This document shows, one piece after another, positions 1 to 64,000 of a stretch of 64,000 bases of DNA. The notes under the pieces were generated by a model. It saw nothing but the letters and a program-made list of their open reading frames with translations, ran no database searches and was not told where the DNA came from. This stretch comes from Candidatus Heimdallarchaeota archaeon (lineage in GTDB: Archaea; Asgardarchaeota; Heimdallarchaeia; Hodarchaeales; Hodarchaeaceae). The stretch covers positions 2,514,055 through 2,578,054 of the forward strand of contig CP070695.1 in the NCBI GenBank assembly GCA_020353515.1, in the 5' to 3' direction. A program made the position numbers and the translations under genes. Numbering within the stretch: position 1 is the stretch's first letter; each line of letters opens with the position of its first letter.

Positions 1-97
1 AAGTCACTAGGAACAAGAGTACAAATAATGCAATGAATGTAATATGTAAGTTCAGATCTATGCCATTTATACTAATAATTTTGTATGAATACTTCAT
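1..97 (-). CDS. 5' end of a probable site-2 protease (M50) family protein, runs off the window edge
   Basis: Manual translation from ATG at 97: MKYSYKIISINGIDLNLHITFIALFVLLFLVT, resembling the 'G(I)xLxLHxTF' N-terminus of M50/SpoIVFB-like proteases. Confidence 0.55.
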   Translation of the reverse strand, partial: MKYSYKIISINGIDLNLHITFIALFVLLFLVT

Positions 98-211
98 TCT
101 TCTTCAAAGCTAAGTAGTTAACAATTGTTAATAAGCTTATTTATACTCCTTTCGTAATCTTAACTTGACAATTCACTTGTGACTCACTTTAAGAATTTAG
201 GAGGCAATGTG

Positions 212-505
212 TCAAGGAATAAATTTTGTCATTTTGGTTAAAAGACTCATCAACCTCTCCAGATCAATAACCATCATATCTAGCATGGCTAGTCTGGCTA
301 TAATAGCATAAAGATCGGGTTTTCGAGGATCATTGTAAGAATGTGTTTTTAGTTTAACTTCCCAGAGATTACGTTTTGCTTTGTATTTCCCTAATAAATC
401 CACTAACTCTTCAATTATTTTAGGGATCTTCTGTTCAGGAATATCAGATGCATGAATACTAACTATCTCACTACTTTCTTTCAATCCATTACTTTTGAAC
501 ATCAA
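212..505 (-). CDS. hypothetical protein (helical)
   Basis: 97-aa ORF, no recognisable motif. Confidence 0.55.
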   Translation of the reverse strand: MMFKSNGLKESSEIVSIHASDIPEQKIPKIIEELVDLLGKYKAKRNLWEVKLKTHSYNDPRKPDLYAIIARLAMLDMMVIDLERLMSLLTKMTKFIP

Positions 506-680
506 TTTCTACTCTTGAGTAAATATAGGTGTATTCCCTTAAAAAGATCACTGTAACGAACATCAGCAACATTTTATATCTTCATATCAATACTTATAAT
601 CTTGGTTTTACGGGAAACTACTGGTTTTATCAGGATTAAAGACGATCTTGACAAATGGATTAGCAAACTAGGAAGATGTT

Positions 681-1643
681 ATGTCACTGTTTTTTATTTT
701 TTCGACCAGAAAAGAATTGGATGACTTTTTAATTGAAACAATTATTACTTTAGCCAGGTATGAACAACCAATATTCTATGTCTTCCTTTTCGTCTTTTCA
801 ATCTTCTCGGTTCCTGCTTTAAGCCTTAGTTTCATTGGTGAACATGCTACATCAATGGAAATGATGACAGATCCAAAATTTATTCTCTTTATAATGGTCT
901 TTGTTGATGGACTGTTATTTTGTTCATATATTTTAACAAACAAGAACCATAAAAGACTATATTGGTACCTTGCTATTCCAATTCTTCTGATTACTTATGG
1001 TCTCATCATTCTGGCTTTATTCATGTTTTATATCCTTATACTTCCTCAGCAAGACTTGGAAATATGGAGTGTCCTTCTATTTTTACCCCCAGTCATTATG
1101 ACAGTTGGAATTAGTAGCTTTTTAAGAAGTCTTGACATCTTTCAAAGGGAATATACCCCTCTCCTATCAGCAATTGTATTTATTATCCTTTTAATTTTTA
1201 TCTTTGGGTTGTATTACGCAGGACAGTTCTTATTAATAATACTATTATTTTTAACTATTGATATTGCGAATATAGAAATCAGGAATAACATTGTGTATGG
1301 TTTACTTCTGTCCTTAAATGTCGTCATTGTTTTGTTTTCCATCAAGGACTGTTCAAGACTTTTTCCAACAAAAAAACGCTTAGTATATGTAGTAATCAAC
1401 ATAACCATTGCAATAACTGTTGTACTATCCTTGATAGGGGGAAATAATCAACTAGATTTATTAGGATCGTTAATCATACCTTTATGGTTTATGACAAACA
1501 TTGGGAACTCCATAATACTCACACTGATTTTATTTTACGCCATCAAAAGTTCAGCATCACGCTTCAAGGAATATAAAGAGACCTCAGAAACAGAATTGCC
1601 AAAGCATATTAAGAAAGTCTTCACGACTTATGATGTACTCTGA
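681..1643 (+). CDS. hypothetical polytopic membrane protein
   Basis: 320 aa with ~8-9 hydrophobic segments. Confidence 0.75.
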   Translation: MSLFFIFSTRKELDDFLIETIITLARYEQPIFYVFLFVFSIFSVPALSLSFIGEHATSMEMMTDPKFILFIMVFVDGLLFCSYILTNKNHKRLYWYLAIPILLITYGLIILALFMFYILILPQQDLEIWSVLLFLPPVIMTVGISSFLRSLDIFQREYTPLLSAIVFIILLIFIFGLYYAGQFLLIILLFLTIDIANIEIRNNIVYGLLLSLNVVIVLFSIKDCSRLFPTKKRLVYVVINITIAITVVLSLIGGNNQLDLLGSLIIPLWFMTNIGNSIILTLILFYAIKSSASRFKEYKETSETELPKHIKKVFTTYDVL

Positions 1644-1646
1644 AAC

Positions 1647-2243
1647 TTAACCTTGTTTAATATGTGGAATAATATCAGCTAATTCAGTAAACTCATCAGC
1701 TTGAGTTTTTAGCTCATGTGCTAGTAAAGGAGGATCTGATTTTTCAGTGCTTACCACATGGACATGTTTGTTACGTTTTTGAAGTTCAGAAACGCATCTG
1801 GTAAAGTCACCGTCTCCCGAAAATAGAATAGCAATATCATATTGATCTAGAGTAAGTAACATATCAACAGCGAGGTCCACATCCATATTTCCCTTGATAA
1901 AAGAATGAGATATCTTTTTCACTTCTTTAGTTACAACAGAGAATCCATTATGCCTCAACCAATCAATAATTTTCATAATGAAGCCTTCTGAGGGATCATA
2001 TGCAGAATAATAAAAAGCTTTGAATAAGTGCATTTCATTGGAAACGAAATAGTTTTTCAGACGTAGAAAATCAACCTTAAATCCCAAGTTTTTGGTAGCA
2101 TGATATAAATTCCCTCCATCAATGAACAACGCAACCCGAGAAGTTTTAGCCTGTTCAGGAAGGGATTCTTGATAAGAGTGCTTTTTTCTACAATAAGGGC
2201 AAATACAATCAGGTTTCATTTGTCTCAGACATCTTCTGTCCAA
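1647..2243 (-). CDS. NYN-domain (LabA/DUF88, PIN-like) protein with N-terminal Cys/His cluster
   Basis: FIDGGNLY, KGNMDVDLAVD and LFSGDGDF motifs; N-terminal CICPYCRKKH. Confidence 0.9.
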   Translation of the reverse strand: MDRRCLRQMKPDCICPYCRKKHSYQESLPEQAKTSRVALFIDGGNLYHATKNLGFKVDFLRLKNYFVSNEMHLFKAFYYSAYDPSEGFIMKIIDWLRHNGFSVVTKEVKKISHSFIKGNMDVDLAVDMLLTLDQYDIAILFSGDGDFTRCVSELQKRNKHVHVVSTEKSDPPLLAHELKTQADEFTELADIIPHIKQG

Positions 2244-2509
2244 AAGAGTTTTTAAAATAATTCAAGAAAAAAAATAGTGAAAAAATGCTATAGAATAACT
2301 CCAAAGGTTGTTCTGATTAAACAAATCCCAACTATTTCATTTATTCTTATTATAATAAATCAAGATTCCTTGAATAAATCTATTTCACCACGAATATGAA
2401 AGTAATTCATTTTATTTTCTTTAATATTGGCTACTTCTACAAGTCTATTACGAAATTCGTATAAATCCGGAGAATTTATTCAGATAATGTTATGATTCAT
2501 CTTTCCTGA

Positions 2510-3172
2510 GTGGGATTAAGACACACGACTAGGGAAACTAGATATTTGATCGTTCTTAAAATTGTACTTATTGGTGATGGTGGGGTCGGTAAAACGGCCA
2601 TTCGTGAATCTTACCTTGGACATGGTTTTGAATCCCAATATGTGATGACTATTGGTGCCGATTTTGCCATGCAAGATGATATCGTAAATGGAAGGAAATT
2701 AAGATATCAAATTTGGGATTTAGCAGGTCAAGACCGATTTGACGGTGTCAGAAATGTCTATTACAGGGGAGCAAAAGGTTCACTTCTCATTTTTGATGTG
2801 ACGAGACCTGATTCTTATTTCAATATCCCAAAATGGGTAAAGGAACTCTGGGGATTTAATGGACAAGGTAAAATACCTATTGTCTTAGTAGCTAACAAAA
2901 TAGACTTACGAGAGTTGTCAGATGGGGAAATAATAAGTCCTGATCAAGGGAGAAAGATGGCTGAGAAACTCACCAAGCTGACCTCAAAAGAAGGATTTGC
3001 TTGTCACTACATTGAAACATCTGCTAAAACAGGAGTTAAGATCCAAGACGCATTCTCTCTGCTTAGTGAGAATGTTATGAATCTGGCAGAAAAACGGGGC
3101 CTACTTAAACTGAAATCAAGTCGTCCGAAGTCATCTTTGGAACGACAATCAATAGTTAAACAATTACAGTAG
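2510..3172 (+). CDS. Rab-like small GTPase (true start possibly TTG at 2546)
   Basis: G1 GDGGVGKT, G2 TIGADF, G3 WDLAGQ, G4 NKID, G5 ETSAK; no C-terminal Cys. Confidence 0.93.
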   Translation: MGLRHTTRETRYLIVLKIVLIGDGGVGKTAIRESYLGHGFESQYVMTIGADFAMQDDIVNGRKLRYQIWDLAGQDRFDGVRNVYYRGAKGSLLIFDVTRPDSYFNIPKWVKELWGFNGQGKIPIVLVANKIDLRELSDGEIISPDQGRKMAEKLTKLTSKEGFACHYIETSAKTGVKIQDAFSLLSENVMNLAEKRGLLKLKSSRPKSSLERQSIVKQLQ

Positions 3173-3231
3173 AATTTAGTTCAATATGCTTTTCAAACCT
3201 GCAAACATTGGTTAGGGAGGATTCAACATTT

Positions 3232-4269
3232 TCAAGCGAAGAAGCGGACTCCAAGTCCAAGAGTAATTCCGATGACAACAGTTACAGTGTAGAACGAAAA
3301 AGCAAACACGCTTAAGTTCAAATGCCATGATTTCTGCTTTGTCATCCCTTTAACTTTAAGTAACCCTGTTATTCCTGTACCTATCAGTCCTATCATACTC
3401 AAGAGAGCTATTATACCATGAAGTGAATAGAACACAGTCCCTTTGAGGGAAAATGTCTGAATTATCCAGTAAACGAAAGTTCCCATCGCAGCTATCAGAT
3501 AAGCAGCTGTTAAAAAAAAATGAACCTTCCTGCTCTCAATAAAGTCAGGTAAATCCACACTATCCATCTTTCCTACCCTTCTCAGACCAGATACGATTGA
3601 AAATCCCCCTAACAGGAATGTTATTGAAAACAAAGTCGCATGAAGAACCCAATCTTTCAATGAAGTATAACTGGCATCATCGCTCCATCCACGTGTTTCC
3701 CAGAAACCTCGGTAATTATAATCAACGATTTTTATCTCATAAACCCACATAACCCACTTGTACCCAGCATGTCCTGGAGCGACTACTCTTACAGGAAAGC
3801 CTTGATTAACTGGTAAGGTTTCACCGTTCATCTCAAATGCTAAAAGCACATCACTCTTGGTCGCTTCCTCAATAGTTAACGAGGAGGAATACCCATCCCA
3901 CGCTCTGAAAATAACATCCACAGCCCCGTCTTTAACTTGGGCCAGGTCCAATATCTCACGGACTCGTATTCCACGCCATTCCGCTGTTCCTGAATATCCC
4001 TCCACACACCTAATGGTAGCAATTTCCATTTTAGACTGTTGTGTAGTAAAATTTTCATAAGTAAACACTAAGGGGGATTGAACGTGGCCAAAAACGCTCA
4101 GTGTCCACGTGGTAACATTGATTTGAGGGGGTGGGCTAATTGAATTAGTGAAAAACTCATCGTTTGGTGTTATCTGGGTTTGTTTACTTACAATATACCC
4201 AACAGCGATCAATGGAAGTGAAAATAGAAATATTAAGAATAGAGAATTTATGACAACCCGGTTCATCAC
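3232..4269 (-). CDS. sulfite-oxidase/MsrP-like molybdopterin oxidoreductase fused to a C-terminal 4-TM cytochrome b561-like domain
   Basis: IRCVEG Mo-ligand Cys, GYSSSL, GFPVRVVAPGHAGYKWVMWV, GFWETRGW; four TM helices each carrying one His. Confidence 0.8.
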   Translation of the reverse strand: MMNRVVINSLFLIFLFSLPLIAVGYIVSKQTQITPNDEFFTNSISPPPQINVTTWTLSVFGHVQSPLVFTYENFTTQQSKMEIATIRCVEGYSGTAEWRGIRVREILDLAQVKDGAVDVIFRAWDGYSSSLTIEEATKSDVLLAFEMNGETLPVNQGFPVRVVAPGHAGYKWVMWVYEIKIVDYNYRGFWETRGWSDDASYTSLKDWVLHATLFSITFLLGGFSIVSGLRRVGKMDSVDLPDFIESRKVHFFLTAAYLIAAMGTFVYWIIQTFSLKGTVFYSLHGIIALLSMIGLIGTGITGLLKVKGMTKQKSWHLNLSVFAFSFYTVTVVIGITLGLGVRFFA

Positions 4270-4446
4270 TCTGACCTCTCATTAGCGGGGGAGTCACCAT
4301 TCTGACACTTCAAAGTATTTGTCATACGAGAAAAGAAACAGACGATTTTTAATTTGTTCTTATTTTGCTAAAATCATCCCCACTTGATTGCTGTATTTTC
4401 AGATTTAGTCTATTTGCCTCTTAAATCCTCACAATTAGTTATAAGA

Positions 4447-5011
4447 TTAATAAGTATCTTTATTTTTGTTCCACCAGTCTAACCATTTAATTCGACTTGC
4501 ATCGCGATTTTTCTTCTTGAGACCAGCAACAAAATACCCTCCTTTACCCAATTCCCGTTTAACCAAGTAAATCTGACCCGTATGTCCTAAGAAGTGGAAA
4601 GAAATTCTTTGAATTAATTCGTTTAGTGTTTCAGTATTTCTCTTTTCGTTATGTTCTGGTAATTCCATGAATTTTTCTTCTGATAAATTGTTTAAATAAT
4701 TAATACTTGTAGTAGAGAATTCTAAGAAAGTATCGATTAGTTCTTTGTAGGTCAGAGGAAATGTTCTTTCTTTTTCTCTCTCTAATCCAGAGGTAAAATA
4801 ATCTCGGAATTCCTGACTTAGCTTTCTTTCACCTAAACATAAATAATTTAAAATAGAATCCATTTACATAGTTAGGTGACCAATAATCCATCGAATTGGA
4901 TTAAGCTTCGGTGTTATCTGTTTCTCTTTTCGATTTCAATCGAAAAATTGCCTTTAAAACGTTCCATTCTGCAATTTCAAAAGTTTCAATGACAAAAGTC
5001 TTGGAATTCAA
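4447..5011 (-). pseudogene. DinB-family protein, disrupted by a frameshift and an in-frame TAA
   Basis: TTG start at 5011 with GGGAG SD; frameshift near 4925-4940; NPIRWIIGHL motif followed by TAA at 4864-4866, in frame with the 138-aa ORF carrying HFLGHTGQI. Confidence 0.75.
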
Positions 5012-5031
5012 TTTACTCCCTTTTTTTCTGA

Positions 5032-8000
5032 TCAAGATCTCCTAGGTCTCTGTACCAAGTAAAAAACGATAGAAATCGCGAATAGAATAACAATCCCAAA
5101 AGGTACATTCCATGAAGGAAGATGGTCTAGATTGAAATCGGAGCTTTCTCTGGTAGTCGAAGTTTCAGAATCTATCCAAGATTGCCACCACTCAAAATCA
5201 TTAAAATAATATTCTCGACTTTCATATATCCACCCTGAGTCTGAAAAACAAAGATTATCGGCTGAATCATAGATATTAATAGACTGGATACGAGCGCGAA
5301 GAAAGTTATATTGATCACTGAAATAAAAAGATGTTGTATCAATGGGTACAATAATGGAAATATCGACACCTTCCTCGAGATATTCGATGATAGAAGTATA
5401 CATGTAATGACTATTCCAATTATAATCATCCCACATGGTCAGTTCAATCTCTACGTCTATTCTATAGGTGTCTGTTTCGGTAACATTTATTCCAATGTAA
5501 AAACGCAGCTCCTCAAATTCACCGTCACTATCAGTACTCTCACCTCTATCAATGAAGGTATTTGTTAATAAGATAGGAGGAGTATCAAACAAGTTTCTAT
5601 TGTATGTTTTCGTGATGTATGAAGTTACGGAGCGGTCGAGTAGGTTATAGAACCAATTGTAAATTCTCACATTCTCAATAATAAAGTATGTGCTATCGAA
5701 AAGAGGGTATAAAAAAATTGTATCAATAGAAAGAGATATGTTTTCAATTCCTACTTGAAAAAATACGTCAAAGGATTGCCACTCTGAGTACTCCCAGTGA
5801 CGTGAACGTATATAAAATTCAATGTGGTATTGTCCTGATCGAGTAACATTTGTCTCTAACTCAAACGTTAACGAATCATAGTTGCCATTAGAATCTGTGT
5901 CAGCCCCAGAATCCCAAAAATTTCCTGTTAATATAACCCCTGGACGATCAAATTCCGAAAATTTGTATTGGCGAGTAATATACGGACGATTAACATGATC
6001 GACTTCTCCCCATGTGTTCAAAACTGATATATGATCAATAATAAACGCAGTATCTAATCTTAGGGAGTAAGGGAGGGTGGTATATAACTGAACTGATATA
6101 TTATAAATACCCCAATCATACACATCAGTTTCAGAAGCCCCCCAGAAGTTTGAATCCCAGACAGGGATATAGGGTACTACTGAAATCTCAATCCTGTAAG
6201 AATCCTCTTGAGTTATGTTAACTTCTACATCAATGATTATTTCATCAAACTTCCCATCCTCATCTGTATCTATTCCTCTATCCCAATAGTTACCTGTTAG
6301 AAAGGCAGGGGGAGGATTGAACTCTGTATAGCTAAAAGCTCTTGAAATATAATTAAGATACCCCTCATCAACAACATTCCAATAGTAATATTCTTCGCGG
6401 ATGATTCTACTGTCGGTTAACATAAAAGAGCTATTCACCCGAAAACGGTAGATAATAGACCCGTCAATCTCAAAGGAAATCCAATGTAATCCTTCATTCA
6501 GAAATAGGTACTGATTATCCCAGAAATCAAATCCACCTTCAACTTGTTCGAGTCGAATCTCTATTCTATAATTACCTGAACTAGAGACATTAATCTCTAT
6601 ATCAAACGCGAGTACTTCAAATTTACTATTGGATTCATAGTCAATTCCTCTTGTCCAGAGGTTCCCTGTAAACCAAGCATCAGGAAGATCAAATTCTGTA
6701 TAATTATAGATACGAGTAGTATAAGGAAGGAAGACTTCATCTAATGTATTATAATTCTCATCTCTAATTCGTAAGTGGTCAATTGCAAAGGTACTATTAG
6801 TACGATACGAATGGACTAACATTGTATCAAAAGAAAGGGTGATATTATGTATTCCCCTAATCCAATAGTCACTATACTCTGTGTATTGATCCCAATATCC
6901 CTGATCTAGATCAGGAAGAAATAATCTCATATAAAGAGTATAGCTCCCAGTACTTGTAATATTTACCTCAAGACCAATTTGAATTTGATCAAATTTCCCG
7001 TCAGAATCAGAATCCAATCCAGAATCCCAGAAGTTACCTGTTGCGAAAGCTCGTGGGATATCGAATTCAGTATAATTATATGCACGGGTAGTATATGCGT
7101 AGGAGGCTTCCTCCATCAGACCATTATCCTCATTTCTAATCCGTACGTATTCAACTTCAAAGGAAATGCTATTATTACGAAGCGAATATACTAAGCTAGC
7201 GTCAAAAATCAAGGACACATTATGGAAACCCTCATTCCAATAGGCACCATGGTTTGCCCAATTACTCCAACCTACACGATCATTATTTGATGCTATTAAA
7301 TGCATATTTAGCCAGTAATTACCTGTGAGAGTGATATTAACCTCAGTTTTTATTACTAATTGGTCAAATTTCCCATCAAAATCAGTATCAACTCCCCAAT
7401 CCCAGTAATTGCCTGTTAAAAATTTACGAGAAGTTACGTGGATTTCTACCGAGTAAGAATTAATAGTTTGTAGACCGATCAAAAATTGCATGTCAATTCC
7501 GTAGAATTGGAATCTCACACTTACATTAAGAGGACCATCAACATGATCCTCTGGAATATCTAACCTTATAACAATTGAAGTGTCCTCTGGTGTTAAGAAT
7601 TCCCCCCAGTTTATAACTTGACCATCCGCGAATGGTGTTGAGGAGTCAAGGTTCATTGCCAGATTACAGTATCCAGGATCTTTGATTTCGACTGTAAATT
7701 CAAAAATAATGTCATCAAATACCCCATCATTGTCAGTATCGTTTCCATAGTCAGATATCCCCGTTATTTTTGCATTTGGTACTTCGAAAGCACTTGCATC
7801 ATAATCCTGAGATGTTTTGTAAGAAAAAAGCATTTGCAAATCTTCGATACCATACCACCAATAATGTCGAAAGGTTCCAACCCAAACGTAATAGGAGCCA
7901 TTTGTACCGATTTGATTAATAGCTTGACCTGAGAAGGAGAGGAGAATCTCATTCCCGATATCCCAGCGGTAAAGGATAGAAATCCCCAATAAATTCCCCT

Positions 8001-8304
8001 CACTGTCATTTAAGACGCCATAAACACCGAACTCACGATCTGTTGATTTAGGGATGCCCAAATAGATGATCAAACGGTCATAATAGCCATTACGATCGTC
8101 ATCAACAGGATAATCAGTCCAAGAACTATTGTCAGGTAGAAACTCAGTACTGGACTGACTAACTAAAGAGGAAATTTCTGATACATTCCCTGTGGTCTTA
8201 GATATACTCCCTTCCATTTGATAAGGATCACTCAAACTTCTTAAATTCAGCCCTAGTATAAAAAATAGACCAAGTACAACTCCTATCCGTTTAAGACTGG
8301 CCAT
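5032..8304 (-). CDS. large secreted, C-terminally anchored surface protein with ~8 repeats containing DxDxDG loops
   Basis: Signal peptide; repeats of TGN(Y/F)WDxGxDTDxDGKFD...EVN(I/V)T; C-terminal TM plus RPRRS. Confidence 0.85.
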   Translation of the reverse strand: MASLKRIGVVLGLFFILGLNLRSLSDPYQMEGSISKTTGNVSEISSLVSQSSTEFLPDNSSWTDYPVDDDRNGYYDRLIIYLGIPKSTDREFGVYGVLNDSEGNLLGISILYRWDIGNEILLSFSGQAINQIGTNGSYYVWVGTFRHYWWYGIEDLQMLFSYKTSQDYDASAFEVPNAKITGISDYGNDTDNDGVFDDIIFEFTVEIKDPGYCNLAMNLDSSTPFADGQVINWGEFLTPEDTSIVIRLDIPEDHVDGPLNVSVRFQFYGIDMQFLIGLQTINSYSVEIHVTSRKFLTGNYWDWGVDTDFDGKFDQLVIKTEVNITLTGNYWLNMHLIASNNDRVGWSNWANHGAYWNEGFHNVSLIFDASLVYSLRNNSISFEVEYVRIRNEDNGLMEEASYAYTTRAYNYTEFDIPRAFATGNFWDSGLDSDSDGKFDQIQIGLEVNITSTGSYTLYMRLFLPDLDQGYWDQYTEYSDYWIRGIHNITLSFDTMLVHSYRTNSTFAIDHLRIRDENYNTLDEVFLPYTTRIYNYTEFDLPDAWFTGNLWTRGIDYESNSKFEVLAFDIEINVSSSGNYRIEIRLEQVEGGFDFWDNQYLFLNEGLHWISFEIDGSIIYRFRVNSSFMLTDSRIIREEYYYWNVVDEGYLNYISRAFSYTEFNPPPAFLTGNYWDRGIDTDEDGKFDEIIIDVEVNITQEDSYRIEISVVPYIPVWDSNFWGASETDVYDWGIYNISVQLYTTLPYSLRLDTAFIIDHISVLNTWGEVDHVNRPYITRQYKFSEFDRPGVILTGNFWDSGADTDSNGNYDSLTFELETNVTRSGQYHIEFYIRSRHWEYSEWQSFDVFFQVGIENISLSIDTIFLYPLFDSTYFIIENVRIYNWFYNLLDRSVTSYITKTYNRNLFDTPPILLTNTFIDRGESTDSDGEFEELRFYIGINVTETDTYRIDVEIELTMWDDYNWNSHYMYTSIIEYLEEGVDISIIVPIDTTSFYFSDQYNFLRARIQSINIYDSADNLCFSDSGWIYESREYYFNDFEWWQSWIDSETSTTRESSDFNLDHLPSWNVPFGIVILFAISIVFYLVQRPRRS

Positions 8305-8552
8305 TTATTTATCACTCAGAATATATTCCAATTTGGTCTATTTTAACATACCCAATATCGGTGGAATTCAATGGATTCTTCTCTAGTTAATAAATTCTAC
8401 CCCCTTAAAATCTTCTTTCAAAGCTTTTTCGAAAATCTAATTTCTTGATAGAAATATAAGCACGACTTATCTGCGAAGGACAAGGAATATCTTCTTCCCA
8501 TCTGATTAACTGACATTTTATCAAAATAAAAACAGACTGACGTTGAGCTGAT

Positions 8553-9611
8553 ATGAATTTTACTCGTACTAACTATGATAAATCCGATATGGTGTTATTT
8601 GGGGGAATAGTCTTCTCAGCTATATTTACTCTAGTGATATGGATATCAGGTTTTGCATTAGATCGGTTTATTCTCGAACCAGATCAAGGTCCAGCTTGGT
8701 ATTATTGGCAGTTACCCAATCCAGTTCTTATAAACCAGTTAATTCTTTGGGTATTGTATTTAGCTCATCAATTGACCGTTTGGGGACTTATTTATTATGG
8801 GTATCAACAATATAAGACAACAGGTAAGAAACCTACTACAAATCTAACTACTTATAACATTTTAATAATCATCGCTAACGTTTTTTTCATTTTTTTACAC
8901 CTTATCGAAACTCAATTGTTCTATGATGGATTAGCTCAAGATGTGCCCATTTGGACTAGTCAAGGATCAGTTATCATTATGCTCGCAGTAATGCTAATAC
9001 TTGAAAACAAACGAAGAGGATATGTGTTTGGAAAGCAAGTTGGGAAACCAATTACTAAAGAAGTTGTTGAGTTCTTCCGATTTGGACACATGTACATTTT
9101 CGCTTGGGCACTTGTTTATACATTTTGGTTCCATCCCATGGATAATGATCCTCAGTTATTAACAGGCTTCTTCTATATGTTTTTACTCTTCACGCAATTA
9201 TCTGTAGCATTTACAAAAAGTCATTTGAATCGAAAGTGGACTGCATTATTAGAAGGATTTGTAGCATTTCATGCAGTTGTAGTAGCTATCAATAACACCT
9301 TAAGTTTTGGTAGCAGCGATATGTGGCCAATGTTTTTGAGTGGCTTTCTCTTTATGGTGGTCGCGACTTATATTTATGGGATTAGGCTAAAGAAAAGAAC
9401 CATCTTAACCATCTCATTTGTCTATATAATTTTCCTAATTTGGATTTATATCCCTGTCCCCTTAGGTTATGGACGTGATATTACTTATCTCTTTCGATTA
9501 GAAGCATTGTGGATTCCAATTATTCTCTATTTACTTGGATTGCTCTTTGCAACGATTATTTTTACCATTCAAAAAGTGAAAAAGGGAAGAAAAATCGAAA
9601 GTGTGTCGTAA
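8553..9611 (+). CDS. polytopic membrane protein of unknown function
   Basis: ~9 TM; PDQGPAWYYWQLP, YDGLAQDVP and YTFWFHPM blocks; several intramembrane His. Confidence 0.75.
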   Translation: MNFTRTNYDKSDMVLFGGIVFSAIFTLVIWISGFALDRFILEPDQGPAWYYWQLPNPVLINQLILWVLYLAHQLTVWGLIYYGYQQYKTTGKKPTTNLTTYNILIIIANVFFIFLHLIETQLFYDGLAQDVPIWTSQGSVIIMLAVMLILENKRRGYVFGKQVGKPITKEVVEFFRFGHMYIFAWALVYTFWFHPMDNDPQLLTGFFYMFLLFTQLSVAFTKSHLNRKWTALLEGFVAFHAVVVAINNTLSFGSSDMWPMFLSGFLFMVVATYIYGIRLKKRTILTISFVYIIFLIWIYIPVPLGYGRDITYLFRLEALWIPIILYLLGLLFATIIFTIQKVKKGRKIESVS

Positions 9612-9643
9612 AAAGAACTATCAACATATCAGTGTCTATATTA

Positions 9644-10354
9644 TTAATTAGTGGTTAAATCGATCAAACATTTCCGTCTTTCCGTAAGGATACCTTCAAG
9701 AATTTCTCGAGTGATCTTTTTCGATGTTTTTACATTATTAGGCATATTATAATAGCGATCTAGATCAAGAGGAGGACCAAAATAAATTCTTACAGGAGTT
9801 TGGAAGTTTAAGCGGAAAAATTTTCCTACAGGAATGATGTTATTCGTTCCATACACGAAGACAGGCACAACTTTCGTTTGAGGGCCTGCTAATTTAGCAA
9901 TCCAGCCAGCACCAACTTTGATTTTATTAATTTGAAATCTTCCTGTTCTTGACCTCCCACCTTCTGGATAAATTCCAACTGATTCACCATTCTTTAACAA
10001 ATTGAGGGAGATACGAATGAATTTTTCTCGTTCTGCTGGCCCTCGTCCGACAGGAAAAGCCAATTCATACTTCGTCCAACGAAACATGATTTTTTTCATG
10101 AAATCCGCTGCTCCTGTAAAACGAATAGCACGTTTAACAGGAAACGCCGCCACAGCTGTAAAAACAGAGTCAACATGACTCAAATGATTGGAAGTGAGCA
10201 ATGTGGGTACTCCTTCAATGGGTAAGTTTTCTTTACCATACACCTTAAACGGAATCGCCCAAAAAAGTAATCTAGCTAAATTCAATAGGAAATAGTGGAT
10301 AAATCGTCTCCGAAATCCAAGTTTCTTTCGTATATTATAGGGCTCCACTATCAA
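9644..10354 (-). CDS. plsC: 1-acyl-sn-glycerol-3-phosphate acyltransferase (PlsC/LPLAT family)
   Basis: NHLSHVD (HX4D) and YPEGGRS motifs. Confidence 0.85.
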   Translation of the reverse strand: MIVEPYNIRKKLGFRRRFIHYFLLNLARLLFWAIPFKVYGKENLPIEGVPTLLTSNHLSHVDSVFTAVAAFPVKRAIRFTGAADFMKKIMFRWTKYELAFPVGRGPAEREKFIRISLNLLKNGESVGIYPEGGRSRTGRFQINKIKVGAGWIAKLAGPQTKVVPVFVYGTNNIIPVGKFFRLNFQTPVRIYFGPPLDLDRYYNMPNNVKTSKKITREILEGILTERRKCLIDLTTN

Positions 10355-10495
10355 ATCCTCAAGACCTGTATTAATTTCAACTGTTTTATTTCTTTTATTC
10401 GATAATTGATTTCTTCACATTTTTTGGCCAAGATTTATACCAATGAAAGTCATTATTCAATTCTAAACCTCATATCCCTAGATTTATCATTAGCT

Positions 10496-11869
10496 TTAGA
10501 TGGTTTTAAACATCGTTTTCGCTTTTTCACGCATGATCTTATGGTCTACAATTGGATATGGATAATCCTCTAAGTCTTTTGGATGTTTTTGATAGAGATT
10601 GTGGATTATTTTAGGATCGTAACCTCGTAATTCAGGAATGTATTGCTTTATATAGTCACATTGTGGATCAAACTTTTTTTGTTGTAACCAAGGGTTAAAA
10701 ATTCTAAAATAGGGCACTGGATCACAACCTGTACTCGCTGCCCACTGCCAATTGCCATTATTTACTGAAATATCATAATCCACTAATTTTTCTTTGAAAT
10801 ATTTTTCTCCCAACTGCCAATTAATTAATAGATCTTTTGTAAGGAAGGATGCGACAATCATCCTTACTCGGTTATGCATCCAACCAGTGGCATTTAGTTG
10901 CCTCATTCCTGCATCAACAATAGGAAATCCAGTTTTCCCTTCACACCAGGCTTGAAATAGTCCCTTATCATTAGTCCAGTCAAGTTTGTCATATTTTGGT
11001 CGAAAAGATCCATTAAACACATGAGGAAAATGAAATCCAATGTAGATGTAGAAATCTCGCCAATAAAGCTGCCTTAAAAGGGCATAATTGCCAGATTGTT
11101 TAATAGCATGATAGACTTCACGAATAGATACTGTTCCAAATTTAAGATGAGCTGATAGATGTGTGGTTCCCGTGATTGCAGGAAAATCCCGTTGTTCCTG
11201 GTAATTTTTATGATTTTGAATCTGATCAAGAAGTTCCAATCCTTTTGTTCTTCCTCCTTTAACCCAGATGTTTGGATTGTAATAATTTAGAATTTCCCTT
11301 AATTGATCCATTGAAATTGTATCGAATAACTCGTCGTTATAATAGGTATTTTTTGGTGCTTTTACAGGTTCATTGACTAAAAAGATCTGAGATTTTTTAA
11401 AAAAGGGAGTAAATATACTGTATGGAGTTCTATCACCTTTTTTAACAACTTCGGGTTCATTCAGTAATAAATCTGCGGTTATGATAAGCTTTGTGCCAGT
11501 ATTACTGCAAATTCTCCGAATTTTTGTGTCTCGCCTGTGTGAATATGGGGTATAATCACGATTCATTATCAATCTATCAATACCTAGTGCTTCTCTATTT
11601 AATAAATCCTTGATTATGATCTCTGGTTTATCGTGGTAGATAAATAATCTAGAATTATTCATGTTGAATTTATGAAGAAGATCAAGCACTGAATCCTTCA
11701 AAAACTGTTTAGCGTTAAAACTAAGGTTTTTATTCTTGATTAGATATTTATCTAAAATAAAAATAGGAATAACTTTCTCAGATGAATTAAGTGCATGTAT
11801 TAGTCCAGAATTATCTTCGAGCCTTAGATCTCGTCTAAATACAAATAAAGAGATCCCATTTCTTTTCAT
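10496..11869 (-). CDS. phrB: deoxyribodipyrimidine (CPD class I) photolyase
   Basis: FRRDLRLEDN, LSAHLKFG, GKTGFPIVDAGMRQL, WMHNRVRM, NNGNWQW, FRIFNP. Confidence 0.95.
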   Translation of the reverse strand: MKRNGISLFVFRRDLRLEDNSGLIHALNSSEKVIPIFILDKYLIKNKNLSFNAKQFLKDSVLDLLHKFNMNNSRLFIYHDKPEIIIKDLLNREALGIDRLIMNRDYTPYSHRRDTKIRRICSNTGTKLIITADLLLNEPEVVKKGDRTPYSIFTPFFKKSQIFLVNEPVKAPKNTYYNDELFDTISMDQLREILNYYNPNIWVKGGRTKGLELLDQIQNHKNYQEQRDFPAITGTTHLSAHLKFGTVSIREVYHAIKQSGNYALLRQLYWRDFYIYIGFHFPHVFNGSFRPKYDKLDWTNDKGLFQAWCEGKTGFPIVDAGMRQLNATGWMHNRVRMIVASFLTKDLLINWQLGEKYFKEKLVDYDISVNNGNWQWAASTGCDPVPYFRIFNPWLQQKKFDPQCDYIKQYIPELRGYDPKIIHNLYQKHPKDLEDYPYPIVDHKIMREKAKTMFKTI

Positions 11870-11875
11870 CTTAAA

Positions 11876-12775
11876 TCACTCATTATCTAGTAACACTCTT
11901 ATCGCTTTTAGAGCACTTTGTTCCTTGTCTCGAATTTCTAACATGATATCGAAATTCATTGCTTTGGTACTTTGAATAAATGCCCGAAATCTATTAAGAT
12001 CAATTGAATTAGCATGCCTCCCTAGTTTTGCATTGGGTTGATTTGAACTCCAATCTAACATCAAAATTCCGTCTTTTGTTTCTGTCCATGTCTCCTGTGC
12101 TAGTTGGAGAGCTTGGACAACAGTTTCGTTGTTGTTTTTAATTGAATGATGAAACACATCAAAGACAACAGGAATATCAATTTCTTTATGGATAGTCAGA
12201 CAATTCTGCAGATCAAATAATCGATCATCATTCTCAATAACTAATCTCTTTTGAATATTGTCTGGTAATCTCAAATAATTTTTAACAAATCTCTCCATGG
12301 CTGCAGTTTTATCCCCATATACCCCACCTACATGTAATTGAACCTTTGCTGTTGTATCAAGACCCATTCTGTCAAGAACTAGTGTATCATAGAGTAACTC
12401 TTGTATGGATTTGTTAACAACTTCTTCTTTGGGTGAATTAATGATTGTGTACTGCCCAGGATGCATAGAAATCCTAAGATCATGTTTTCTAATATAGGCC
12501 CCAATATTTTGGAGCTCGTGCTGAAAAAAGTCCAAAATCTCCTCAAGTGGTAGTGAAACTGGATGAGATGCAAATGGTATGAAATCAGCAATCCTATAGA
12601 AGAGTAAATGATTTTCTTGATTGAATTGAAGAGTCTTTTTAATACATGTCAAATTCGATTTCACTGTTGAAAGAAGTTTTTCTCTATTGTAGGATGATAA
12701 GCGAATGTTTTTGTCTGGTTTACATCCTGTGGATGAAAAAGCATTTCCTACATAACCTAATTTCAAAATATTCAC
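11876..12775 (-). CDS. uvsE: UV DNA damage endonuclease
   Basis: IPFASHP, RISMHPGQY, LHVGGVYGDK, RLVIENDD, VFDVFHH, DIMLEIRDKE. Confidence 0.93.
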   Translation of the reverse strand: MNILKLGYVGNAFSSTGCKPDKNIRLSSYNREKLLSTVKSNLTCIKKTLQFNQENHLLFYRIADFIPFASHPVSLPLEEILDFFQHELQNIGAYIRKHDLRISMHPGQYTIINSPKEEVVNKSIQELLYDTLVLDRMGLDTTAKVQLHVGGVYGDKTAAMERFVKNYLRLPDNIQKRLVIENDDRLFDLQNCLTIHKEIDIPVVFDVFHHSIKNNNETVVQALQLAQETWTETKDGILMLDWSSNQPNAKLGRHANSIDLNRFRAFIQSTKAMNFDIMLEIRDKEQSALKAIRVLLDNE

Positions 12776-12826
12776 ATCTGGATACAGAACTCTTCTTTCA
12801 GGAAAGGAATGTAATTGAACAAGTGC

Positions 12827-13249
12827 TTACTGTTGAATAATAAGTCCTAGAATCGTTATTACTATGGCTACAACCACACCAATGAAAATTGATTGCAAAG
12901 AGATTATTATGGCTTTATTCCGGTCTTTATTCCGCTCTATTTCATCCTCAATCTTTATTGTCGTTCCAAGATGAACTGAAACATTAGCAACGGAAGAAAA
13001 TCCATATGCAGCACAAAATTTTTGCCTCGCTTGAATGAAGCCAATTGCTGCCATGGTTCCAGGGAAAATAAAAAGAAATCCTAGTAGTGGGGTGAGATTC
13101 AAAAAGAAAACACTAGATATGTATATTAGAAATCCAATACCTATTATTGCTAAACCAACAAAGCCTATCCTTTTCCGTTGAGTAATTTCTGCACTGCCTA
13201 TATTACATCTTCCTGCGACGTATTCAGTATTTGAGGTCAAAGTTCTCAC
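12827..13249 (-). CDS. small membrane protein with CNIG and FC Cys motifs
   Basis: YVAGRCNIGSAEI, GFIQARQKFCAAYG, 3 TM. Confidence 0.7.
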   Translation of the reverse strand: MRTLTSNTEYVAGRCNIGSAEITQRKRIGFVGLAIIGIGFLIYISSVFFLNLTPLLGFLFIFPGTMAAIGFIQARQKFCAAYGFSSVANVSVHLGTTIKIEDEIERNKDRNKAIIISLQSIFIGVVVAIVITILGLIIQQ

Positions 13250-13264
13250 TTGAAAATCATAAAC

Positions 13265-13370
13265 TCACTTTTTTGGAAACCAAGGAATAAGGAGAGAAGT
13301 CCTTTGATAATCAGAATATTCCAAGTTATCTTCAAATCTTCGCTTTAACAAGGGAATTCCAGATACTCTA
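13265..13370 (-). pseudogene. C-terminal relic of a DUF1295-family gene
   Basis: Manual translation RVSGIPLLKRRFEDNLEYSDYQRTSLLIPWFPKK*, aligns with the C-terminus of ORF 17627-18502 (KVSGVPLLEKR...YEEYKNRTPILIPNPFK); no in-frame start. Confidence 0.7.
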
Positions 13371-13422
13371 TTTTTAGAATCAGTCTTTCATAAAAAAGAA
13401 AAAAAGAGAATATGTCTAAATT

Positions 13423-14250
13423 CTAGACAAAAATTAATCCAGCGAACACAAGCCAAGCAAGAGCTGATTTGGCTACCAAACTTAATATCTGGTAACCTCG
13501 TTCTCCAAAAAGATAGTCTTTCCATGGACCGATTTTCTTGTACTGAAGAAACATGTTAATCGCAAAACTGTTAAAGAAAAGGAAGTACATAACTACTGCG
13601 ATATAGACAAAAGTTGGAATAGCATCGCCAACACCGGTATCAAAACTTAGAAATGTGTCAACTATGACAATCCAAGGAACAATGCCAGCAATCCATCCTA
13701 ACCAATAGGGTAACCAGCTAGTTTTTTCAGTGTATTGGTTAATTCTTTCCATAAATAAACCAAACATGTTCATTAAGAAATTTAGAACAAAAATCAAAGC
13801 TATGATCCAAAAATCAAGTATTCCAAACGCTAAAGAAATAAAAATGATCATTACCGAAGAACTGAAAGAATACTCCCACCAACGTATTGGATTCATCTTT
13901 TTCTTTAGATTATCCACATATGAATTGTTTAAAGGGAAGGCGATAAGGAAATGCGCAAGAGCAGACATAAGCAAAAAACTTGCTAATAAAATACCCGCTA
14001 CGTTCTCAAATGTGAAAAATACGCTTGGATCAGGAGCAAAAATCGGCTTTGTTCCAGTTAATTGTTTTATTACCAATCTAGATTTGTAAATGTCTACAGA
14101 AAAGTTTTTTATCTCGTCTATAAACAAACTAAGTGTAAATATCAATACACTTTGAACTAGATGCAAAATAGCCATAGCAATGTTGAATTTTTTCAGATGA
14201 CTCATACTTATAGGTGAAGTTTCACCATCTACGAATGAAAATTCTGTCAT
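13423..14250 (-). CDS. heR: heliorhodopsin
   Basis: LHLVQ (TM1 His), LAHFL (TM2 His), NPIRWWEYSFSSSVM (counterion Glu), GERGYQILSLVAKSALAW (retinal Lys); strong SD AAGGTGAGGT. Confidence 0.96.
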   Translation of the reverse strand: MTEFSFVDGETSPISMSHLKKFNIAMAILHLVQSVLIFTLSLFIDEIKNFSVDIYKSRLVIKQLTGTKPIFAPDPSVFFTFENVAGILLASFLLMSALAHFLIAFPLNNSYVDNLKKKMNPIRWWEYSFSSSVMIIFISLAFGILDFWIIALIFVLNFLMNMFGLFMERINQYTEKTSWLPYWLGWIAGIVPWIVIVDTFLSFDTGVGDAIPTFVYIAVVMYFLFFNSFAINMFLQYKKIGPWKDYLFGERGYQILSLVAKSALAWLVFAGLIFV

Positions 14251-14263
14251 ATTTCTACCTCAC

Positions 14264-14283
14264 CTTAAATCGACAGATTTAAG
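14264..14283. promoter_or_regulatory. perfect inverted repeat CTTAAATC-N4-GATTTAAG between the putative TATA box and the SD of heR
   Basis: Seen directly; TATA-like TTTTTAAT on the minus strand at ~14310-14317. Confidence 0.5.
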
Positions 14284-14447
14284 ATATTCATAGCGCTAAT
14301 CAAGCAGATATTAAAAATTTACTCAAATTTTTTCGAAACACTTGATTTTAGCTTGAAACAAGAATTTAATAGATTTTCAAGAAATTTGAAACATACCAGA
14401 GATCAAAGGAAATCGATTTCTCACGCTAATAAAAAATCTTCATTCCT

Positions 14448-15773
14448 TTAAGTACGCTGGTTAAACCCACACCGAGTACAGACTGTTAAACCCTCTCGAA
14501 TCTGAAATCCACATTGAATACATGGGTTCTCTTTAAGTAAAGACCGTGTTTTTAAAAATAAAATTCCTGCAATTAAAAAACCAATGATAAGAATAAATGC
14601 ACCCAAATAATAAGGATATGCTGCATCTAGCTCGAAAAGAGCTGTTCCTACTAAAGGACCTCCTATTCTCATAAAAGATCCAATTCCTTGGTTTAAACCT
14701 AAAATTACTCCTGAATTTTCTTTGGGAGTTTCTTTAGATAAAAATGCTCCTATGGTAGGATTAGAAATTGAAGATCCAAACGCAAGCGGAATGACCCAGA
14801 GGCTCATCTCGAAGAGAGAAGTGACAGTACTCAAGCCTATGAAGCCAATAATTAAGAAAAATATTCCTGCAGTAATGAGAGTTGTATCAGAGAAGCGATT
14901 TGATAAGGGGATAATCAGGCCTGCCTGAGTAATTATGACAACTAATCCCACTACAAAAAATACAAGACCTGCAAGAGATTCATTTAAACCAAAGCGGACT
15001 TTTCCCAGTAAGGCCAAAGTCGCTTGCATTTTTGAAAACGCTAATGAAACACCAGCAAATAAAATTATCGTTAATAAGACGTTAGGGTTTTGCAAAAGAG
15101 TTTCACGTAAGCTGACTTTTACGCTAGCTCCTTGAGAGATTATTTCTTTTCTTCTTCCCCGCATTTCCTCAGTTAATGACTCAGGTAAGTATTTAATTGC
15201 TGCAAGGAAGTTAACTATGGCAATGACAGTCGCAAATACAGCTGGAAGTGCGTACCCGCCAATAAAAGACAGAACTCCACCGATTCCAGGTCCTAATGCG
15301 AATCCAAGTCCAAATGCTGCACCTAATAATCCAAAACCTTTTGCACGATCTTGCCCAGAAGTTGTATCAGCAATATAGGCTTGACTAGTAGGTAAGGTCG
15401 CTGCAGTAAACGCTCCTCCAACTAAGCGAGACATAAGAATTATGGTTAATGAATCAATGAAGATTAATGCTGCTAAACTCAGCATACCTAATCCGAGTAC
15501 TGTCCCAAATAATCCTGCTAGAATGACAGGCCGACGCCCCCATCGATCTGAGATCCACCCCCAGACAGGGGCAAAAGTAAAACTCATTAATGAATAAACA
15601 CTAGCCAGAATGCCATATATAAATGGTGTTGCTCCCAATTCTAACGTCCAAAACGGAAGTAGCGGGATTATAATTCCAAATTCTAGTAAATCGATGAATA
15701 CTGCTAGGAATAAAACACCTATTGGACCAATAGATAGGTGTGAAGGAGGAATTTTGTTCTCTGTAATTTCCAT
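14448..15773 (-). CDS. TetA-like (DHA1) MFS exporter with a C-terminal zinc ribbon
   Basis: GWISDRWGRRP motif A, GFALGPGIGG motif C; tail CIQC-x10-CTRC. Confidence 0.9.
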   Translation of the reverse strand: MEITENKIPPSHLSIGPIGVLFLAVFIDLLEFGIIIPLLPFWTLELGATPFIYGILASVYSLMSFTFAPVWGWISDRWGRRPVILAGLFGTVLGLGMLSLAALIFIDSLTIILMSRLVGGAFTAATLPTSQAYIADTTSGQDRAKGFGLLGAAFGLGFALGPGIGGVLSFIGGYALPAVFATVIAIVNFLAAIKYLPESLTEEMRGRRKEIISQGASVKVSLRETLLQNPNVLLTIILFAGVSLAFSKMQATLALLGKVRFGLNESLAGLVFFVVGLVVIITQAGLIIPLSNRFSDTTLITAGIFFLIIGFIGLSTVTSLFEMSLWVIPLAFGSSISNPTIGAFLSKETPKENSGVILGLNQGIGSFMRIGGPLVGTALFELDAAYPYYLGAFILIIGFLIAGILFLKTRSLLKENPCIQCGFQIREGLTVCTRCGFNQRT

Positions 15774-15943
15774 AATGTCTTAAACAACCAATATCCGCTT
15801 TAAATCACTCATGGGCGCATCTTTTGTAAATGATTCAATCAATTGCCAAGATTAACAATATTATTGATGAAGATCTTATACGATCACTGACCTTTTTGAA
15901 ATTCCTGTTAAGTAAATCGGCACCAAGACGAAAGGTATTTATT

Positions 15944-16411
15944 TTAATCTTCGATTAACGCATACTTTTCAGGAGAACCCCATATTTCGACTTTATTGAA
16001 CTTATCCTTCTTTGATTGGAAATGTATCCATAACTTTGTTTGGTCAAGGAATGGATTAGCATGGAATAACGCCTGATCACCATATCGAAACGCTTCTAAC
16101 ACTAAGGGCAATTCTTGACGAAAAATTCTATCACGAAACTTCGATGTGCCAATTCCCTTACTGATTTGACAATAGACATGAAGTGAATATGTTTCTTCAG
16201 TTTTCAACCATTCTGCCAAGACCTCATCACGCATTATTCGTATTTGCCATCCTTTTAGTTGTTTTTTGTTAAATTCATGAGCAATAGTTAAAAATAAATC
16301 TCCTGTTCGATCTGAATGTGTTAAAGTATAGCATCGGGGAACTAGGGGGGAATCAACAGTTGTGGGGGATAAAAAAGTCACATGTAGCTTTTTAGGATCT
16401 AAACGACTCAT
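15944..16411 (-). CDS. Staygreen (SGR, Mg-dechelatase family) protein
   Basis: KKLHVTF, PRCYTLTHSDRTGDLFLTI, RDEVLAEW, LHVYC, IFRQELPLVLEAFRYGD. Confidence 0.92.
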   Translation of the reverse strand: MSRLDPKKLHVTFLSPTTVDSPLVPRCYTLTHSDRTGDLFLTIAHEFNKKQLKGWQIRIMRDEVLAEWLKTEETYSLHVYCQISKGIGTSKFRDRIFRQELPLVLEAFRYGDQALFHANPFLDQTKLWIHFQSKKDKFNKVEIWGSPEKYALIED

Positions 16412-16461
16412 ATCTAAACCTCCTTCATTTTACTTAATGGAACGGATAGTTTACGATAATT

Positions 16462-17412
16462 TTAATGCAATTCCTTTTCCTTTGCCATTATCTCCATACC
16501 ACTGAAGCTTCCCACTCCATCAAATTCAATTTTCTTCTTTAAATCGATAAATCTTAGATTAATTGTTGATGTTAAACTTTCAAGGACTTTTCCAGTCATT
16601 TTTCCGTTAATAGGGCTCCTTAATTTAGAGGTTTTTGCTTGAGTAGCGTCAATCTCTATCCTTTGGTTCTTTTTCACTAATTTAAATGAGACCTGATTCT
16701 CATTAATAGTCAAGTCCTTCAATTTTGCTCTATTATAAGTTGAAAAGAGATTTAATCTGTTTTTGTACAAGAATCCCGCCAAATATCCTGTGAATGATCT
16801 TCCTAAATATGGAATTCTAGCAATAGATGCCATAAATGAGACCCGTTCTTCGGAAAAATGATTAGATTGCATCCAAACATATCCACTAGGGAATGATCTT
16901 CCCCAATCCTTTTCTATATATCCTCTCCCGTGATTAAAAGAAATATCATCTCCGTTAATACTTAGATTTCCATAAATCTCGTGATCAAAGCTTAATACAG
17001 CGTGAGAACATTCCATACGAGGTAAAAAAGCAAAAGGGCCCATGGCTCCTGGGGAAAGGAATTTTATTGGCCAAGGCACTTGATCTATGAAAATAAGTTC
17101 CCCCTTAACCACTTGACCTTGTACGTTCAGATCTAGTTTTATTTTATCAGTAGAGAAGTAATTATTTGCAATAGTCACTTCAAATTTATCTTTCTTATAT
17201 TGAAATTTATTCAGATTAAATTTATTATATTGTAAATCCCCCGATATTCCATTGAAGATTTGAATGAAGGCTTGACTAGGATGAGCGGAGGAAAAACCTG
17301 GAATAATTGCTATCGCCACTTTTCTATTATAATCAACCAGCTTATAATACCAGCCTTCAAATCGAAACTTACCGATTCCATGGCAAATTTCAGGCTTCCA
17401 AATATTTCCCAA
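16462..17412 (-). CDS. tocopherol cyclase (VTE1) family protein
   Basis: FEGWYYK, GAMGPFAFLPRMECSH, GRGYIEKDWGRSFPSGYVWMQSN. Confidence 0.88.
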   Translation of the reverse strand: MGNIWKPEICHGIGKFRFEGWYYKLVDYNRKVAIAIIPGFSSAHPSQAFIQIFNGISGDLQYNKFNLNKFQYKKDKFEVTIANNYFSTDKIKLDLNVQGQVVKGELIFIDQVPWPIKFLSPGAMGPFAFLPRMECSHAVLSFDHEIYGNLSINGDDISFNHGRGYIEKDWGRSFPSGYVWMQSNHFSEERVSFMASIARIPYLGRSFTGYLAGFLYKNRLNLFSTYNRAKLKDLTINENQVSFKLVKKNQRIEIDATQAKTSKLRSPINGKMTGKVLESLTSTINLRFIDLKKKIEFDGVGSFSGMEIMAKEKELH

Positions 17413-17626
17413 AAGTATTACACCAGTACCACAAGAAAATTGGCTTTTAAATTGAATTCATTTATACAACAAGATAAAAAGAAACATTGTAAGTCCCGTC
17501 CACCCTTATTCTTAATCGATTCCTTAAGAAAATCAGAATTTTCTTTTCTAGACATGTATTGGTGTTTAATTAGAAATACCCTTTGTGACTAAATTTGGTA
17601 TTTGTATTCAAAGTTAAAACATTATA

Positions 17627-18502
17627 CTATTTGAATGGATTTGGAATTAATATAGGAGTCCTGTTTTTGTATTCCTCGTAATCTTCTTGACCACCCCACT
17701 TGTCATCAGCTCTTTTTTCAAGTAAAGGAACACCACTTACCTTAGTTAAGAGTAATGTCACAAAAACAGGAGAAATCAATGTTAGCCATCTCCAACCTTG
17801 AAGTGTTGGAAGTGCAATTATTGCGATACCAATCCAGAGGAGAATTTCTCCAAAATAATTTGGATGTCGTGAGATTGACCACAATCCAGTAGTAATGAAT
17901 TTTTCTTTATTCTCAGGGACAGATCTGAACTTACTTTTCTGATAATCTGCAATAGCTTCAAAACCAAAGCCTATGATCCACACTAAAAGACCTACTAAAC
18001 CAATAAGACCAAAATCCGTTCTTTGTTCTACTGTTATCGCTGCTAATGCCGCTGCTAATGTAAAGCTTACCCATAAACCCTGAATAGTCCAAGTTAAAAA
18101 AAAACGTGTACCGGATTGTTTGATCTCCTTGAAGCGTTTATCTTCCCCCTCTTTTAAAATTCGTCGGAACAAGTATGTCCCAAGACGAAGCGCCCAGATT
18201 GAGACCAATACCATTAGTAAAATGGAGCGTGTATCAATTTCAGGACTCAAGGCAACTGCTAAGAATATAACAGTTATGTAGGTTAATGAACCAGTTAGAT
18301 CAAAGAACTTCTCAGTCCTTTTGATATATGCAGGTATGAATGCAATCCATTGAATTATAAAGGCAAGAGCAACACCGATTGCAAATACTGGTATTCCACC
18401 AAGAACAGTCACGCCTCCCTGACTTCCAGCGAGAGTAAGACATATAGCAATGAATAAAATTATGATTATAGCAACCAAGGACTGAATATCTTTCTCATTC
18501 AT
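17627..18502 (-). CDS. DUF1295 family (steroid 5-alpha-reductase-like) membrane protein
   Basis: TEKFFDLTGS, WALRLG, EDKRF, EAIADYQK, GLWSISRHPNYFGE. Confidence 0.9.
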   Translation of the reverse strand: MNEKDIQSLVAIIIILFIAICLTLAGSQGGVTVLGGIPVFAIGVALAFIIQWIAFIPAYIKRTEKFFDLTGSLTYITVIFLAVALSPEIDTRSILLMVLVSIWALRLGTYLFRRILKEGEDKRFKEIKQSGTRFFLTWTIQGLWVSFTLAAALAAITVEQRTDFGLIGLVGLLVWIIGFGFEAIADYQKSKFRSVPENKEKFITTGLWSISRHPNYFGEILLWIGIAIIALPTLQGWRWLTLISPVFVTLLLTKVSGVPLLEKRADDKWGGQEDYEEYKNRTPILIPNPFK

Positions 18503-18552
18503 TTTTAATTCTCCTTTTATACAGTAATTTCCTTCTTCTGGATGTGTGAAAT

Positions 18553-18568
18553 TTGACTAATTAGTCAA
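18553..18568. promoter_or_regulatory. perfect 16-bp palindrome TTGACTAATTAGTCAA upstream of the DUF1295 gene
   Basis: Seen directly, ~50 bp upstream of the ATG. Confidence 0.55.
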
Positions 18569-18633
18569 TATGATTTCTTGAATCCTATATCAACTTTTTT
18601 TCCTAGAGATATTTATTTTCTTGTTTATTCTCC

Positions 18634-20451
18634 TCATCCAGTGATCGGTACCCAATCTAGACTTTGATGCTCATAATACTGCTTATAGAGTTGGCCATAT
18701 TTTCCTCCTTGAGCAAGCAAAGCCTCATGAGTCCCCTCTTCAATAATTTGCCCCTTTTCCATCACAATAATTCGGTCTGCATTCAGAATAGTGGAAAGCC
18801 TATGGGCAATAATGATTGAGGTCCGATTCTCAAGGAGGACTTCAAGTGCCTCTTGAATGATCGCTTCGGTGTAAGCATCCACCGATGACGTTGCTTCATC
18901 TAGAATAAGAATTTTTGGATCCGTTAGAAGCGCCCGAGCAAAGCTAATTAATTGTTTTTGACCTACAGAAAGCCCTCCTCCTCTTTCCCCCACTTGTGTT
19001 TGAATTCCATCATGTAAATATTCGATAAGTTCTTCTGCATGGACAGATCGAATGGCTTTCCATAGATCCTCTTCTGATGCATCTCGTCTACCATACCGAA
19101 TATTCTCCTCAATTGTCCCGGAAAAGAGAAAAACATCTTGTTGCACCATTCCGAGGTTCCGTCTATAAGAATCCAGTTTTAAATCTCTGATATCGATTCC
19201 ATCAATCTTAATGGATCCACCTTGAAATTCATAAAAACGAGCTAGAAGGTTAACTAAGCTGGATTTTCCCGCGCCTGTGTGACCGACTACTGCAAGTTTC
19301 TCTCCTTTTGCTATTTTTAAACTGAACCCTTTAAAGACCCATTCACCATCGTTTCTGTAACTAAAGTCAACATTTTCAAAAACAATCTCCCCCTCCAAGG
19401 CATCAACCCCGCGAAGCACTGGATTCTGCTTAACATTAGGTTTGGAATCTAATATATCTAGAATTCGTTCATATGCCGCCATCCCAGCACTCAGTTGAGG
19501 AAAAAAAGTAGCAAGAATCATGATAGGGCGAAAAAAACGCTGAATATACAATATATACATTAAAATAATTGCAGTGGTTGATACTCCCTGGAGTACAAGC
19601 TGACCACCTAGATACACTATTGTTACAAGTATTAAGGCGGTAATTGTTTCAAGGATTGCTCTCCAGACATGTGTCACTGCAGTCAATCGATAAGCTGTTC
19701 CAAAATACTCTTTATTTGTCTCATGAAACTGTTCAGAAACTGTAGCTTCTTGCCCATAACTTTTGCAGACTTGTATTCCTTCGATTGATTCAACCATGGC
19801 ATTGTTGATATTCCCTATTGACTTTCGATAAGCTCGACTCACGATTCTAGCAAGCTTCCGCAGAGAAAACATTAACACAAAGAGGAAAGGAACACCCGCT
19901 AGAGTAATCAGAGCTAAGGTTGGATTCAACCAGAAAAGAATTGCGAAGGTCAAGGCACTCACAAGTAAATTACCCATAGTGTCTGCTAAAAGGATCGTAG
20001 TGTTTCCAAAGTCTAAAGCATCATTTGATACTCTTGAATTCAGACTTCCACTCAGATGTTTGTCGTAAAAACTCATATCTTGCTCCTGTAACTTATCAAA
20101 GATATCCATACGAAGATTTTCTAGAAAATATGGCATGAAATTCCCAATCTCCCTACGACGGAGACTAAACATGACCCAAATTGCAGCGGATAAAATGAGA
20201 TATACAACACCAGCACCTAGAACTATTGAAAAATCACGATCTGGTTTTTCGAAAACATCAACGGCAAAACCAACAATGAGTGGAATAATTATATCAGCAA
20301 CAGTAGAAATTAGAATGAAAAGAGAAATAAGCGTGACACTCTTCTTGAACGGAACAATTCGGTGAGCATATCGAGTGAATAACTCTCGATCTGAATACTC
20401 TCGCTCTCGTTTTTCACTGAATACTCCGCGATAGAGTCCCATATTAATCAC
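18634..20451 (-). CDS. heterodimeric type IV ABC exporter subunit (TMD+NBD)
   Basis: GHTGAGKS, degenerate signature LSVGQ, canonical ILILDE. Confidence 0.93.
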   Translation of the reverse strand: MINMGLYRGVFSEKREREYSDRELFTRYAHRIVPFKKSVTLISLFILISTVADIIIPLIVGFAVDVFEKPDRDFSIVLGAGVVYLILSAAIWVMFSLRRREIGNFMPYFLENLRMDIFDKLQEQDMSFYDKHLSGSLNSRVSNDALDFGNTTILLADTMGNLLVSALTFAILFWLNPTLALITLAGVPFLFVLMFSLRKLARIVSRAYRKSIGNINNAMVESIEGIQVCKSYGQEATVSEQFHETNKEYFGTAYRLTAVTHVWRAILETITALILVTIVYLGGQLVLQGVSTTAIILMYILYIQRFFRPIMILATFFPQLSAGMAAYERILDILDSKPNVKQNPVLRGVDALEGEIVFENVDFSYRNDGEWVFKGFSLKIAKGEKLAVVGHTGAGKSSLVNLLARFYEFQGGSIKIDGIDIRDLKLDSYRRNLGMVQQDVFLFSGTIEENIRYGRRDASEEDLWKAIRSVHAEELIEYLHDGIQTQVGERGGGLSVGQKQLISFARALLTDPKILILDEATSSVDAYTEAIIQEALEVLLENRTSIIIAHRLSTILNADRIIVMEKGQIIEEGTHEALLAQGGKYGQLYKQYYEHQSLDWVPITG

Positions 20452-20454
20452 ACA

Positions 20455-22227
20455 TTAATTTTTCACTATTAATTCTGGTAAAATAAGATGTTTACCAAAG
20501 ATCCGTCTGTAATCTTCTGAACTCTGTAGTAATTCATTGTGACTCCCCTCAGCGACATTTCTTCCCCGTTTAAGTACAATAATTTTGTCAGAAGTTCGGA
20601 TTGTATGCAATCGATGAGTGATGACTAGAGTTGTTCTATTCCTGATTACATTCTCCATTGCTTGTGTTATCTTTTCCTCTGTCTCGCTATCTACTGCAGA
20701 TACGGAATCGTCAAGAATAAGAATTTCAGGGTCAGTCAAGAATGCACGAGCAATAGCAACACGCTGTTTTTCTCCACCAGAGAGACGTGTTCCTCTCTCT
20801 CCGACAATGGTGTTATATTCTTCAGGAAACTCCAAAGCGAATTCTTCAACTTGAGCAAGCTTTGCTGCATCCATAATTGCTTCATGGGTTGCACTCGGTC
20901 TACCAAACGCGATATTATCACTTATCGTACGCGAAAAAAGATAGATATCTTGCTCTATATACCCAATGTGCCGTCTTAATTGATCAAGAGGATAATTTCG
21001 AATATCTATCCCATCTAATAAGATGGTTCCCTCTTGGGGTTCATAAAGACGTAAAAGCAACTTCACCAGAGTCGTTTTACCGCATCCCGTTGGACCTACA
21101 AGAGCTACTCGTTGATATGGCTCGATTTTGAAAGATAGATTCTTTAAAATCGGAGTATTTTTTGTTCCATCATCTCCATAAGCAAAAGTCACATCTCTAA
21201 ACTCAATTGTACCTTTAAAAGTATCTGGCCAAGTGAGAGCACTTTCTTGTTGTTCTTCCTCTTCCAATGACAAACTTGTATATAATCGTGAACATGCAGC
21301 AAAACCACTCATCATATCATTAGTAGCCCAAAAGATCATATTAGTAGGATCAATGAGAGTGATTAAGAGTAAATTAGCTGCAATCAATGCCCCTATCGTT
21401 AACGTACCCTCGAATACAAATACACAACTCATAAGAAATGTCACGCCTATTGCTAAATACAGTACTAATAATGGATAAAATCTTGCCTGAACTTTTGTCT
21501 CTCCAATCCGATTGTCCCGAAAGCCGATTACTGCTATGTGAAATTTTTCCCGTTCCAATTCTTCTGCAGTGAATGATCGTACAATCGCAACACCACTTAT
21601 GCTGTCCTGTAACACTACAGCCACATTTGAGTGGGTAACCATTCGGCCAGCAGCCCATGGAGCAATTTTCTTTCGGTAATCTAATATAAAAATCATGTAG
21701 AAAATAATGAAGGGGGAACAAATCAAGGCGAGTCTGAGATCAAGGGTTACTATCAATAGAAATGCTGCCATTATAACTTGAAAGAACGGATATAGGTAAA
21801 AGGCCCCATGAGAAATCATAGTATTGATAATGCGTAAATCATTAGTTGCTAGAGCTTGGAGATCACCTGTGCGTGCTTTATCATGATACCGTAATGGTTT
21901 ATATTGAAGGGTGTCGAAGAATTCTTGCCGCATATTTTGTTCAGTCTTTAACCCTAAATAATGCCCGATCATCATTGTTATATAATCCATAGCATTCCGA
22001 GTAACAAAAACTGCAAGTGCAACGGCGAGTAACAGTACTAAATTAGCTAAATCACGGGTTACAAGAGTTGTATCTATGATATATCCAATAACAATTGGAA
22101 TGATGACCCTTGAGAAGGTAACAATAATAATACCAACAAGAACACCCACCACCAAGGATTTTTGCCTAGCAAGATGGTATAAAAACCACTTCCTATAGCT
22201 CGATATCTTTGTTAAATCCAAACTCAT
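20455..22227 (-). CDS. heterodimeric type IV ABC exporter subunit (TMD+NBD)
   Basis: GPTGCGKT, LSGGE, degenerate Walker B ILILDD. Confidence 0.93.
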   Translation of the reverse strand: MSLDLTKISSYRKWFLYHLARQKSLVVGVLVGIIIVTFSRVIIPIVIGYIIDTTLVTRDLANLVLLLAVALAVFVTRNAMDYITMMIGHYLGLKTEQNMRQEFFDTLQYKPLRYHDKARTGDLQALATNDLRIINTMISHGAFYLYPFFQVIMAAFLLIVTLDLRLALICSPFIIFYMIFILDYRKKIAPWAAGRMVTHSNVAVVLQDSISGVAIVRSFTAEELEREKFHIAVIGFRDNRIGETKVQARFYPLLVLYLAIGVTFLMSCVFVFEGTLTIGALIAANLLLITLIDPTNMIFWATNDMMSGFAACSRLYTSLSLEEEEQQESALTWPDTFKGTIEFRDVTFAYGDDGTKNTPILKNLSFKIEPYQRVALVGPTGCGKTTLVKLLLRLYEPQEGTILLDGIDIRNYPLDQLRRHIGYIEQDIYLFSRTISDNIAFGRPSATHEAIMDAAKLAQVEEFALEFPEEYNTIVGERGTRLSGGEKQRVAIARAFLTDPEILILDDSVSAVDSETEEKITQAMENVIRNRTTLVITHRLHTIRTSDKIIVLKRGRNVAEGSHNELLQSSEDYRRIFGKHLILPELIVKN

Positions 22228-22396
22228 TCTATTTTCGCATTCCTCTGGTAAATCCTTTACTTAGATAAGGAAAATCATTGATTTAATTTAATTATTCTGT
22301 AATAATATTATAATTGGTACAAAAATTAGAGAGATTCTACTCCAAAACTAGCTTACAATTAGTGAGTAATGGAAGCTTTTCGAATGATATTATCAA

Positions 22397-22795
22397 TCAA
22401 TAAGTCGCTAAATTCCTCACAAAATTTAAAACCCATGTCAGAAAAATTCCCAACCCAAGAATCCAAATAAGAATAATGACCACGGTTGTTTTCTTCCCTA
22501 CGGGTACCTCTGTAAATTCTTCTTCCAATACCTTCTTACGACATTCCTCCATTATTTCTTTCGGAATCAATTTGAGAGCCAAAGATATTCCTAATGGAAC
22601 TAGGATCAAATCATCTATGTAACCTAGAATAGGAATGAAATCGGGTACTAGATCAATTGGACAGAAAGCATACCCAATGACGACTCCCAAAAATAAACGT
22701 TTCCACCTAGAGACGCGTGAGTCTTTATACACAAGATAAAGGGTGTATGTCTCTTTCTTAAGGTTAGACGCCTTAAGTTTTATTTTTGATAGCAA
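22397..22795 (-). CDS. YkvA/DUF1232 family protein
   Basis: YAFCPIDLVPDFIPILGYIDD. Confidence 0.9.
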   Translation of the reverse strand: MLSKIKLKASNLKKETYTLYLVYKDSRVSRWKRLFLGVVIGYAFCPIDLVPDFIPILGYIDDLILVPLGISLALKLIPKEIMEECRKKVLEEEFTEVPVGKKTTVVIILIWILGLGIFLTWVLNFVRNLATY

Positions 22796-22869
22796 GATGA
22801 TTTCCTTTTATTCTAGAGTTCGATATTGTACTCTAGAAGGGAAAGGTTTTATTTGATTCGATCCCGTTT

Positions 22870-23538
22870 CTAGCGAACTGTTAACAAGGGAGCCCTTTTA
22901 TGAATTTCTATGAACTTCAGAATATTAACCCCAAGTAATGAGAAAGCCTCGGCGATATTTACTTCAGTTTTAGCAGAAGTCTCAATGAAATGACATTGAA
23001 ATCCATCAGCTTCGGTCAGATTACTAAGATTGTTAGTAAAGGCCCATCCCTGATTACGAGAAATAGGATTATCTGCAATGGCACTCAAATCCATTTTATT
23101 TGCGACAACAACAATAGGTACACGACCACGTCCATTATTTGTCCATAGCTCGTTAATCCATTTAGGTGTATTATAGAAAGAATCTGGTCGAGTGATATCA
23201 TACACTAATAACCCTCCTACGCAGCCTTTGTAATAAGCTTCCCTGACACCATCAAAGCGGTCTTGACCTGCTAAATCCCAAATTTGATATCGGACTGGAA
23301 ATCCATTGATGCTATCATCACGCATTGCGAAATCAGCGCCAACCGTTAGAAAATACTGAGCCTTAAATCCGTTCCCTATATAACGCTCACGAATAGATGT
23401 TTTACCGACCCCACCATCACCAATTAGTGCGATCTTATATACTACCATTCTTAACCTCTCTTCTTCAAGCATCAGATTTTCGTCGGGAAAAAGTAAGATA
23501 AGACATGACTTTTCCCTACAAATGGTTATGAAAACCAC
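22870..23538 (-). CDS. Rab-like small GTPase, paralog of 2510-3172 (likely start ATG 23448)
   Basis: GDGGVGKT, TVGADF, WDLAGQ, NKMD, ETSAK. Confidence 0.93.
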   Translation of the reverse strand: MVFITICREKSCLILLFPDENLMLEEERLRMVVYKIALIGDGGVGKTSIRERYIGNGFKAQYFLTVGADFAMRDDSINGFPVRYQIWDLAGQDRFDGVREAYYKGCVGGLLVYDITRPDSFYNTPKWINELWTNNGRGRVPIVVVANKMDLSAIADNPISRNQGWAFTNNLSNLTEADGFQCHFIETSAKTEVNIAEAFSLLGVNILKFIEIHKRAPLLTVR

Positions 23539-23730
23539 ACTCTAATAAAGAATTAAGATACTTAAAAGTGACAGTTTCTATTAATAAGTGACTTAATTGA
23601 TTTTTTGAAGATATCTCGTCTGTTCCTCAAGATTATCCTCTAAGGAATGATGGAACCTTATCTATCCTTTCTTCATCATAACGGCTTACCTCGAAATAAA
23701 GCTTAATATAAGGGATATACCTCCTAAAAA

Positions 23731-24486
23731 TTGAAACAGAAATTAAATGGATGGTTGAGTCCGTTGACACACATTCAGTTTTTTGGATATAATGCTTTTA
23801 AGATTCAAGAAGACGATTTACGAATAATCATTGATCCAGGCCGAAATCTAAAATGGAATAAACTGAATAGCTTGATTCCTAAACAAGAATGGGATGTTGA
23901 CTATATTTTCATTACCCACGAACATGATGATCACGCTGATTTTGCAATCAAAATAGCTAAACATTCAGACGCTAAAATTATCTGTCATATGAACCTACAA
24001 CCGAAATATTCCAAGAAATTACCTAAAGACAGAGTTATTGGTTTGAATCCAGACATAAAAACTACATTAAATGGACTAGTCATTGAGACTTTTTCAGTGC
24101 TTCATGGTAAAGCAACCATACGCATTCTCAAAAGAAAATTCACAATCTCTCCAAAAAGTTCATCTTTAGGATTTAGCATCTTTCTAACAGAAAAATCACT
24201 TATGAACTTAGGGGATACAATCTTCCTCCCAGAATGGAAAGATAATCCCCCCCCGAAACATCCTGATATATTGATGATTCCTACTGGAGGTCAGATGACG
24301 ATGGATCCAATAGAAGCATCAGAGTTTGTGAAAGTAGTTAAACCTAAAGTTGTGATTCCGTGCCACTATCGCTGGCATATTTTATTTTATAAAAGAAGAA
24401 GTGATATCTCACTTTTGAGAAAAACATGTGAAGAAAATGATATAATCTTCAAAGAGATGATACCAAGGGAAAAATGGGAATATTAA
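23731..24486 (+). CDS. MBL-fold metallo-hydrolase
   Basis: THEHDDH, GDT, IPCHY. Confidence 0.88.
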   Translation: MKQKLNGWLSPLTHIQFFGYNAFKIQEDDLRIIIDPGRNLKWNKLNSLIPKQEWDVDYIFITHEHDDHADFAIKIAKHSDAKIICHMNLQPKYSKKLPKDRVIGLNPDIKTTLNGLVIETFSVLHGKATIRILKRKFTISPKSSSLGFSIFLTEKSLMNLGDTIFLPEWKDNPPPKHPDILMIPTGGQMTMDPIEASEFVKVVKPKVVIPCHYRWHILFYKRRSDISLLRKTCEENDIIFKEMIPREKWEY

Positions 24487-24516
24487 TGATAGTTCACACA
24501 TGATATTGAAAAGGTT

Positions 24517-24731
24517 TTATTCTTTCTTCAATCGAATAATGGAACTGAATGAGGGAACGAATCCTTCAAAATCGACTAATCCTTTTTCTTTCATGGTTTT
24601 AAGACGTAAACGAATGCCTTCAAATTTATCTGCAAGAGTTTCATTCAAAGTTTTATAATCTAGTTCCCCCCATGTTCTTCTAGAACTTTCATGATTTCCT
24701 GGTATTCGGGTTCATAGCCAATTGGTTCCAT
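24517..24731 (-). pseudogene. small winged-helix-like protein (71 aa) split by a 1-nt frameshift in a G6 tract
   Basis: ATG 24731 with GGTGA SD; adding one G gives MEPIGYEPEYQEIMKVLEEHGGELDYKTLNETLADKFEGIRLRLKTMKEKGLVDFEGFVPSFSSIIRLKKE*. Confidence 0.7.
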
Positions 24732-25465
24732 TTTCACCAGCTCGCTTCTTTATTGATTATTCTTGTCTATACTTCTTCACTTATTAAGTCAGGTGTATGA
24801 AATCTGTAATTTCCTACAGTGTCGATTATCAGTTATGGCTCCAAGATAGAATAATCGCCAGACAATACGAATAAGCGAATTTAATCATTTGATTGATTAC
24901 TTTCCTCCTCACTAGTCCTAGAATACCATTGGGGTTCTAATACTAACTGGCCATCATACTTTAAAAATTCAAGTATTTTTCGCACTTGTTTTCTTCTTTC
25001 AAGAGACACTACGGTTTCCTCTTTCAACGTCATGATCGAACACGTTTTTATATGATCTACATCAACCGTATCCTTAAGACAGGTAATAATTCTGACTTTT
25101 CATTCTTAAAAAACCCTGAATAAATTATCCGAAAAAATAGATTATATTACTCAATAAGATCAATAGAATCAGCTAGAGGATTGAATCCATTAATTCCACA
25201 ACTCCAACAAAATTTTACACACTTATGTATACACAGAAAACTATTGAAAACGATGAAAACCTAGGAAGAGGTTAGTAAAAATTAACAATTTGATTTTTAA
25301 TAGATCAGTGAATAAATTAAGGTCAGATATTTATAAATATTTGTTTGAATCCGTATACAGCGTAAACGGTAATTATAAATAATTGTTTAGCTTATCTACT
25401 AACTGGAATTCAGACTAGTTGGAAGCTGAATACCTCAAAAGTAGTATTAACAAGGTGAGACATAG

Positions 25466-25894
25466 ATGGAAAAATTTAATGTAAGTCGAATAGGTTTAGG
25501 ATTATTTTATTTAATTGCAGGGGTGGTCAATCTGGTCCACACGATACATAATACCCATTATTTGTGGAGTGTATGCCTAGAAAATGTTCACTTCTCATTT
25601 TATAAAGAATTTCTCGAACAAATCGTCATCCCAAATGAGATACTGATTATTTTACTGGTTATTGTCTTTGAATTCATAGTAGGGATCCTTATTCTTAGTA
25701 AAGAATTCTTTGTTAAAATTGGGTTATCATTAGCAATCCTATGGGTTTTAATTATTGCCCCGTTCCTCCCATGGGTTGATGTCTTTGGTCATCTAGTCTT
25801 GGGTATGTTCCAAGCACTTCTTTTGATAGGAAACTATGAAACAACTGTTTTGGAGATAATACAATCTAAAATATCAAAAGAACATTTTTACTGA
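25466..25894 (+). CDS. DoxX-like membrane protein
   Basis: 4 TM, FEFIVGILIL; GGTGA SD. Confidence 0.6.
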   Translation: MEKFNVSRIGLGLFYLIAGVVNLVHTIHNTHYLWSVCLENVHFSFYKEFLEQIVIPNEILIILLVIVFEFIVGILILSKEFFVKIGLSLAILWVLIIAPFLPWVDVFGHLVLGMFQALLLIGNYETTVLEIIQSKISKEHFY

Positions 25895-25964
25895 TATAGT
25901 AAGCCTAATATGACTACACTCATAATCGAATCTTAATTTTCAAATAGAACAAATAATTCCAACA

Positions 25965-27653
25965 GTGTTTTATTTCTTGAAATACTATCGATTATTAATG
26001 AGTGTGTCTATAATGCGTTTAATGACATTCCCCAGACTGGTAGTACTGAGAAAAATTACCTCACATCGTTCAGGACTTACAATGTGGATGTTTCTAGCTA
26101 TTTCCCTTATTCTTCCCAATCAAGGATCTATCTTTCTAGATCAAAGTTTTGGAATAAATACTGAATCTATCACTTCTAATCATAATAATTTATCAGTTAT
26201 TCTGATGATTGGAGATGGAATGGGATTTGAGCACGTTAAGCTGGCTCAATGGGTTGAAAAGGGTGTTAATGGGACATTAAGTATGCAAGAGCTTCCCATA
26301 CAAGGTGAAGTCCAAACTCGTAACATAGAGAATACGATCACTGATAGTGCAGCAAGTGGAACGGCAATGGCAACTGGTTACAAAACATATAATGGAATAT
26401 TATCCTTTACTCTTACTAATGTTGAATTACCATCTATTTTGGAATTATCTCAACAATTAAACAAATCAACTGGCGTTGTTACTACTACTGAGGTCACACA
26501 TGCAACCCCTGCATCCTTTTATTCTCATGTTCTTAGTCGAAATGATGAAATAACTATTGCCCACCAACTTGTAACAAGTGGAGTAAATGTTGTTATGGGA
26601 GGTGGGAGAAACATATTTATCACTTACCAACAAGAGTTACAAGCTAAAGGTTACACAATTGTCAATAATCGATCTGAACTTCATTCTGTAACTGGAGATA
26701 AGGTTTTTGGGCTTTTTACCGACGATGCATTACCTTATGAACAATATCGCGATAATAACACCATTCCTTCGTTGTCCGAAATGACAAATAAATCCTTGGA
26801 GCTATTATCCCAAGATGAGGATGGTTTTTTTCTCATGGTAGAAGGAGGTCAAATCGATTGGGCGAATCATGCGAATAATGGTGTAAACACGGCTCTTGAA
26901 ACCATAGAATTTGACAAGGCTGTAAGAACAGCAATTGAGTTCGTTAACACTCATGATAATGCAATTTTAATTGTAACAGCGGATCACGAAACAGGTGGGT
27001 TAACTCTTACATCCGAGTCGTTAACCACTCCGCTTCCAGCAGAAAATAATTTAGAAGAATATAACGATGAACTCCGAATTAACCGTACGAGAGAGATCTC
27101 CCTTTCATGGAGTACAGGAGGTCACAGTCTCGCGAATGTGCCGATATTTGCATGGGGAGAAAGTTTAACAGCAATATCTAACACCACCATTGACAACACC
27201 CAGATTTATGCTCTAATGAAAAATTTCATCCTACCAGACGATAGAGGAAAACCAGCAATTACGATAGTCTACCCAGAAAACAAGACTTATAATATTTCAA
27301 GGATCACTTTGTCAATTAGTTCAAATGAATCTCTTCCATGGGTGGTGTATTCTCTCAATAATGGTCCAAATGTCACAGTTCCCCTATTAATAAAATCATT
27401 CACCTTCCTTGCAGACGGAAGTCATTTAATCAAAATTTATGGTAATGATACTATGGGTAATATGGGTAGTACAGAGGTCTATTTCACAATTAAAACTAGC
27501 TTCGATGAATCATCGTCCACTCTTGTAAGCTCGACCACCTCAAGTACCTCAACTACATCAACCACCCCAACCACATCCATCGGTCTTACCTGGATTTTCC
27601 CAATCCTTCTCTTTCCAATCCTAATCATACGGAAGAAAAGAAAATCACTTTAG
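25965..27653 (+). CDS. membrane-anchored alkaline phosphatase with Ig-like domain and S/T linker (start likely downstream)
   Basis: IGDGMG, TDSAASGTA, THATPA, VEGGQIDWANH, TADHETGG; C-terminal TM plus RKKRK. Confidence 0.92.
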   Translation: MFYFLKYYRLLMSVSIMRLMTFPRLVVLRKITSHRSGLTMWMFLAISLILPNQGSIFLDQSFGINTESITSNHNNLSVILMIGDGMGFEHVKLAQWVEKGVNGTLSMQELPIQGEVQTRNIENTITDSAASGTAMATGYKTYNGILSFTLTNVELPSILELSQQLNKSTGVVTTTEVTHATPASFYSHVLSRNDEITIAHQLVTSGVNVVMGGGRNIFITYQQELQAKGYTIVNNRSELHSVTGDKVFGLFTDDALPYEQYRDNNTIPSLSEMTNKSLELLSQDEDGFFLMVEGGQIDWANHANNGVNTALETIEFDKAVRTAIEFVNTHDNAILIVTADHETGGLTLTSESLTTPLPAENNLEEYNDELRINRTREISLSWSTGGHSLANVPIFAWGESLTAISNTTIDNTQIYALMKNFILPDDRGKPAITIVYPENKTYNISRITLSISSNESLPWVVYSLNNGPNVTVPLLIKSFTFLADGSHLIKIYGNDTMGNMGSTEVYFTIKTSFDESSSTLVSSTTSSTSTTSTTPTTSIGLTWIFPILLFPILIIRKKRKSL

Positions 27654-27662
27654 ATCTAACAC

Positions 27663-27986
27663 TCACAATTCTTTATCTTTTTCTAATTTATCAACAAAGG
27701 CCTTTAATTGAACCAGTGTATTATGATAAACTTGAATTCCATTTTGTGTGATATCAACAAGCGCCCGTGGGCCTTTAAGGGTTATAACATGTCTTTGTTC
27801 TATGTATTGAGCTTTCTGTAACTGTTTTATGTGAGCTGTAAGCGCTCCCCATGTTAGTTGACATTTTTTTTGGAGATCTCCTTGAGTCAACGGGCCAAGT
27901 GCAACAAGTAGACTGATAATTAACAAACGTTTGGCATTAAATAGTACAGGATCAATTTCCCGAAAATTATTGACCCAATCAGTCAC
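27663..27986 (-). CDS. winged-helix transcriptional regulator (HTH_34/ArsR-like)
   Basis: RLLIISLL, LTWGALTAHIKQLQKAQYI, ITQNG. Confidence 0.85.
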   Translation of the reverse strand: MTDWVNNFREIDPVLFNAKRLLIISLLVALGPLTQGDLQKKCQLTWGALTAHIKQLQKAQYIEQRHVITLKGPRALVDITQNGIQVYHNTLVQLKAFVDKLEKDKEL

Positions 27987-28591
27987 TTAGTAACAACCTT
28001 CTTCTCAGCTTGATACATTGAATATGAGGTGCTCAGAGAAGCTAAGATTAATGCTATTCCTGGAGTTATGAATATGTTTGGTTCACCTGGTTGCAAGAGG
28101 AGAACTAAAAGTACAATTGGGGAAAAAAATACTAAGGCCAATCCAAGTAACAAGATAGGCCTAGCAAAAAGCATATCATTCGAGAAGTGTTTTTGTTCTG
28201 AAGTTATACCAATAGCTAAACTCCCAAAACCAAGAAGGGGAAACCATAGAAAATATGTTGAAATGGGATTACCTAAGAGAAAATTGATAACATACCCGAA
28301 GATAATTATCGCAGGATAAGCTATCACCCAGAGGCCCATCCTGATTCTCCTTAGTACATGTCTATATACGAAAAGATGAAGAAATACCGCACCAATTGAG
28401 ACAATCACCCAAAATATTAAAAATACTATCCAGTATGGCTCAAAAAATGACTGTACAATAATTAAACTGCTACTGATGATCGTCATGATGACTAAATTAC
28501 CTAAGGCATAAGCAAGAGTTTGACGATAGACTGATAAATCAGCAGATACCTGCATCAATTGTGTAAAATTGACAATATCCTTTTCTTCCAC
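27983..28591 (-). CDS. 6-TM membrane protein overlapping the wHTH gene
   Basis: Hydrophobic profile; 4-nt overlap. Confidence 0.75.
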   Translation of the reverse strand: MEEKDIVNFTQLMQVSADLSVYRQTLAYALGNLVIMTIISSSLIIVQSFFEPYWIVFLIFWVIVSIGAVFLHLFVYRHVLRRIRMGLWVIAYPAIIIFGYVINFLLGNPISTYFLWFPLLGFGSLAIGITSEQKHFSNDMLFARPILLLGLALVFFSPIVLLVLLLQPGEPNIFITPGIALILASLSTSYSMYQAEKKVVTK

Positions 28592-28672
28592 ATCTAATTG
28601 CTCCTGATTAATTCAATTCAGTAAAACAAATGAGTCTTAAAAGATTTCTAAAAAGAAGGGAGGGGTAATAGA

Positions 28673-29491
28673 TTACAATGTTTTTTTCTGGAATAATTTG
28701 ATACCAATGAAAATAGTTCCTAATAAGATGAAGAGAATGATGACTAACGATCCCCAAAGAGGAAGAATACTAAATTCTGCTTGAAATATATTTTGAGAAT
28801 TTAGTCTCAAAGTATCACTCCATAAATCATCGCCTAGTATTATTACCTGTTGATATAATTGATTTACCCAGAACGGAGGACAGAGATACACAATGGGACT
28901 TTCAAAGGGGATCATAGACCCACTGAGAAAAATAATAGGCATAACATACATCATGGAGAAACCAACAGCCGCATTTGCTGTTTTAGCATAAGCTGAAATA
29001 ATGATTCCAATTCCCAAGGTTGAGAGACCAAAAATAAAGATAATCAGAAAACCCAAGAAAAGAAGATTGAGGTTATTTTTGTACCACTGAGCTCCAAGTA
29101 AGCCATAACTAATTGTAAACATCAAAACAAGTTGTATAATAAGGAAAACGGATTCACTTACTAATGTTCCAATGAATATCTTAGCTCGTCCAACTGGGGT
29201 TGTATCAAGCCTGGTTAACGTTAAACGTTCTTTCTCAATAGTGAGCGAAGTTGCTGCATTTATTGTCCCAAAAGAGGCGGTATATATCAACATGCCAGAG
29301 ACAGCCATATCAAAAACGGTTATTCCACTAATTGACACTGTCATTGGCTTAAATATAAAATAAAACAGGATAGTAAACAGTAATGGAAAACCAAACGAAT
29401 AAAGATACGTTTGACGATTCCTCAGTTTGATTTTCAGATTTTTTGCAGCGATTGCGTTAATAATCGGGAAATCCTGTTGTAAGAAACTCAT
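28673..29491 (-). CDS. ABC-2 type exporter permease
   Basis: EKERLTLTRLDTTP, FLSGSMIP. Confidence 0.88.
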   Translation of the reverse strand: MSFLQQDFPIINAIAAKNLKIKLRNRQTYLYSFGFPLLFTILFYFIFKPMTVSISGITVFDMAVSGMLIYTASFGTINAATSLTIEKERLTLTRLDTTPVGRAKIFIGTLVSESVFLIIQLVLMFTISYGLLGAQWYKNNLNLLFLGFLIIFIFGLSTLGIGIIISAYAKTANAAVGFSMMYVMPIIFLSGSMIPFESPIVYLCPPFWVNQLYQQVIILGDDLWSDTLRLNSQNIFQAEFSILPLWGSLVIILFILLGTIFIGIKLFQKKTL

Positions 29492-30435
29492 TCTCTTAAC
29501 CTCCGACCAGTCAAATGTAAGAATACATCTTCCAAAGTAGTCTGTCGTAAGCTTATACTTTCAAGTTCAGTAACATCATTAATCACTTCTTCTTGTAAGA
29601 TTTTGATGAAATTAATAATTCCCCCATTAAAATATATGTTCACTTTTTTCTCACCTTCAATGAATACTTGTTTTAGAAAATCTAGAAGCTCAACTGATTT
29701 TTTGAATTCATGAGCTTTTTCTTCATGCACAAAAACGACTTCTAGAATGTTTTCATCACTATATTTCTCTTTCAATGATTTTGGGGCACCTTTAGCAATG
29801 ATCTTCCCATTATCAATTATCAATACACGATCACTAAGCATCTCAGCTTCATTCATATCATGAGTGGTTAAAATAATCGTTTTACCGTCTTTTTTCAGCT
29901 CTTTAATATAATCCCAGACAACATGTTTAGCCTGGGGATCTAATCCTGCTGTAGGTTCATCAAGGAATAATATATCGGGCTGCATAACAAAGGCAATCGC
30001 AATGTTAAGACGACGTTTCATCCCACCTGAAAAATTTTTTGTTTTATCCTTTCGATTGCCCAAACCTAGCTTCTCTAGGATTTGGTCTGCCTTTAAGTTT
30101 AACTCCTTCTTGGAAAAACCATGCATCATACCAAAAAAAACTAGGTTTTCTTTGGCGGTCAGTTCCTCATAATATACATAATCTTGAGGAACTGTACCAA
30201 TTATCGATTTAATTGTTAAATCTTTGAGAACATCTTTTCCATTAATTAAGGCTACCCCTTCATCAGGTTTAAGAATAGTAGTTAAGATCTTAATGAGTGT
30301 TGTTTTTCCCGCACCATTCGGACCTAAAATACTCACTAGTTCGCCTTTATTAACAGTAATTTCCAGATGATCTACAACAACGTTATCACCATAGATTTTA
30401 GTTAAATTGCTTGTTTCAATAGCTAGATCCATCAT
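29488..30435 (-). CDS. ABC exporter ATP-binding protein (DrrA-like)
   Basis: GPNGAGKT, FSGGMKRR, LDEPTAGLDP, TLEDVFLHLTG. Confidence 0.95.
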   Translation of the reverse strand: MMDLAIETSNLTKIYGDNVVVDHLEITVNKGELVSILGPNGAGKTTLIKILTTILKPDEGVALINGKDVLKDLTIKSIIGTVPQDYVYYEELTAKENLVFFGMMHGFSKKELNLKADQILEKLGLGNRKDKTKNFSGGMKRRLNIAIAFVMQPDILFLDEPTAGLDPQAKHVVWDYIKELKKDGKTIILTTHDMNEAEMLSDRVLIIDNGKIIAKGAPKSLKEKYSDENILEVVFVHEEKAHEFKKSVELLDFLKQVFIEGEKKVNIYFNGGIINFIKILQEEVINDVTELESISLRQTTLEDVFLHLTGRRLRE

Positions 30436-30503
30436 TTTTTACACTTCTTTGAGTATGATAGTCAATCTTACTCAAAATTCCCATCTTAATAAATCCGGAA
30501 GAG

Positions 30504-30543
30504 ACTTTGTTCCGAAAAGTACAAAGATTTTGAAATTCGAAGA
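30504..30543. promoter_or_regulatory. two imperfect ACTTTG-N5-CAAAGT boxes upstream of ABC operon 1
   Basis: ACTTTG-TTCCG-AAAAGT (30504-30520) and ATTTTG-AAATT-CGAAGA (30527-30543). Confidence 0.55.
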
Positions 30544-30710
30544 TGAGAACTCATTTTTTTTGTGTGTGAAAAAAAAAAAGGTGATAGGTTCAATTCTATG
30601 GTCTTGAATGTTTAAATAGGAAATGTTTGAATGATATTTCATCCCAAGTAAATGTTAGATAGATAGATTATAGATGAATGACTCATTTTTCAAGTTGTTT
30701 ATCTATTGAA

Positions 30711-30938
30711 TTATGTTAATTTTGATAGATCTCGTTTGAGATTTCCACTGGCCAATAAATACCCAAGTAAAGAAAATAAGGGGCCTAAAGGCATAATATT
30801 TACATATATAGTTGTTATTCCTATTTTTAATGAGATAGGTGAATCCCAGAAGAAAATTAGCCATCCTATCCCCAATAAAATAAAAAAAACCCCGATTCTC
30901 TTATAAATCCATTCCTGCTGATTCTCTGAAAGATTCAT
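30711..30938 (-). CDS. small 2-TM hypothetical protein
   Basis: 75 aa, ATG start, two hydrophobic segments. Confidence 0.5.
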   Translation of the reverse strand: MNLSENQQEWIYKRIGVFFILLGIGWLIFFWDSPISLKIGITTIYVNIMPLGPLFSLLGYLLASGNLKRDLSKLT

Positions 30939-31096
30939 AATTATCGCACAATTTCGTTAATTAATTGTTATAGATTCTTTTTCTTCTTATAAAGTTAGCT
31001 ATCATAACTATTCGGCTGTACTCGGTGGGGTGTGTATTTTCTTCAGATATAAATAATCAATATTCTTTCTCACTTCCTCACAGGGTTTGAGTCTTA

Positions 31097-31963
31097 TTAC
31101 TGAAAGAAAAAATCCCTTGCTACCTTGTGGATATGATGATAGATTTCCTCTGTTGGTTCGTGTAAACTATCAATTGTCTCAGTATAGATTAAATTGGGGA
31201 ATATTTCTTTTGCGCGAGGAATTACTCGCGAAGCAGGAAATAGAATGTCTTTGGCTGCTGCTACAATTATAGTAGGAGCCTTTAAATCATCTAATTCACC
31301 GTCATTAGCAGGACGAGGCATTTTTGGGTTGATTTTCACATGTTTGAAGATTGCTTGAAGCATTTCTAATCTTTCTTCATCAAATCTCGTCATCAAAGTG
31401 CTAGATAATTTCATCATATTCTGATCTGTTGGTCGTAGCCTGTATTTGAGATAAGGAAGCATCAATTTTAGTTTGTCTTTAAGTGATCCGTTAGCAATTC
31501 CAGAGGGAATAAATAATGACAGTTTATTTACTCTTTTTGGAGCTACAGTTGCTAAACGAATAGCGATACCCGCTCCAAAGGAGCCAGAATAAATATTGAT
31601 TGTTTCAAACTGTAATGCATCAATCACATCTAGTAACCAATAACCATAACTCAAATCATCAGAAGAAAGTTGAGTTTCATCACTCTTTCCTGGATGGCCA
31701 ATAGTGTCTACAATAAACGCATTAAATCTTTCTAAGAGGGGTAAATCACTCTTCAACATATCAGGAGTAAAAGAATTTCCTCCATGTAAACACATTAACG
31801 GAGTGGCGTCTTTATTACCGAGATTAACAATATGTGTCCTCCCAAATCGGGTTTGAACATAAATATCTTCAAATTCAGTGTTTAAAGCCCTCATGTGCCT
31901 GTCATAGATCTTTAATAAATAGGTTTTACCTTCAGGAGAGCGATATATAGACTTCTGAGTCAT
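31097..31963 (-). CDS. alpha/beta hydrolase
   Basis: LHGGN, DTIGHPGKS, GSFGA nucleophile, C-terminal Asp and His. Confidence 0.88.
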   Translation of the reverse strand: MTQKSIYRSPEGKTYLLKIYDRHMRALNTEFEDIYVQTRFGRTHIVNLGNKDATPLMCLHGGNSFTPDMLKSDLPLLERFNAFIVDTIGHPGKSDETQLSSDDLSYGYWLLDVIDALQFETINIYSGSFGAGIAIRLATVAPKRVNKLSLFIPSGIANGSLKDKLKLMLPYLKYRLRPTDQNMMKLSSTLMTRFDEERLEMLQAIFKHVKINPKMPRPANDGELDDLKAPTIIVAAAKDILFPASRVIPRAKEIFPNLIYTETIDSLHEPTEEIYHHIHKVARDFFFQ

Positions 31964-32421
31964 AAAATCACTTATTAGGAATTTCAGGACTCTCTACTAA
32001 GAGAGTGGTTTGGATTAATTTGAAAATTTCGTCAATTAAGTATTCCTGTAGTGGTAATGGCCAAAAAAAAGATCCACAATTAGAATAATCCTACATTAGA
32101 ATCACTGATATCTTTAAAATCTTTTTCATGGAACGTGATTGAGTGTATAGATGCCGTCATATTGGAGTAAATTACTACTTATTGATCTAACACCTAGATG
32201 ATCATCACATACACAGAAAGATGTGTTTTCTTTATTTTTAATAGTATGTCTCTCTTTTCCCTCACTCTTCTTTTGTTGGTTAATCTTGACCATCAAGAGG
32301 GGGTCACTGATTTTTGATTGAACCCACCATAAATAGGCGAATTGGTGATTCTATTAGATTAGAAATAGTTTTAATAGTGTTACTTCAACTTTATGCCGTT
32401 ATTTAACTATAGCCTTGCTGC

Positions 32422-32715
32422 TTAGCTAGTAAAAAAGATAAGAATCGTCAAAAGACTGATTAATCCAATTCCCACAGATCCAATAATTACGAAATTGTGT
32501 GGGGAAAAAAATAATGAGGTATTATCTGACTCTTCTTGTTTGTAGGATGATTCAATGACACCAGTTATTACCCAACACAATACGGAGAAAATAAATCCAG
32601 TCTTAAAAAGATTAAAAGAAATCCCGATTATTAAAGAAGAAAAACTTATCACCCAGAAAAAAATGATAACTTTTCTCTTTTGATTCGTTCGTAATGTTTT
32701 GATTGATTGTTCCAT
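32422..32715 (-). CDS. small membrane protein
   Basis: 3 TM; GGTGA SD. Confidence 0.6.
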   Translation of the reverse strand: MEQSIKTLRTNQKRKVIIFFWVISFSSLIIGISFNLFKTGFIFSVLCWVITGVIESSYKQEESDNTSLFFSPHNFVIIGSVGIGLISLLTILIFFTS

Positions 32716-32769
32716 TTACTTCACCATTCTTCCAGTGAAAAAGGAAAGGGGGAAAAGAGGTTAGTCGAA

Positions 32770-33549
32770 CTACAACTCTTCACGATTAAAACGCCATAAA
32801 GCTATTGCTGTGAATAAGATACTACCTAGAATTGTGATAAAGAACGGAATCAAAGATCCTACTGGCTCTCCTAGCGCAACAGCACCAAAGAAAGAAACAT
32901 CTGCATTTCCTGAAGGAAAGAACATAGACATTGGATGAAACTCTGAAATAAGAGGCAGACTATAAAATAATGAGTATCCAGGACCAAGTAACATTGGAAT
33001 TCCAATGACTCCTCCTCTAGAATCAAAGAGAGTTCCTAGCATCAATGTTAAAGTCAGAAAGAAGATTAAGTTGAGAGCAAGAAGTGCGATAGCCGCAAAG
33101 AAAGGGCCAGGGGGTAAAAGTACTCCTCTTAATGCATAAATTGTTCCATATACTACAATTCCTGGAACTATAGCTAGACTTACAGCGATACCTACAACAT
33201 TGCCTATTAATTTTGATAGAATGTATGCAGGACGAGAAACAGGTTTGGAAAGGATCCATGCGGCGGTTCCAGTTTCTTTTTCTCCAATAATAACATCCTG
33301 TAAAACTATGACGACATTGATTACTGGGAACATTCCAGCTAGTAATCCTAATATCATGAGGGCTGATGCTACGTCATCAGTTCCAGATAGCACCCCTAAC
33401 AACGAACCATTAATAATAGCCACCCAAATGGCCATCATAATGTACCAATCTTTTGTCCCCCACCGACCAAATTCAGCTGACAATAGGTTGCTTAATCCAG
33501 TTCTCCAACCTTGAACATTTCTTAAATTAAATTCTGAGTTTAATACCAT
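32770..33549 (-). CDS. ABC-2 type permease
   Basis: GEKETGTAAWILSKPVSR. Confidence 0.88.
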   Translation of the reverse strand: MVLNSEFNLRNVQGWRTGLSNLLSAEFGRWGTKDWYIMMAIWVAIINGSLLGVLSGTDDVASALMILGLLAGMFPVINVVIVLQDVIIGEKETGTAAWILSKPVSRPAYILSKLIGNVVGIAVSLAIVPGIVVYGTIYALRGVLLPPGPFFAAIALLALNLIFFLTLTLMLGTLFDSRGGVIGIPMLLGPGYSLFYSLPLISEFHPMSMFFPSGNADVSFFGAVALGEPVGSLIPFFITILGSILFTAIALWRFNREEL

Positions 33550-33553
33550 TTGT

Positions 33554-34513
33554 TTAACCTTCCACTAAATTTAGAAAAACATCTTCTAACTCGAAGCTCT
33601 TCTGTTGAAATTCAATGACTCTTAATTGTTCATCCTTAAGCAGTAATCTGAGTAAGTGTTGTTCAGCAAGAGTTGAATCATTCACTCCAACTTGCCAAGT
33701 TGTAAAGCCATTCTTCTCAAGAATATTGATGTCTGTGATCCAAGTTTTTCCAGAAATGTAGTCATAAGCATTAGTAGTGTCACCTTTGATCTTAATATTG
33801 TAGATTAACCCTTCACTTCCAGCTAAAAGCTCTTCAATAGATCCTTGGGCAACTAATTCCCCTTTATTAAGAATAGCAACACTATCACTAACTTTCTGCA
33901 CATCGTCGAGAATGTGAGTGCTATAGAAAATGGTGGTATATTTTCGGAGTCGTTCCATTACTTCAAGTACATCACGACGACCAATAGGATCAAGTGAAGC
34001 AGCTGGTTCGTCTAAGATTAGCAAATCAGGATAATTAATCTGAGCTTGAGCAATCCCCAATCGTTGGACTTCTCCACCAGAAAAACCAGCAATTGGTCTA
34101 TCAGCTTTCTCCGATAGACTTACCAGGTCAAGCATTTCTTGAACTCGATCTTCAATTAGTTGTTTGGGCCCTTTAAAGTAGAAATAAGCAGCAAAGCGTA
34201 GCAACTCGCGTGCAGTCAAATGTTCGAGTGTTTTAATGTCGAGATCTTGTGGTAAGTAACCAATACGAGCTCGAATGTTGATATTATCTTGTACAATATC
34301 ATGACCAAAGATAGTACCACTACCATTTGTAGGTCTGATAAGTCCAAGCAATAATTTCATCGTAGTGGTTTTACCCGCACCGTTTGGACCAAGAAATCCA
34401 AAAATTGAGTTTTTTCGTACCTTAAGATCTAATGGTTTCAGGGCTTGGACACCGTTGAAGGTTTTACTAAGCCCGTTTGTTTCAATAATTACTGACATGT
34501 ATTTCATTTCCAT
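33554..34513 (-). CDS. ABC transporter ATP-binding protein
   Basis: GPNGAGKT, FSGGE, LDEPAASLDP, LEDVF. Confidence 0.95.
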   Translation of the reverse strand: MEMKYMSVIIETNGLSKTFNGVQALKPLDLKVRKNSIFGFLGPNGAGKTTTMKLLLGLIRPTNGSGTIFGHDIVQDNINIRARIGYLPQDLDIKTLEHLTARELLRFAAYFYFKGPKQLIEDRVQEMLDLVSLSEKADRPIAGFSGGEVQRLGIAQAQINYPDLLILDEPAASLDPIGRRDVLEVMERLRKYTTIFYSTHILDDVQKVSDSVAILNKGELVAQGSIEELLAGSEGLIYNIKIKGDTTNAYDYISGKTWITDINILEKNGFTTWQVGVNDSTLAEQHLLRLLLKDEQLRVIEFQQKSFELEDVFLNLVEG

Positions 34514-34602
34514 TTTTCATTTCGTTTTTTTTAGTTGTTTAATCTGATTAGTACTAATTTCTCCCTCCTTAAAAGATGGATATTCTAGCCGTTACGCCAA
34601 GA

Positions 34603-34636
34603 AGTTTGAATTTCAAGCCACTTTGTGGTTCAAAGT
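34603..34636. promoter_or_regulatory. tandem ACTTTG-N5-CAAAGT boxes in a divergent promoter
   Basis: Perfect ACTTTG-TGGTT-CAAAGT at 34620-34636; imperfect AGTTTG-AATTT-CAAGCC at 34603-34619; TTATATAA just downstream. Confidence 0.6.
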
Positions 34637-34664
34637 TTATTGTCCTTATATAAGTAAATAGAGA

Positions 34665-35348
34665 ATGTGTCTAACTATGGAAGATAGTACAATTTCCTCT
34701 GCAGAAATCAAACAGTTACTCTATTATATGAATCGTGTAAAATCTTTTGAAAAAACATTTATGATTCAAAAGGATAGTATGGAACGTCTAATCTGGGGAC
34801 TCCTTTTGATAGGTGCAGGGATTTTAGATGGTGTGTTTTCAAGCTTACGATTCTTTGGACTAGCAAGCATCACTCCATGGTTACTAGCGATGGTTTCAGG
34901 GCTGATAATCCAAGGCTTTTCTGATCGTCATCTCATTAACATTTATAGTCGAAAAACTCAGGAAAAGGAAGATGAAGGTAATAACCTTTTCTTAATTGGT
35001 AGTTTCATAATAATGGGAGCAGCCATAGGTTTTTTCAACTTCACTGAATTACACTATCTTACTTTCCCAACAGTCGCCCTTATCAGTGGATTTACAGCCT
35101 TAGTGGTAGATAAGAAATACTACTTGAAAAATGAGGAAATTTTGTCTAAAATGACTTATCTCGTGACTCCAATCGTATCATTTACTGCAGCAATAGTCAT
35201 GCTACTCGGGACTCTTATTGATCCTACATCTTTTGTCTATGGAGGCATAATATTCGGTTTTACTTTTGGGACTAGCTTTAGTCTTGTTGCTTTTTGGAAT
35301 CGAAGGCAAGTTGACATTTATATTGAGAAGATAGATATTCCTGAATAA
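34665..35348 (+). CDS. 6-TM membrane protein
   Basis: Hydrophobic profile; precedes the wHTH gene. Confidence 0.75.
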   Translation: MCLTMEDSTISSAEIKQLLYYMNRVKSFEKTFMIQKDSMERLIWGLLLIGAGILDGVFSSLRFFGLASITPWLLAMVSGLIIQGFSDRHLINIYSRKTQEKEDEGNNLFLIGSFIIMGAAIGFFNFTELHYLTFPTVALISGFTALVVDKKYYLKNEEILSKMTYLVTPIVSFTAAIVMLLGTLIDPTSFVYGGIIFGFTFGTSFSLVAFWNRRQVDIYIEKIDIPE

Positions 35349-35449
35349 ACTATCATCTATTAACTAGTTATCCTAACTTCTTGGATGGTGGATTGTAGGG
35401 ATTTGCCTTTAGCGTCCAAAAACATAAAAATAAAAGTTTTCTAAACTTC

Positions 35450-35809
35450 ATGATCCTGTTGAATGCTGCAGATCCCCAGAAGGATGATATTCAAACCGTG
35501 TTGGACTTAGATGTAGATCTCCACAATCCCACACGGCTTTCTATTCTTATGTTTCTCTTACCACGGGGTAGAGCCCCTTTCACAATTATACAAAAGGCAC
35601 TAGGATTAACAAGTGGGAATCTGTCATCTCACATTAAGAAACTTCAAAACAAAGGATATATTGAGGTTAAAAAGAAGTTTATTGACCTTAAGCCCACAAC
35701 AGTCCTGTATTTAAGCATGGAGGGAAGGAAATCTATGGTTGAATATGCCTCCAATCTTTCTTCGGTCTTACAAAATATGCTTGTAGACGAAGGAAGAACT
35801 GACATGTAG
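35450..35809 (+). CDS. winged-helix transcriptional regulator (HTH_34/ArsR-like)
   Basis: HNPTRLSIL, LTSGNLSSHIKKL, GYIEVKKKF. Confidence 0.9.
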   Translation: MILLNAADPQKDDIQTVLDLDVDLHNPTRLSILMFLLPRGRAPFTIIQKALGLTSGNLSSHIKKLQNKGYIEVKKKFIDLKPTTVLYLSMEGRKSMVEYASNLSSVLQNMLVDEGRTDM

Positions 35810-35829
35810 AAATAGTTTTTAAGTTGGAT

Positions 35830-36297
35830 TCAGGCTGAATCAAGGCTTCTTAACCATTTTCGTAATCGTACCCACCGAAAACTAACTCTAGTAATAATAA
35901 AAGGGAAATAGAAAAGGGTAAGAACAACAATGAGATCAATATTAATTTCACCAACAAATACATATCCATTATAGCACAATAAGATATAGGGAATATAGAA
36001 AATCAATCTTATAATTTGATATAGTGTAGGACTGCCAAGATAAGCAGGATGACCTTGATATTCTGTGGGGAGAAGAAAATACCCATGACCTTCAAGAAAC
36101 ATTGCCAATCCGAACAATATTCCACTAATTAGAGTCGTAAAGAAGAATTCAAAAGAATTGGTCTCTACTAATGAGGTACTAAGTAACAATATTACTCCTA
36201 CTATAAGACACAATAATCCAGAAGCGATGAGAAGGGTTTGAAATCGAGTTCTCTTCACTTCAGTATTTTCTTGTTCATTTTCTAACTCTATGACCAA
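35830..36297 (-). CDS. 4-TM membrane protein, tandem paralog A
   Basis: GHGYFLLPTE and YLGSP motifs shared with the neighbour. Confidence 0.75.
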   Translation of the reverse strand: MVIELENEQENTEVKRTRFQTLLIASGLLCLIVGVILLLSTSLVETNSFEFFFTTLISGILFGLAMFLEGHGYFLLPTEYQGHPAYLGSPTLYQIIRLIFYIPYILLCYNGYVFVGEINIDLIVVLTLFYFPFIITRVSFRWVRLRKWLRSLDSA

Positions 36298-36327
36298 TGA
36301 TATTACATCCCAATAAGGAATCCAATG

Positions 36328-36801
36328 TTAAGGTTCCCATTTACATGTTTTCCAAATCCAACGTCGTAACTGTGACCACTCAGAGGTAGTTCTACTAATA
36401 ACATAGGGGAGAAAAAGGATGGTCATTACGACAAAGAAATCATAATCAAGATTGAGTCCATTAACAATAATTAAGCCATTATAGGCGATTAGAAAGAATA
36501 GAATGTGGTCAAGGACTATTACAACTTGAAATAATACAGGGCTACCGAAATACGTAGGCCGATCTCTTTCTTCTGTGGGGAGAAGATGATACCCATGGCC
36601 TCCAAAGAAAAATGCTAATCCACCAAAAATAGCACTGACCAGAGTAGTCAAGTAAAATTCTAAAGAACCACTCTCTATGAATAAGGTGCCAAATAGCAAA
36701 ATTACTCCTATAACTAAGCACGAAATCCCAATAGCAAAGAGGAGGGTAGGGAGTCGAGCTCTCTTTACATCAGGATCTTCTTTATTTTCCTCTACAACCA
36801 T
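36328..36801 (-). CDS. 4-TM membrane protein, tandem paralog B
   Basis: GHGYHLLPTE, YFGSP. Confidence 0.75.
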   Translation of the reverse strand: MVVEENKEDPDVKRARLPTLLFAIGISCLVIGVILLFGTLFIESGSLEFYLTTLVSAIFGGLAFFFGGHGYHLLPTEERDRPTYFGSPVLFQVVIVLDHILFFLIAYNGLIIVNGLNLDYDFFVVMTILFLPYVISRTTSEWSQLRRWIWKTCKWEP

Positions 36802-36907
36802 TAAAGCATCATCTCATATATGGTGAAAATCAATGAAGGTTGATTATTAAAATCCCTTAGATACCTGCAAGAAATCCTATTACCTATTCAAAAGGAATAA
36901 TTCATAT

Positions 36908-37447
36908 CTATGAAAGCATTAAAACTGGAATAATAAAGTCCATAATACTCTTCTCAGCTTTTCGTAAATGATCCTCGTATGTTTTCCTTTTAATATTCAT
37001 CTCTTCCGCTAATGTTCTTAAGAATACTTGACGGGGAATTTCATAATAACCATTATTTAAAGCCACTGTTAATGCTTCCATCTGTCTTTTCGTAATATTT
37101 TGCTTTAATTTATCTAATGGAAGATAGAGGGGATATGGGGTGTCTAATTTTTTAATGGGCGCCAATTTAAGCACTTTAATTTTTACATCCCGAATTTCGC
37201 TTCTAATGTCCTTGACAATTCGATTTGTACTCTCTGATGTAACTAATAAATTCATAATTAACCGACCATGAAAATATTTCACAGGAGGGAGTTCTAAACA
37301 GTCCTGTCTATCAAGAACTTGAGAAAGAGTCGATTCACCACATCTACAACGCTTAAGAATGAGCTGATTGTTACTAGTTTCAGGATAAATTTCCAGAACA
37401 GCGTCAAGAGAGTTCAGAAGATCTGTTGTGGCATTTTTAAGATAAGT
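36908..37447 (-). CDS. Bat-type (HTH_10) transcriptional regulator; frame is open upstream to the MFS stop codon, start unresolved
   Basis: ITKRQMEAL...GYYEIPR...LAEEMNI...HLRKAE; 55 extra sense codons upstream including CRC and CLELPP. Confidence 0.75.
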   Translation of the reverse strand, partial: TYLKNATTDLLNSLDAVLEIYPETSNNQLILKRCRCGESTLSQVLDRQDCLELPPVKYFHGRLIMNLLVTSESTNRIVKDIRSEIRDVKIKVLKLAPIKKLDTPYPLYLPLDKLKQNITKRQMEALTVALNNGYYEIPRQVFLRTLAEEMNIKRKTYEDHLRKAEKSIMDFIIPVLMLS

Positions 37448-38785
37448 TCATCCCCCTATAACGGTTTCTGAACTTGAAAATTGGGTATTTTCAGCCATTT
37501 TAACAACAGGCCTTAATTTCAAAGAAATAAATAGAATAGACGAACCAGTGATACAAATCCCAAAAGCAAATGCAACTCCAGCAATCAATCCTGAATTTTC
37601 TACCAATTGACCAGCAATAACTAGTAGTGGAATACCAAAAACCGAGATTAATGTGGGAATTAAGGAATAGACTGAATTTCTAACCTCAGAAGGAACCAGA
37701 TCGATAGTTATTCGGTCTCGCAGAATGTAAGCTATTCTTATAACGAAACTGTTGGATATATTCATTATGACTATAGTTGCTATAAATCCAATCAAATTGA
37801 AGCGATTTTGGGGAGGTAAAAGAGAAAACAATATGAGGTAAGCAGGGAAGAAGATAGACAGATGCAGAAATAGGAAGATGGGAAATTGGTCATTTTTAAA
37901 ACGAATACTCCATTTAGCAACATATAATCTCGCAGGGATTTCTAAGAGGAAGATAATTGTTCTAATAATGCTAGTTCCGAAATCAGAGCCAGTATAGCCA
38001 AAATAAAGAGGAAAGAGAATTAAACTACCCCAAATCAACCAAGTAACCTGATAAATTGCTAGACCAATTATGAAGAGAAACGTAGTCTTACTTAACAACA
38101 TGAACTTGACACCCCCTTTTAGATATTGAAAATAGGATGGTTTTTCCTCTTCAGAGATTTTGCCTTTAGGATCAGTATCAGCAAGAATCTTTGAAGTATA
38201 TACAATCAGAAAAGTAGTCAAGGAAAACTGCAGAAAAAAAACCAGCTGACGTGAAAAAACTGTTGCAAGAATTCCTCCTATCATGAATGAAACTGCTAAG
38301 GAAATATTTGTAGCAAGAGCCACCCGGTCTTTGGCAATACCATAGACCTTCCTATCAATGTCCTCATTTTTTGATGTTCTTTTATAATTTGAATCGAACC
38401 ATGCTTCAATTGTCCCCGAAGATTGAGCATTTCCTAATCCGTTGAATATCGCTATCAATATAAAAATTGGAAATGTTCCAGCAATTGATAGTAAAAAAAA
38501 CGCTACACCATAGCATGTATAAGCTAGTGTCATCACCCACTTCTGACCAATGTAGTCGCCTAATGATCCAGAAGGGAAATCACACATAAGCTGAATCAAT
38601 AACATTACTGAAGTGATAATTGCGGCTTGTGTGAATCCAATTTTATCAATTGCATTAAGGATATAGAAGGTGCTAGATAAACTAAATAAAAACGAGTTCA
38701 ACAACTGGATTATTAAGAATTTCATAGTAAGTGATCGTGTTTGTTCAGGTAAGCTCTCAATACTTAAATAGCGGTAAATCACCAT
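37448..38785 (-). CDS. MFS transporter
   Basis: DFPSGSLGDYIGQK, SGTIEAWF; ~12 TM. Confidence 0.88.
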   Translation of the reverse strand: MVIYRYLSIESLPEQTRSLTMKFLIIQLLNSFLFSLSSTFYILNAIDKIGFTQAAIITSVMLLIQLMCDFPSGSLGDYIGQKWVMTLAYTCYGVAFFLLSIAGTFPIFILIAIFNGLGNAQSSGTIEAWFDSNYKRTSKNEDIDRKVYGIAKDRVALATNISLAVSFMIGGILATVFSRQLVFFLQFSLTTFLIVYTSKILADTDPKGKISEEEKPSYFQYLKGGVKFMLLSKTTFLFIIGLAIYQVTWLIWGSLILFPLYFGYTGSDFGTSIIRTIIFLLEIPARLYVAKWSIRFKNDQFPIFLFLHLSIFFPAYLILFSLLPPQNRFNLIGFIATIVIMNISNSFVIRIAYILRDRITIDLVPSEVRNSVYSLIPTLISVFGIPLLVIAGQLVENSGLIAGVAFAFGICITGSSILFISLKLRPVVKMAENTQFSSSETVIGG

Positions 38786-39045
38786 TCTCTCAACACCTAA
38801 AGAAATGGAATTCGTTTGAAAATTTGTTTTCGGAATCTAAACCATTATTAATTCCTTTGTTTCTTGAAATCTAATTACTATAGTCATTTCTCATTTTTTT
38901 TCAAACATATTTTATAATATATCAAACATTCCTCAGCTTTTTTTAAGACTTATGATATTGGTTAAAAATAGTTTCAAACTATACAGAAATTTTATTATTG
39001 AATTCTAGAAGATAAGTCTCGAGATTCAATTTTTGTGGTAAAATC

Positions 39046-40464
39046 ATGGTTAAGACACTTATCAATAAAAAACGACAAGCTATCATAGGGATTGACAGAG
39101 ATATTTGGTATAAGTATGTTCACAATCCCGATAACCGACCTATCATTGAGAGTTTGTCAAACGGACCATTAATAATTGATGAAATCCACAGTGATTACAA
39201 TAAAAATGAAAGAATCCAAAAATCTATCAGTTCAATTTATCGATACTTAAATGACTTACTAGATGAGAAAATTATCATCAAAGCTGGTCGGCTTTTTCAA
39301 TCTCCTCACACATCCTCAAAAGTTCTTTATGATCTATCAGCAGAAATAATTATCCCTGAACGTCCGGAAATCAAAATATGGTCCTCAGATGATAATAGGG
39401 AGAAATTAGCCCTATGCATTGGAACCATTTTGGATAGACATTTCCACCATAAAAGACCTTCAGTCCAACTATTAGAAGATATTTTTTATCGATTTGAGAC
39501 AGAACGATATCAAGGTCTAAGAAATGCGCTTAATGAGTTAGTAAAAAACTCAAAGTCAGACGAGGATAAAAAAGAGCTCATCAAGATAATTAACACTTCA
39601 GATCCATATATAACAGCTCAATCCTTGGAACTATTTTCCCTTATTCATTGGATTATGCAAAAAAAGGACCTAAATTGTATTCTTGAGAAATTAACAGCAT
39701 GCTATCTTGATACAAACTCATCTGGGGATACTCGTAATTCCATCAATGAAAATCAAAATTCATCATCTTCAGATTTTTCTTATTCTGATTATGTTGAATA
39801 CACTCCAATATTGGTACAAACTCTTGATGAAGTAACATGGGAAACGCTCGTCTGGAATTATAATCATAGGGCTATTCTGTTATTATTGAGAAAACCAATG
39901 ACACTTAATGAGATCCACAAGGAACATCATAACGCAGTTTTGACAAGGATAGAGGAAGATAAAAAAGTTGGAAAGAAAATTACTAATATTCCGCGTAGAA
40001 AGAAAAAGAGTACGATCTATAATTATTTACAGATTATGAAGGATGGAGGACTCATTGTTGAGGCAGGCCGTCGGATACGGGAAGGAAAAGCTCTTACAGA
40101 GATACTATATGTTAGAAAAGCCCTTTATGTCTCTAAAGAAAAGGCAATAAAGGATTTCAAGTCAAAAAACTGGAATAAAATTATCGAATTGGTTGGCTCA
40201 CTGTTAGTCCACGCAAATGCCAAAAAGGATTACGATCATCTAAAATTCCGAGACCTAATAACTAATATGGAAAAATTCAAGGCAAACCTGTTTACAAAAG
40301 AATATATACAAGTGATTACTAATCCTCCGACTGATGTGACAGCAAATTTTGAATTTGAACAGCATAACGCATTTTTCGAGGCAGTAAGGTTGCTTGAATG
40401 GTTTTTGGCTTTAGAAGACAGAAAATTATTCCTTAACCAGCTTTTAAATTGTTTTTCAGATTAG
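39046..40464 (+). CDS. tandem winged-helix domain protein (putative regulator)
   Basis: Two similar halves: SIYRYLNDL...AGR...LY and TIYNYLQIM...AGRR...LY. Confidence 0.7.
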   Translation: MVKTLINKKRQAIIGIDRDIWYKYVHNPDNRPIIESLSNGPLIIDEIHSDYNKNERIQKSISSIYRYLNDLLDEKIIIKAGRLFQSPHTSSKVLYDLSAEIIIPERPEIKIWSSDDNREKLALCIGTILDRHFHHKRPSVQLLEDIFYRFETERYQGLRNALNELVKNSKSDEDKKELIKIINTSDPYITAQSLELFSLIHWIMQKKDLNCILEKLTACYLDTNSSGDTRNSINENQNSSSSDFSYSDYVEYTPILVQTLDEVTWETLVWNYNHRAILLLLRKPMTLNEIHKEHHNAVLTRIEEDKKVGKKITNIPRRKKKSTIYNYLQIMKDGGLIVEAGRRIREGKALTEILYVRKALYVSKEKAIKDFKSKNWNKIIELVGSLLVHANAKKDYDHLKFRDLITNMEKFKANLFTKEYIQVITNPPTDVTANFEFEQHNAFFEAVRLLEWFLALEDRKLFLNQLLNCFSD

Positions 40465-40567
40465 TAGGAAAAAATTCCTCTAATTGTATCATTGGGTGTG
40501 AACTAAGAGGGATTGATTAATTCAAACTCAATTAGAAGGGCATCATAGATATTTTGGTGAAATAGAC

Positions 40568-40882
40568 ATGTATGATTGTAAAATAACTGTAATAAAAAGA
40601 ACGATAAATGAAGATATTATTCGTGACTATCTCAAAGATGAATATCAAGAAGAAAAGGCGTGTGAACGTTTTAAAGACGGTCAAGAGTTCATGGTTACCA
40701 AAAAAAATAGGTATAAACCTCCAGAGGGGTTCTGTGAATGGGCCTGGGGTGATATACGCCATGATCTCCTCACACTCGTTTATGGAGGGACGATTCCTCA
40801 TATGAAGGATGAACATGCCAATATTGTGGGTTGTACTGATTGGTTTCGTCCTGTTATCTTTAAAATTGAAAGAGTCGACTAA
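40568..40882 (+). CDS. TIGR04076 family protein
   Basis: CERFKDGQEF, PEGFCEWAW, CTDWFRPVIFKIER. Confidence 0.88.
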   Translation: MYDCKITVIKRTINEDIIRDYLKDEYQEEKACERFKDGQEFMVTKKNRYKPPEGFCEWAWGDIRHDLLTLVYGGTIPHMKDEHANIVGCTDWFRPVIFKIERVD

Positions 40883-41222
40883 ATAAAGAGATATACATCT
40901 CTTTCAATAGATTATTCCTCGGTTCTGAATAATAAGAGTACCGATTATTAGGATGGTTTACGCGTAAGGTAAGTTCTTCAAATTAACCATACCTACCTAT
41001 ATTTCTCCAACTCCAAGGAAACGAGCATCTGCGATTCGTTTTAATTTCACACTTCTAATACTTACAGTTGTCACTGTTCTATTTAGGAAATATCGTCCAA
41101 GAACGAGGTAGTTCACCTTTACTTCCCTTTTTATTTCTACGATATTCAAAGAGATTAAAAAAATATATACTGGGTCAAAGCTTTCACTTGTCCTAGCAAA
41201 CGAAAATGGGAGTTATGAGATA

Positions 41223-41984
41223 ATGGCATTGAACCAAATATTATCATATAACATCCTACTACATGTTATTTTTAGTTCTATTTCTGGATTATTACTTTGT
41301 GTTGCCGGAGGAGTTGTTTTATCCCGTGATAGAAGTGCACGTTTGAATAAAATGTTTTTAGGCTTTTTTACAGGCATAGGTTTACATCAAGTATTTGACG
41401 GGATTATGACATACTTCCTTTTCGGGTTGGAAGATATCAATAATGCAAATATTGTTAGAGAACTATCCATTGTAACATTGATTCTAGGATTGAGTTTTGG
41501 ATCGTTGGTCGCTTTAAACCTCTACTATAAAGAAACTCTCTTTACATCTACAAAATTATTAATCTGGGGGTCGTTAACAGTTTTACTGATAATTTTTGGG
41601 ATCTTTGGTGATTATGTAACCCTTGTTGAGACGGGAGGATATGGTTACGGAGACCATGAACCTGGTAAAATTCGTGAGCTATTTGGCTGGATTGGGATAA
41701 CTGGATCCATTCTGATCTTTTCAGGGATTATTGTTGTATTCTTGTTTCTACTCATAAGAGAGGTTGTAGATACTAGAGTTCAGAGGAAAATTATTGGAAT
41801 AACTGTAGGCTTTATTCTGATCAATTTAGTTGTGTTTTTCTTCGATATCTCATTTGCTTTTGCACCATTCAGTGCAGTGATAGCACAACCAATCTTACAT
41901 TTCTTGATACATTTGATAGCTCTGCTTGGTGTAATAATCACCATTACTGTCCTATGGTCTCCAATGTCTTCGGCATCTTCTTAA
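41223..41984 (+). CDS. stand-alone 7-TM membrane protein (HisKA_7TM-like sensor)
   Basis: 7 hydrophobic segments; VLSRDRSARLNKMF loop after TM1. Confidence 0.55.
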   Translation: MALNQILSYNILLHVIFSSISGLLLCVAGGVVLSRDRSARLNKMFLGFFTGIGLHQVFDGIMTYFLFGLEDINNANIVRELSIVTLILGLSFGSLVALNLYYKETLFTSTKLLIWGSLTVLLIIFGIFGDYVTLVETGGYGYGDHEPGKIRELFGWIGITGSILIFSGIIVVFLFLLIREVVDTRVQRKIIGITVGFILINLVVFFFDISFAFAPFSAVIAQPILHFLIHLIALLGVIITITVLWSPMSSASS

Positions 41985-42664
41985 AACCCAAAGATTTTGG
42001 CACTCTTCATCGTTCGCTCGAGGTACTTAATCAATTTCATCAGTGGTTCTTTAAGCGATTGATGAACATATCCTGAATCAAGAAAAGTCCGTAATACGTC
42101 AATCTTTTGTTGGATGAATTCAGGATCCTTTGCAGTTAATCCCTCACCAAATATTCCCTCTGCGACTGCTTTGGGAGTCGTCTTTTTATCTCGAAGTTGC
42201 TCCATAATATCTTTAATGAACGTCAGTTCTTCTGCAGAGCTAACCACCCCATCTAACTGTACCCCAAAACGTAGAAGAATAGAATTCATCAGTTGATCGA
42301 CTTCATCCGTTTCTTCATCCTGTAAGGGGAAAATTGTACGCGTTTCCATATTTAGAGAAAGTTGAATGAAATTGGGGGAATTACTAAGATGATTGAAGAA
42401 ATTCTCTACTATCTCTTGATCTATATCACTTTTTAAACCTAAAACAAAGATCAAGAAATTAAAACGATTAAAATAGAAGAGCATGTCTTGTAATCCAATA
42501 GTTGACAATTCTGATCCTAACTCTTTTGAAAAGGCAAGAATCGCAGCAATAAATCCTGAAAAGAGATTTTCATCTACAGTTTCTTGAATGAAAGACTTCT
42601 TGTAGACTATAAGTCCACTTGGATGGATCATAATTAACGAATGAAGAGGAAATTCAATTGACAA
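41981..42664 (-). CDS. longin-like domain protein with a C-terminal helical extension
   Basis: MIHPSGLIVY, DENLFSGFIAAILAFSKEL pattern typical of Asgard longins. Confidence 0.72.
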   Translation of the reverse strand: MSIEFPLHSLIMIHPSGLIVYKKSFIQETVDENLFSGFIAAILAFSKELGSELSTIGLQDMLFYFNRFNFLIFVLGLKSDIDQEIVENFFNHLSNSPNFIQLSLNMETRTIFPLQDEETDEVDQLMNSILLRFGVQLDGVVSSAEELTFIKDIMEQLRDKKTTPKAVAEGIFGEGLTAKDPEFIQQKIDVLRTFLDSGYVHQSLKEPLMKLIKYLERTMKSAKIFGF

Positions 42665-42812
42665 TTCTTACACTCCACGAAGTCTACTCCGAGGGAATCC
42701 TTTCCTTGATATTTTAATGATGTTAGAGGGAACACAACAATATTACAAGAACTCGTTAAACAATCAGTAGATCACATGAGAAAACAATCCTTAAGTGCTC
42801 TTACTCACTGAT

Positions 42813-44573
42813 TTACTCGTTTAACTCCTCCTTTCTTAAAACACGTCTCAAAATTTTACCAACTTGGCTCAGTGGCAGCTCATCACGGAATTCAACAGCT
42901 TTAGGTCGTTTATAACCCGCCATACGACCCCTACACCACTCAATGAATTCTTCTTCAGTTGCAGTTACTCCTTCTTTTAAGACGATATACGCCTTTACAT
43001 ACTCATTACTTGGATCATCCTCACGAGGTAATCCAATAATAGCCGCAAGTTGAACCTTAGGGTGTTCATAAAGCTTATCTTCAATTTCACGGGGGTACGC
43101 TTTAAGCCCAGAGACATTAATCATATCCTTTTTCCGATCAGTAATGACAGTAAACCCTTCTTCGTCCAAGTGCCCAATATCACCAGTTAAGAAGAAATTT
43201 TTACCTTCAATTTCACGAAAAACTTGCTCTGTTTGCTCAGGTCTATTCCAATACCCTTTGAAGATTTGTGGCCCTGCAAGTGCGATTTCTCCATCTTTTC
43301 CAATTGGCATTTCTTTCGTACCAGTATCTAAGTCCACAATTTTGACAAAAGTATCTGGAATCGGTAAACCCACTGTACCAAACTTTCTTGTGTCCTTATT
43401 AGTAGGATTGGCATGGGTTTGAGGAGAAGTTTCTGTCAGGCCATATCCTTCAAAAACAATTGCACCTGTTACTTCTTCAAACTTCCTCGCCAGCTCAGGT
43501 GGGAGGGGAGCAGCCCCAGAACCACAAGCGTTTAAAGAACTCAAATCATATTTATGCACATCAGGATGATTTGCAATCGCTGCATACATGGTTGGGACAG
43601 CGTGTAAAACTGTTCCCTTATACTCGTGAATTGCTTGGAGGACAACAGTAAGAGGAGGATCACCAGCCCGAGGATCAGGAATAACGATTACTTTACTTGC
43701 GATATGAACCGCGACAAGCATCGTAAGGGTTAACCCATAGGAATGATACCACGGAAGGGCACCAATTAAAACTTCTTCTCCGTATCTATAACGCAGAGGT
43801 TCATCAATGAACTCTTCAGTAAAGAGTTGGACATACTCATCATGCTGAAGAATATTACAATAGAGATTACGATGGGAAAGCATTGCTCCCTTAGGAGTAC
43901 CAGTTGTACCACCAGTGTAGAGGATGAGTGCTAATTCTTTGTCAGGATCCAGTTCGATTTTGGGAGGGATTGGGTCACTTGTTGAAATAATCTCATCAAA
44001 AAATGTTGTGATGTCTTCGCGATAATAGGGACTTTTGGGGATTTTTCCGAATATTCCTCCTAGAATTGTTTTCTTCTTAGGCAAATATTGCTTTACACTA
44101 CAAACGACAACTTCTTCAATCTTAGTATCTTTAACTGCATCATATGCTATGGGTGTGAAGTTCTCATCATCCATACAAAAAAGTATTTTGGCACCCGTAT
44201 CCATTAATTGGAAATGTAGCTCCGAAGCCTTGTACATCGGGTTACAGGTCACTGCTACTGCCCCTGCTTTTAAAATACCAAAGAAAATGATGGGATAGTG
44301 TGGTAAATTCGGTAGGAAGATTGCGATACGATCCCCTTTTGTAATTCCTTTATTAGCTAAATAGTTAGCTATCCGATCTGCCTTTTCTTTAACTTCCGAA
44401 AAAGTTAAATGCATTCCTTCAAAGATAGTATAAGTATTAGATCCACTTTTTGCTGCAGTTCTATCAAGCAGCTTAAATAAGGGGTCATTAGGGTACTTGT
44501 CTTCTAGGGTCTTCTTTACAGTCTTAGGCCATTTTTTGCTTTTGTGCCAAATCATTTCTTCCATTAGTATCAT
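42813..44573 (-). CDS. fadD: long-chain fatty acid--CoA ligase
   Basis: YTGGTTGTPKG, EGYGLTE, TGDIG, DRKKDMI, GKILRR. Confidence 0.92.
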   Translation of the reverse strand: MILMEEMIWHKSKKWPKTVKKTLEDKYPNDPLFKLLDRTAAKSGSNTYTIFEGMHLTFSEVKEKADRIANYLANKGITKGDRIAIFLPNLPHYPIIFFGILKAGAVAVTCNPMYKASELHFQLMDTGAKILFCMDDENFTPIAYDAVKDTKIEEVVVCSVKQYLPKKKTILGGIFGKIPKSPYYREDITTFFDEIISTSDPIPPKIELDPDKELALILYTGGTTGTPKGAMLSHRNLYCNILQHDEYVQLFTEEFIDEPLRYRYGEEVLIGALPWYHSYGLTLTMLVAVHIASKVIVIPDPRAGDPPLTVVLQAIHEYKGTVLHAVPTMYAAIANHPDVHKYDLSSLNACGSGAAPLPPELARKFEEVTGAIVFEGYGLTETSPQTHANPTNKDTRKFGTVGLPIPDTFVKIVDLDTGTKEMPIGKDGEIALAGPQIFKGYWNRPEQTEQVFREIEGKNFFLTGDIGHLDEEGFTVITDRKKDMINVSGLKAYPREIEDKLYEHPKVQLAAIIGLPREDDPSNEYVKAYIVLKEGVTATEEEFIEWCRGRMAGYKRPKAVEFRDELPLSQVGKILRRVLRKEELNE

Positions 44574-44691
44574 CTTCCTAGGAAATCACTTTGTTAGCTA
44601 CTCTTCCCTAAATAAACGTGTAAAGCTTTTTTCAATGTTGTTCTTCTTTTAGGATAATTATATCCAAAATTTGCACATCGTTTTATAAAGA

Positions 44692-45396
44692 GTGAAAACA
44701 AATTTATCCGCGATGGGAAACAGTAATTTCATTCTATCAATGTTACTTAGGTTAATCATTGGTTTAACACTTTTCTCTGTTCTATTATTTCTGCCAGCTG
44801 GCACTTTCGATTGGCCTGAAGCCTGGGCGTTTATCATTATTCTCCTAACTTATGCAATCGCTCTTCACTTCCTCATTTTCAAAGATAATCCAACCGTACT
44901 CAAATCTAGACAACATTATAGACCAGTTTTCGGTGTGGATACACTCATCCTCCTAGTTGCTGGAGTATTTCTTATTATCATGTTTATCCTCATTGGACTT
45001 GATGTTGGTCAATTTCAATGGACTTCTCCTCCTGTACCATCATTATTCAAATATCTCGGTTTTTCAACATTAATTTGCTCATTAATCCTGTTTATGCTAG
45101 TGTTAAAAGAAAATACTTACTTATCACGGGTAATTGAAGTCCAAGAAAAACAAACACTAATTTCAACAGGTCCATATGCTTTTGTCCGCCATCCGATGTA
45201 TCTCGGGAATGTCTTGTTTGTACTGAGCTTACCCATTGCCCTGGGCTCGTATGTGGCGTTAATCCCAGCGGTATTATTTCTAGTTTGTTTTATCCCTAGA
45301 ATTCTGTTTGAAGAGAAGATACTCATCAAAGAATTGAAGGGCTACCAAGAGTATATGCAAAAAGTACGTTATCGAGTAATACCAAAAATTTGGTAA
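44692..45396 (+). CDS. isoprenylcysteine carboxyl methyltransferase (ICMT/PEMT) family protein
   Basis: GPYAFVRHPMY, EEKILIKELKGY, VRYRVIP. Confidence 0.88.
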   Translation: MKTNLSAMGNSNFILSMLLRLIIGLTLFSVLLFLPAGTFDWPEAWAFIIILLTYAIALHFLIFKDNPTVLKSRQHYRPVFGVDTLILLVAGVFLIIMFILIGLDVGQFQWTSPPVPSLFKYLGFSTLICSLILFMLVLKENTYLSRVIEVQEKQTLISTGPYAFVRHPMYLGNVLFVLSLPIALGSYVALIPAVLFLVCFIPRILFEEKILIKELKGYQEYMQKVRYRVIPKIW

Positions 45397-45560
45397 ATAT
45401 TTAAGGATAAGAAGTAAACTAAGAAAGCCATTAGATTAGTTCGGAAGTAAGTTGCATAGATAGTGGGAATAATAATCACTATTGCGGAAGCAAGTCTAAA
45501 CGATTAATTAAAATTAGTAAATCTCTTAAAGCGTTATATTCATTGCTTGGATGAGTCTAA

Positions 45561-47108
45561 ATGGATAAATCTCTGAGTATCGTTCTAATCTTATGTCTTA
45601 TCTATTCAAATATAAATTTAATAACTCCGATTTTTAATTGCAGAGATTTTCAAATAGTAGCAACTGATAATGGTTTCTCATCTACCAACATCAATTTTAA
45701 AGGTACTGATATCAATTCAAACATTACATTCTCTGGTTTCTACGATTTCCTCACACAGTACAACAACTCAACAGAATTAGAAAAACCTACAATAATAGCT
45801 AATTACATTTCTTGGCAAGAAACCGATGGTGGTGGGTTCCCAGCAATTCAGAATGATTCTCATGTTGTTTTTATTTATTATAACTCAACAGCATTAATAG
45901 AATCCTGTGCGATCGTCGGGGATTTTTCTGCTTACAATGCAATCAATATGACCAAATTAGACCCAAATTATTCTTTTTTCTATTATTCCCTTTCTAATAA
46001 TGTTTTACAGTTTCCTCACACATCTTTTAATTTCATGGTTGAACCAACAACTCGTATCGATTATTTCTTTATAATAAATGGAGAAGATGTGTGGCTGACA
46101 GATCCACGAAATCATCGTCAATCACCTTATACTTTCGGTCAAAATGCCTCTGAATTAGCAATGCCTCTCTTTCAACAACCTCTTGAGATTATTCATCATC
46201 CAGATATTCCACATGGAACTCTTACAACTCTTCAAACACCTTGGCATAATCCAAATGTCCAAGTTTACCTTCCCCCCGGTTATGATCCTTATGGAAGTTA
46301 CCCCACGATGTACACTGGTGATGGGTCTTATTATATCACCTTAATGTCAGCGATAGATATTCTAGATAATATGATAGCTGATCAACGGATCACACCATTA
46401 ATCGCAGTCTTTATTGACCATAAAGATGCTGACCCTAATGATCCAAACAATATTTTTTCTCGTATTGACTGGTACAATTGTAATCCTGAATATTTGACCT
46501 ATCTAGATAGCTTAGTGACTTATATTGATGAAAATTATGCCACAATTCCTTCACCATATGCCCGATTACATCTAGGACTCTCAATAAGCGCTCTTGCTTC
46601 AGCTTATGTGATTCTAGAACGGCCAAAAACATTTAAATTATTAGCATCTCAATCTGGCAGTTATTCTAAAGGAGAAGACTCATACGAAATAATGACTAAG
46701 TATACACATGCTCCTGGATCTTTGGATTTGAAAACTTGGTTCTCAGTTGGTACTTATGAAAACAATAATAACTTCAATACTCCAATGGTAGATGATACAA
46801 AAAATATGGTTTCAATCTGTACCGCCAAAGGATGGCATACTGAAACTATTTATAATCCTGAATGTCACAGTTTTGGTGCTTGGAGACATATCTTGGATGA
46901 TATGTTGGAGTATTTCTTTTCAGAGCCAATAACTAAACTACCAACTAGTTCACAAATGCAAACCACAGTAGATACCTCAGTAACTCAGATAACAACATCA
47001 ACCTCAATCATTCAAGAAAGCACAATCTTCCCATTTATTTTTGTCTTGTTACCACTAATAGTTTTAATCTACTCCCGTAAAAGAAATAAGGAACGGGAAA
47101 TTTCTTAA
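45561..47108 (+). CDS. secreted, C-anchored Fes/enterochelin-esterase-like alpha/beta hydrolase with an N-terminal beta-sandwich
   Basis: IVGDFS, DPRN, VYLPPGY, GLSIS nucleophile elbow, HSFGAW; S/T linker, TM, basic tail. Confidence 0.8.
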   Translation: MDKSLSIVLILCLIYSNINLITPIFNCRDFQIVATDNGFSSTNINFKGTDINSNITFSGFYDFLTQYNNSTELEKPTIIANYISWQETDGGGFPAIQNDSHVVFIYYNSTALIESCAIVGDFSAYNAINMTKLDPNYSFFYYSLSNNVLQFPHTSFNFMVEPTTRIDYFFIINGEDVWLTDPRNHRQSPYTFGQNASELAMPLFQQPLEIIHHPDIPHGTLTTLQTPWHNPNVQVYLPPGYDPYGSYPTMYTGDGSYYITLMSAIDILDNMIADQRITPLIAVFIDHKDADPNDPNNIFSRIDWYNCNPEYLTYLDSLVTYIDENYATIPSPYARLHLGLSISALASAYVILERPKTFKLLASQSGSYSKGEDSYEIMTKYTHAPGSLDLKTWFSVGTYENNNNFNTPMVDDTKNMVSICTAKGWHTETIYNPECHSFGAWRHILDDMLEYFFSEPITKLPTSSQMQTTVDTSVTQITTSTSIIQESTIFPFIFVLLPLIVLIYSRKRNKEREIS

Positions 47109-47137
47109 GATCAAATAGTGGATAAAGAACTGTTCTT

Positions 47138-47794
47138 TCAAACCTCACCTAGGACATCCTCAGGTCGAGAACAGTAATCTTGTACTTTTTCATAGAATCG
47201 ACCCATATGGATACCATCCATGAGCGCATGATGCCCTTGGACACTCAAGGGTAACTTCAGTAATCCCCCTTCCTCAAACATTTTTCCCCAAGCAAACCGT
47301 GGTATTGAATCTGTAGGATGGAACTGCATTGGGTGTATAAAACTTGTGAACGATACCCAAGGGATTGTGCTCATAAACAAATAATCGTCTCTTTCAGGAT
47401 CATTAGCTAACTCCAAATGCTTTTTCACTTTAGCCATGTGTTCTGCAGCTCTTGCTGCAAACACTGGGAATTCCTCCGTGTAGTCAACCGTACAGAAGCT
47501 AAAGATATCGTCATCCACTAGTATTGTAAAACTTGGGTTAACAATCTCATGTTCAACCACCTGATCCACCCGAATGCGATAACGGAACTCAGGAATCGCA
47601 TTCGAAGCTCGGGAGATCACGTAAACGATAGCTAACGTAAAGGAAAGACCTCGTTGTTTTACATCAGAATTGAATGCCGTCAGGTCGATATTTGCAGACA
47701 TGCTGAAGTGGGGATGATTGAAAGAGTTAAACATTCTAAAATGGTCACGACGAGACCAAGTCTGCATATCAATATACCGCATATTTTTCACCAA
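47138..47794 (-). CDS. cat: CatA-like (type A chloramphenicol) O-acetyltransferase
   Basis: WSRRDHF, EFRYR, STIPWVSFTS, IPRFAWGK, HHALMDG. Confidence 0.88.
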   Translation of the reverse strand: MVKNMRYIDMQTWSRRDHFRMFNSFNHPHFSMSANIDLTAFNSDVKQRGLSFTLAIVYVISRASNAIPEFRYRIRVDQVVEHEIVNPSFTILVDDDIFSFCTVDYTEEFPVFAARAAEHMAKVKKHLELANDPERDDYLFMSTIPWVSFTSFIHPMQFHPTDSIPRFAWGKMFEEGGLLKLPLSVQGHHALMDGIHMGRFYEKVQDYCSRPEDVLGEV

Positions 47795-47811
47795 ATTCGC
47801 TTGTTTTCCGT

Positions 47812-48308
47812 TTAAAGATAATTTTTCTCAGAAGTTTTCTCAATCCAATCAAGAATAGTGGGGAGAAGTACTGGAATAAATTCCTTCTTCTTCATTGACT
47901 CTGCAGTGGTAAATTCATGATCTGATTTGAGTGAATTCGTTTATCCTTTTATAAAGACTTCACAGCAGCTATTGCCTCATCAGCAAGATCATAAAAGGTA
48001 AATTGAGACCAATCAACAGGAGAAGAATTCCCCGTACCCCGATCATCGTACCTTAAAACAGCAATTCCATGATTTGCGAGATAAGATGAGATGATACGAA
48101 ATTTTTTTAGTCCCCGTTCTTCATAATCACGCAAACATAGCCCATAACCACTGAGTAAGATCACCGCCTGAAATTTTCCAGTTTTTTGGGGGATTGATAA
48201 TGTTCCCGTTAGAGTAATGTCGTCAACTTGGAAGTTTACTTCCTCTTCGGAAAATAAGGGGGATTTATGTTCTTTCCAACTGAGAGACGATGATGTACAA
48301 TAACGCAT
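47812..48308 (-). pseudogene. alpha/beta hydrolase with an internal deletion and a premature stop
   Basis: N-part ...AVLRYDDRGTGNS...AVKSL*KDKRIHSNQI joins the C-part DHEFTT...ILDWI...* at GATC 47919-47922; Ser nucleophile region absent. Confidence 0.75.
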
Positions 48309-48351
48309 GACAGAGAGTCTTTTTATAACAGGAAATAGATTATATCCTCAT

Positions 48352-48540
48352 TTATTTTTCCAGTAAGTCTAAACCTGCAATACCTAAGCATGCCATTCCA
48401 AGTCCTAGTGGAAGGATCATGTTTATTGCTTGGTCAGGTTGGATTAAAGCAATAATTACGCTTACAACTCCCATTGTTATCGGAATCCCATAAAGGACAT
48501 AATAAATGATTTTCTCTATTGACAGGCCTTCGGATGACAT
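48352..48540 (-). CDS. small 2-TM protein
   Basis: 62 aa, ATG start. Confidence 0.6.
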   Translation of the reverse strand: MSSEGLSIEKIIYYVLYGIPITMGVVSVIIALIQPDQAINMILPLGLGMACLGIAGLDLLEK

Positions 48541-48902
48541 AGTTTTTTGTTTTTACCCTTTATAGTTAAAAATTTTTTACAAAGACTAGATTCAGAAAAT
48601 GAAAATTCTTTTAAAGGAAACTCAAGATCCAAAAGGATTGTATGTTTACCATTAACTACTTCAGTGATAAGCAAACAAGAACCTTCCTTTCCCAGTAGAA
48701 AAGCCATTCTCAGAGTTTAAATTGCATTAACCTCCATCACCAGCTCCTACAACTACCTCCTCAACCCCGATATCTCCAAGTACGACCACATCTCTAGACA
48801 CCTTCTAACATGTAATACTCCCAACAATAAAGGTTGAATTAGATTAGATTAAAAAGATAAGGGACAAAGTGGTTATTTAGACTGGAATCTGTGTGAAAAA
48901 AA

Positions 48903-49442
48903 GTGCCAACGAATAATCTTGCACCAGGTATGATATTTAACATTGCCATTCTTAGTTTTCTTGATAAACCTGTTGATCATATTATTCAAGCTTTTCTTCA
49001 AAAATATCCAGATAAGATTAAGAACCAAGAAACCGACGTTTCCTTAAATCTTGTATCTATTCTTTTTGAAACTGATCAAAAGATCTTTAAAATTAATCTG
49101 ATGCAACCTATAAGCCCATACTTAATTGATAAGCTTGCCAAAAGATATTATCAAGAGAAAGAAGGAGCTATTATTTTATTTTCAAAAAATCATGATTATT
49201 CCTTTAAAGCCGCTAAAACGTTTTACAAGAAACTCACAAAGGAAAATGAGGATTTTCCGATCCCCATCGCTTTTGTAGAGTTATTAGCAGTAGATGATTC
49301 GAGTCAACTAAACATTAAAGAACCTGAGATTCTAGAGGAGACTCCTCACGTTGCGTATTATGGGCTTACTGAAAATGCTGATGGTTTTGAATCGATACTT
49401 CAATTTATCATTCGAAATTATAATACAACTCTTCGACACTAA
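48903..49442 (+). CDS. degenerate Rab-like fold protein (pseudo-GTPase)
   Basis: YYQEKEGAIILFS...SF...IPIAFV matches the Rab scaffold, but G1, G3 and G4 motifs are absent. Confidence 0.6.
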   Translation: MPTNNLAPGMIFNIAILSFLDKPVDHIIQAFLQKYPDKIKNQETDVSLNLVSILFETDQKIFKINLMQPISPYLIDKLAKRYYQEKEGAIILFSKNHDYSFKAAKTFYKKLTKENEDFPIPIAFVELLAVDDSSQLNIKEPEILEETPHVAYYGLTENADGFESILQFIIRNYNTTLRH

Positions 49443-49454
49443 CTTCAGTTTATA

Positions 49455-49583
49455 TTAACCAGTTTCATACATGATTCTACAAGATAGACAAAAATCCGGA
49501 TCAGCCATGTTAGCTTCCATGTTTTCTACCATAATTTCAGCAATGTCTTTCACAGTTTGATTTTTTTTCTGTTTTTTTTCCAT
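49455..49583 (-). CDS. putative 42-aa small protein with CxxC
   Basis: Manual translation MEKKQKKNQTVKDIAEIMVENMEANMADPDFCLSCRIMYETG*. Confidence 0.4.
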   Translation of the reverse strand: MEKKQKKNQTVKDIAEIMVENMEANMADPDFCLSCRIMYETG

Positions 49584-49781
49584 CTTACACATTCGATCGA
49601 TTTTTATTGGTAATCTTTGTTACTAAAGATATTGGTATTTTTTAATTTGCTAGAAAACAATAATTTCAAATGTGTTAAAAAATCTTCATTTTGTCACAAA
49701 GACTGACTTCTAAATCCATAGAAATTTAATGACAGTCATTTTTTAATGGAATGAGCGCACTTTGCCTTAAGTTGAGGTTCT

Positions 49782-51017
49782 ATGGTCAATCCTGCAAAGA
49801 ATTTACCCGAAAGGCCACTCTTTACGAGATTAGGTTTTTTTACGAAGAAAGGCTTTCTGTTCTTTTGTTTTTTTTCTTTGATTTATGATAATATTTATGT
49901 ACTGATCTTTGGGAAGGATAAATTGCAAATTATCCTATTTGCGATCCCCTATATTGTGACCTTGATTGTTGCTTACGTTTTAATATTTATTGGAGGACGC
50001 TATATCTTCTCGAAGATTAACTCCTTATTTGGTATTGATTTCACAGGTGAACAACAGAAACAAGACCTTTCCACTCCCCTAATATCGCCTCTTTTTACAG
50101 AAAAAGGATTTCATGCTTTTCAAACCTATGCTCTCCAACGACTCAATAAAAGATGGATTACGTATGGTGCATTCTTTTTAGTCGTTCTTTTGGAATTTAT
50201 CGGGATATGGGGGCCATTCCTCTTTTTTCAAGTAGATGAATGGGTGCAAAACTTTCCAGAGTTAACTGAAAATGGATTATATTACGCCTACCTGGTATTC
50301 AGGGTAGGTCCATTATCGCTATTTCTGTTCTGGTTTTTATTTTGTGTCAGCGCTCTAATTTTTCTAATAATCGAAGTAATGATTATTTTTAACGCTTTGG
50401 GAAACTTCTCGGGTCTTTCCTTGAACAAAATTTCGGAATACTTAGACAGCTCCGTTGAAAACGAAAGTCCTGACGTTTTTTCCCAAAAATCCGAATTTGT
50501 ACAATTTTCACTCACGAATTTTCGTAGAAAATGTAAAATTATCCCTCAAATGTTTCTCAAAATAAATATAGGAATTTCTATTGGAACTGTAATTCTGGTA
50601 CTTATGGCTTCAATCTATATTTCAAATATTCTAGAAGAAGAAGTGAGAACTTTCGCCATTTCTTCCTTTTTTCCCATGATACCAGGAATAATGTTGCTTA
50701 ATCTTGCTGTGTTTATCTTTCCTCAATATTCCCTGCATCGACACCTTGAACGTATAAAAAAAGCCTTTTTGGATTATATATCGCATTTTGCAGACCTAAG
50801 ATCAGGTCAATATCTTAATTTCACTTTTACCGATAACTTAGAAGAAGGTAAAGAAAGACAATTACTTTTAAGTGAATTACAGACACTCAATCAAATAATT
50901 GAACAAGCTGAAGGCTTTTCAACATGGCCCTTCGATTATAATCATGTAACTACCCTTCTGATTGGTTTAATATTACCTTTTGCTACCTTGATCATTGAAA
51001 TCCTCTTCATTCTTTAG
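49782..51017 (+). CDS. hypothetical polytopic membrane protein
   Basis: ~7 TM; FIFPQYSLH and STWPFD motifs; GAGG SD. Confidence 0.75.
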   Translation: MVNPAKNLPERPLFTRLGFFTKKGFLFFCFFSLIYDNIYVLIFGKDKLQIILFAIPYIVTLIVAYVLIFIGGRYIFSKINSLFGIDFTGEQQKQDLSTPLISPLFTEKGFHAFQTYALQRLNKRWITYGAFFLVVLLEFIGIWGPFLFFQVDEWVQNFPELTENGLYYAYLVFRVGPLSLFLFWFLFCVSALIFLIIEVMIIFNALGNFSGLSLNKISEYLDSSVENESPDVFSQKSEFVQFSLTNFRRKCKIIPQMFLKINIGISIGTVILVLMASIYISNILEEEVRTFAISSFFPMIPGIMLLNLAVFIFPQYSLHRHLERIKKAFLDYISHFADLRSGQYLNFTFTDNLEEGKERQLLLSELQTLNQIIEQAEGFSTWPFDYNHVTTLLIGLILPFATLIIEILFIL

Positions 51018-51027
51018 TTAAAGATGT

Positions 51028-51531
51028 ATGACAATGGTATTTCAGAAAATAGTGATAAATGGGCTATTTTATACACTAATTTGTACTCTATATCTGTTGA
51101 TTTTCATGATTACTTTCAATCCTCGAATATGGGGTTATCAGGATTATCCAGAAAAAATCAAGGAAAAAATCCCTCCACAAACACGAAGAGAAAGAGTGAC
51201 CGCGGGTTTGGTGGGAATACCCTGGTTTTTGTTCCTTCTCGCTTATCCTTTGATTTCAACACTTGTCTTAAAAACTGAGTTGAATGGGAAAATTTCATTC
51301 GAAATAGCGTTTTTAAACATCTTTTTTATGGTGTTTTTATTTTTTCTCGTTGATTTAATCGTTTTAGATTGGTTAATTATAAGCAAAATTACCCCACAGT
51401 TTGTAATCATTGACGGGACAACGCCTGAAGAGTATAAAGAATTTTCTCATCATTACAAAGGGCACCTTATTGCTGCTGTTCCTCTCATCCTAGTTTGTGC
51501 TGTTTTTTCTGCAATTATCGTATTTATTTAG
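51028..51531 (+). CDS. 4-TM membrane protein
   Basis: QDYPEKIK, DLIVLDW, EYKEFSHH. Confidence 0.7.
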   Translation: MTMVFQKIVINGLFYTLICTLYLLIFMITFNPRIWGYQDYPEKIKEKIPPQTRRERVTAGLVGIPWFLFLLAYPLISTLVLKTELNGKISFEIAFLNIFFMVFLFFLVDLIVLDWLIISKITPQFVIIDGTTPEEYKEFSHHYKGHLIAAVPLILVCAVFSAIIVFI

Positions 51532-51702
51532 TGACACCTTTTAACCATGAACGGAGCTACTAATAGCTCTCCTTTTTCACAAATTCAGCTTTTTCATTTT
51601 TTTGAGTTTAGATTTTGTGATACGATCTTTTTTTTCGGAGAACTACTCCTAGAGTCATCTGGAAACGAGCTGGTTAGTAGTCATAATTTTCCCCCTGTAG
51701 CT

Positions 51703-53997
51703 CTAATATTCACTTTTTTTTCTATTTCTTCTTCTTCTAATTATAAATATTGACAAAATCAGCATTAAACTGATTATCAATAGAAATCCAGGGCTAGAGG
51801 TACTTTCTGTTGTTGCAGTTGTTGTGAGACTTGTAGTACTATGGCCAGTCGTGGAGGAAGCTAGAGTACCACTTGTGGAGGTTGTAGGTGCCGTTGAAGA
51901 ACCTGTTTCACTTGAAGTTGAAGATAGACTTGTTGAAGGAAGGACAAATTCAACAGAAAGAGTAATTGTCCAATTAACAAACCATTTCATTTGAGTTGAT
52001 ATGTTGATGAGGCCAATTTCACCATTATTACGACCTAGAGTATCGAAAGTGGCATTATACGTCCCATCTGTTAATTGGTTCATATATACATCATCAGTCC
52101 AATTGGCTTTGCATAATATGGGTGCATTCATAATATGATTGTGGTTATGAATTGATTTGTAAAATGCCTTGACAATTAACTTATCACCAATAACAATAGT
52201 ATTATCGGTCTCGGTTGTTAATGATGTGTTGATAATAATATCAACCGTACGTGTGAAAGTTCCGACTTTTGTTTTATCTGTATTATACCAGAACGCTTGG
52301 AGATTATAAGTCCCATTGGCAGTGGTGACAGGATCTACTGAAGCATTAATATCCCAAATATCACTAAAAGTGGTGTGAGAAGTGTTGAAATTCGTATTAT
52401 CAGCCACAAGCAGTCCATAATACTCAATCCAATAGCTAATATTTCCTCCAGGAAGTTCCACCTTAAAATTTAAGTTTAAAGTATCAGTGATATATGCTTT
52501 GTATGGAAGAGAAAGAGTGGAATCATCTCTTGAGAGATTAAAATTAAGCAAATAATTGGGAGCAATAAACCAGATATGCCAGGTGACATTCTGGCAGAGA
52601 GTACTCGCATTAATGACCATACTGGTGTTTCCATACGTGTAGTTATGATTAGGATCACCATCCCAAGTAATATTCACATTATCCGTTAAGGTGGTATATT
52701 CAGGAGTACTAGAGTCATTCCAAAAAATTTCTGAGCCGTTCCAGTCAGTTCTAATACCTTTGATTGCAATTGTTCGATTTCTGATAAGATCGTTTGATTT
52801 CACTTTACTAGTAGAAAAAGTCAAGTTCCATAAAGCAATAGAATTATTAGCTACTTCAAAGGTTGTATGTCCACTAATGGGATTGATAAGATAAGTGAAA
52901 TTGGTATATTTCTTGAGGGTCATAAGTACGGATGTATTAGTATTAAACTTGTGAACCAAAGTGTCATTTGCTATAAATGAGAATGATCTGAGAGAATAAT
53001 TTCCTAAAGTTGTATTATAAGTCATAGCTATCTGTGTTGGACTGGAATAAGTTAAACGATCCCAATCTTCATTAGTAGGAAGAACTCGAATTGCTGAAAG
53101 AATATCTCCTGCAGGGAAGGGATTAAGAACCCAACTTCCATCATGAGATGCTTTTGCGGCCCAATCACCAGCATTTTCATTATTATCATCATCTTGGGTA
53201 AACCATGCCCAATACCCAAATGCCTGATTCCCCGTATCATTAAGAACTAACCAATAGGAACCCTTTGTTACATTGATGGGCTCGGGGAGAGTACAAATGA
53301 CCCATGTAGGACCAATGGACACACCCAGATCCAGAAAAGCAAAAGCTTCTTCTAATCTGGTAGTACCAAGTTCTTTCCCTGGTTCCCCAGAGTTATCATC
53401 AAAGATTGAAACATTCCCATGAGGGATTTGGCCATCTTTTGCTACATCAATATAATGAATGAAAAGAGAAATCTGTGTAATATTAGCATAATCTTCCTTC
53501 ATTTGGAATTCCTGAGCTACTTCAAGATATGTGGTAGAGTAACGTGTATCCCTATCTACCGTTTCGTTCTCGATAGACCGCCAGTCATCAGTCGCAGTGA
53601 CATTCTGTATCTGAAAGTTGAGAGTATTCCAAGAATATCCATCCAAAGAACGGACAGTAAAGGTATCATTGTTATTCGTGGGGTTACCACTCTTAATAGA
53701 ATTGGTTGTGTCAAGGCTCGAGTTTGTAATACGTATTAAAGAGTCATGAATTTGATACATTCCTTCTCCACTGCCATGGATTGTATCAGTGAGAGGATCA
53801 TTGCTGTAAATAGAAGTAGGTTTGATAGAAACCTCAGGGGTTATTGGGATAGAGTTGTTCTGAGTCAGTTCTTGACTTAAAAGATGAATTTGATCAGAAA
53901 AAACTAGAACAAGATTGAGTGAAGTTATAAAAAGGAATGTAAGAAAGAGACTTCGAATAACAGACGAAGGATGATCCGACAAAAGGAATCCAACCAT
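51703..53997 (-). CDS. large surface glycoprotein with S/T linker and PGF-CTERM-like sorting signal
   Basis: Many NxS/T sequons; VAQEF...GSYWLVL beta domain; SPGF-TM-RRRRNRKK. Confidence 0.82.
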   Translation of the reverse strand: MVGFLLSDHPSSVIRSLFLTFLFITSLNLVLVFSDQIHLLSQELTQNNSIPITPEVSIKPTSIYSNDPLTDTIHGSGEGMYQIHDSLIRITNSSLDTTNSIKSGNPTNNNDTFTVRSLDGYSWNTLNFQIQNVTATDDWRSIENETVDRDTRYSTTYLEVAQEFQMKEDYANITQISLFIHYIDVAKDGQIPHGNVSIFDDNSGEPGKELGTTRLEEAFAFLDLGVSIGPTWVICTLPEPINVTKGSYWLVLNDTGNQAFGYWAWFTQDDDNNENAGDWAAKASHDGSWVLNPFPAGDILSAIRVLPTNEDWDRLTYSSPTQIAMTYNTTLGNYSLRSFSFIANDTLVHKFNTNTSVLMTLKKYTNFTYLINPISGHTTFEVANNSIALWNLTFSTSKVKSNDLIRNRTIAIKGIRTDWNGSEIFWNDSSTPEYTTLTDNVNITWDGDPNHNYTYGNTSMVINASTLCQNVTWHIWFIAPNYLLNFNLSRDDSTLSLPYKAYITDTLNLNFKVELPGGNISYWIEYYGLLVADNTNFNTSHTTFSDIWDINASVDPVTTANGTYNLQAFWYNTDKTKVGTFTRTVDIIINTSLTTETDNTIVIGDKLIVKAFYKSIHNHNHIMNAPILCKANWTDDVYMNQLTDGTYNATFDTLGRNNGEIGLINISTQMKWFVNWTITLSVEFVLPSTSLSSTSSETGSSTAPTTSTSGTLASSTTGHSTTSLTTTATTESTSSPGFLLIISLMLILSIFIIRRRRNRKKSEY

Positions 53998-54093
53998 TTA
54001 AGATATAAATTTTGAAAGAATGACACCTATTAAAAATATATATCCGCTCTCCCATTATCTTATTTTTCGATTGAAACTATGGGGACAGTTCAA

Positions 54094-54510
54094 TTATAAT
54101 GAATTATACTGCCCACCTAATATTTGCTCTATTCGTTGTTGTTTTCCTCTTGCCATGATGTTAAAGATTCGTTCATTCCCAGGTTCAGTTGAAAATTCGT
54201 GAATCACCAATTGATATTGCAAAATTGAAAAAACGATCCAATGGATGGTTGACATCTCCTTCATCCAGATATCACTCTCAGTTTTAAAGCCATCAAGAGC
54301 CTGAGCTAATTCTGCATTGGTAAATTTTGTTTTTGGAATTCCCAATTTCGCGGTGACCTTCGTAAGCAACTCTTCCAAGTTCGGTATATTTGTAAGTGTA
54401 AATCCATCTGGTATGGCAATAATGTAGCTTGAGGAGGATTGTTTTTGAATTGTGTCATCTTGTTTTTTCATCAAATGAATCTCCATATGGTACTTCAAAA
54501 CTACTTTCAC
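54094..54510 (-). CDS. hypothetical protein
   Basis: 138-aa ORF, GGAG SD. Confidence 0.6.
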   Translation of the reverse strand: MKVVLKYHMEIHLMKKQDDTIQKQSSSSYIIAIPDGFTLTNIPNLEELLTKVTAKLGIPKTKFTNAELAQALDGFKTESDIWMKEMSTIHWIVFSILQYQLVIHEFSTEPGNERIFNIMARGKQQRIEQILGGQYNSL

Positions 54511-54783
54511 TCCTATTTAAAGACTAGTAATTGTAGGAATCAATGCCACTATAGGAAACTAAATGAAATTTGAGTGGAAATTTTCTAGGTGAGGGATTTT
54601 ACTGTAAGTAAACATACAATTTACAACCCTTCACTAGTCGAAAAGTAGAGAGAAGCCTAAATCCGTCTTCACAACTCTTATTAGGATCAATTTAAAATAG
54701 AAGGCAAAATTAACTTCATTCAAGAAAAAAACTAAATGGGACACAACAGTTTTTCCGCTCTAGAACTAGTTGGATAGGCAAAG

Positions 54784-55656
54784 ATGGTCAATAGAAAAGT
54801 CAGTTTTTTAGAAGCAGTTTCCTTATTGGACTCTCAAACATATCCTGAAGGAGCACAAATGAATATAGAATTTGAATGTCTTGCTTACGAAAGGTGTTCA
54901 GAAACAAAAACGTATGGACCAGCACCATACCGATTGTTACGAATCACAGATACCCAATATTCAAATGTTAGAACACTATATGTCTGGGGTGACTATGGAT
55001 ACACCTATAATATGAATCTAGCTGCTTCTATTAAGAAAGGTGATAGATTATTAGTATTAAATCCTTCACAGCCCCGAAATAGTAGCTATTCAAGAGATGA
55101 ACGGGGAAATAATGCTTTTTGGATTGAACAGTGGGATGGATCTGCAGAGGAAGGATCACGACTAGTTAAGATAACTGAATCAAGAGAGATATGCTGTGTT
55201 TGCAGACGGCCCATAACATCAGAAGAGGAAATAATTTATTGTCCAACGTGTCAGAACCCTTTTCATCCGCCTCATTTTGCTGAAACTCTTAAATTGACAG
55301 GAAAATGCCCGATTTGTGCAACAAAAAGCTCTTTCGACAAAATTATGAAGAACATTGCTGAGGTCTTCGATTTCCCAAAAAATAAAACTATTGAGACCTT
55401 TACATTAACACGAAAAACTGAAACCTTTCACCTCAAAGATAATCGAAAGAATTCAAATTATGAAGTTTTTCCACTAGTTTCAACCGATAAGTACAAATTG
55501 AAAAAAGTCTGTTCATATATCAAAACACGAACAGGAGCAGGGGTCAAAATTCGATCTGCATATGGAAGACGATTTATTCAAATCTCCTACCAAGATGGAA
55601 TAACACTAGACTTGCTCGAAAAGATTATTAGACAATACGAACAGACCATTCTTTGA
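54784..55656 (+). CDS. RING-finger protein with a possible N-terminal OB fold
   Basis: CCVC-x12-CPTC-x4-HPPH-x10-CPIC; N-terminal ITD...LYVWGD...IKKGDRLLV. Confidence 0.7.
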   Translation: MVNRKVSFLEAVSLLDSQTYPEGAQMNIEFECLAYERCSETKTYGPAPYRLLRITDTQYSNVRTLYVWGDYGYTYNMNLAASIKKGDRLLVLNPSQPRNSSYSRDERGNNAFWIEQWDGSAEEGSRLVKITESREICCVCRRPITSEEEIIYCPTCQNPFHPPHFAETLKLTGKCPICATKSSFDKIMKNIAEVFDFPKNKTIETFTLTRKTETFHLKDNRKNSNYEVFPLVSTDKYKLKKVCSYIKTRTGAGVKIRSAYGRRFIQISYQDGITLDLLEKIIRQYEQTIL

Positions 55657-55890
55657 TGACTTCGCAATCACAGAATGGCACGTAAATACAATACTTAATG
55701 GACGATATACGCAATTACAAATCATCGGAGTGAAAGAAAAGATTTTGATATTCTTATTGAGACTGATTTAAAGATTGGTAACGAGCTACTACAATCTTCT
55801 AAGCTTTAGAAATCGGTTGATAGAATCTCTCACACACAATTGATGGTGAAACAGTAGTTCTACCCAGCTTTCACTACTCCATCAAATCCA

Positions 55891-57333
55891 TTGGAGCTAG
55901 AATCATTGCATAGTTCTATTAGGTTTCAAATATCAGATAAAAATTATCGGAAAAGGGCCTTTGTAAATTTATTAGTACTTATTGGTTGGCTATTACTTGG
56001 TGCAGATCTAGTTCCCATTTTGGGGTTGTTTTCAACAGCATTTCTATCAATGGCCATTACTCTTATTGGTTTTCTGACCTACAAGTCAAAAAGATGGAAT
56101 GCGAGAATTAATAAAAGAATAGAATGGATAATTATCATATTCTTATCACTAGGACTCATATTGTTCATCCTCTACTTAGAAAATAAGGTTGATTTTTTAC
56201 TCATCATAGCAAGACCTTTTAACTTACTCCAACCAGTCCCCGCAATTCCTTTTACAGAAAAATTCGGATATTTAACTGGTTACACTATCTTTCAGACAAT
56301 TACAATAGTTATATTTCTCGCACTCCTTTCTCAACGAAGGAAAATTGTGTGGACAGTAGACCTTTCAAATCAAATACTTCATCTAGTGCTTTATCATCCA
56401 TTTTATGATGAAAATCGAATAATTCATTTTAAAAACGTTCAAGAAGCAGAATTCGGAGCCTCATCACCATTTAAACGGCTTTTTACAAACACACAAGAAA
56501 TAACATTAACCAGATTGGACTCTAGAAAGGAAAAACATGAATTAAGTCTTGTTGAAACTCCAATTTTCCTTCTTATGGATCAGCTAATTTCAATTTTTGA
56601 AGTTCTCTTACCCAAAGAAGAAATTTCCATAAGGTGGTTTCGAGAGTTGGGTGACTCTCTACAGAATGGATTACTTACACGATACAAGATTACAGAACAT
56701 ATTACTCTCCCAATACCCCTTTCTCAAAGATTTTTTATGGGGAAAAAGTTCCTAACAAAGATGACTTCAACATCACAACCCGTTATAAAAGAAGTAGCTC
56801 ATCCTAAGCGAGGTGCACTTTATAGGTTAAGATTAGGAGATATATTCCTCTTCTTAATTGGAATATGCTGTCTTCCTGTTGCTATAATTTTAGGATCGTT
56901 TTTAATTGACCTTAGAATCAAAAGTATTTCTTTTCCTGAATTCGGTTTCACTCATGGGTTCAATGGAGAAATATTATTGATCGGTTCACTCTTTCTGATT
57001 GTAATTATCACTGGTTTTCGTCTAGTTTTTCTTCATTCAGTAAGATTATTTGGTCAGACGACATTACAATGGACAGAAAATGCACTTCTCATTAGTACAC
57101 AATGGAGATTTCTGAAAATAATTGACCATATTATCCCTTACTCACTGATTTGGGATATTTATCCGATCCTCGAGTCTTTAACAACTGGATTATCAAAGAT
57201 TTGGGTTCAAACTCCCTTCATCAGACTCCCTATTTGGAGTGAAATTACACCAAATGATCCTGAAATTAATAAGATTGTGTTCAATACAGTTTATCATGTA
57301 GAAAAGGAATTGAAAAGTACCCATCAAAAGTGA
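55891..57333 (+). CDS. hypothetical membrane protein (possible PH-like soluble domains)
   Basis: Two TM clusters, each followed by a beta-rich segment. Confidence 0.65.
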   Translation: MELESLHSSIRFQISDKNYRKRAFVNLLVLIGWLLLGADLVPILGLFSTAFLSMAITLIGFLTYKSKRWNARINKRIEWIIIIFLSLGLILFILYLENKVDFLLIIARPFNLLQPVPAIPFTEKFGYLTGYTIFQTITIVIFLALLSQRRKIVWTVDLSNQILHLVLYHPFYDENRIIHFKNVQEAEFGASSPFKRLFTNTQEITLTRLDSRKEKHELSLVETPIFLLMDQLISIFEVLLPKEEISIRWFRELGDSLQNGLLTRYKITEHITLPIPLSQRFFMGKKFLTKMTSTSQPVIKEVAHPKRGALYRLRLGDIFLFLIGICCLPVAIILGSFLIDLRIKSISFPEFGFTHGFNGEILLIGSLFLIVIITGFRLVFLHSVRLFGQTTLQWTENALLISTQWRFLKIIDHIIPYSLIWDIYPILESLTTGLSKIWVQTPFIRLPIWSEITPNDPEINKIVFNTVYHVEKELKSTHQK

Positions 57334-57366
57334 TCTATTAGAAAAAAAAAAGAGGGGGATGTTTAC

Positions 57367-58539
57367 TTAGAATAGCATCAGAACTTCGAACCACGCTCTG
57401 TAATATGGAGTCCAACTCCCATCGGTATCCTGGTAATTTCTGATTCCATTGATGACAACTTTGTAAAGTGGCCAAGCAGCGATCCCAACTCCTACAATGA
57501 ACGATACTCCTGAGGATTGAAATAGTGCATAAATTGCTGTGGCAATAGAAATCCCGCATATAATCCAATCAAGAGGATTAGCAGTGTTATAAATTGCGTC
57601 TACGACTCTTGAGGCTCCACTATAAAGAATTCTCAAAAACAATGATGTTAAGTTAGCAATACTTGCTAAGGTGACTCCTCGAACTGTCAATGATGCGATT
57701 CGAGCAAGAAGAGAAACTTCTGGAGTTCCTCGGCGGAAAAGCCACCTGAAGAAAGCACCTAGCTTACTCACAAATGTTGAACCATAGGTTGTGATAATGT
57801 AGGGAATTCCCCAAATTAGAGCAGCTTGTGTTAGTAAGGTTATGATTAGCTGGATTCCAAATTGACGCCATTCCACATCAGACATATATGGTTGGCTCGA
57901 TGTGCTCGAACTACTGCTGCCACCGCCTTCCTCTACTAGAGGTAACGTCATCTCTGGTTGGCCATTTTCTAACGCAATTAATCGGGAAACGATATTGTCA
58001 GATACTCTTTCTAATACATTTTCCCTTTTGGTGAATTGAGGCGCTTTACTTCCCAAGATATAATTGATACAATTAGCTGCTAGAATACCATCGATTTTTC
58101 CTTGAAATCCGAATACAGTTTTTGTTGTGCTTAGTTTTGCTGCTTCATTGGATTTACACGCTGCAAAGATAATTACAGGAGCAGGATTATTTTCAATGAG
58201 TTGAGTGTAATCTACAATCCTTTCATCAGCCTGAATTCCTTGCGAACCACCATGGCCAACAAAAATGATGATACTAGATGTTCGGAGACTCTCTATTACA
58301 TATTGAAGACTATTATAGTGAACTGAAATTGCGGAGAGTTCATTTTTAAGTTCAGAGATAGTTACTGCTACTTCTGGAGAAGTTGACTCCATGTTAACTA
58401 TTAAGGGGGTCATTGAGGGGCTTGAAAACGCTTGCACAAAAGGGACGGCCATTAAAACAATCGTAACGATTATCAGTTGGAGTATTTTTGTATAATAACC
58501 AATTCCCTTTCGACTTTCACATCCTGTCTCTTCACACAT
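57367..58539 (-). CDS. secreted protein with a caspase/CHAT-like His-Cys motif pair and a hydrophobic C-terminal domain
   Basis: Signal peptide, IIFVGHG, IIFAACKS, G/S linker, several hydrophobic helices. Confidence 0.55.
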   Translation of the reverse strand: MCEETGCESRKGIGYYTKILQLIIVTIVLMAVPFVQAFSSPSMTPLIVNMESTSPEVAVTISELKNELSAISVHYNSLQYVIESLRTSSIIIFVGHGGSQGIQADERIVDYTQLIENNPAPVIIFAACKSNEAAKLSTTKTVFGFQGKIDGILAANCINYILGSKAPQFTKRENVLERVSDNIVSRLIALENGQPEMTLPLVEEGGGSSSSSTSSQPYMSDVEWRQFGIQLIITLLTQAALIWGIPYIITTYGSTFVSKLGAFFRWLFRRGTPEVSLLARIASLTVRGVTLASIANLTSLFLRILYSGASRVVDAIYNTANPLDWIICGISIATAIYALFQSSGVSFIVGVGIAAWPLYKVVINGIRNYQDTDGSWTPYYRAWFEVLMLF

Positions 58540-58918
58540 AAAAATCCCTTCAGGTCTTAGGTAAGACTTCAGAGGTAGGAAACATCTGGGTTGAATAAAT
58601 GATCCCGAGATGTATCGAACGTTTTAATATAAAAAATTAACTACTGAAGTTACACTTAGAGTAAAAAGTATCAATGGGAAAAGCAGCCTTACAAAGATTT
58701 TTATCCATCATTTTTAATTCAGATTGAACTAGATTGGTGGTTTTGAATCCTTTCGCGACTCAGTTGCGGATTTCCCGTCAATACCTGAGAATTCAATAGA
58801 ATCATCTTAGGTCAAATATTCGAAACCTCACAGTGGTATGTCGTCAATGTGCCCTGGAAAATTGCTGTAAAAAATCGTAGATAACCCCAATATGACGAAT
58901 AGGAGGAGGAGGACAATA

Positions 58919-59875
58919 CTACGGTATCCTCTTTCGACGCAAGACAATGGATTCAGAGAGAAGGCATAAGATTTCGAACATAATTGTAGCCCCTACCAGA
59001 GCAGTATTGCCAGAGGGATCGAATGGGGGTGCTACTTCGACAACATCTCCCCCAATTAGATTAAGACCTCGTAACCCTCTTAATAATGCCTGTGCCTCGA
59101 TAGTAGTTAATCCCCCAATCTCTGGTGTACCAGTACCAGGAGTAAAAACTGGATCGAGACTATCTACATCGAAGGAGATGTAAGTCGGGCCATTATCAAC
59201 CACACGACGGGTCTCCGCAATAACAGCTTCGATGCCCAACTTTGTAAACTCCTCTATGAAGACCACTCGCATACCTGAATTATATGAAAAATCCCATCCC
59301 TCCTCTGTGTCCTGAGCACCACGGATTCCAATCTGTATTGTTCGCTTGGGATCAAGGAATCCTTCTTCGACAGCTCTACGAAACGGAGTACCGTGAGTAA
59401 ATTTAAAACCCATCTCCTCATCACAGGTGTCGGTGTGAGCATCAACATGAACCATGCCAACTGGCCGATCTTCAGCTATTGCTTTTAGAATAGGGTAACT
59501 TATCGAATGATCACCCCCAGCACTCAATGGAATGACACCTGCAGAATGTACTTTGCGATAAAATTGTGTAATATCATTGAGAGCCTCTTCTATCTGATAG
59601 AGGTGGGTAATTGGGACATCACCCATATCAGCAATACTACAAATCTTATATGGATTGATTCTAGTCACGTGATGAATGGAGCGTAACATACTCGACATAT
59701 TGCGGATTTCACGGGGCCCATGACGTGCACCAGCTCGGTTCTCGACACCACCATCAAAAGGAACCCCGATGATAGCGATATCTAGTTTTGATGGATCGTG
59801 AATTAGCGGTGTACGCATGAAAGTTGCTATTCCTGCGTAGCGAGGTGCTGATATAAAATTATTGTTATTCTTCAT
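58919..59875 (-). CDS. speB: agmatinase / ureohydrolase
   Basis: GGDHS, DAHTD, HGTPF, SFDVDSLDP, PGTGTP, DVVEVAP. Confidence 0.92.
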   Translation of the reverse strand: MKNNNNFISAPRYAGIATFMRTPLIHDPSKLDIAIIGVPFDGGVENRAGARHGPREIRNMSSMLRSIHHVTRINPYKICSIADMGDVPITHLYQIEEALNDITQFYRKVHSAGVIPLSAGGDHSISYPILKAIAEDRPVGMVHVDAHTDTCDEEMGFKFTHGTPFRRAVEEGFLDPKRTIQIGIRGAQDTEEGWDFSYNSGMRVVFIEEFTKLGIEAVIAETRRVVDNGPTYISFDVDSLDPVFTPGTGTPEIGGLTTIEAQALLRGLRGLNLIGGDVVEVAPPFDPSGNTALVGATIMFEILCLLSESIVLRRKRIP

Positions 59876-60078
59876 GGAAATTTCCTCTTTTTGTGTTTAA
59901 GCATTAAATCTATTAATTCTCAAAAATCATCTGTTAAAATTATCTCCAGATTATTAGTATATTTCGAAAAACACTGCAATTTTTTTATAGTAGTCTGAAG
60001 AATAAATTTTTCTCATTTTTCTGAGTCATGCTATTTGTCAATCATAATTATATCAATTAGATTAATTGGAATCATTTG

Positions 60079-61005
60079 CTAGCTTGTAGACAAATGATAA
60101 GGTGATTTTCGCATGTGTTTAGAGAGCTCCTGCAAGATAAGTAATCGTTTCACGAGAGTTTTGTCATAAAGTCGACAAAGTTCATCCTTATCAAGCTTTT
60201 TCTCGATACCATGAAGAATTTTATCAACTGTGGTAAAACCACCAAGCAGTTCTTCCTTGTTGTTAAAACTGGGGATGATATCAGGATCAGCTGGTTTATT
60301 ACGAATGAATTCAGGTACTTGGAGGTATTCAGCAAGCTCTTCAAGGTTACTACGGTAAACGTGTATCAGAGGCATAACATCTGCGCAATGATCAACACCC
60401 CACTTGGAAAACGTACCAGTCAACCATTCTGTGCGATTAGCTGCTCCCACAACCATAAGGTTACGCACTTCCGCAAATTGGTAAAGTACAACCATCCTAA
60501 CACGATGCTTAGAGATAGCGTAAGCATTTCCTTTTGCTACCCAAGAATTCGCTTTAGGTCTCAAACGATTAACTAATATGTCTTCTTCATCTTTGGAAAG
60601 CTTTTTTGATCTTCCATAGCCAATAGCTCTCTCGCGTAACCCTCTGGTTGGTACAAAACGAAGTGGCAGAAGTTTGTAGGTTCCTGTAGCTTTGAGGATT
60701 GAAGTGATGGATTTAACAGTCAGTTGGACATTAAGATGCTCAGCTAGCTGCTTGGCATGTCTTTGATGTATCGGATTACTATCTTTCTCTGGCATGTTTA
60801 ATAGATGAACTTTTTCAGCTCCTAAACTATAAACAGTGAGAGTAGCAGCTACTGCCGAGTCCAATCCACCACTCACACTGACCACAGCCCCGTCACGGTT
60901 GAGATTATGTACCATCGATCTGAGAAAATCGGCTATTTCGTTACAAACAACAGATGCGTCAAAGATTATTCCACTACTATTGTTATTTTTAGGTCTTGAA
61001 GTCAT
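60079..61005 (-). CDS. nadE: NH3-dependent NAD+ synthetase
   Basis: SGGLDSAV, RVRMVVLY, NRTE, KWG. Confidence 0.88.
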   Translation of the reverse strand: MTSRPKNNNSSGIIFDASVVCNEIADFLRSMVHNLNRDGAVVSVSGGLDSAVAATLTVYSLGAEKVHLLNMPEKDSNPIHQRHAKQLAEHLNVQLTVKSITSILKATGTYKLLPLRFVPTRGLRERAIGYGRSKKLSKDEEDILVNRLRPKANSWVAKGNAYAISKHRVRMVVLYQFAEVRNLMVVGAANRTEWLTGTFSKWGVDHCADVMPLIHVYRSNLEELAEYLQVPEFIRNKPADPDIIPSFNNKEELLGGFTTVDKILHGIEKKLDKDELCRLYDKTLVKRLLILQELSKHMRKSPYHLSTS

Positions 61006-61182
61006 TGGATTATCTCATTTTTTTCCTTAATTACCTGACAGTGAATACGAAATGTTACACAAATTCAGTTATTTATGATTAAAATCCTTTTATTGATATT
61101 CCCAAAATAAATGCGAATGCTGTTATTATGAAAACTATCCAATGTAGGGATAGCAAGGAATAATACGATATATGCTAACATA

Positions 61183-62436
61183 CTACCTGATTAAGAAAAG
61201 TGGCTCCCCTGTGAACAGTAATAGTTCATCAGAGAACACAGCTGGATAAAAAACATACTTAGTAGCAGTTGAAACATCAATTGTCCAAGAATAGATATCC
61301 TGCTCTTCTTGAACCACTTTTTTCAATACATTCCAATCTCCAAAACTTCTTATACGATCAAGGTTATATAAAATCCCTATTTCGTCAATACGATTATCAG
61401 AGAATTGAACACAAGTTATTATTAATGATTTATTATCTGTTATCATGTGATTTATTTCAGGGATAGAATAAGGTTCCTCTCCACTTGTAATAAACTGGCA
61501 CCATATTTTAACTGGCACCCAGAATTTTGGTTCTCCTAAAAACCAGTGATCAAAGCCAACATGTACCGACAGTGCGTTAAATTTTGTATCTGGTAGATGT
61601 GAAAACGTTTTTTGGATTTGTTCAAGATTAAAAAACCTATCATTGGTAATATTCAGCATCAGTGTTGGTGCATGTGCTAATGAAGCGTACATCAGTGGTT
61701 CAAAAGCATTCAAGAAGGTATGACATTTTTCAGTGTTCCATTCTAACCCATACCATTCAACAGGACTTTTTCCTGGATGTTCTTTTGACCAATCTCCCGC
61801 TACAGCTATATTCACTGCAAATGCAATGCGTTGATATTTTGATTCCACCCCATTGGCAATAAATGACGCTATCCCTCCTCCTGAAAAACCTCCTATTCCA
61901 ACGAGAGAAGGATTGATTTCGGGGAATGATTGAAGTAATGTCACTCCCCTCAATAAAGCGACCACATTATGGTAGTAAAACGAAGCTTTAGGCCCATCCT
62001 CAGAGGAAACATTCGTACACGATGCTGCTGACTCTGATATGCCAGTTGAAGAGTAATTTCGGCTGTTAACCCCAGGACTATCAATTAAAAGAATTCCAAA
62101 CCCCAAAGATTCAGCTAGGTACTTACCTAGAGGATAAACTTGCATGTAATTATATCCACCACCATGAACCATAACCATGCCAGGAATAACTGTTCCTTTA
62201 GGAATTTCTGCTGGTTTAATGTAAACAGCATGGATCTGGACTGTAACATGGCTTCTATAGTATAGATGTTTTTGAACTAGGTTTTGAGTTCCACTAAGGA
62301 GTTCCTCTGAAAGCCATTTAATATCTAGAGTGGAACTATCATCAATGATACCTTTTTCAGGCCAGAAGTCTGGTAATAGGGCATTTTCTTGGTTTTCTTT
62401 AGAAGACAAGTTCTTTACACTCACTTTCCTGAACAA
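61183..62436 (-). CDS. alpha/beta hydrolase (acetylxylan esterase/S9-like)
   Basis: VHGGG, GFSGGG, NDRFF, FDHW. Confidence 0.8.
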   Translation of the reverse strand: MFRKVSVKNLSSKENQENALLPDFWPEKGIIDDSSTLDIKWLSEELLSGTQNLVQKHLYYRSHVTVQIHAVYIKPAEIPKGTVIPGMVMVHGGGYNYMQVYPLGKYLAESLGFGILLIDSPGVNSRNYSSTGISESAASCTNVSSEDGPKASFYYHNVVALLRGVTLLQSFPEINPSLVGIGGFSGGGIASFIANGVESKYQRIAFAVNIAVAGDWSKEHPGKSPVEWYGLEWNTEKCHTFLNAFEPLMYASLAHAPTLMLNITNDRFFNLEQIQKTFSHLPDTKFNALSVHVGFDHWFLGEPKFWVPVKIWCQFITSGEEPYSIPEINHMITDNKSLIITCVQFSDNRIDEIGILYNLDRIRSFGDWNVLKKVVQEEQDIYSWTIDVSTATKYVFYPAVFSDELLLFTGEPLFLIR

Positions 62437-62560
62437 TTATGACCATCAGCTAGTTCAAAAATGGTTCCATAGGACGTGATTATAAGCGTGTTTAGTACAA
62501 CAATCATTCTTTTTCAATCTTAGATGAGTCACTAGATTTAGGAATCTTTCAAGTTTTAAT

Positions 62561-62896
62561 ATGACAAGTATTCAAAAAAAAGAATGTTTCCTATGGATTT
62601 CCACAAATCATTTTTTTGTATTATCCTCCTCCTCATATTATACCTTATTCCTGTTGGTGGGCAGAAACCGTGATTATACTCCTACGCATGCTCCTGAGCA
62701 GCTTGTTCAGGAATATCCACAATCGTCTTATGCTCATTTCTATTTAGGGACTAGATATGAACGACTTGGGAAAGTCAATTTAGCCATTAATAATTTCAAA
62801 AAAGCAATTGAAATGGAAAAAAAAACGCAATTACCTGAATCAGAAAAACTACTCGTATATCGAATAAACCTGCAAGATCTTGAAAAAAAGGAATGA
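62561..62896 (+). CDS. single-TPR protein, possibly a 5'-truncated remnant
   Basis: YPQSSYAHFYLGTRYERLGKVNLAINNFKKAIE. Confidence 0.5.
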   Translation: MTSIQKKECFLWISTNHFFVLSSSSYYTLFLLVGRNRDYTPTHAPEQLVQEYPQSSYAHFYLGTRYERLGKVNLAINNFKKAIEMEKKTQLPESEKLLVYRINLQDLEKKE

Positions 62897-63288
62897 AAAA
62901 CTAGTGTCTCTGATTCTGAAAGAAGTAGTGATAGCATTTCACGAATGAAAAATATTCCTATCTCACTTTTTTCCAAAACTTTCATCAAATCGTTAGTAAA
63001 GAATAAAAATTACCTTAAATCAATCAATCTTAGATAATCTTCTCTTAATCACATTGTGAACCATTTTGATAAGATATAATTGAAAAACTACAATGCAAAA
63101 ATAGCAATGCAATATGTAATTTTATTGTCCTTACACATTTTTAATGTAATTATGATTGGAGAATGTATTCAAAGAAGATCTTATCTATCTATCGATAAAT
63201 AGACAGCGATAATCCTTATGACATTGACAATTTATTGCGTAGAAAGGATAAATGACTTTTAGAGCATTAAAGGAGGTTGAATAAAAAA

Positions 63289-64000
63289 ATGAGCTATTCT
63301 CTAGAACCAGCAAAACCTAAAACCATATTACAGTTTTTTGTATTATTATTAGGAATTTCGATAACCTTCAGTATTGTAGGTGCTTCATTAATATCTATCG
63401 CATTATGTCTTCCCCACACACCATACAAAACAGTTCAAAATCCGATAATTAATCAAATCTATAGAGAAATGGGGCCGTTTCAGACTTTTTATAATCGAAC
63501 TTCAAATGAGAACATATCCCTTACAGAAGTGAGAGAGATTGAAGAAGAAAGTGCCTTAAGCCTAGAAATCGTACGAATGAACGGTACAGCTGTTTTCAAA
63601 AAAGAAGCATGTTTTTTATTTTTTTGTTATAATAATGGGACAGCCTATCAGGTAAATTGTGAACAAACTGACATTTCACTTGATCTGTTCCGCCTACGAT
63701 TTAAACTTGAGTATCAACACACGAAAGAAAGCCTCATCACCAGGATTGACGGAGATTATTCTGAACCATACTACTCAGTTCATCAATTGAGCCCTGTGGA
63801 ATGGCCTGAAGCTGTTGCAACCCAAATAAGGAACAACTTTGCTGTTTATTTCAAAGATTCTCTCCTGATCTTCTCTTTATTGGGAAATATTATCGCGATC
63901 ATTTTTGCAGTTATTTTCTTTACAGCACGTTATCTAGGATGGTTATTCGGTAGTCGTTGGCTCAACTACTTTATCCTCAAGAGATTGCACGGAATACTGG
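63289..64000 (+). CDS. membrane protein with an extracellular loop, runs off the window edge
   Basis: AAGGAGGT SD, ATG 63289, frame open to 64000 (MSYSLEPAKPKTILQFFVLLLG...). Confidence 0.75.
   Translation, partial: MSYSLEPAKPKTILQFFVLLLGISITFSIVGASLISIALCLPHTPYKTVQNPIINQIYREMGPFQTFYNRTSNENISLTEVREIEEESALSLEIVRMNGTAVFKKEACFLFFCYNNGTAYQVNCEQTDISLDLFRLRFKLEYQHTKESLITRIDGDYSEPYYSVHQLSPVEWPEAVATQIRNNFAVYFKDSLLIFSLLGNIIAIIFAVIFFTARYLGWLFGSRWLNYFILKRLHGIL

Follow-up and report, generated by a model that had tools for sequence, protein, structure and literature searches.

The genes gathered around heliorhodopsin (HeR) and a homologue of the Mg-dechelatase Staygreen (SGR) in a non-photosynthetic Hodarchaeales archaeon form a genuine, recurrent light-related neighbourhood that goes beyond chance. 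We analysed a 64,000-nucleotide stretch of this genome (the window), and our best explanation, which we consider probable, is that it holds a light-damage defence island built from modules neighbouring HeR and SGR. A functionally linked response to light is very likely and the light-defence reading is well supported; that the job of SGR here is the removal of exogenous Mg-tetrapyrrole photosensitisers is a tentative assignment, to which we give slightly less than even credence. The pairing of a sensor with a dechelatase in distant archaea and bacteria provides a testable role for two poorly understood proteins.

The original prediction had described nine co-oriented minus-strand genes closed by a convergent membrane ORF, and ORF checks with Pfam and NCBIfam searches found all of them in place (Table 1). 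The run itself does not stop at nine genes: it continues upstream with two ABC exporter genes (18634-22227), a DUF1232 gene and a Ras-type GTPase. Since intergenic gaps across the island range from 3 to 214 bp, it likely comprises several transcription units, and a single operon is not expected. The source genome is closed (a single contig of 4,943,496 bp) and the host is an Asgard archaeon, as predicted. The locus is covered at 100% identity, several gene junctions included, by tiling short-read unitigs of a sediment metagenome, and that run could be the source sample. A chimeric or bacterial contig, the artefact against which the prediction had warned, is thus unlikely.

Table 1. Features of the island and its flanks in the window
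Feature	Coordinates	Strand	Family evidence
ABC exporter half, first of heterodimer-type pair (transmembrane + ATPase)	20455..22227	-	ABC_membrane 115.5, ABC_tran 123.4 bits (Pfam)
ABC exporter half, second of pair	18634..20451	-	ABC_membrane 118.2, ABC_tran 112.7 bits (Pfam)
DUF1295 membrane protein (steroid-reductase/ICMT-like superfamily)	17627..18502	-	PF06966 232.5 bits
Tocopherol-cyclase-family protein, AttH-like double beta-barrel	16462..17412	-	PF14249 50.7 bits, partial
Staygreen (SGR) Mg-dechelatase homologue, soluble, 155 aa	15944..16411	-	PF12638 171.8 bits
MFS transporter (DHA1/Tet(A)-like efflux type), C-terminal Zn-ribbon tail	14448..15773	-	MFS_1 197.3 bits
Heliorhodopsin (HeR)	13423..14250	-	PF18761 280.7 bits; NF038020 301.5 bits (cut-off 100)
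140-aa membrane protein with 'CNIG' motif, no family	12827..13249	-	no Pfam/NCBIfam match
UvsE/UvdE UV-damage endonuclease	11876..12775	-	PF03851 201.9 bits; TIGR00629 188 bits (cut-off 124)
Class I-type CPD photolyase/cryptochrome-family flavoprotein	10496..11869	-	DNA_photolyase 110, FAD_binding_7 275.1 bits
PlsC-type acyltransferase	9644..10354	-	PF01553 55.9 bits; HX4D motif
Convergent polytopic membrane ORF	8553..9611	+	no Pfam match

The neighbourhood census comprised 80 SGR loci from other species, each taken with 10 kb on either side; related genomes among them are not independent and many contigs are short. HeR is the commonest neighbour, lying within 10 kb in 22 of these loci against a chance expectation of about 0.25 (20 kb per 3.5-Mb genome), and in 15/80, from two domains, it is directly adjacent and co-directional, often with gaps below 100 bp. 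HeR-linked loci span Hodarchaeales, Anaerolineae, Dehalococcoidales and Thermoproteota (a SAG). Within the same distance we found genes for photolyase (19 loci), MFS transporters (15), DUF1295 (14), AhpC (13), MerR+B12-binding proteins (12), DegV (10), CrtI (10), UvsE (8) and CrtB (7), and at least one light gene is present at 44 of the 80 loci. The neighbours of SGR further include SDR/DUF2867, TspO-like, SOUL and URO-D family genes. Thor-, Hermod- and Bathyarchaeia have AhpC rather than HeR as the direct SGR neighbour. A survey of this kind had been proposed with the original prediction, and HeR, SGR, photolyase, MFS and DUF1295 do co-occur in other genomes from several phyla. The exact gene order of the window was not seen in any other genome compared; same-genus relatives carry separate blocks (HeR-SGR-PlsC, DUF1295-CNIG-UvsE-photolyase and crtB-CarH-like-SGR-MFS). 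The modules that make up the island are kept beside HeR and beside SGR in many non-phototrophic archaea and bacteria; in the window, an MFS gene and gaps of about 170-200 bp stand between the two.

The HeR-adjacent state is scattered on the SGR tree, with at least six changes forced by supported branches, which rules against one inherited block. Co-occurrence is also found at the level of whole genomes. Within the window's class (Heimdallarchaeia), HeR is present in 18/18 genomes with intact SGR versus 30/83 overall, a pattern that is true in three families and also with the genes on different contigs, and two degraded SGR copies are in genomes without HeR. Among 121 evenly sampled genomes of the Anaerolineae class, 8 have SGR, 21 have HeR and 7 have both, where 1.4 would be expected. 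HeR is not obligatory for SGR, since 28 of 50 SGR genomes searched, including the closed Anaerolineales chromosome CP070811, had no detected HeR.

Residue conservation supports a catalytically intact SGR in the window, with R26, Y28, T29, H32, D34, D62 and D112 all kept in an alignment against the AbSGR-h mutagenesis data, and no residue required for chlorophyll dechelation varies among the archaeal and bacterial homologues. AbSGR-h, from an Anaerolineae bacterium (PDB 7Y5Y, matched by the family profile at 232 bits), is a highly active chlorophyll a dechelatase that discriminates ring substituents, and D34 and D62 are essential to it (PMC8531759, PMC11006732); the same papers are silent on gene context and natural role. 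The window protein, a putative dechelatase, is of the same family and length, keeps every mutationally essential residue and is 50-55% identical to Anaerolineae homologues, but its host is an archaeon. A second, truncated SGR remnant (H32 to Q) lies behind crtB and a CarH-like gene 0.97 Mb away in the same genome, unlike the intact SGR-MFS pair, which is in the HeR island.

Searches of the closed genome found no HemB, HemC, HemD or ferrochelatase, with search controls positive in 8-12 of 14 genomes, so any tetrapyrrole substrate of SGR must be external; a haem catalase is encoded in the same genome. The part of the original prediction that invoked algal detritus stands to this extent: an exogenous chlorin source fits a genome without tetrapyrrole synthesis. 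De-metallation and export of chlorins by the island proteins, with chlorophyll as the putative substrate, is plausible from the gene content. Removing Mg yields pheophytin, which is a photosensitiser too, so dechelation alone would not achieve detoxification. SGR performs the first step of plant PAO/phyllobilin chlorophyll breakdown, followed there by pheophytinase and the PAO Rieske oxygenase. The same enzyme types occur in some Chloroflexota loci: next to an SGR-MFS pair, these encode a Rieske/VanA_C oxygenase, an alpha/beta hydrolase and a tocopherol-cyclase-like protein. The window differs in that it holds no esterase or other hydrolase of this kind and no ring-opening oxygenase, the module has a transporter, and the host lacks its own chlorophyll.

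Under the light-defence reading, HeR would serve as a visible-light sensor at the membrane, and carotenoid genes would be controlled by a CarH-like B12 regulator whose own gene lies elsewhere in the genome. Photolyase and UvsE would repair UV lesions, and soluble SGR would strip Mg from chlorophyll-type pigments acquired from phototroph debris by a cell that has no synthesis of its own. The product might then be expelled by the adjacent efflux-type MFS, possibly also by the ABC pair; the AttH-fold tocopherol-cyclase-like enzyme may act on an isoprenoid or polyene chain, and DUF1295 and PlsC may adjust membrane lipids. In this scheme we infer what SGR acts on, which way transport runs and that light exerts control.

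Several of these neighbours had been reported for HeR before. Chazan et al. and Bulzu et al. list photolyase, UvdE, tocopherol cyclase, DUF1295 and ABC/MFS transporters, as well as AhpC, SOUL, PNPOx, DegV and cobalamin-binding proteins, and propose oxidative-stress and lipid-remodelling roles (10.1101/2021.02.16.431466, PMC8612252). The same families surround the SGR loci studied here; the archaeal island differs in lacking DUF2177 and DegV and has PlsC and the CNIG protein in comparable places. Staygreen is absent from the text of both studies and from the searchable part of Dataset S3, and the searchable literature on either protein yielded no mention of a Staygreen-HeR link. The combination had been predicted to be undescribed, which holds for Staygreen and not for the other, already published HeR neighbours. 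HeR is also encoded beside reported binding partners, namely photolyase for TfHeR (PMC9769723) and the OmrDE ABC exporter for OcHeR (PMC11109279), and glutamine synthetase is a further partner as cited in those papers. Of the ten published partner groups, the island contains two, photolyase and a heterodimer-type ABC pair, but Staygreen, the partner found most often with SGR-linked HeRs, is outside those ten, and the window HeR is set apart by intergenic gaps of 197 and 173 bp as a frame of its own, with partner binding only putative.

CarH/LitR B12-dependent light regulons of Myxococcus, Thermus and Streptomyces consist of carotenoid genes and photolyase. Similarly, MerR+B12-binding, crtB, crtI and photolyase genes are each found in 7-19 of the 80 loci, at most 10 kb from SGR, and a crtI/crtB/CarH-like cluster accompanies the SGR remnant in the window's genome. 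The regulator of this genome differs in having an HTH_11 head instead of a MerR head; no MerR+B12-type or CarH-like regulator is encoded within the window, and a search for a shared operator found none.

How closely sensor and enzyme cooperate can be read in more than one way. HeR might be a direct light-gated regulator that binds SGR and limits Mg-dechelation to times when pigments pose a danger; such a refinement of the main reading is possible, if on the doubtful side. The direct adjacency of the two genes across two domains, the restriction of intact SGR to HeR genomes in the window's class and the published HeRs that bind and modulate the product of a neighbouring gene (PMC9769723, PMC11109279) are in its favour, but SGR also occurs without HeR, beside CarH/LitR-type regulators or AhpC, and in the window the MFS gene intervenes. 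A mere coincidence of neighbours, through chance or joint horizontal arrival with no shared function, seems very improbable: the 130-214 bp between most genes leaves room for separate promoters and the exact order is unique to the window, yet these families reappear around SGR, variously ordered and oriented, in several phyla, and genome-level co-occurrence persists when the genes are unlinked.

The substrate raises a separate question. We regard it as unlikely that the native SGR substrate is a different metal-tetrapyrrole, or a lipid-soluble light-response compound other than a tetrapyrrole, with chlorophyll dechelation in vitro a side activity; SGR could then, for example, work alongside carotenoid genes, SDRs and the cyclase-like enzyme of AttH fold. 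One preprint reports that dechelating activity varies widely among assayed prokaryotic homologues, and that those who carried out the assays hold the activity to be promiscuous; none of the carotenoid, SDR/DUF2867, TspO-like, SOUL and URO-D neighbours is chlorophyll-specific, and several hosts are anaerobic (cultured Hodarchaeales), limiting O2-dependent phototoxicity. The invariant dechelation residues, the high and substituent-sensitive activity of AbSGR-h and the plant-like esterase and Rieske oxygenase neighbours in Chloroflexota speak against it. Alternatively, a tetrapyrrole auxotroph might import chlorophyll types through the MFS and strip Mg to use the phytol or macrocycle. The missing tetrapyrrole synthesis beside a catalase that requires haem, and the esterase and Rieske oxygenase at some SGR loci, fit such feeding, which we nonetheless find improbable: the MFS belongs to the efflux-type drug/H+ antiporters, ferrochelatase was not found in the genome, and the main neighbours are light sensor, DNA photorepair and peroxiredoxin genes rather than catabolic ones. 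We know of no route from chlorin to haem.

Turning to the individual proteins, the closest solved structure to the window HeR is TaHeR 6IS6 (196 bits), and E126 (RWxEY motif) and K261 (SLVAKS) are invariant among 20 SGR-linked HeRs. The MFS best matches the Tet(A/B/C) family in NCBIfam (175.9 bits, under its cut-off), with the CxxC...CxxC tail visible in its sequence; such a Zn ribbon on SGR-linked MFS is found in Hodarchaeales only. Its counterparts, 31-36% identical over the full length, are adjacent and co-directional to SGR in 11/80 loci. An efflux-type MFS is a conserved partner of SGR in its operons. UvsE and photolyase genes are 6 bp apart, and the best NCBIfam match of the latter is the 8-HDF type (387 bits, under its 884.6 cut-off). 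DUF1295 orthologues adjoin HeR in same-genus genomes, including two without SGR (G060, G061), and in family f7. The ABC genes are separated by 3 bp; such a pair is directly upstream of HeR-SGR also in Anaerolineales L073, Hodarchaeota L045 has the order ABC-DUF1295-SGR-MFS, and the window gene at 18634..20451 is 89% identical to the ABC gene adjoining DUF1295-SGR-MFS in L030/L045.

The links of tocopherol cyclase, PlsC and the CNIG protein to the SGR system are weak or narrow. The cyclase match is confined to profile positions 145-333 of 335, and its AF2 model (pLDDT 94) has as top Foldseek matches AttH 2ICH, the Diels-Alderases Fsa2/Phm7, kievitone hydratase and 25-phosphosteroid lyase (E 1e-9 to 1e-6); the family is linked to SGR in 4/80 loci, and it is near SGR in L044, L058, L106 and one JGI contig. 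The convergent ORF has no relative in any of the 80 loci and is probably outside the system, its look-alikes in the atlas being unnamed clusters from Thorarchaeota and Chloroflexota. PlsC, with HX4D (HLSHVD) and PEGGRS motifs, directly adjoins HeR-SGR in three same-genus loci (76-79% identity), and in six further loci of Hodarchaeales the neighbours of CNIG orthologues (43-54% identity) are UvsE-photolyase or DUF1295; the recurrence of both near SGR is restricted to Hodarchaeales.

The region around the Staygreen homologue (SGR) contains exactly the ORFs listed in the original prediction, and family searches confirm each call; its co-oriented minus-strand run, the island, also stands as listed, but extends further upstream through two ABC exporter halves, a DUF1232 gene and a Ras-type GTPase. 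The DUF1295 gene (232.5 bits) and the MFS transporter (197.3 bits, with a CxxC...CxxC Zn-ribbon in its tail) were recovered by family, UvsE matches both the TIGR00629 equivalog (188 bits, cut-off 124.45) and PF03851 (201.9 bits), and the PlsC-type acyltransferase (PF01553, 55.9 bits) retains an HX4D motif (HLSHVD) and PEGGRS. The photolyase-family flavoprotein, a candidate class I-type CPD photolyase, combines an N-terminal photolyase domain (110 bits) with a FAD-binding domain (275 bits) in Pfam and falls below the cut-offs of its best NCBIfam models (387 bits against 884.6 and 317 bits against 506); as far as its sequence goes, it is a photolyase/cryptochrome family member, assigned at family level only. 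Neither the CNIG membrane protein nor the convergent ORF matches any Pfam family when E-values of up to 5 are allowed, and the Atlas look-alikes of CNIG are unnamed clusters; a likeness of CNIG to YgaP/DUF2892, which it suggested to us, is unsupported. The convergent ORF encodes a His-rich polytopic membrane protein with well-modelled Atlas look-alikes (TM 0.88-0.96) in unnamed clusters from Thorarchaeota and Chloroflexota; it shows no link to SGR or to the heliorhodopsin (HeR) in any locus examined and probably plays no part in the set. PlsC and CNIG, which recur only in Hodarchaeales, are additions of that lineage.

The genes lie 3-214 bp apart, a spacing that points to several transcription units; these would be ABC-ABC, DUF1295, SGR with the tocopherol-cyclase-family protein (TocC), MFS, HeR, CNIG-UvsE-photolyase and PlsC. 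A shared operator was looked for by eye in the crtI/crtB gap and in the island's eight upstream gaps. A candidate, a perfect palindrome of 16 bp ahead of DUF1295 (TTGACTAATTAGTCAA), was dropped, as it occurs once in the window and in none of the fetched loci.

Coordinates of the features discussed, in the window unless a comparison locus (L) or the contig C1 of the source genome G000 is named; L124 is the carotenoid locus of G000
Feature	Coordinates	Strand	Remark
Convergent ORF	8553-9611	+	membrane protein
Island	~9644-22227	-	co-oriented genes from PlsC to the ABC pair
CNIG protein	12827-13249	-	140 aa
HeR	13423-14250	-	
MFS Zn-ribbon tail	15650-15773 region		C-terminus, residues ~419-441
SGR	15944-16411	-	
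TocC	16462-17412	-	
16-bp palindrome	18553-18568		
Unitig junction, run X1	15157 to 13360		18 extra letters
NYN-domain protein	1647-2243		
Ras/Roc-family small GTPase	2510-3172	+	
Molybdopterin oxidoreductase	3232-4269		
ORF without Pfam family	5032-8304	-	1090 aa
Ras/Roc-family small GTPase	22870-23538	-	
Haem catalase	C1:3102617-3103765		665 bits
SGR remnant	L124:10050-10300 (~G000:C1:1543050-1543300)	+	~60 residues
HTH_11 + B12-binding regulator	L124:8348-9505	+	15 bp after crtB
Trp-rich membrane family	L124:3661-4443	-	260 aa
Trp-rich membrane family	L046:5821-6597		
Trp-rich membrane family	L074:11795-12595		
Trp-rich membrane family	L120:65-838		
URO-D genes, SGR, radical SAM gene	L041:7713-10461		Thorarchaeota chromosome CP070658.1

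With SGR as the anchor, 80 loci from other species were fetched out of 398 found, many on contigs of just 3-10 kb; ORFs near SGR were clustered without prior labels and named with Pfam, and the cluster HMMs were then run on all ORFs. HeR is the commonest neighbour, in linked loci from Hodarchaeales, Anaerolineae, Dehalococcoidales and one Thermoproteota single-cell genome, and at least one recognised light gene is present in 44 of the 80 loci; the chance expectation for a single-copy gene is ~0.6% of loci. In this neighbourhood survey, of the kind proposed with the original prediction, the grouping of SGR, HeR and light genes recurs across lineages more than chance would give. Adjacent co-directional HeR-SGR pairs come from four lineages, to which four genomes of the Anaerolineae sample described below add directly adjacent pairs of their own; in the window, the two genes are split by the MFS gene. 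A quick IQ-TREE tree of SGR otherwise follows taxonomy, with the HeR-adjacent state scattered over it; supported branches force six or more changes of that state.

Neighbours of SGR in 80 loci from other species
Neighbour	Within 10 kb of SGR	Adjacent and co-directional
HeR	22	15
Photolyase	19	1
MFS	15	11
DUF1295	14	2
AhpC	13	7
MerR + B12-binding regulator	12	1
SDR/DUF2867	12	4
DegV	10	1
CrtI-like	10	0
UvsE	8	1
DUF523-DUF1722	8	4
CrtB	7	1
Alpha/beta hydrolase	7	5
TspO-like family	7	1
Tocopherol cyclase	4	1
Rieske oxygenase	4	0

Thor, Hermod and Bathy loci usually have AhpC as the direct SGR neighbour, often with a fasciclin gene. In one Thorarchaeota chromosome (L041), two URO-D family genes lie directly upstream of SGR and a radical SAM gene downstream, which is another tetrapyrrole-flavoured context.

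The association extends to whole genomes. The window's class was covered by 83 genomes: 30 have HeR and 18 an intact SGR, and all 18 SGR genomes (12/12, 3/3 and 3/3 by family, pairs on separate contigs included) also have HeR. In 121 Anaerolineae-class genomes, evenly drawn, SGR occurs in 8 and HeR in 21, and the two coincide in 7 where 1.4 would be expected (hypergeometric probability 1e-5, or 7e-5 with the centre genome left out), figures that overstate the co-occurrence since relatives are not independent. Even so, the pattern recurs in two domains. Two degraded SGR copies, a 51-aa fragment and a C-terminally truncated gene without the invariant E142, W144 and G145, come from genomes in which no HeR was found. 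HeR is not obligatory for SGR: where no HeR lay near SGR (50 genomes), 22 genomes encode it elsewhere and in 28, including a closed Anaerolineales chromosome, none was found.

Both partners keep their key residues in the window. HeR scores 280.7 bits against PF18761 (cut-off 26.7) and 301.5 bits against the NF038020 equivalog (cut-off 100), and we take its K261 to be the Schiff-base lysine of helix 7 and E126 to be the counter-ion glutamate of helix 3. These residues (in SLVAKS and RWWEY) align with identical ones in the solved heliorhodopsin TaHeR (6IS6) and are invariant in 20 SGR-linked HeRs. Of genes that bear on retinal, crtB and crtI are present and a lycopene cyclase is weakly matched; BCD/Blh gave no match, but control genomes were equally silent, so that negative carries no weight. 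SGR matches PF12638 at 171.8 bits, a profile of its relatives matches PDB 7Y5Y at 232 bits, and it shares 50-55% identity with homologues from Anaerolineae. Among these, AbSGR-h (PDB 7Y5Y) is an active chlorophyll a dechelatase of solved structure. Mutagenesis of AbSGR-h found D34 and D62 essential, their soluble mutants being inactive, and H32, R26, Y28, T29 and D114 supporting (PMC8531759); the window protein keeps all seven, D114 corresponding to its D112, and all are invariant in our alignment A1.

Searches for HemB, HemC, HemD and ferrochelatase returned none in the closed genome (as controls, 8-12 of 14 reference genomes gave positives), nor was COX1 found anywhere in it. Given that a haem catalase is nonetheless encoded, tetrapyrroles must come from outside, and the organism looks like a haem/tetrapyrrole auxotroph, so that any Mg-tetrapyrrole met by SGR would be foreign. 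The MFS beside SGR belongs to the drug/H+ antiporter type and is 31-36% identical to SGR-adjacent MFS proteins of Chloroflexota; its Zn-ribbon tail is confined to the Hodarchaeales copies (window and the relative's locus L050) and absent from the Chloroflexota orthologues. One contig from Chloroflexota has three genes that overlap end to end, for a tocopherol-cyclase-like protein, MFS and SGR, and upstream of them a Rieske/VanA_C oxygenase; an alpha/beta hydrolase is added on a metagenome contig. Plant chlorophyll breakdown uses the same types of oxygenase and hydrolase, but both are absent from the window.

Surveys have already linked HeR with photolyase, UvdE, tocopherol cyclase, DUF1295, DegV, AhpC, SOUL and ABC and MFS transporters, proposing roles in photo-oxidative stress and lipid remodelling (10.1101/2021.02.16.431466, PMC8612252), and HeR was reported to bind photolyase (PMC9769723) and a heterodimeric ABC exporter (PMC11109279). 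The idea of an undescribed combination consequently holds for one link only: most other HeR partners were published, whereas the HeR-Staygreen link was not found in the searchable literature, where no paper pairs heliorhodopsin with stay-green, staygreen or dechelatase; the accessible part of a published HeR-neighbour dataset lists Tocopherol_cycl and not Staygreen.

That the island is a light-defence set is well supported by the comparative evidence, and we consider it likely. Within it, the best available mechanism, which we hold tentatively and somewhat short of an even call, is that SGR and MFS together would strip foreign chlorins of their metal and expel them. An attractive refinement, by analogy, although an unlikely one, would be that HeR gates SGR directly. 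It is likewise doubtful that HeR and SGR work as an ancient cross-domain, light-gated pair which removes Mg from scavenged photosensitisers of chlorophyll type and exports the product, and, with similar reserve, that its hosts live among phototrophs and cannot make tetrapyrroles. If true, Mg stripping would be the ancestral SGR job before green plants took SGR for leaf senescence, and heliorhodopsin would gain a physiological role in the closest archaeal relatives of eukaryotes. Two questions meet here, the cellular role of heliorhodopsins and that of Staygreen homologues in chlorophyll-free organisms; the linkage bears on the origin of the plants' committed chlorophyll-breakdown enzyme and is directly testable with proteins others have already expressed (AbSGR-h and several HeRs). 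This Hodarchaeales lineage has a sizeable light-defence kit yet depends on outside tetrapyrroles, which argues for life near phototrophs in lit sediments or mats.

TocC is a loose member of the gene set. It matches PF14249 at 50.7 bits (cut-off 26.6) over profile positions 145-333 of 335 only, the C-terminal part of the model, and has no NCBIfam match; NCBI names its relatives 'tocopherol cyclase family protein'. The structure predicted for it (pLDDT 94) forms an AttH-like double beta-barrel, and Foldseek places it nearest to solved cofactor-free cyclases, prenyl hydratases and a steroid lyase, with no VTE1 structure among the matches. This fits action on an isoprenoid or polyene chain and does not establish chromanol formation. 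One relative in another Hodarchaeales genome adjoins a SOUL protein and crtB/crtI, and the context is unrelated on two further sequences, a Thorarchaeota chromosome and a 2.8-Mb ENA contig whose taxonomy is not stated.

Same-genus relatives carry the genes in three separate blocks: HeR-SGR-PlsC, DUF1295-CNIG-UvsE-photolyase and crtI/crtB-CarH-like-x-SGR-MFS. The window's own genome has a carotenoid cluster 0.97 Mb upstream (SDR, TspO-like, lycopene-cyclase-like, crtI, crtB and an HTH_11 + B12-binding regulator), in which a truncated SGR remnant, with H32 changed to Q, stands behind crtB, the CarH-like gene and a weak PNPOx-like ORF. At that site the relative L050 has an intact SGR-MFS pair, its MFS 84% identical to that of the window and with the same Zn-ribbon tail; between these two light-response loci the pair therefore either moved, or was copied with a later loss. 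No CarH/LitR-type B12-binding regulator is found in the window itself. The regulator of the carotenoid cluster has an HTH_11 head instead of the usual MerR of CarH/LitR and may be an archaeal variant of these. The TspO-like genes form a Trp-rich membrane family without Pfam match, which in Hodarchaeales, Anaerolineae and Thermoproteota recurs both in carotenoid/CarH clusters and next to HeR or SGR. When its AF2 model (pLDDT 84) was compared by Foldseek, TSPO structures alone matched with high probability (prob 0.92-0.98, TM by target 0.6-0.72, with weak E ~1), and the family has no sequence match in the PDB.

A chimeric or bacterial origin of the contig, raised earlier as a point to check, is unlikely: the source genome is a single 4,943,496-bp contig, GC content is even throughout the window, Ras-family GTPases flank the locus, and low-depth sediment-metagenome unitigs, from a run that may be the source sample, tile it at 100% identity, bridging PlsC/photolyase, photolyase/UvsE/CNIG/HeR, MFS/SGR/TocC and DUF1295/ABC. 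One sediment unitig (run X1) has a backward junction and may represent a related strain with a different HeR/MFS gene order. A long ORF without Pfam family lies just beyond the island, and genes for an NYN-domain protein and a molybdopterin oxidoreductase are near the region.
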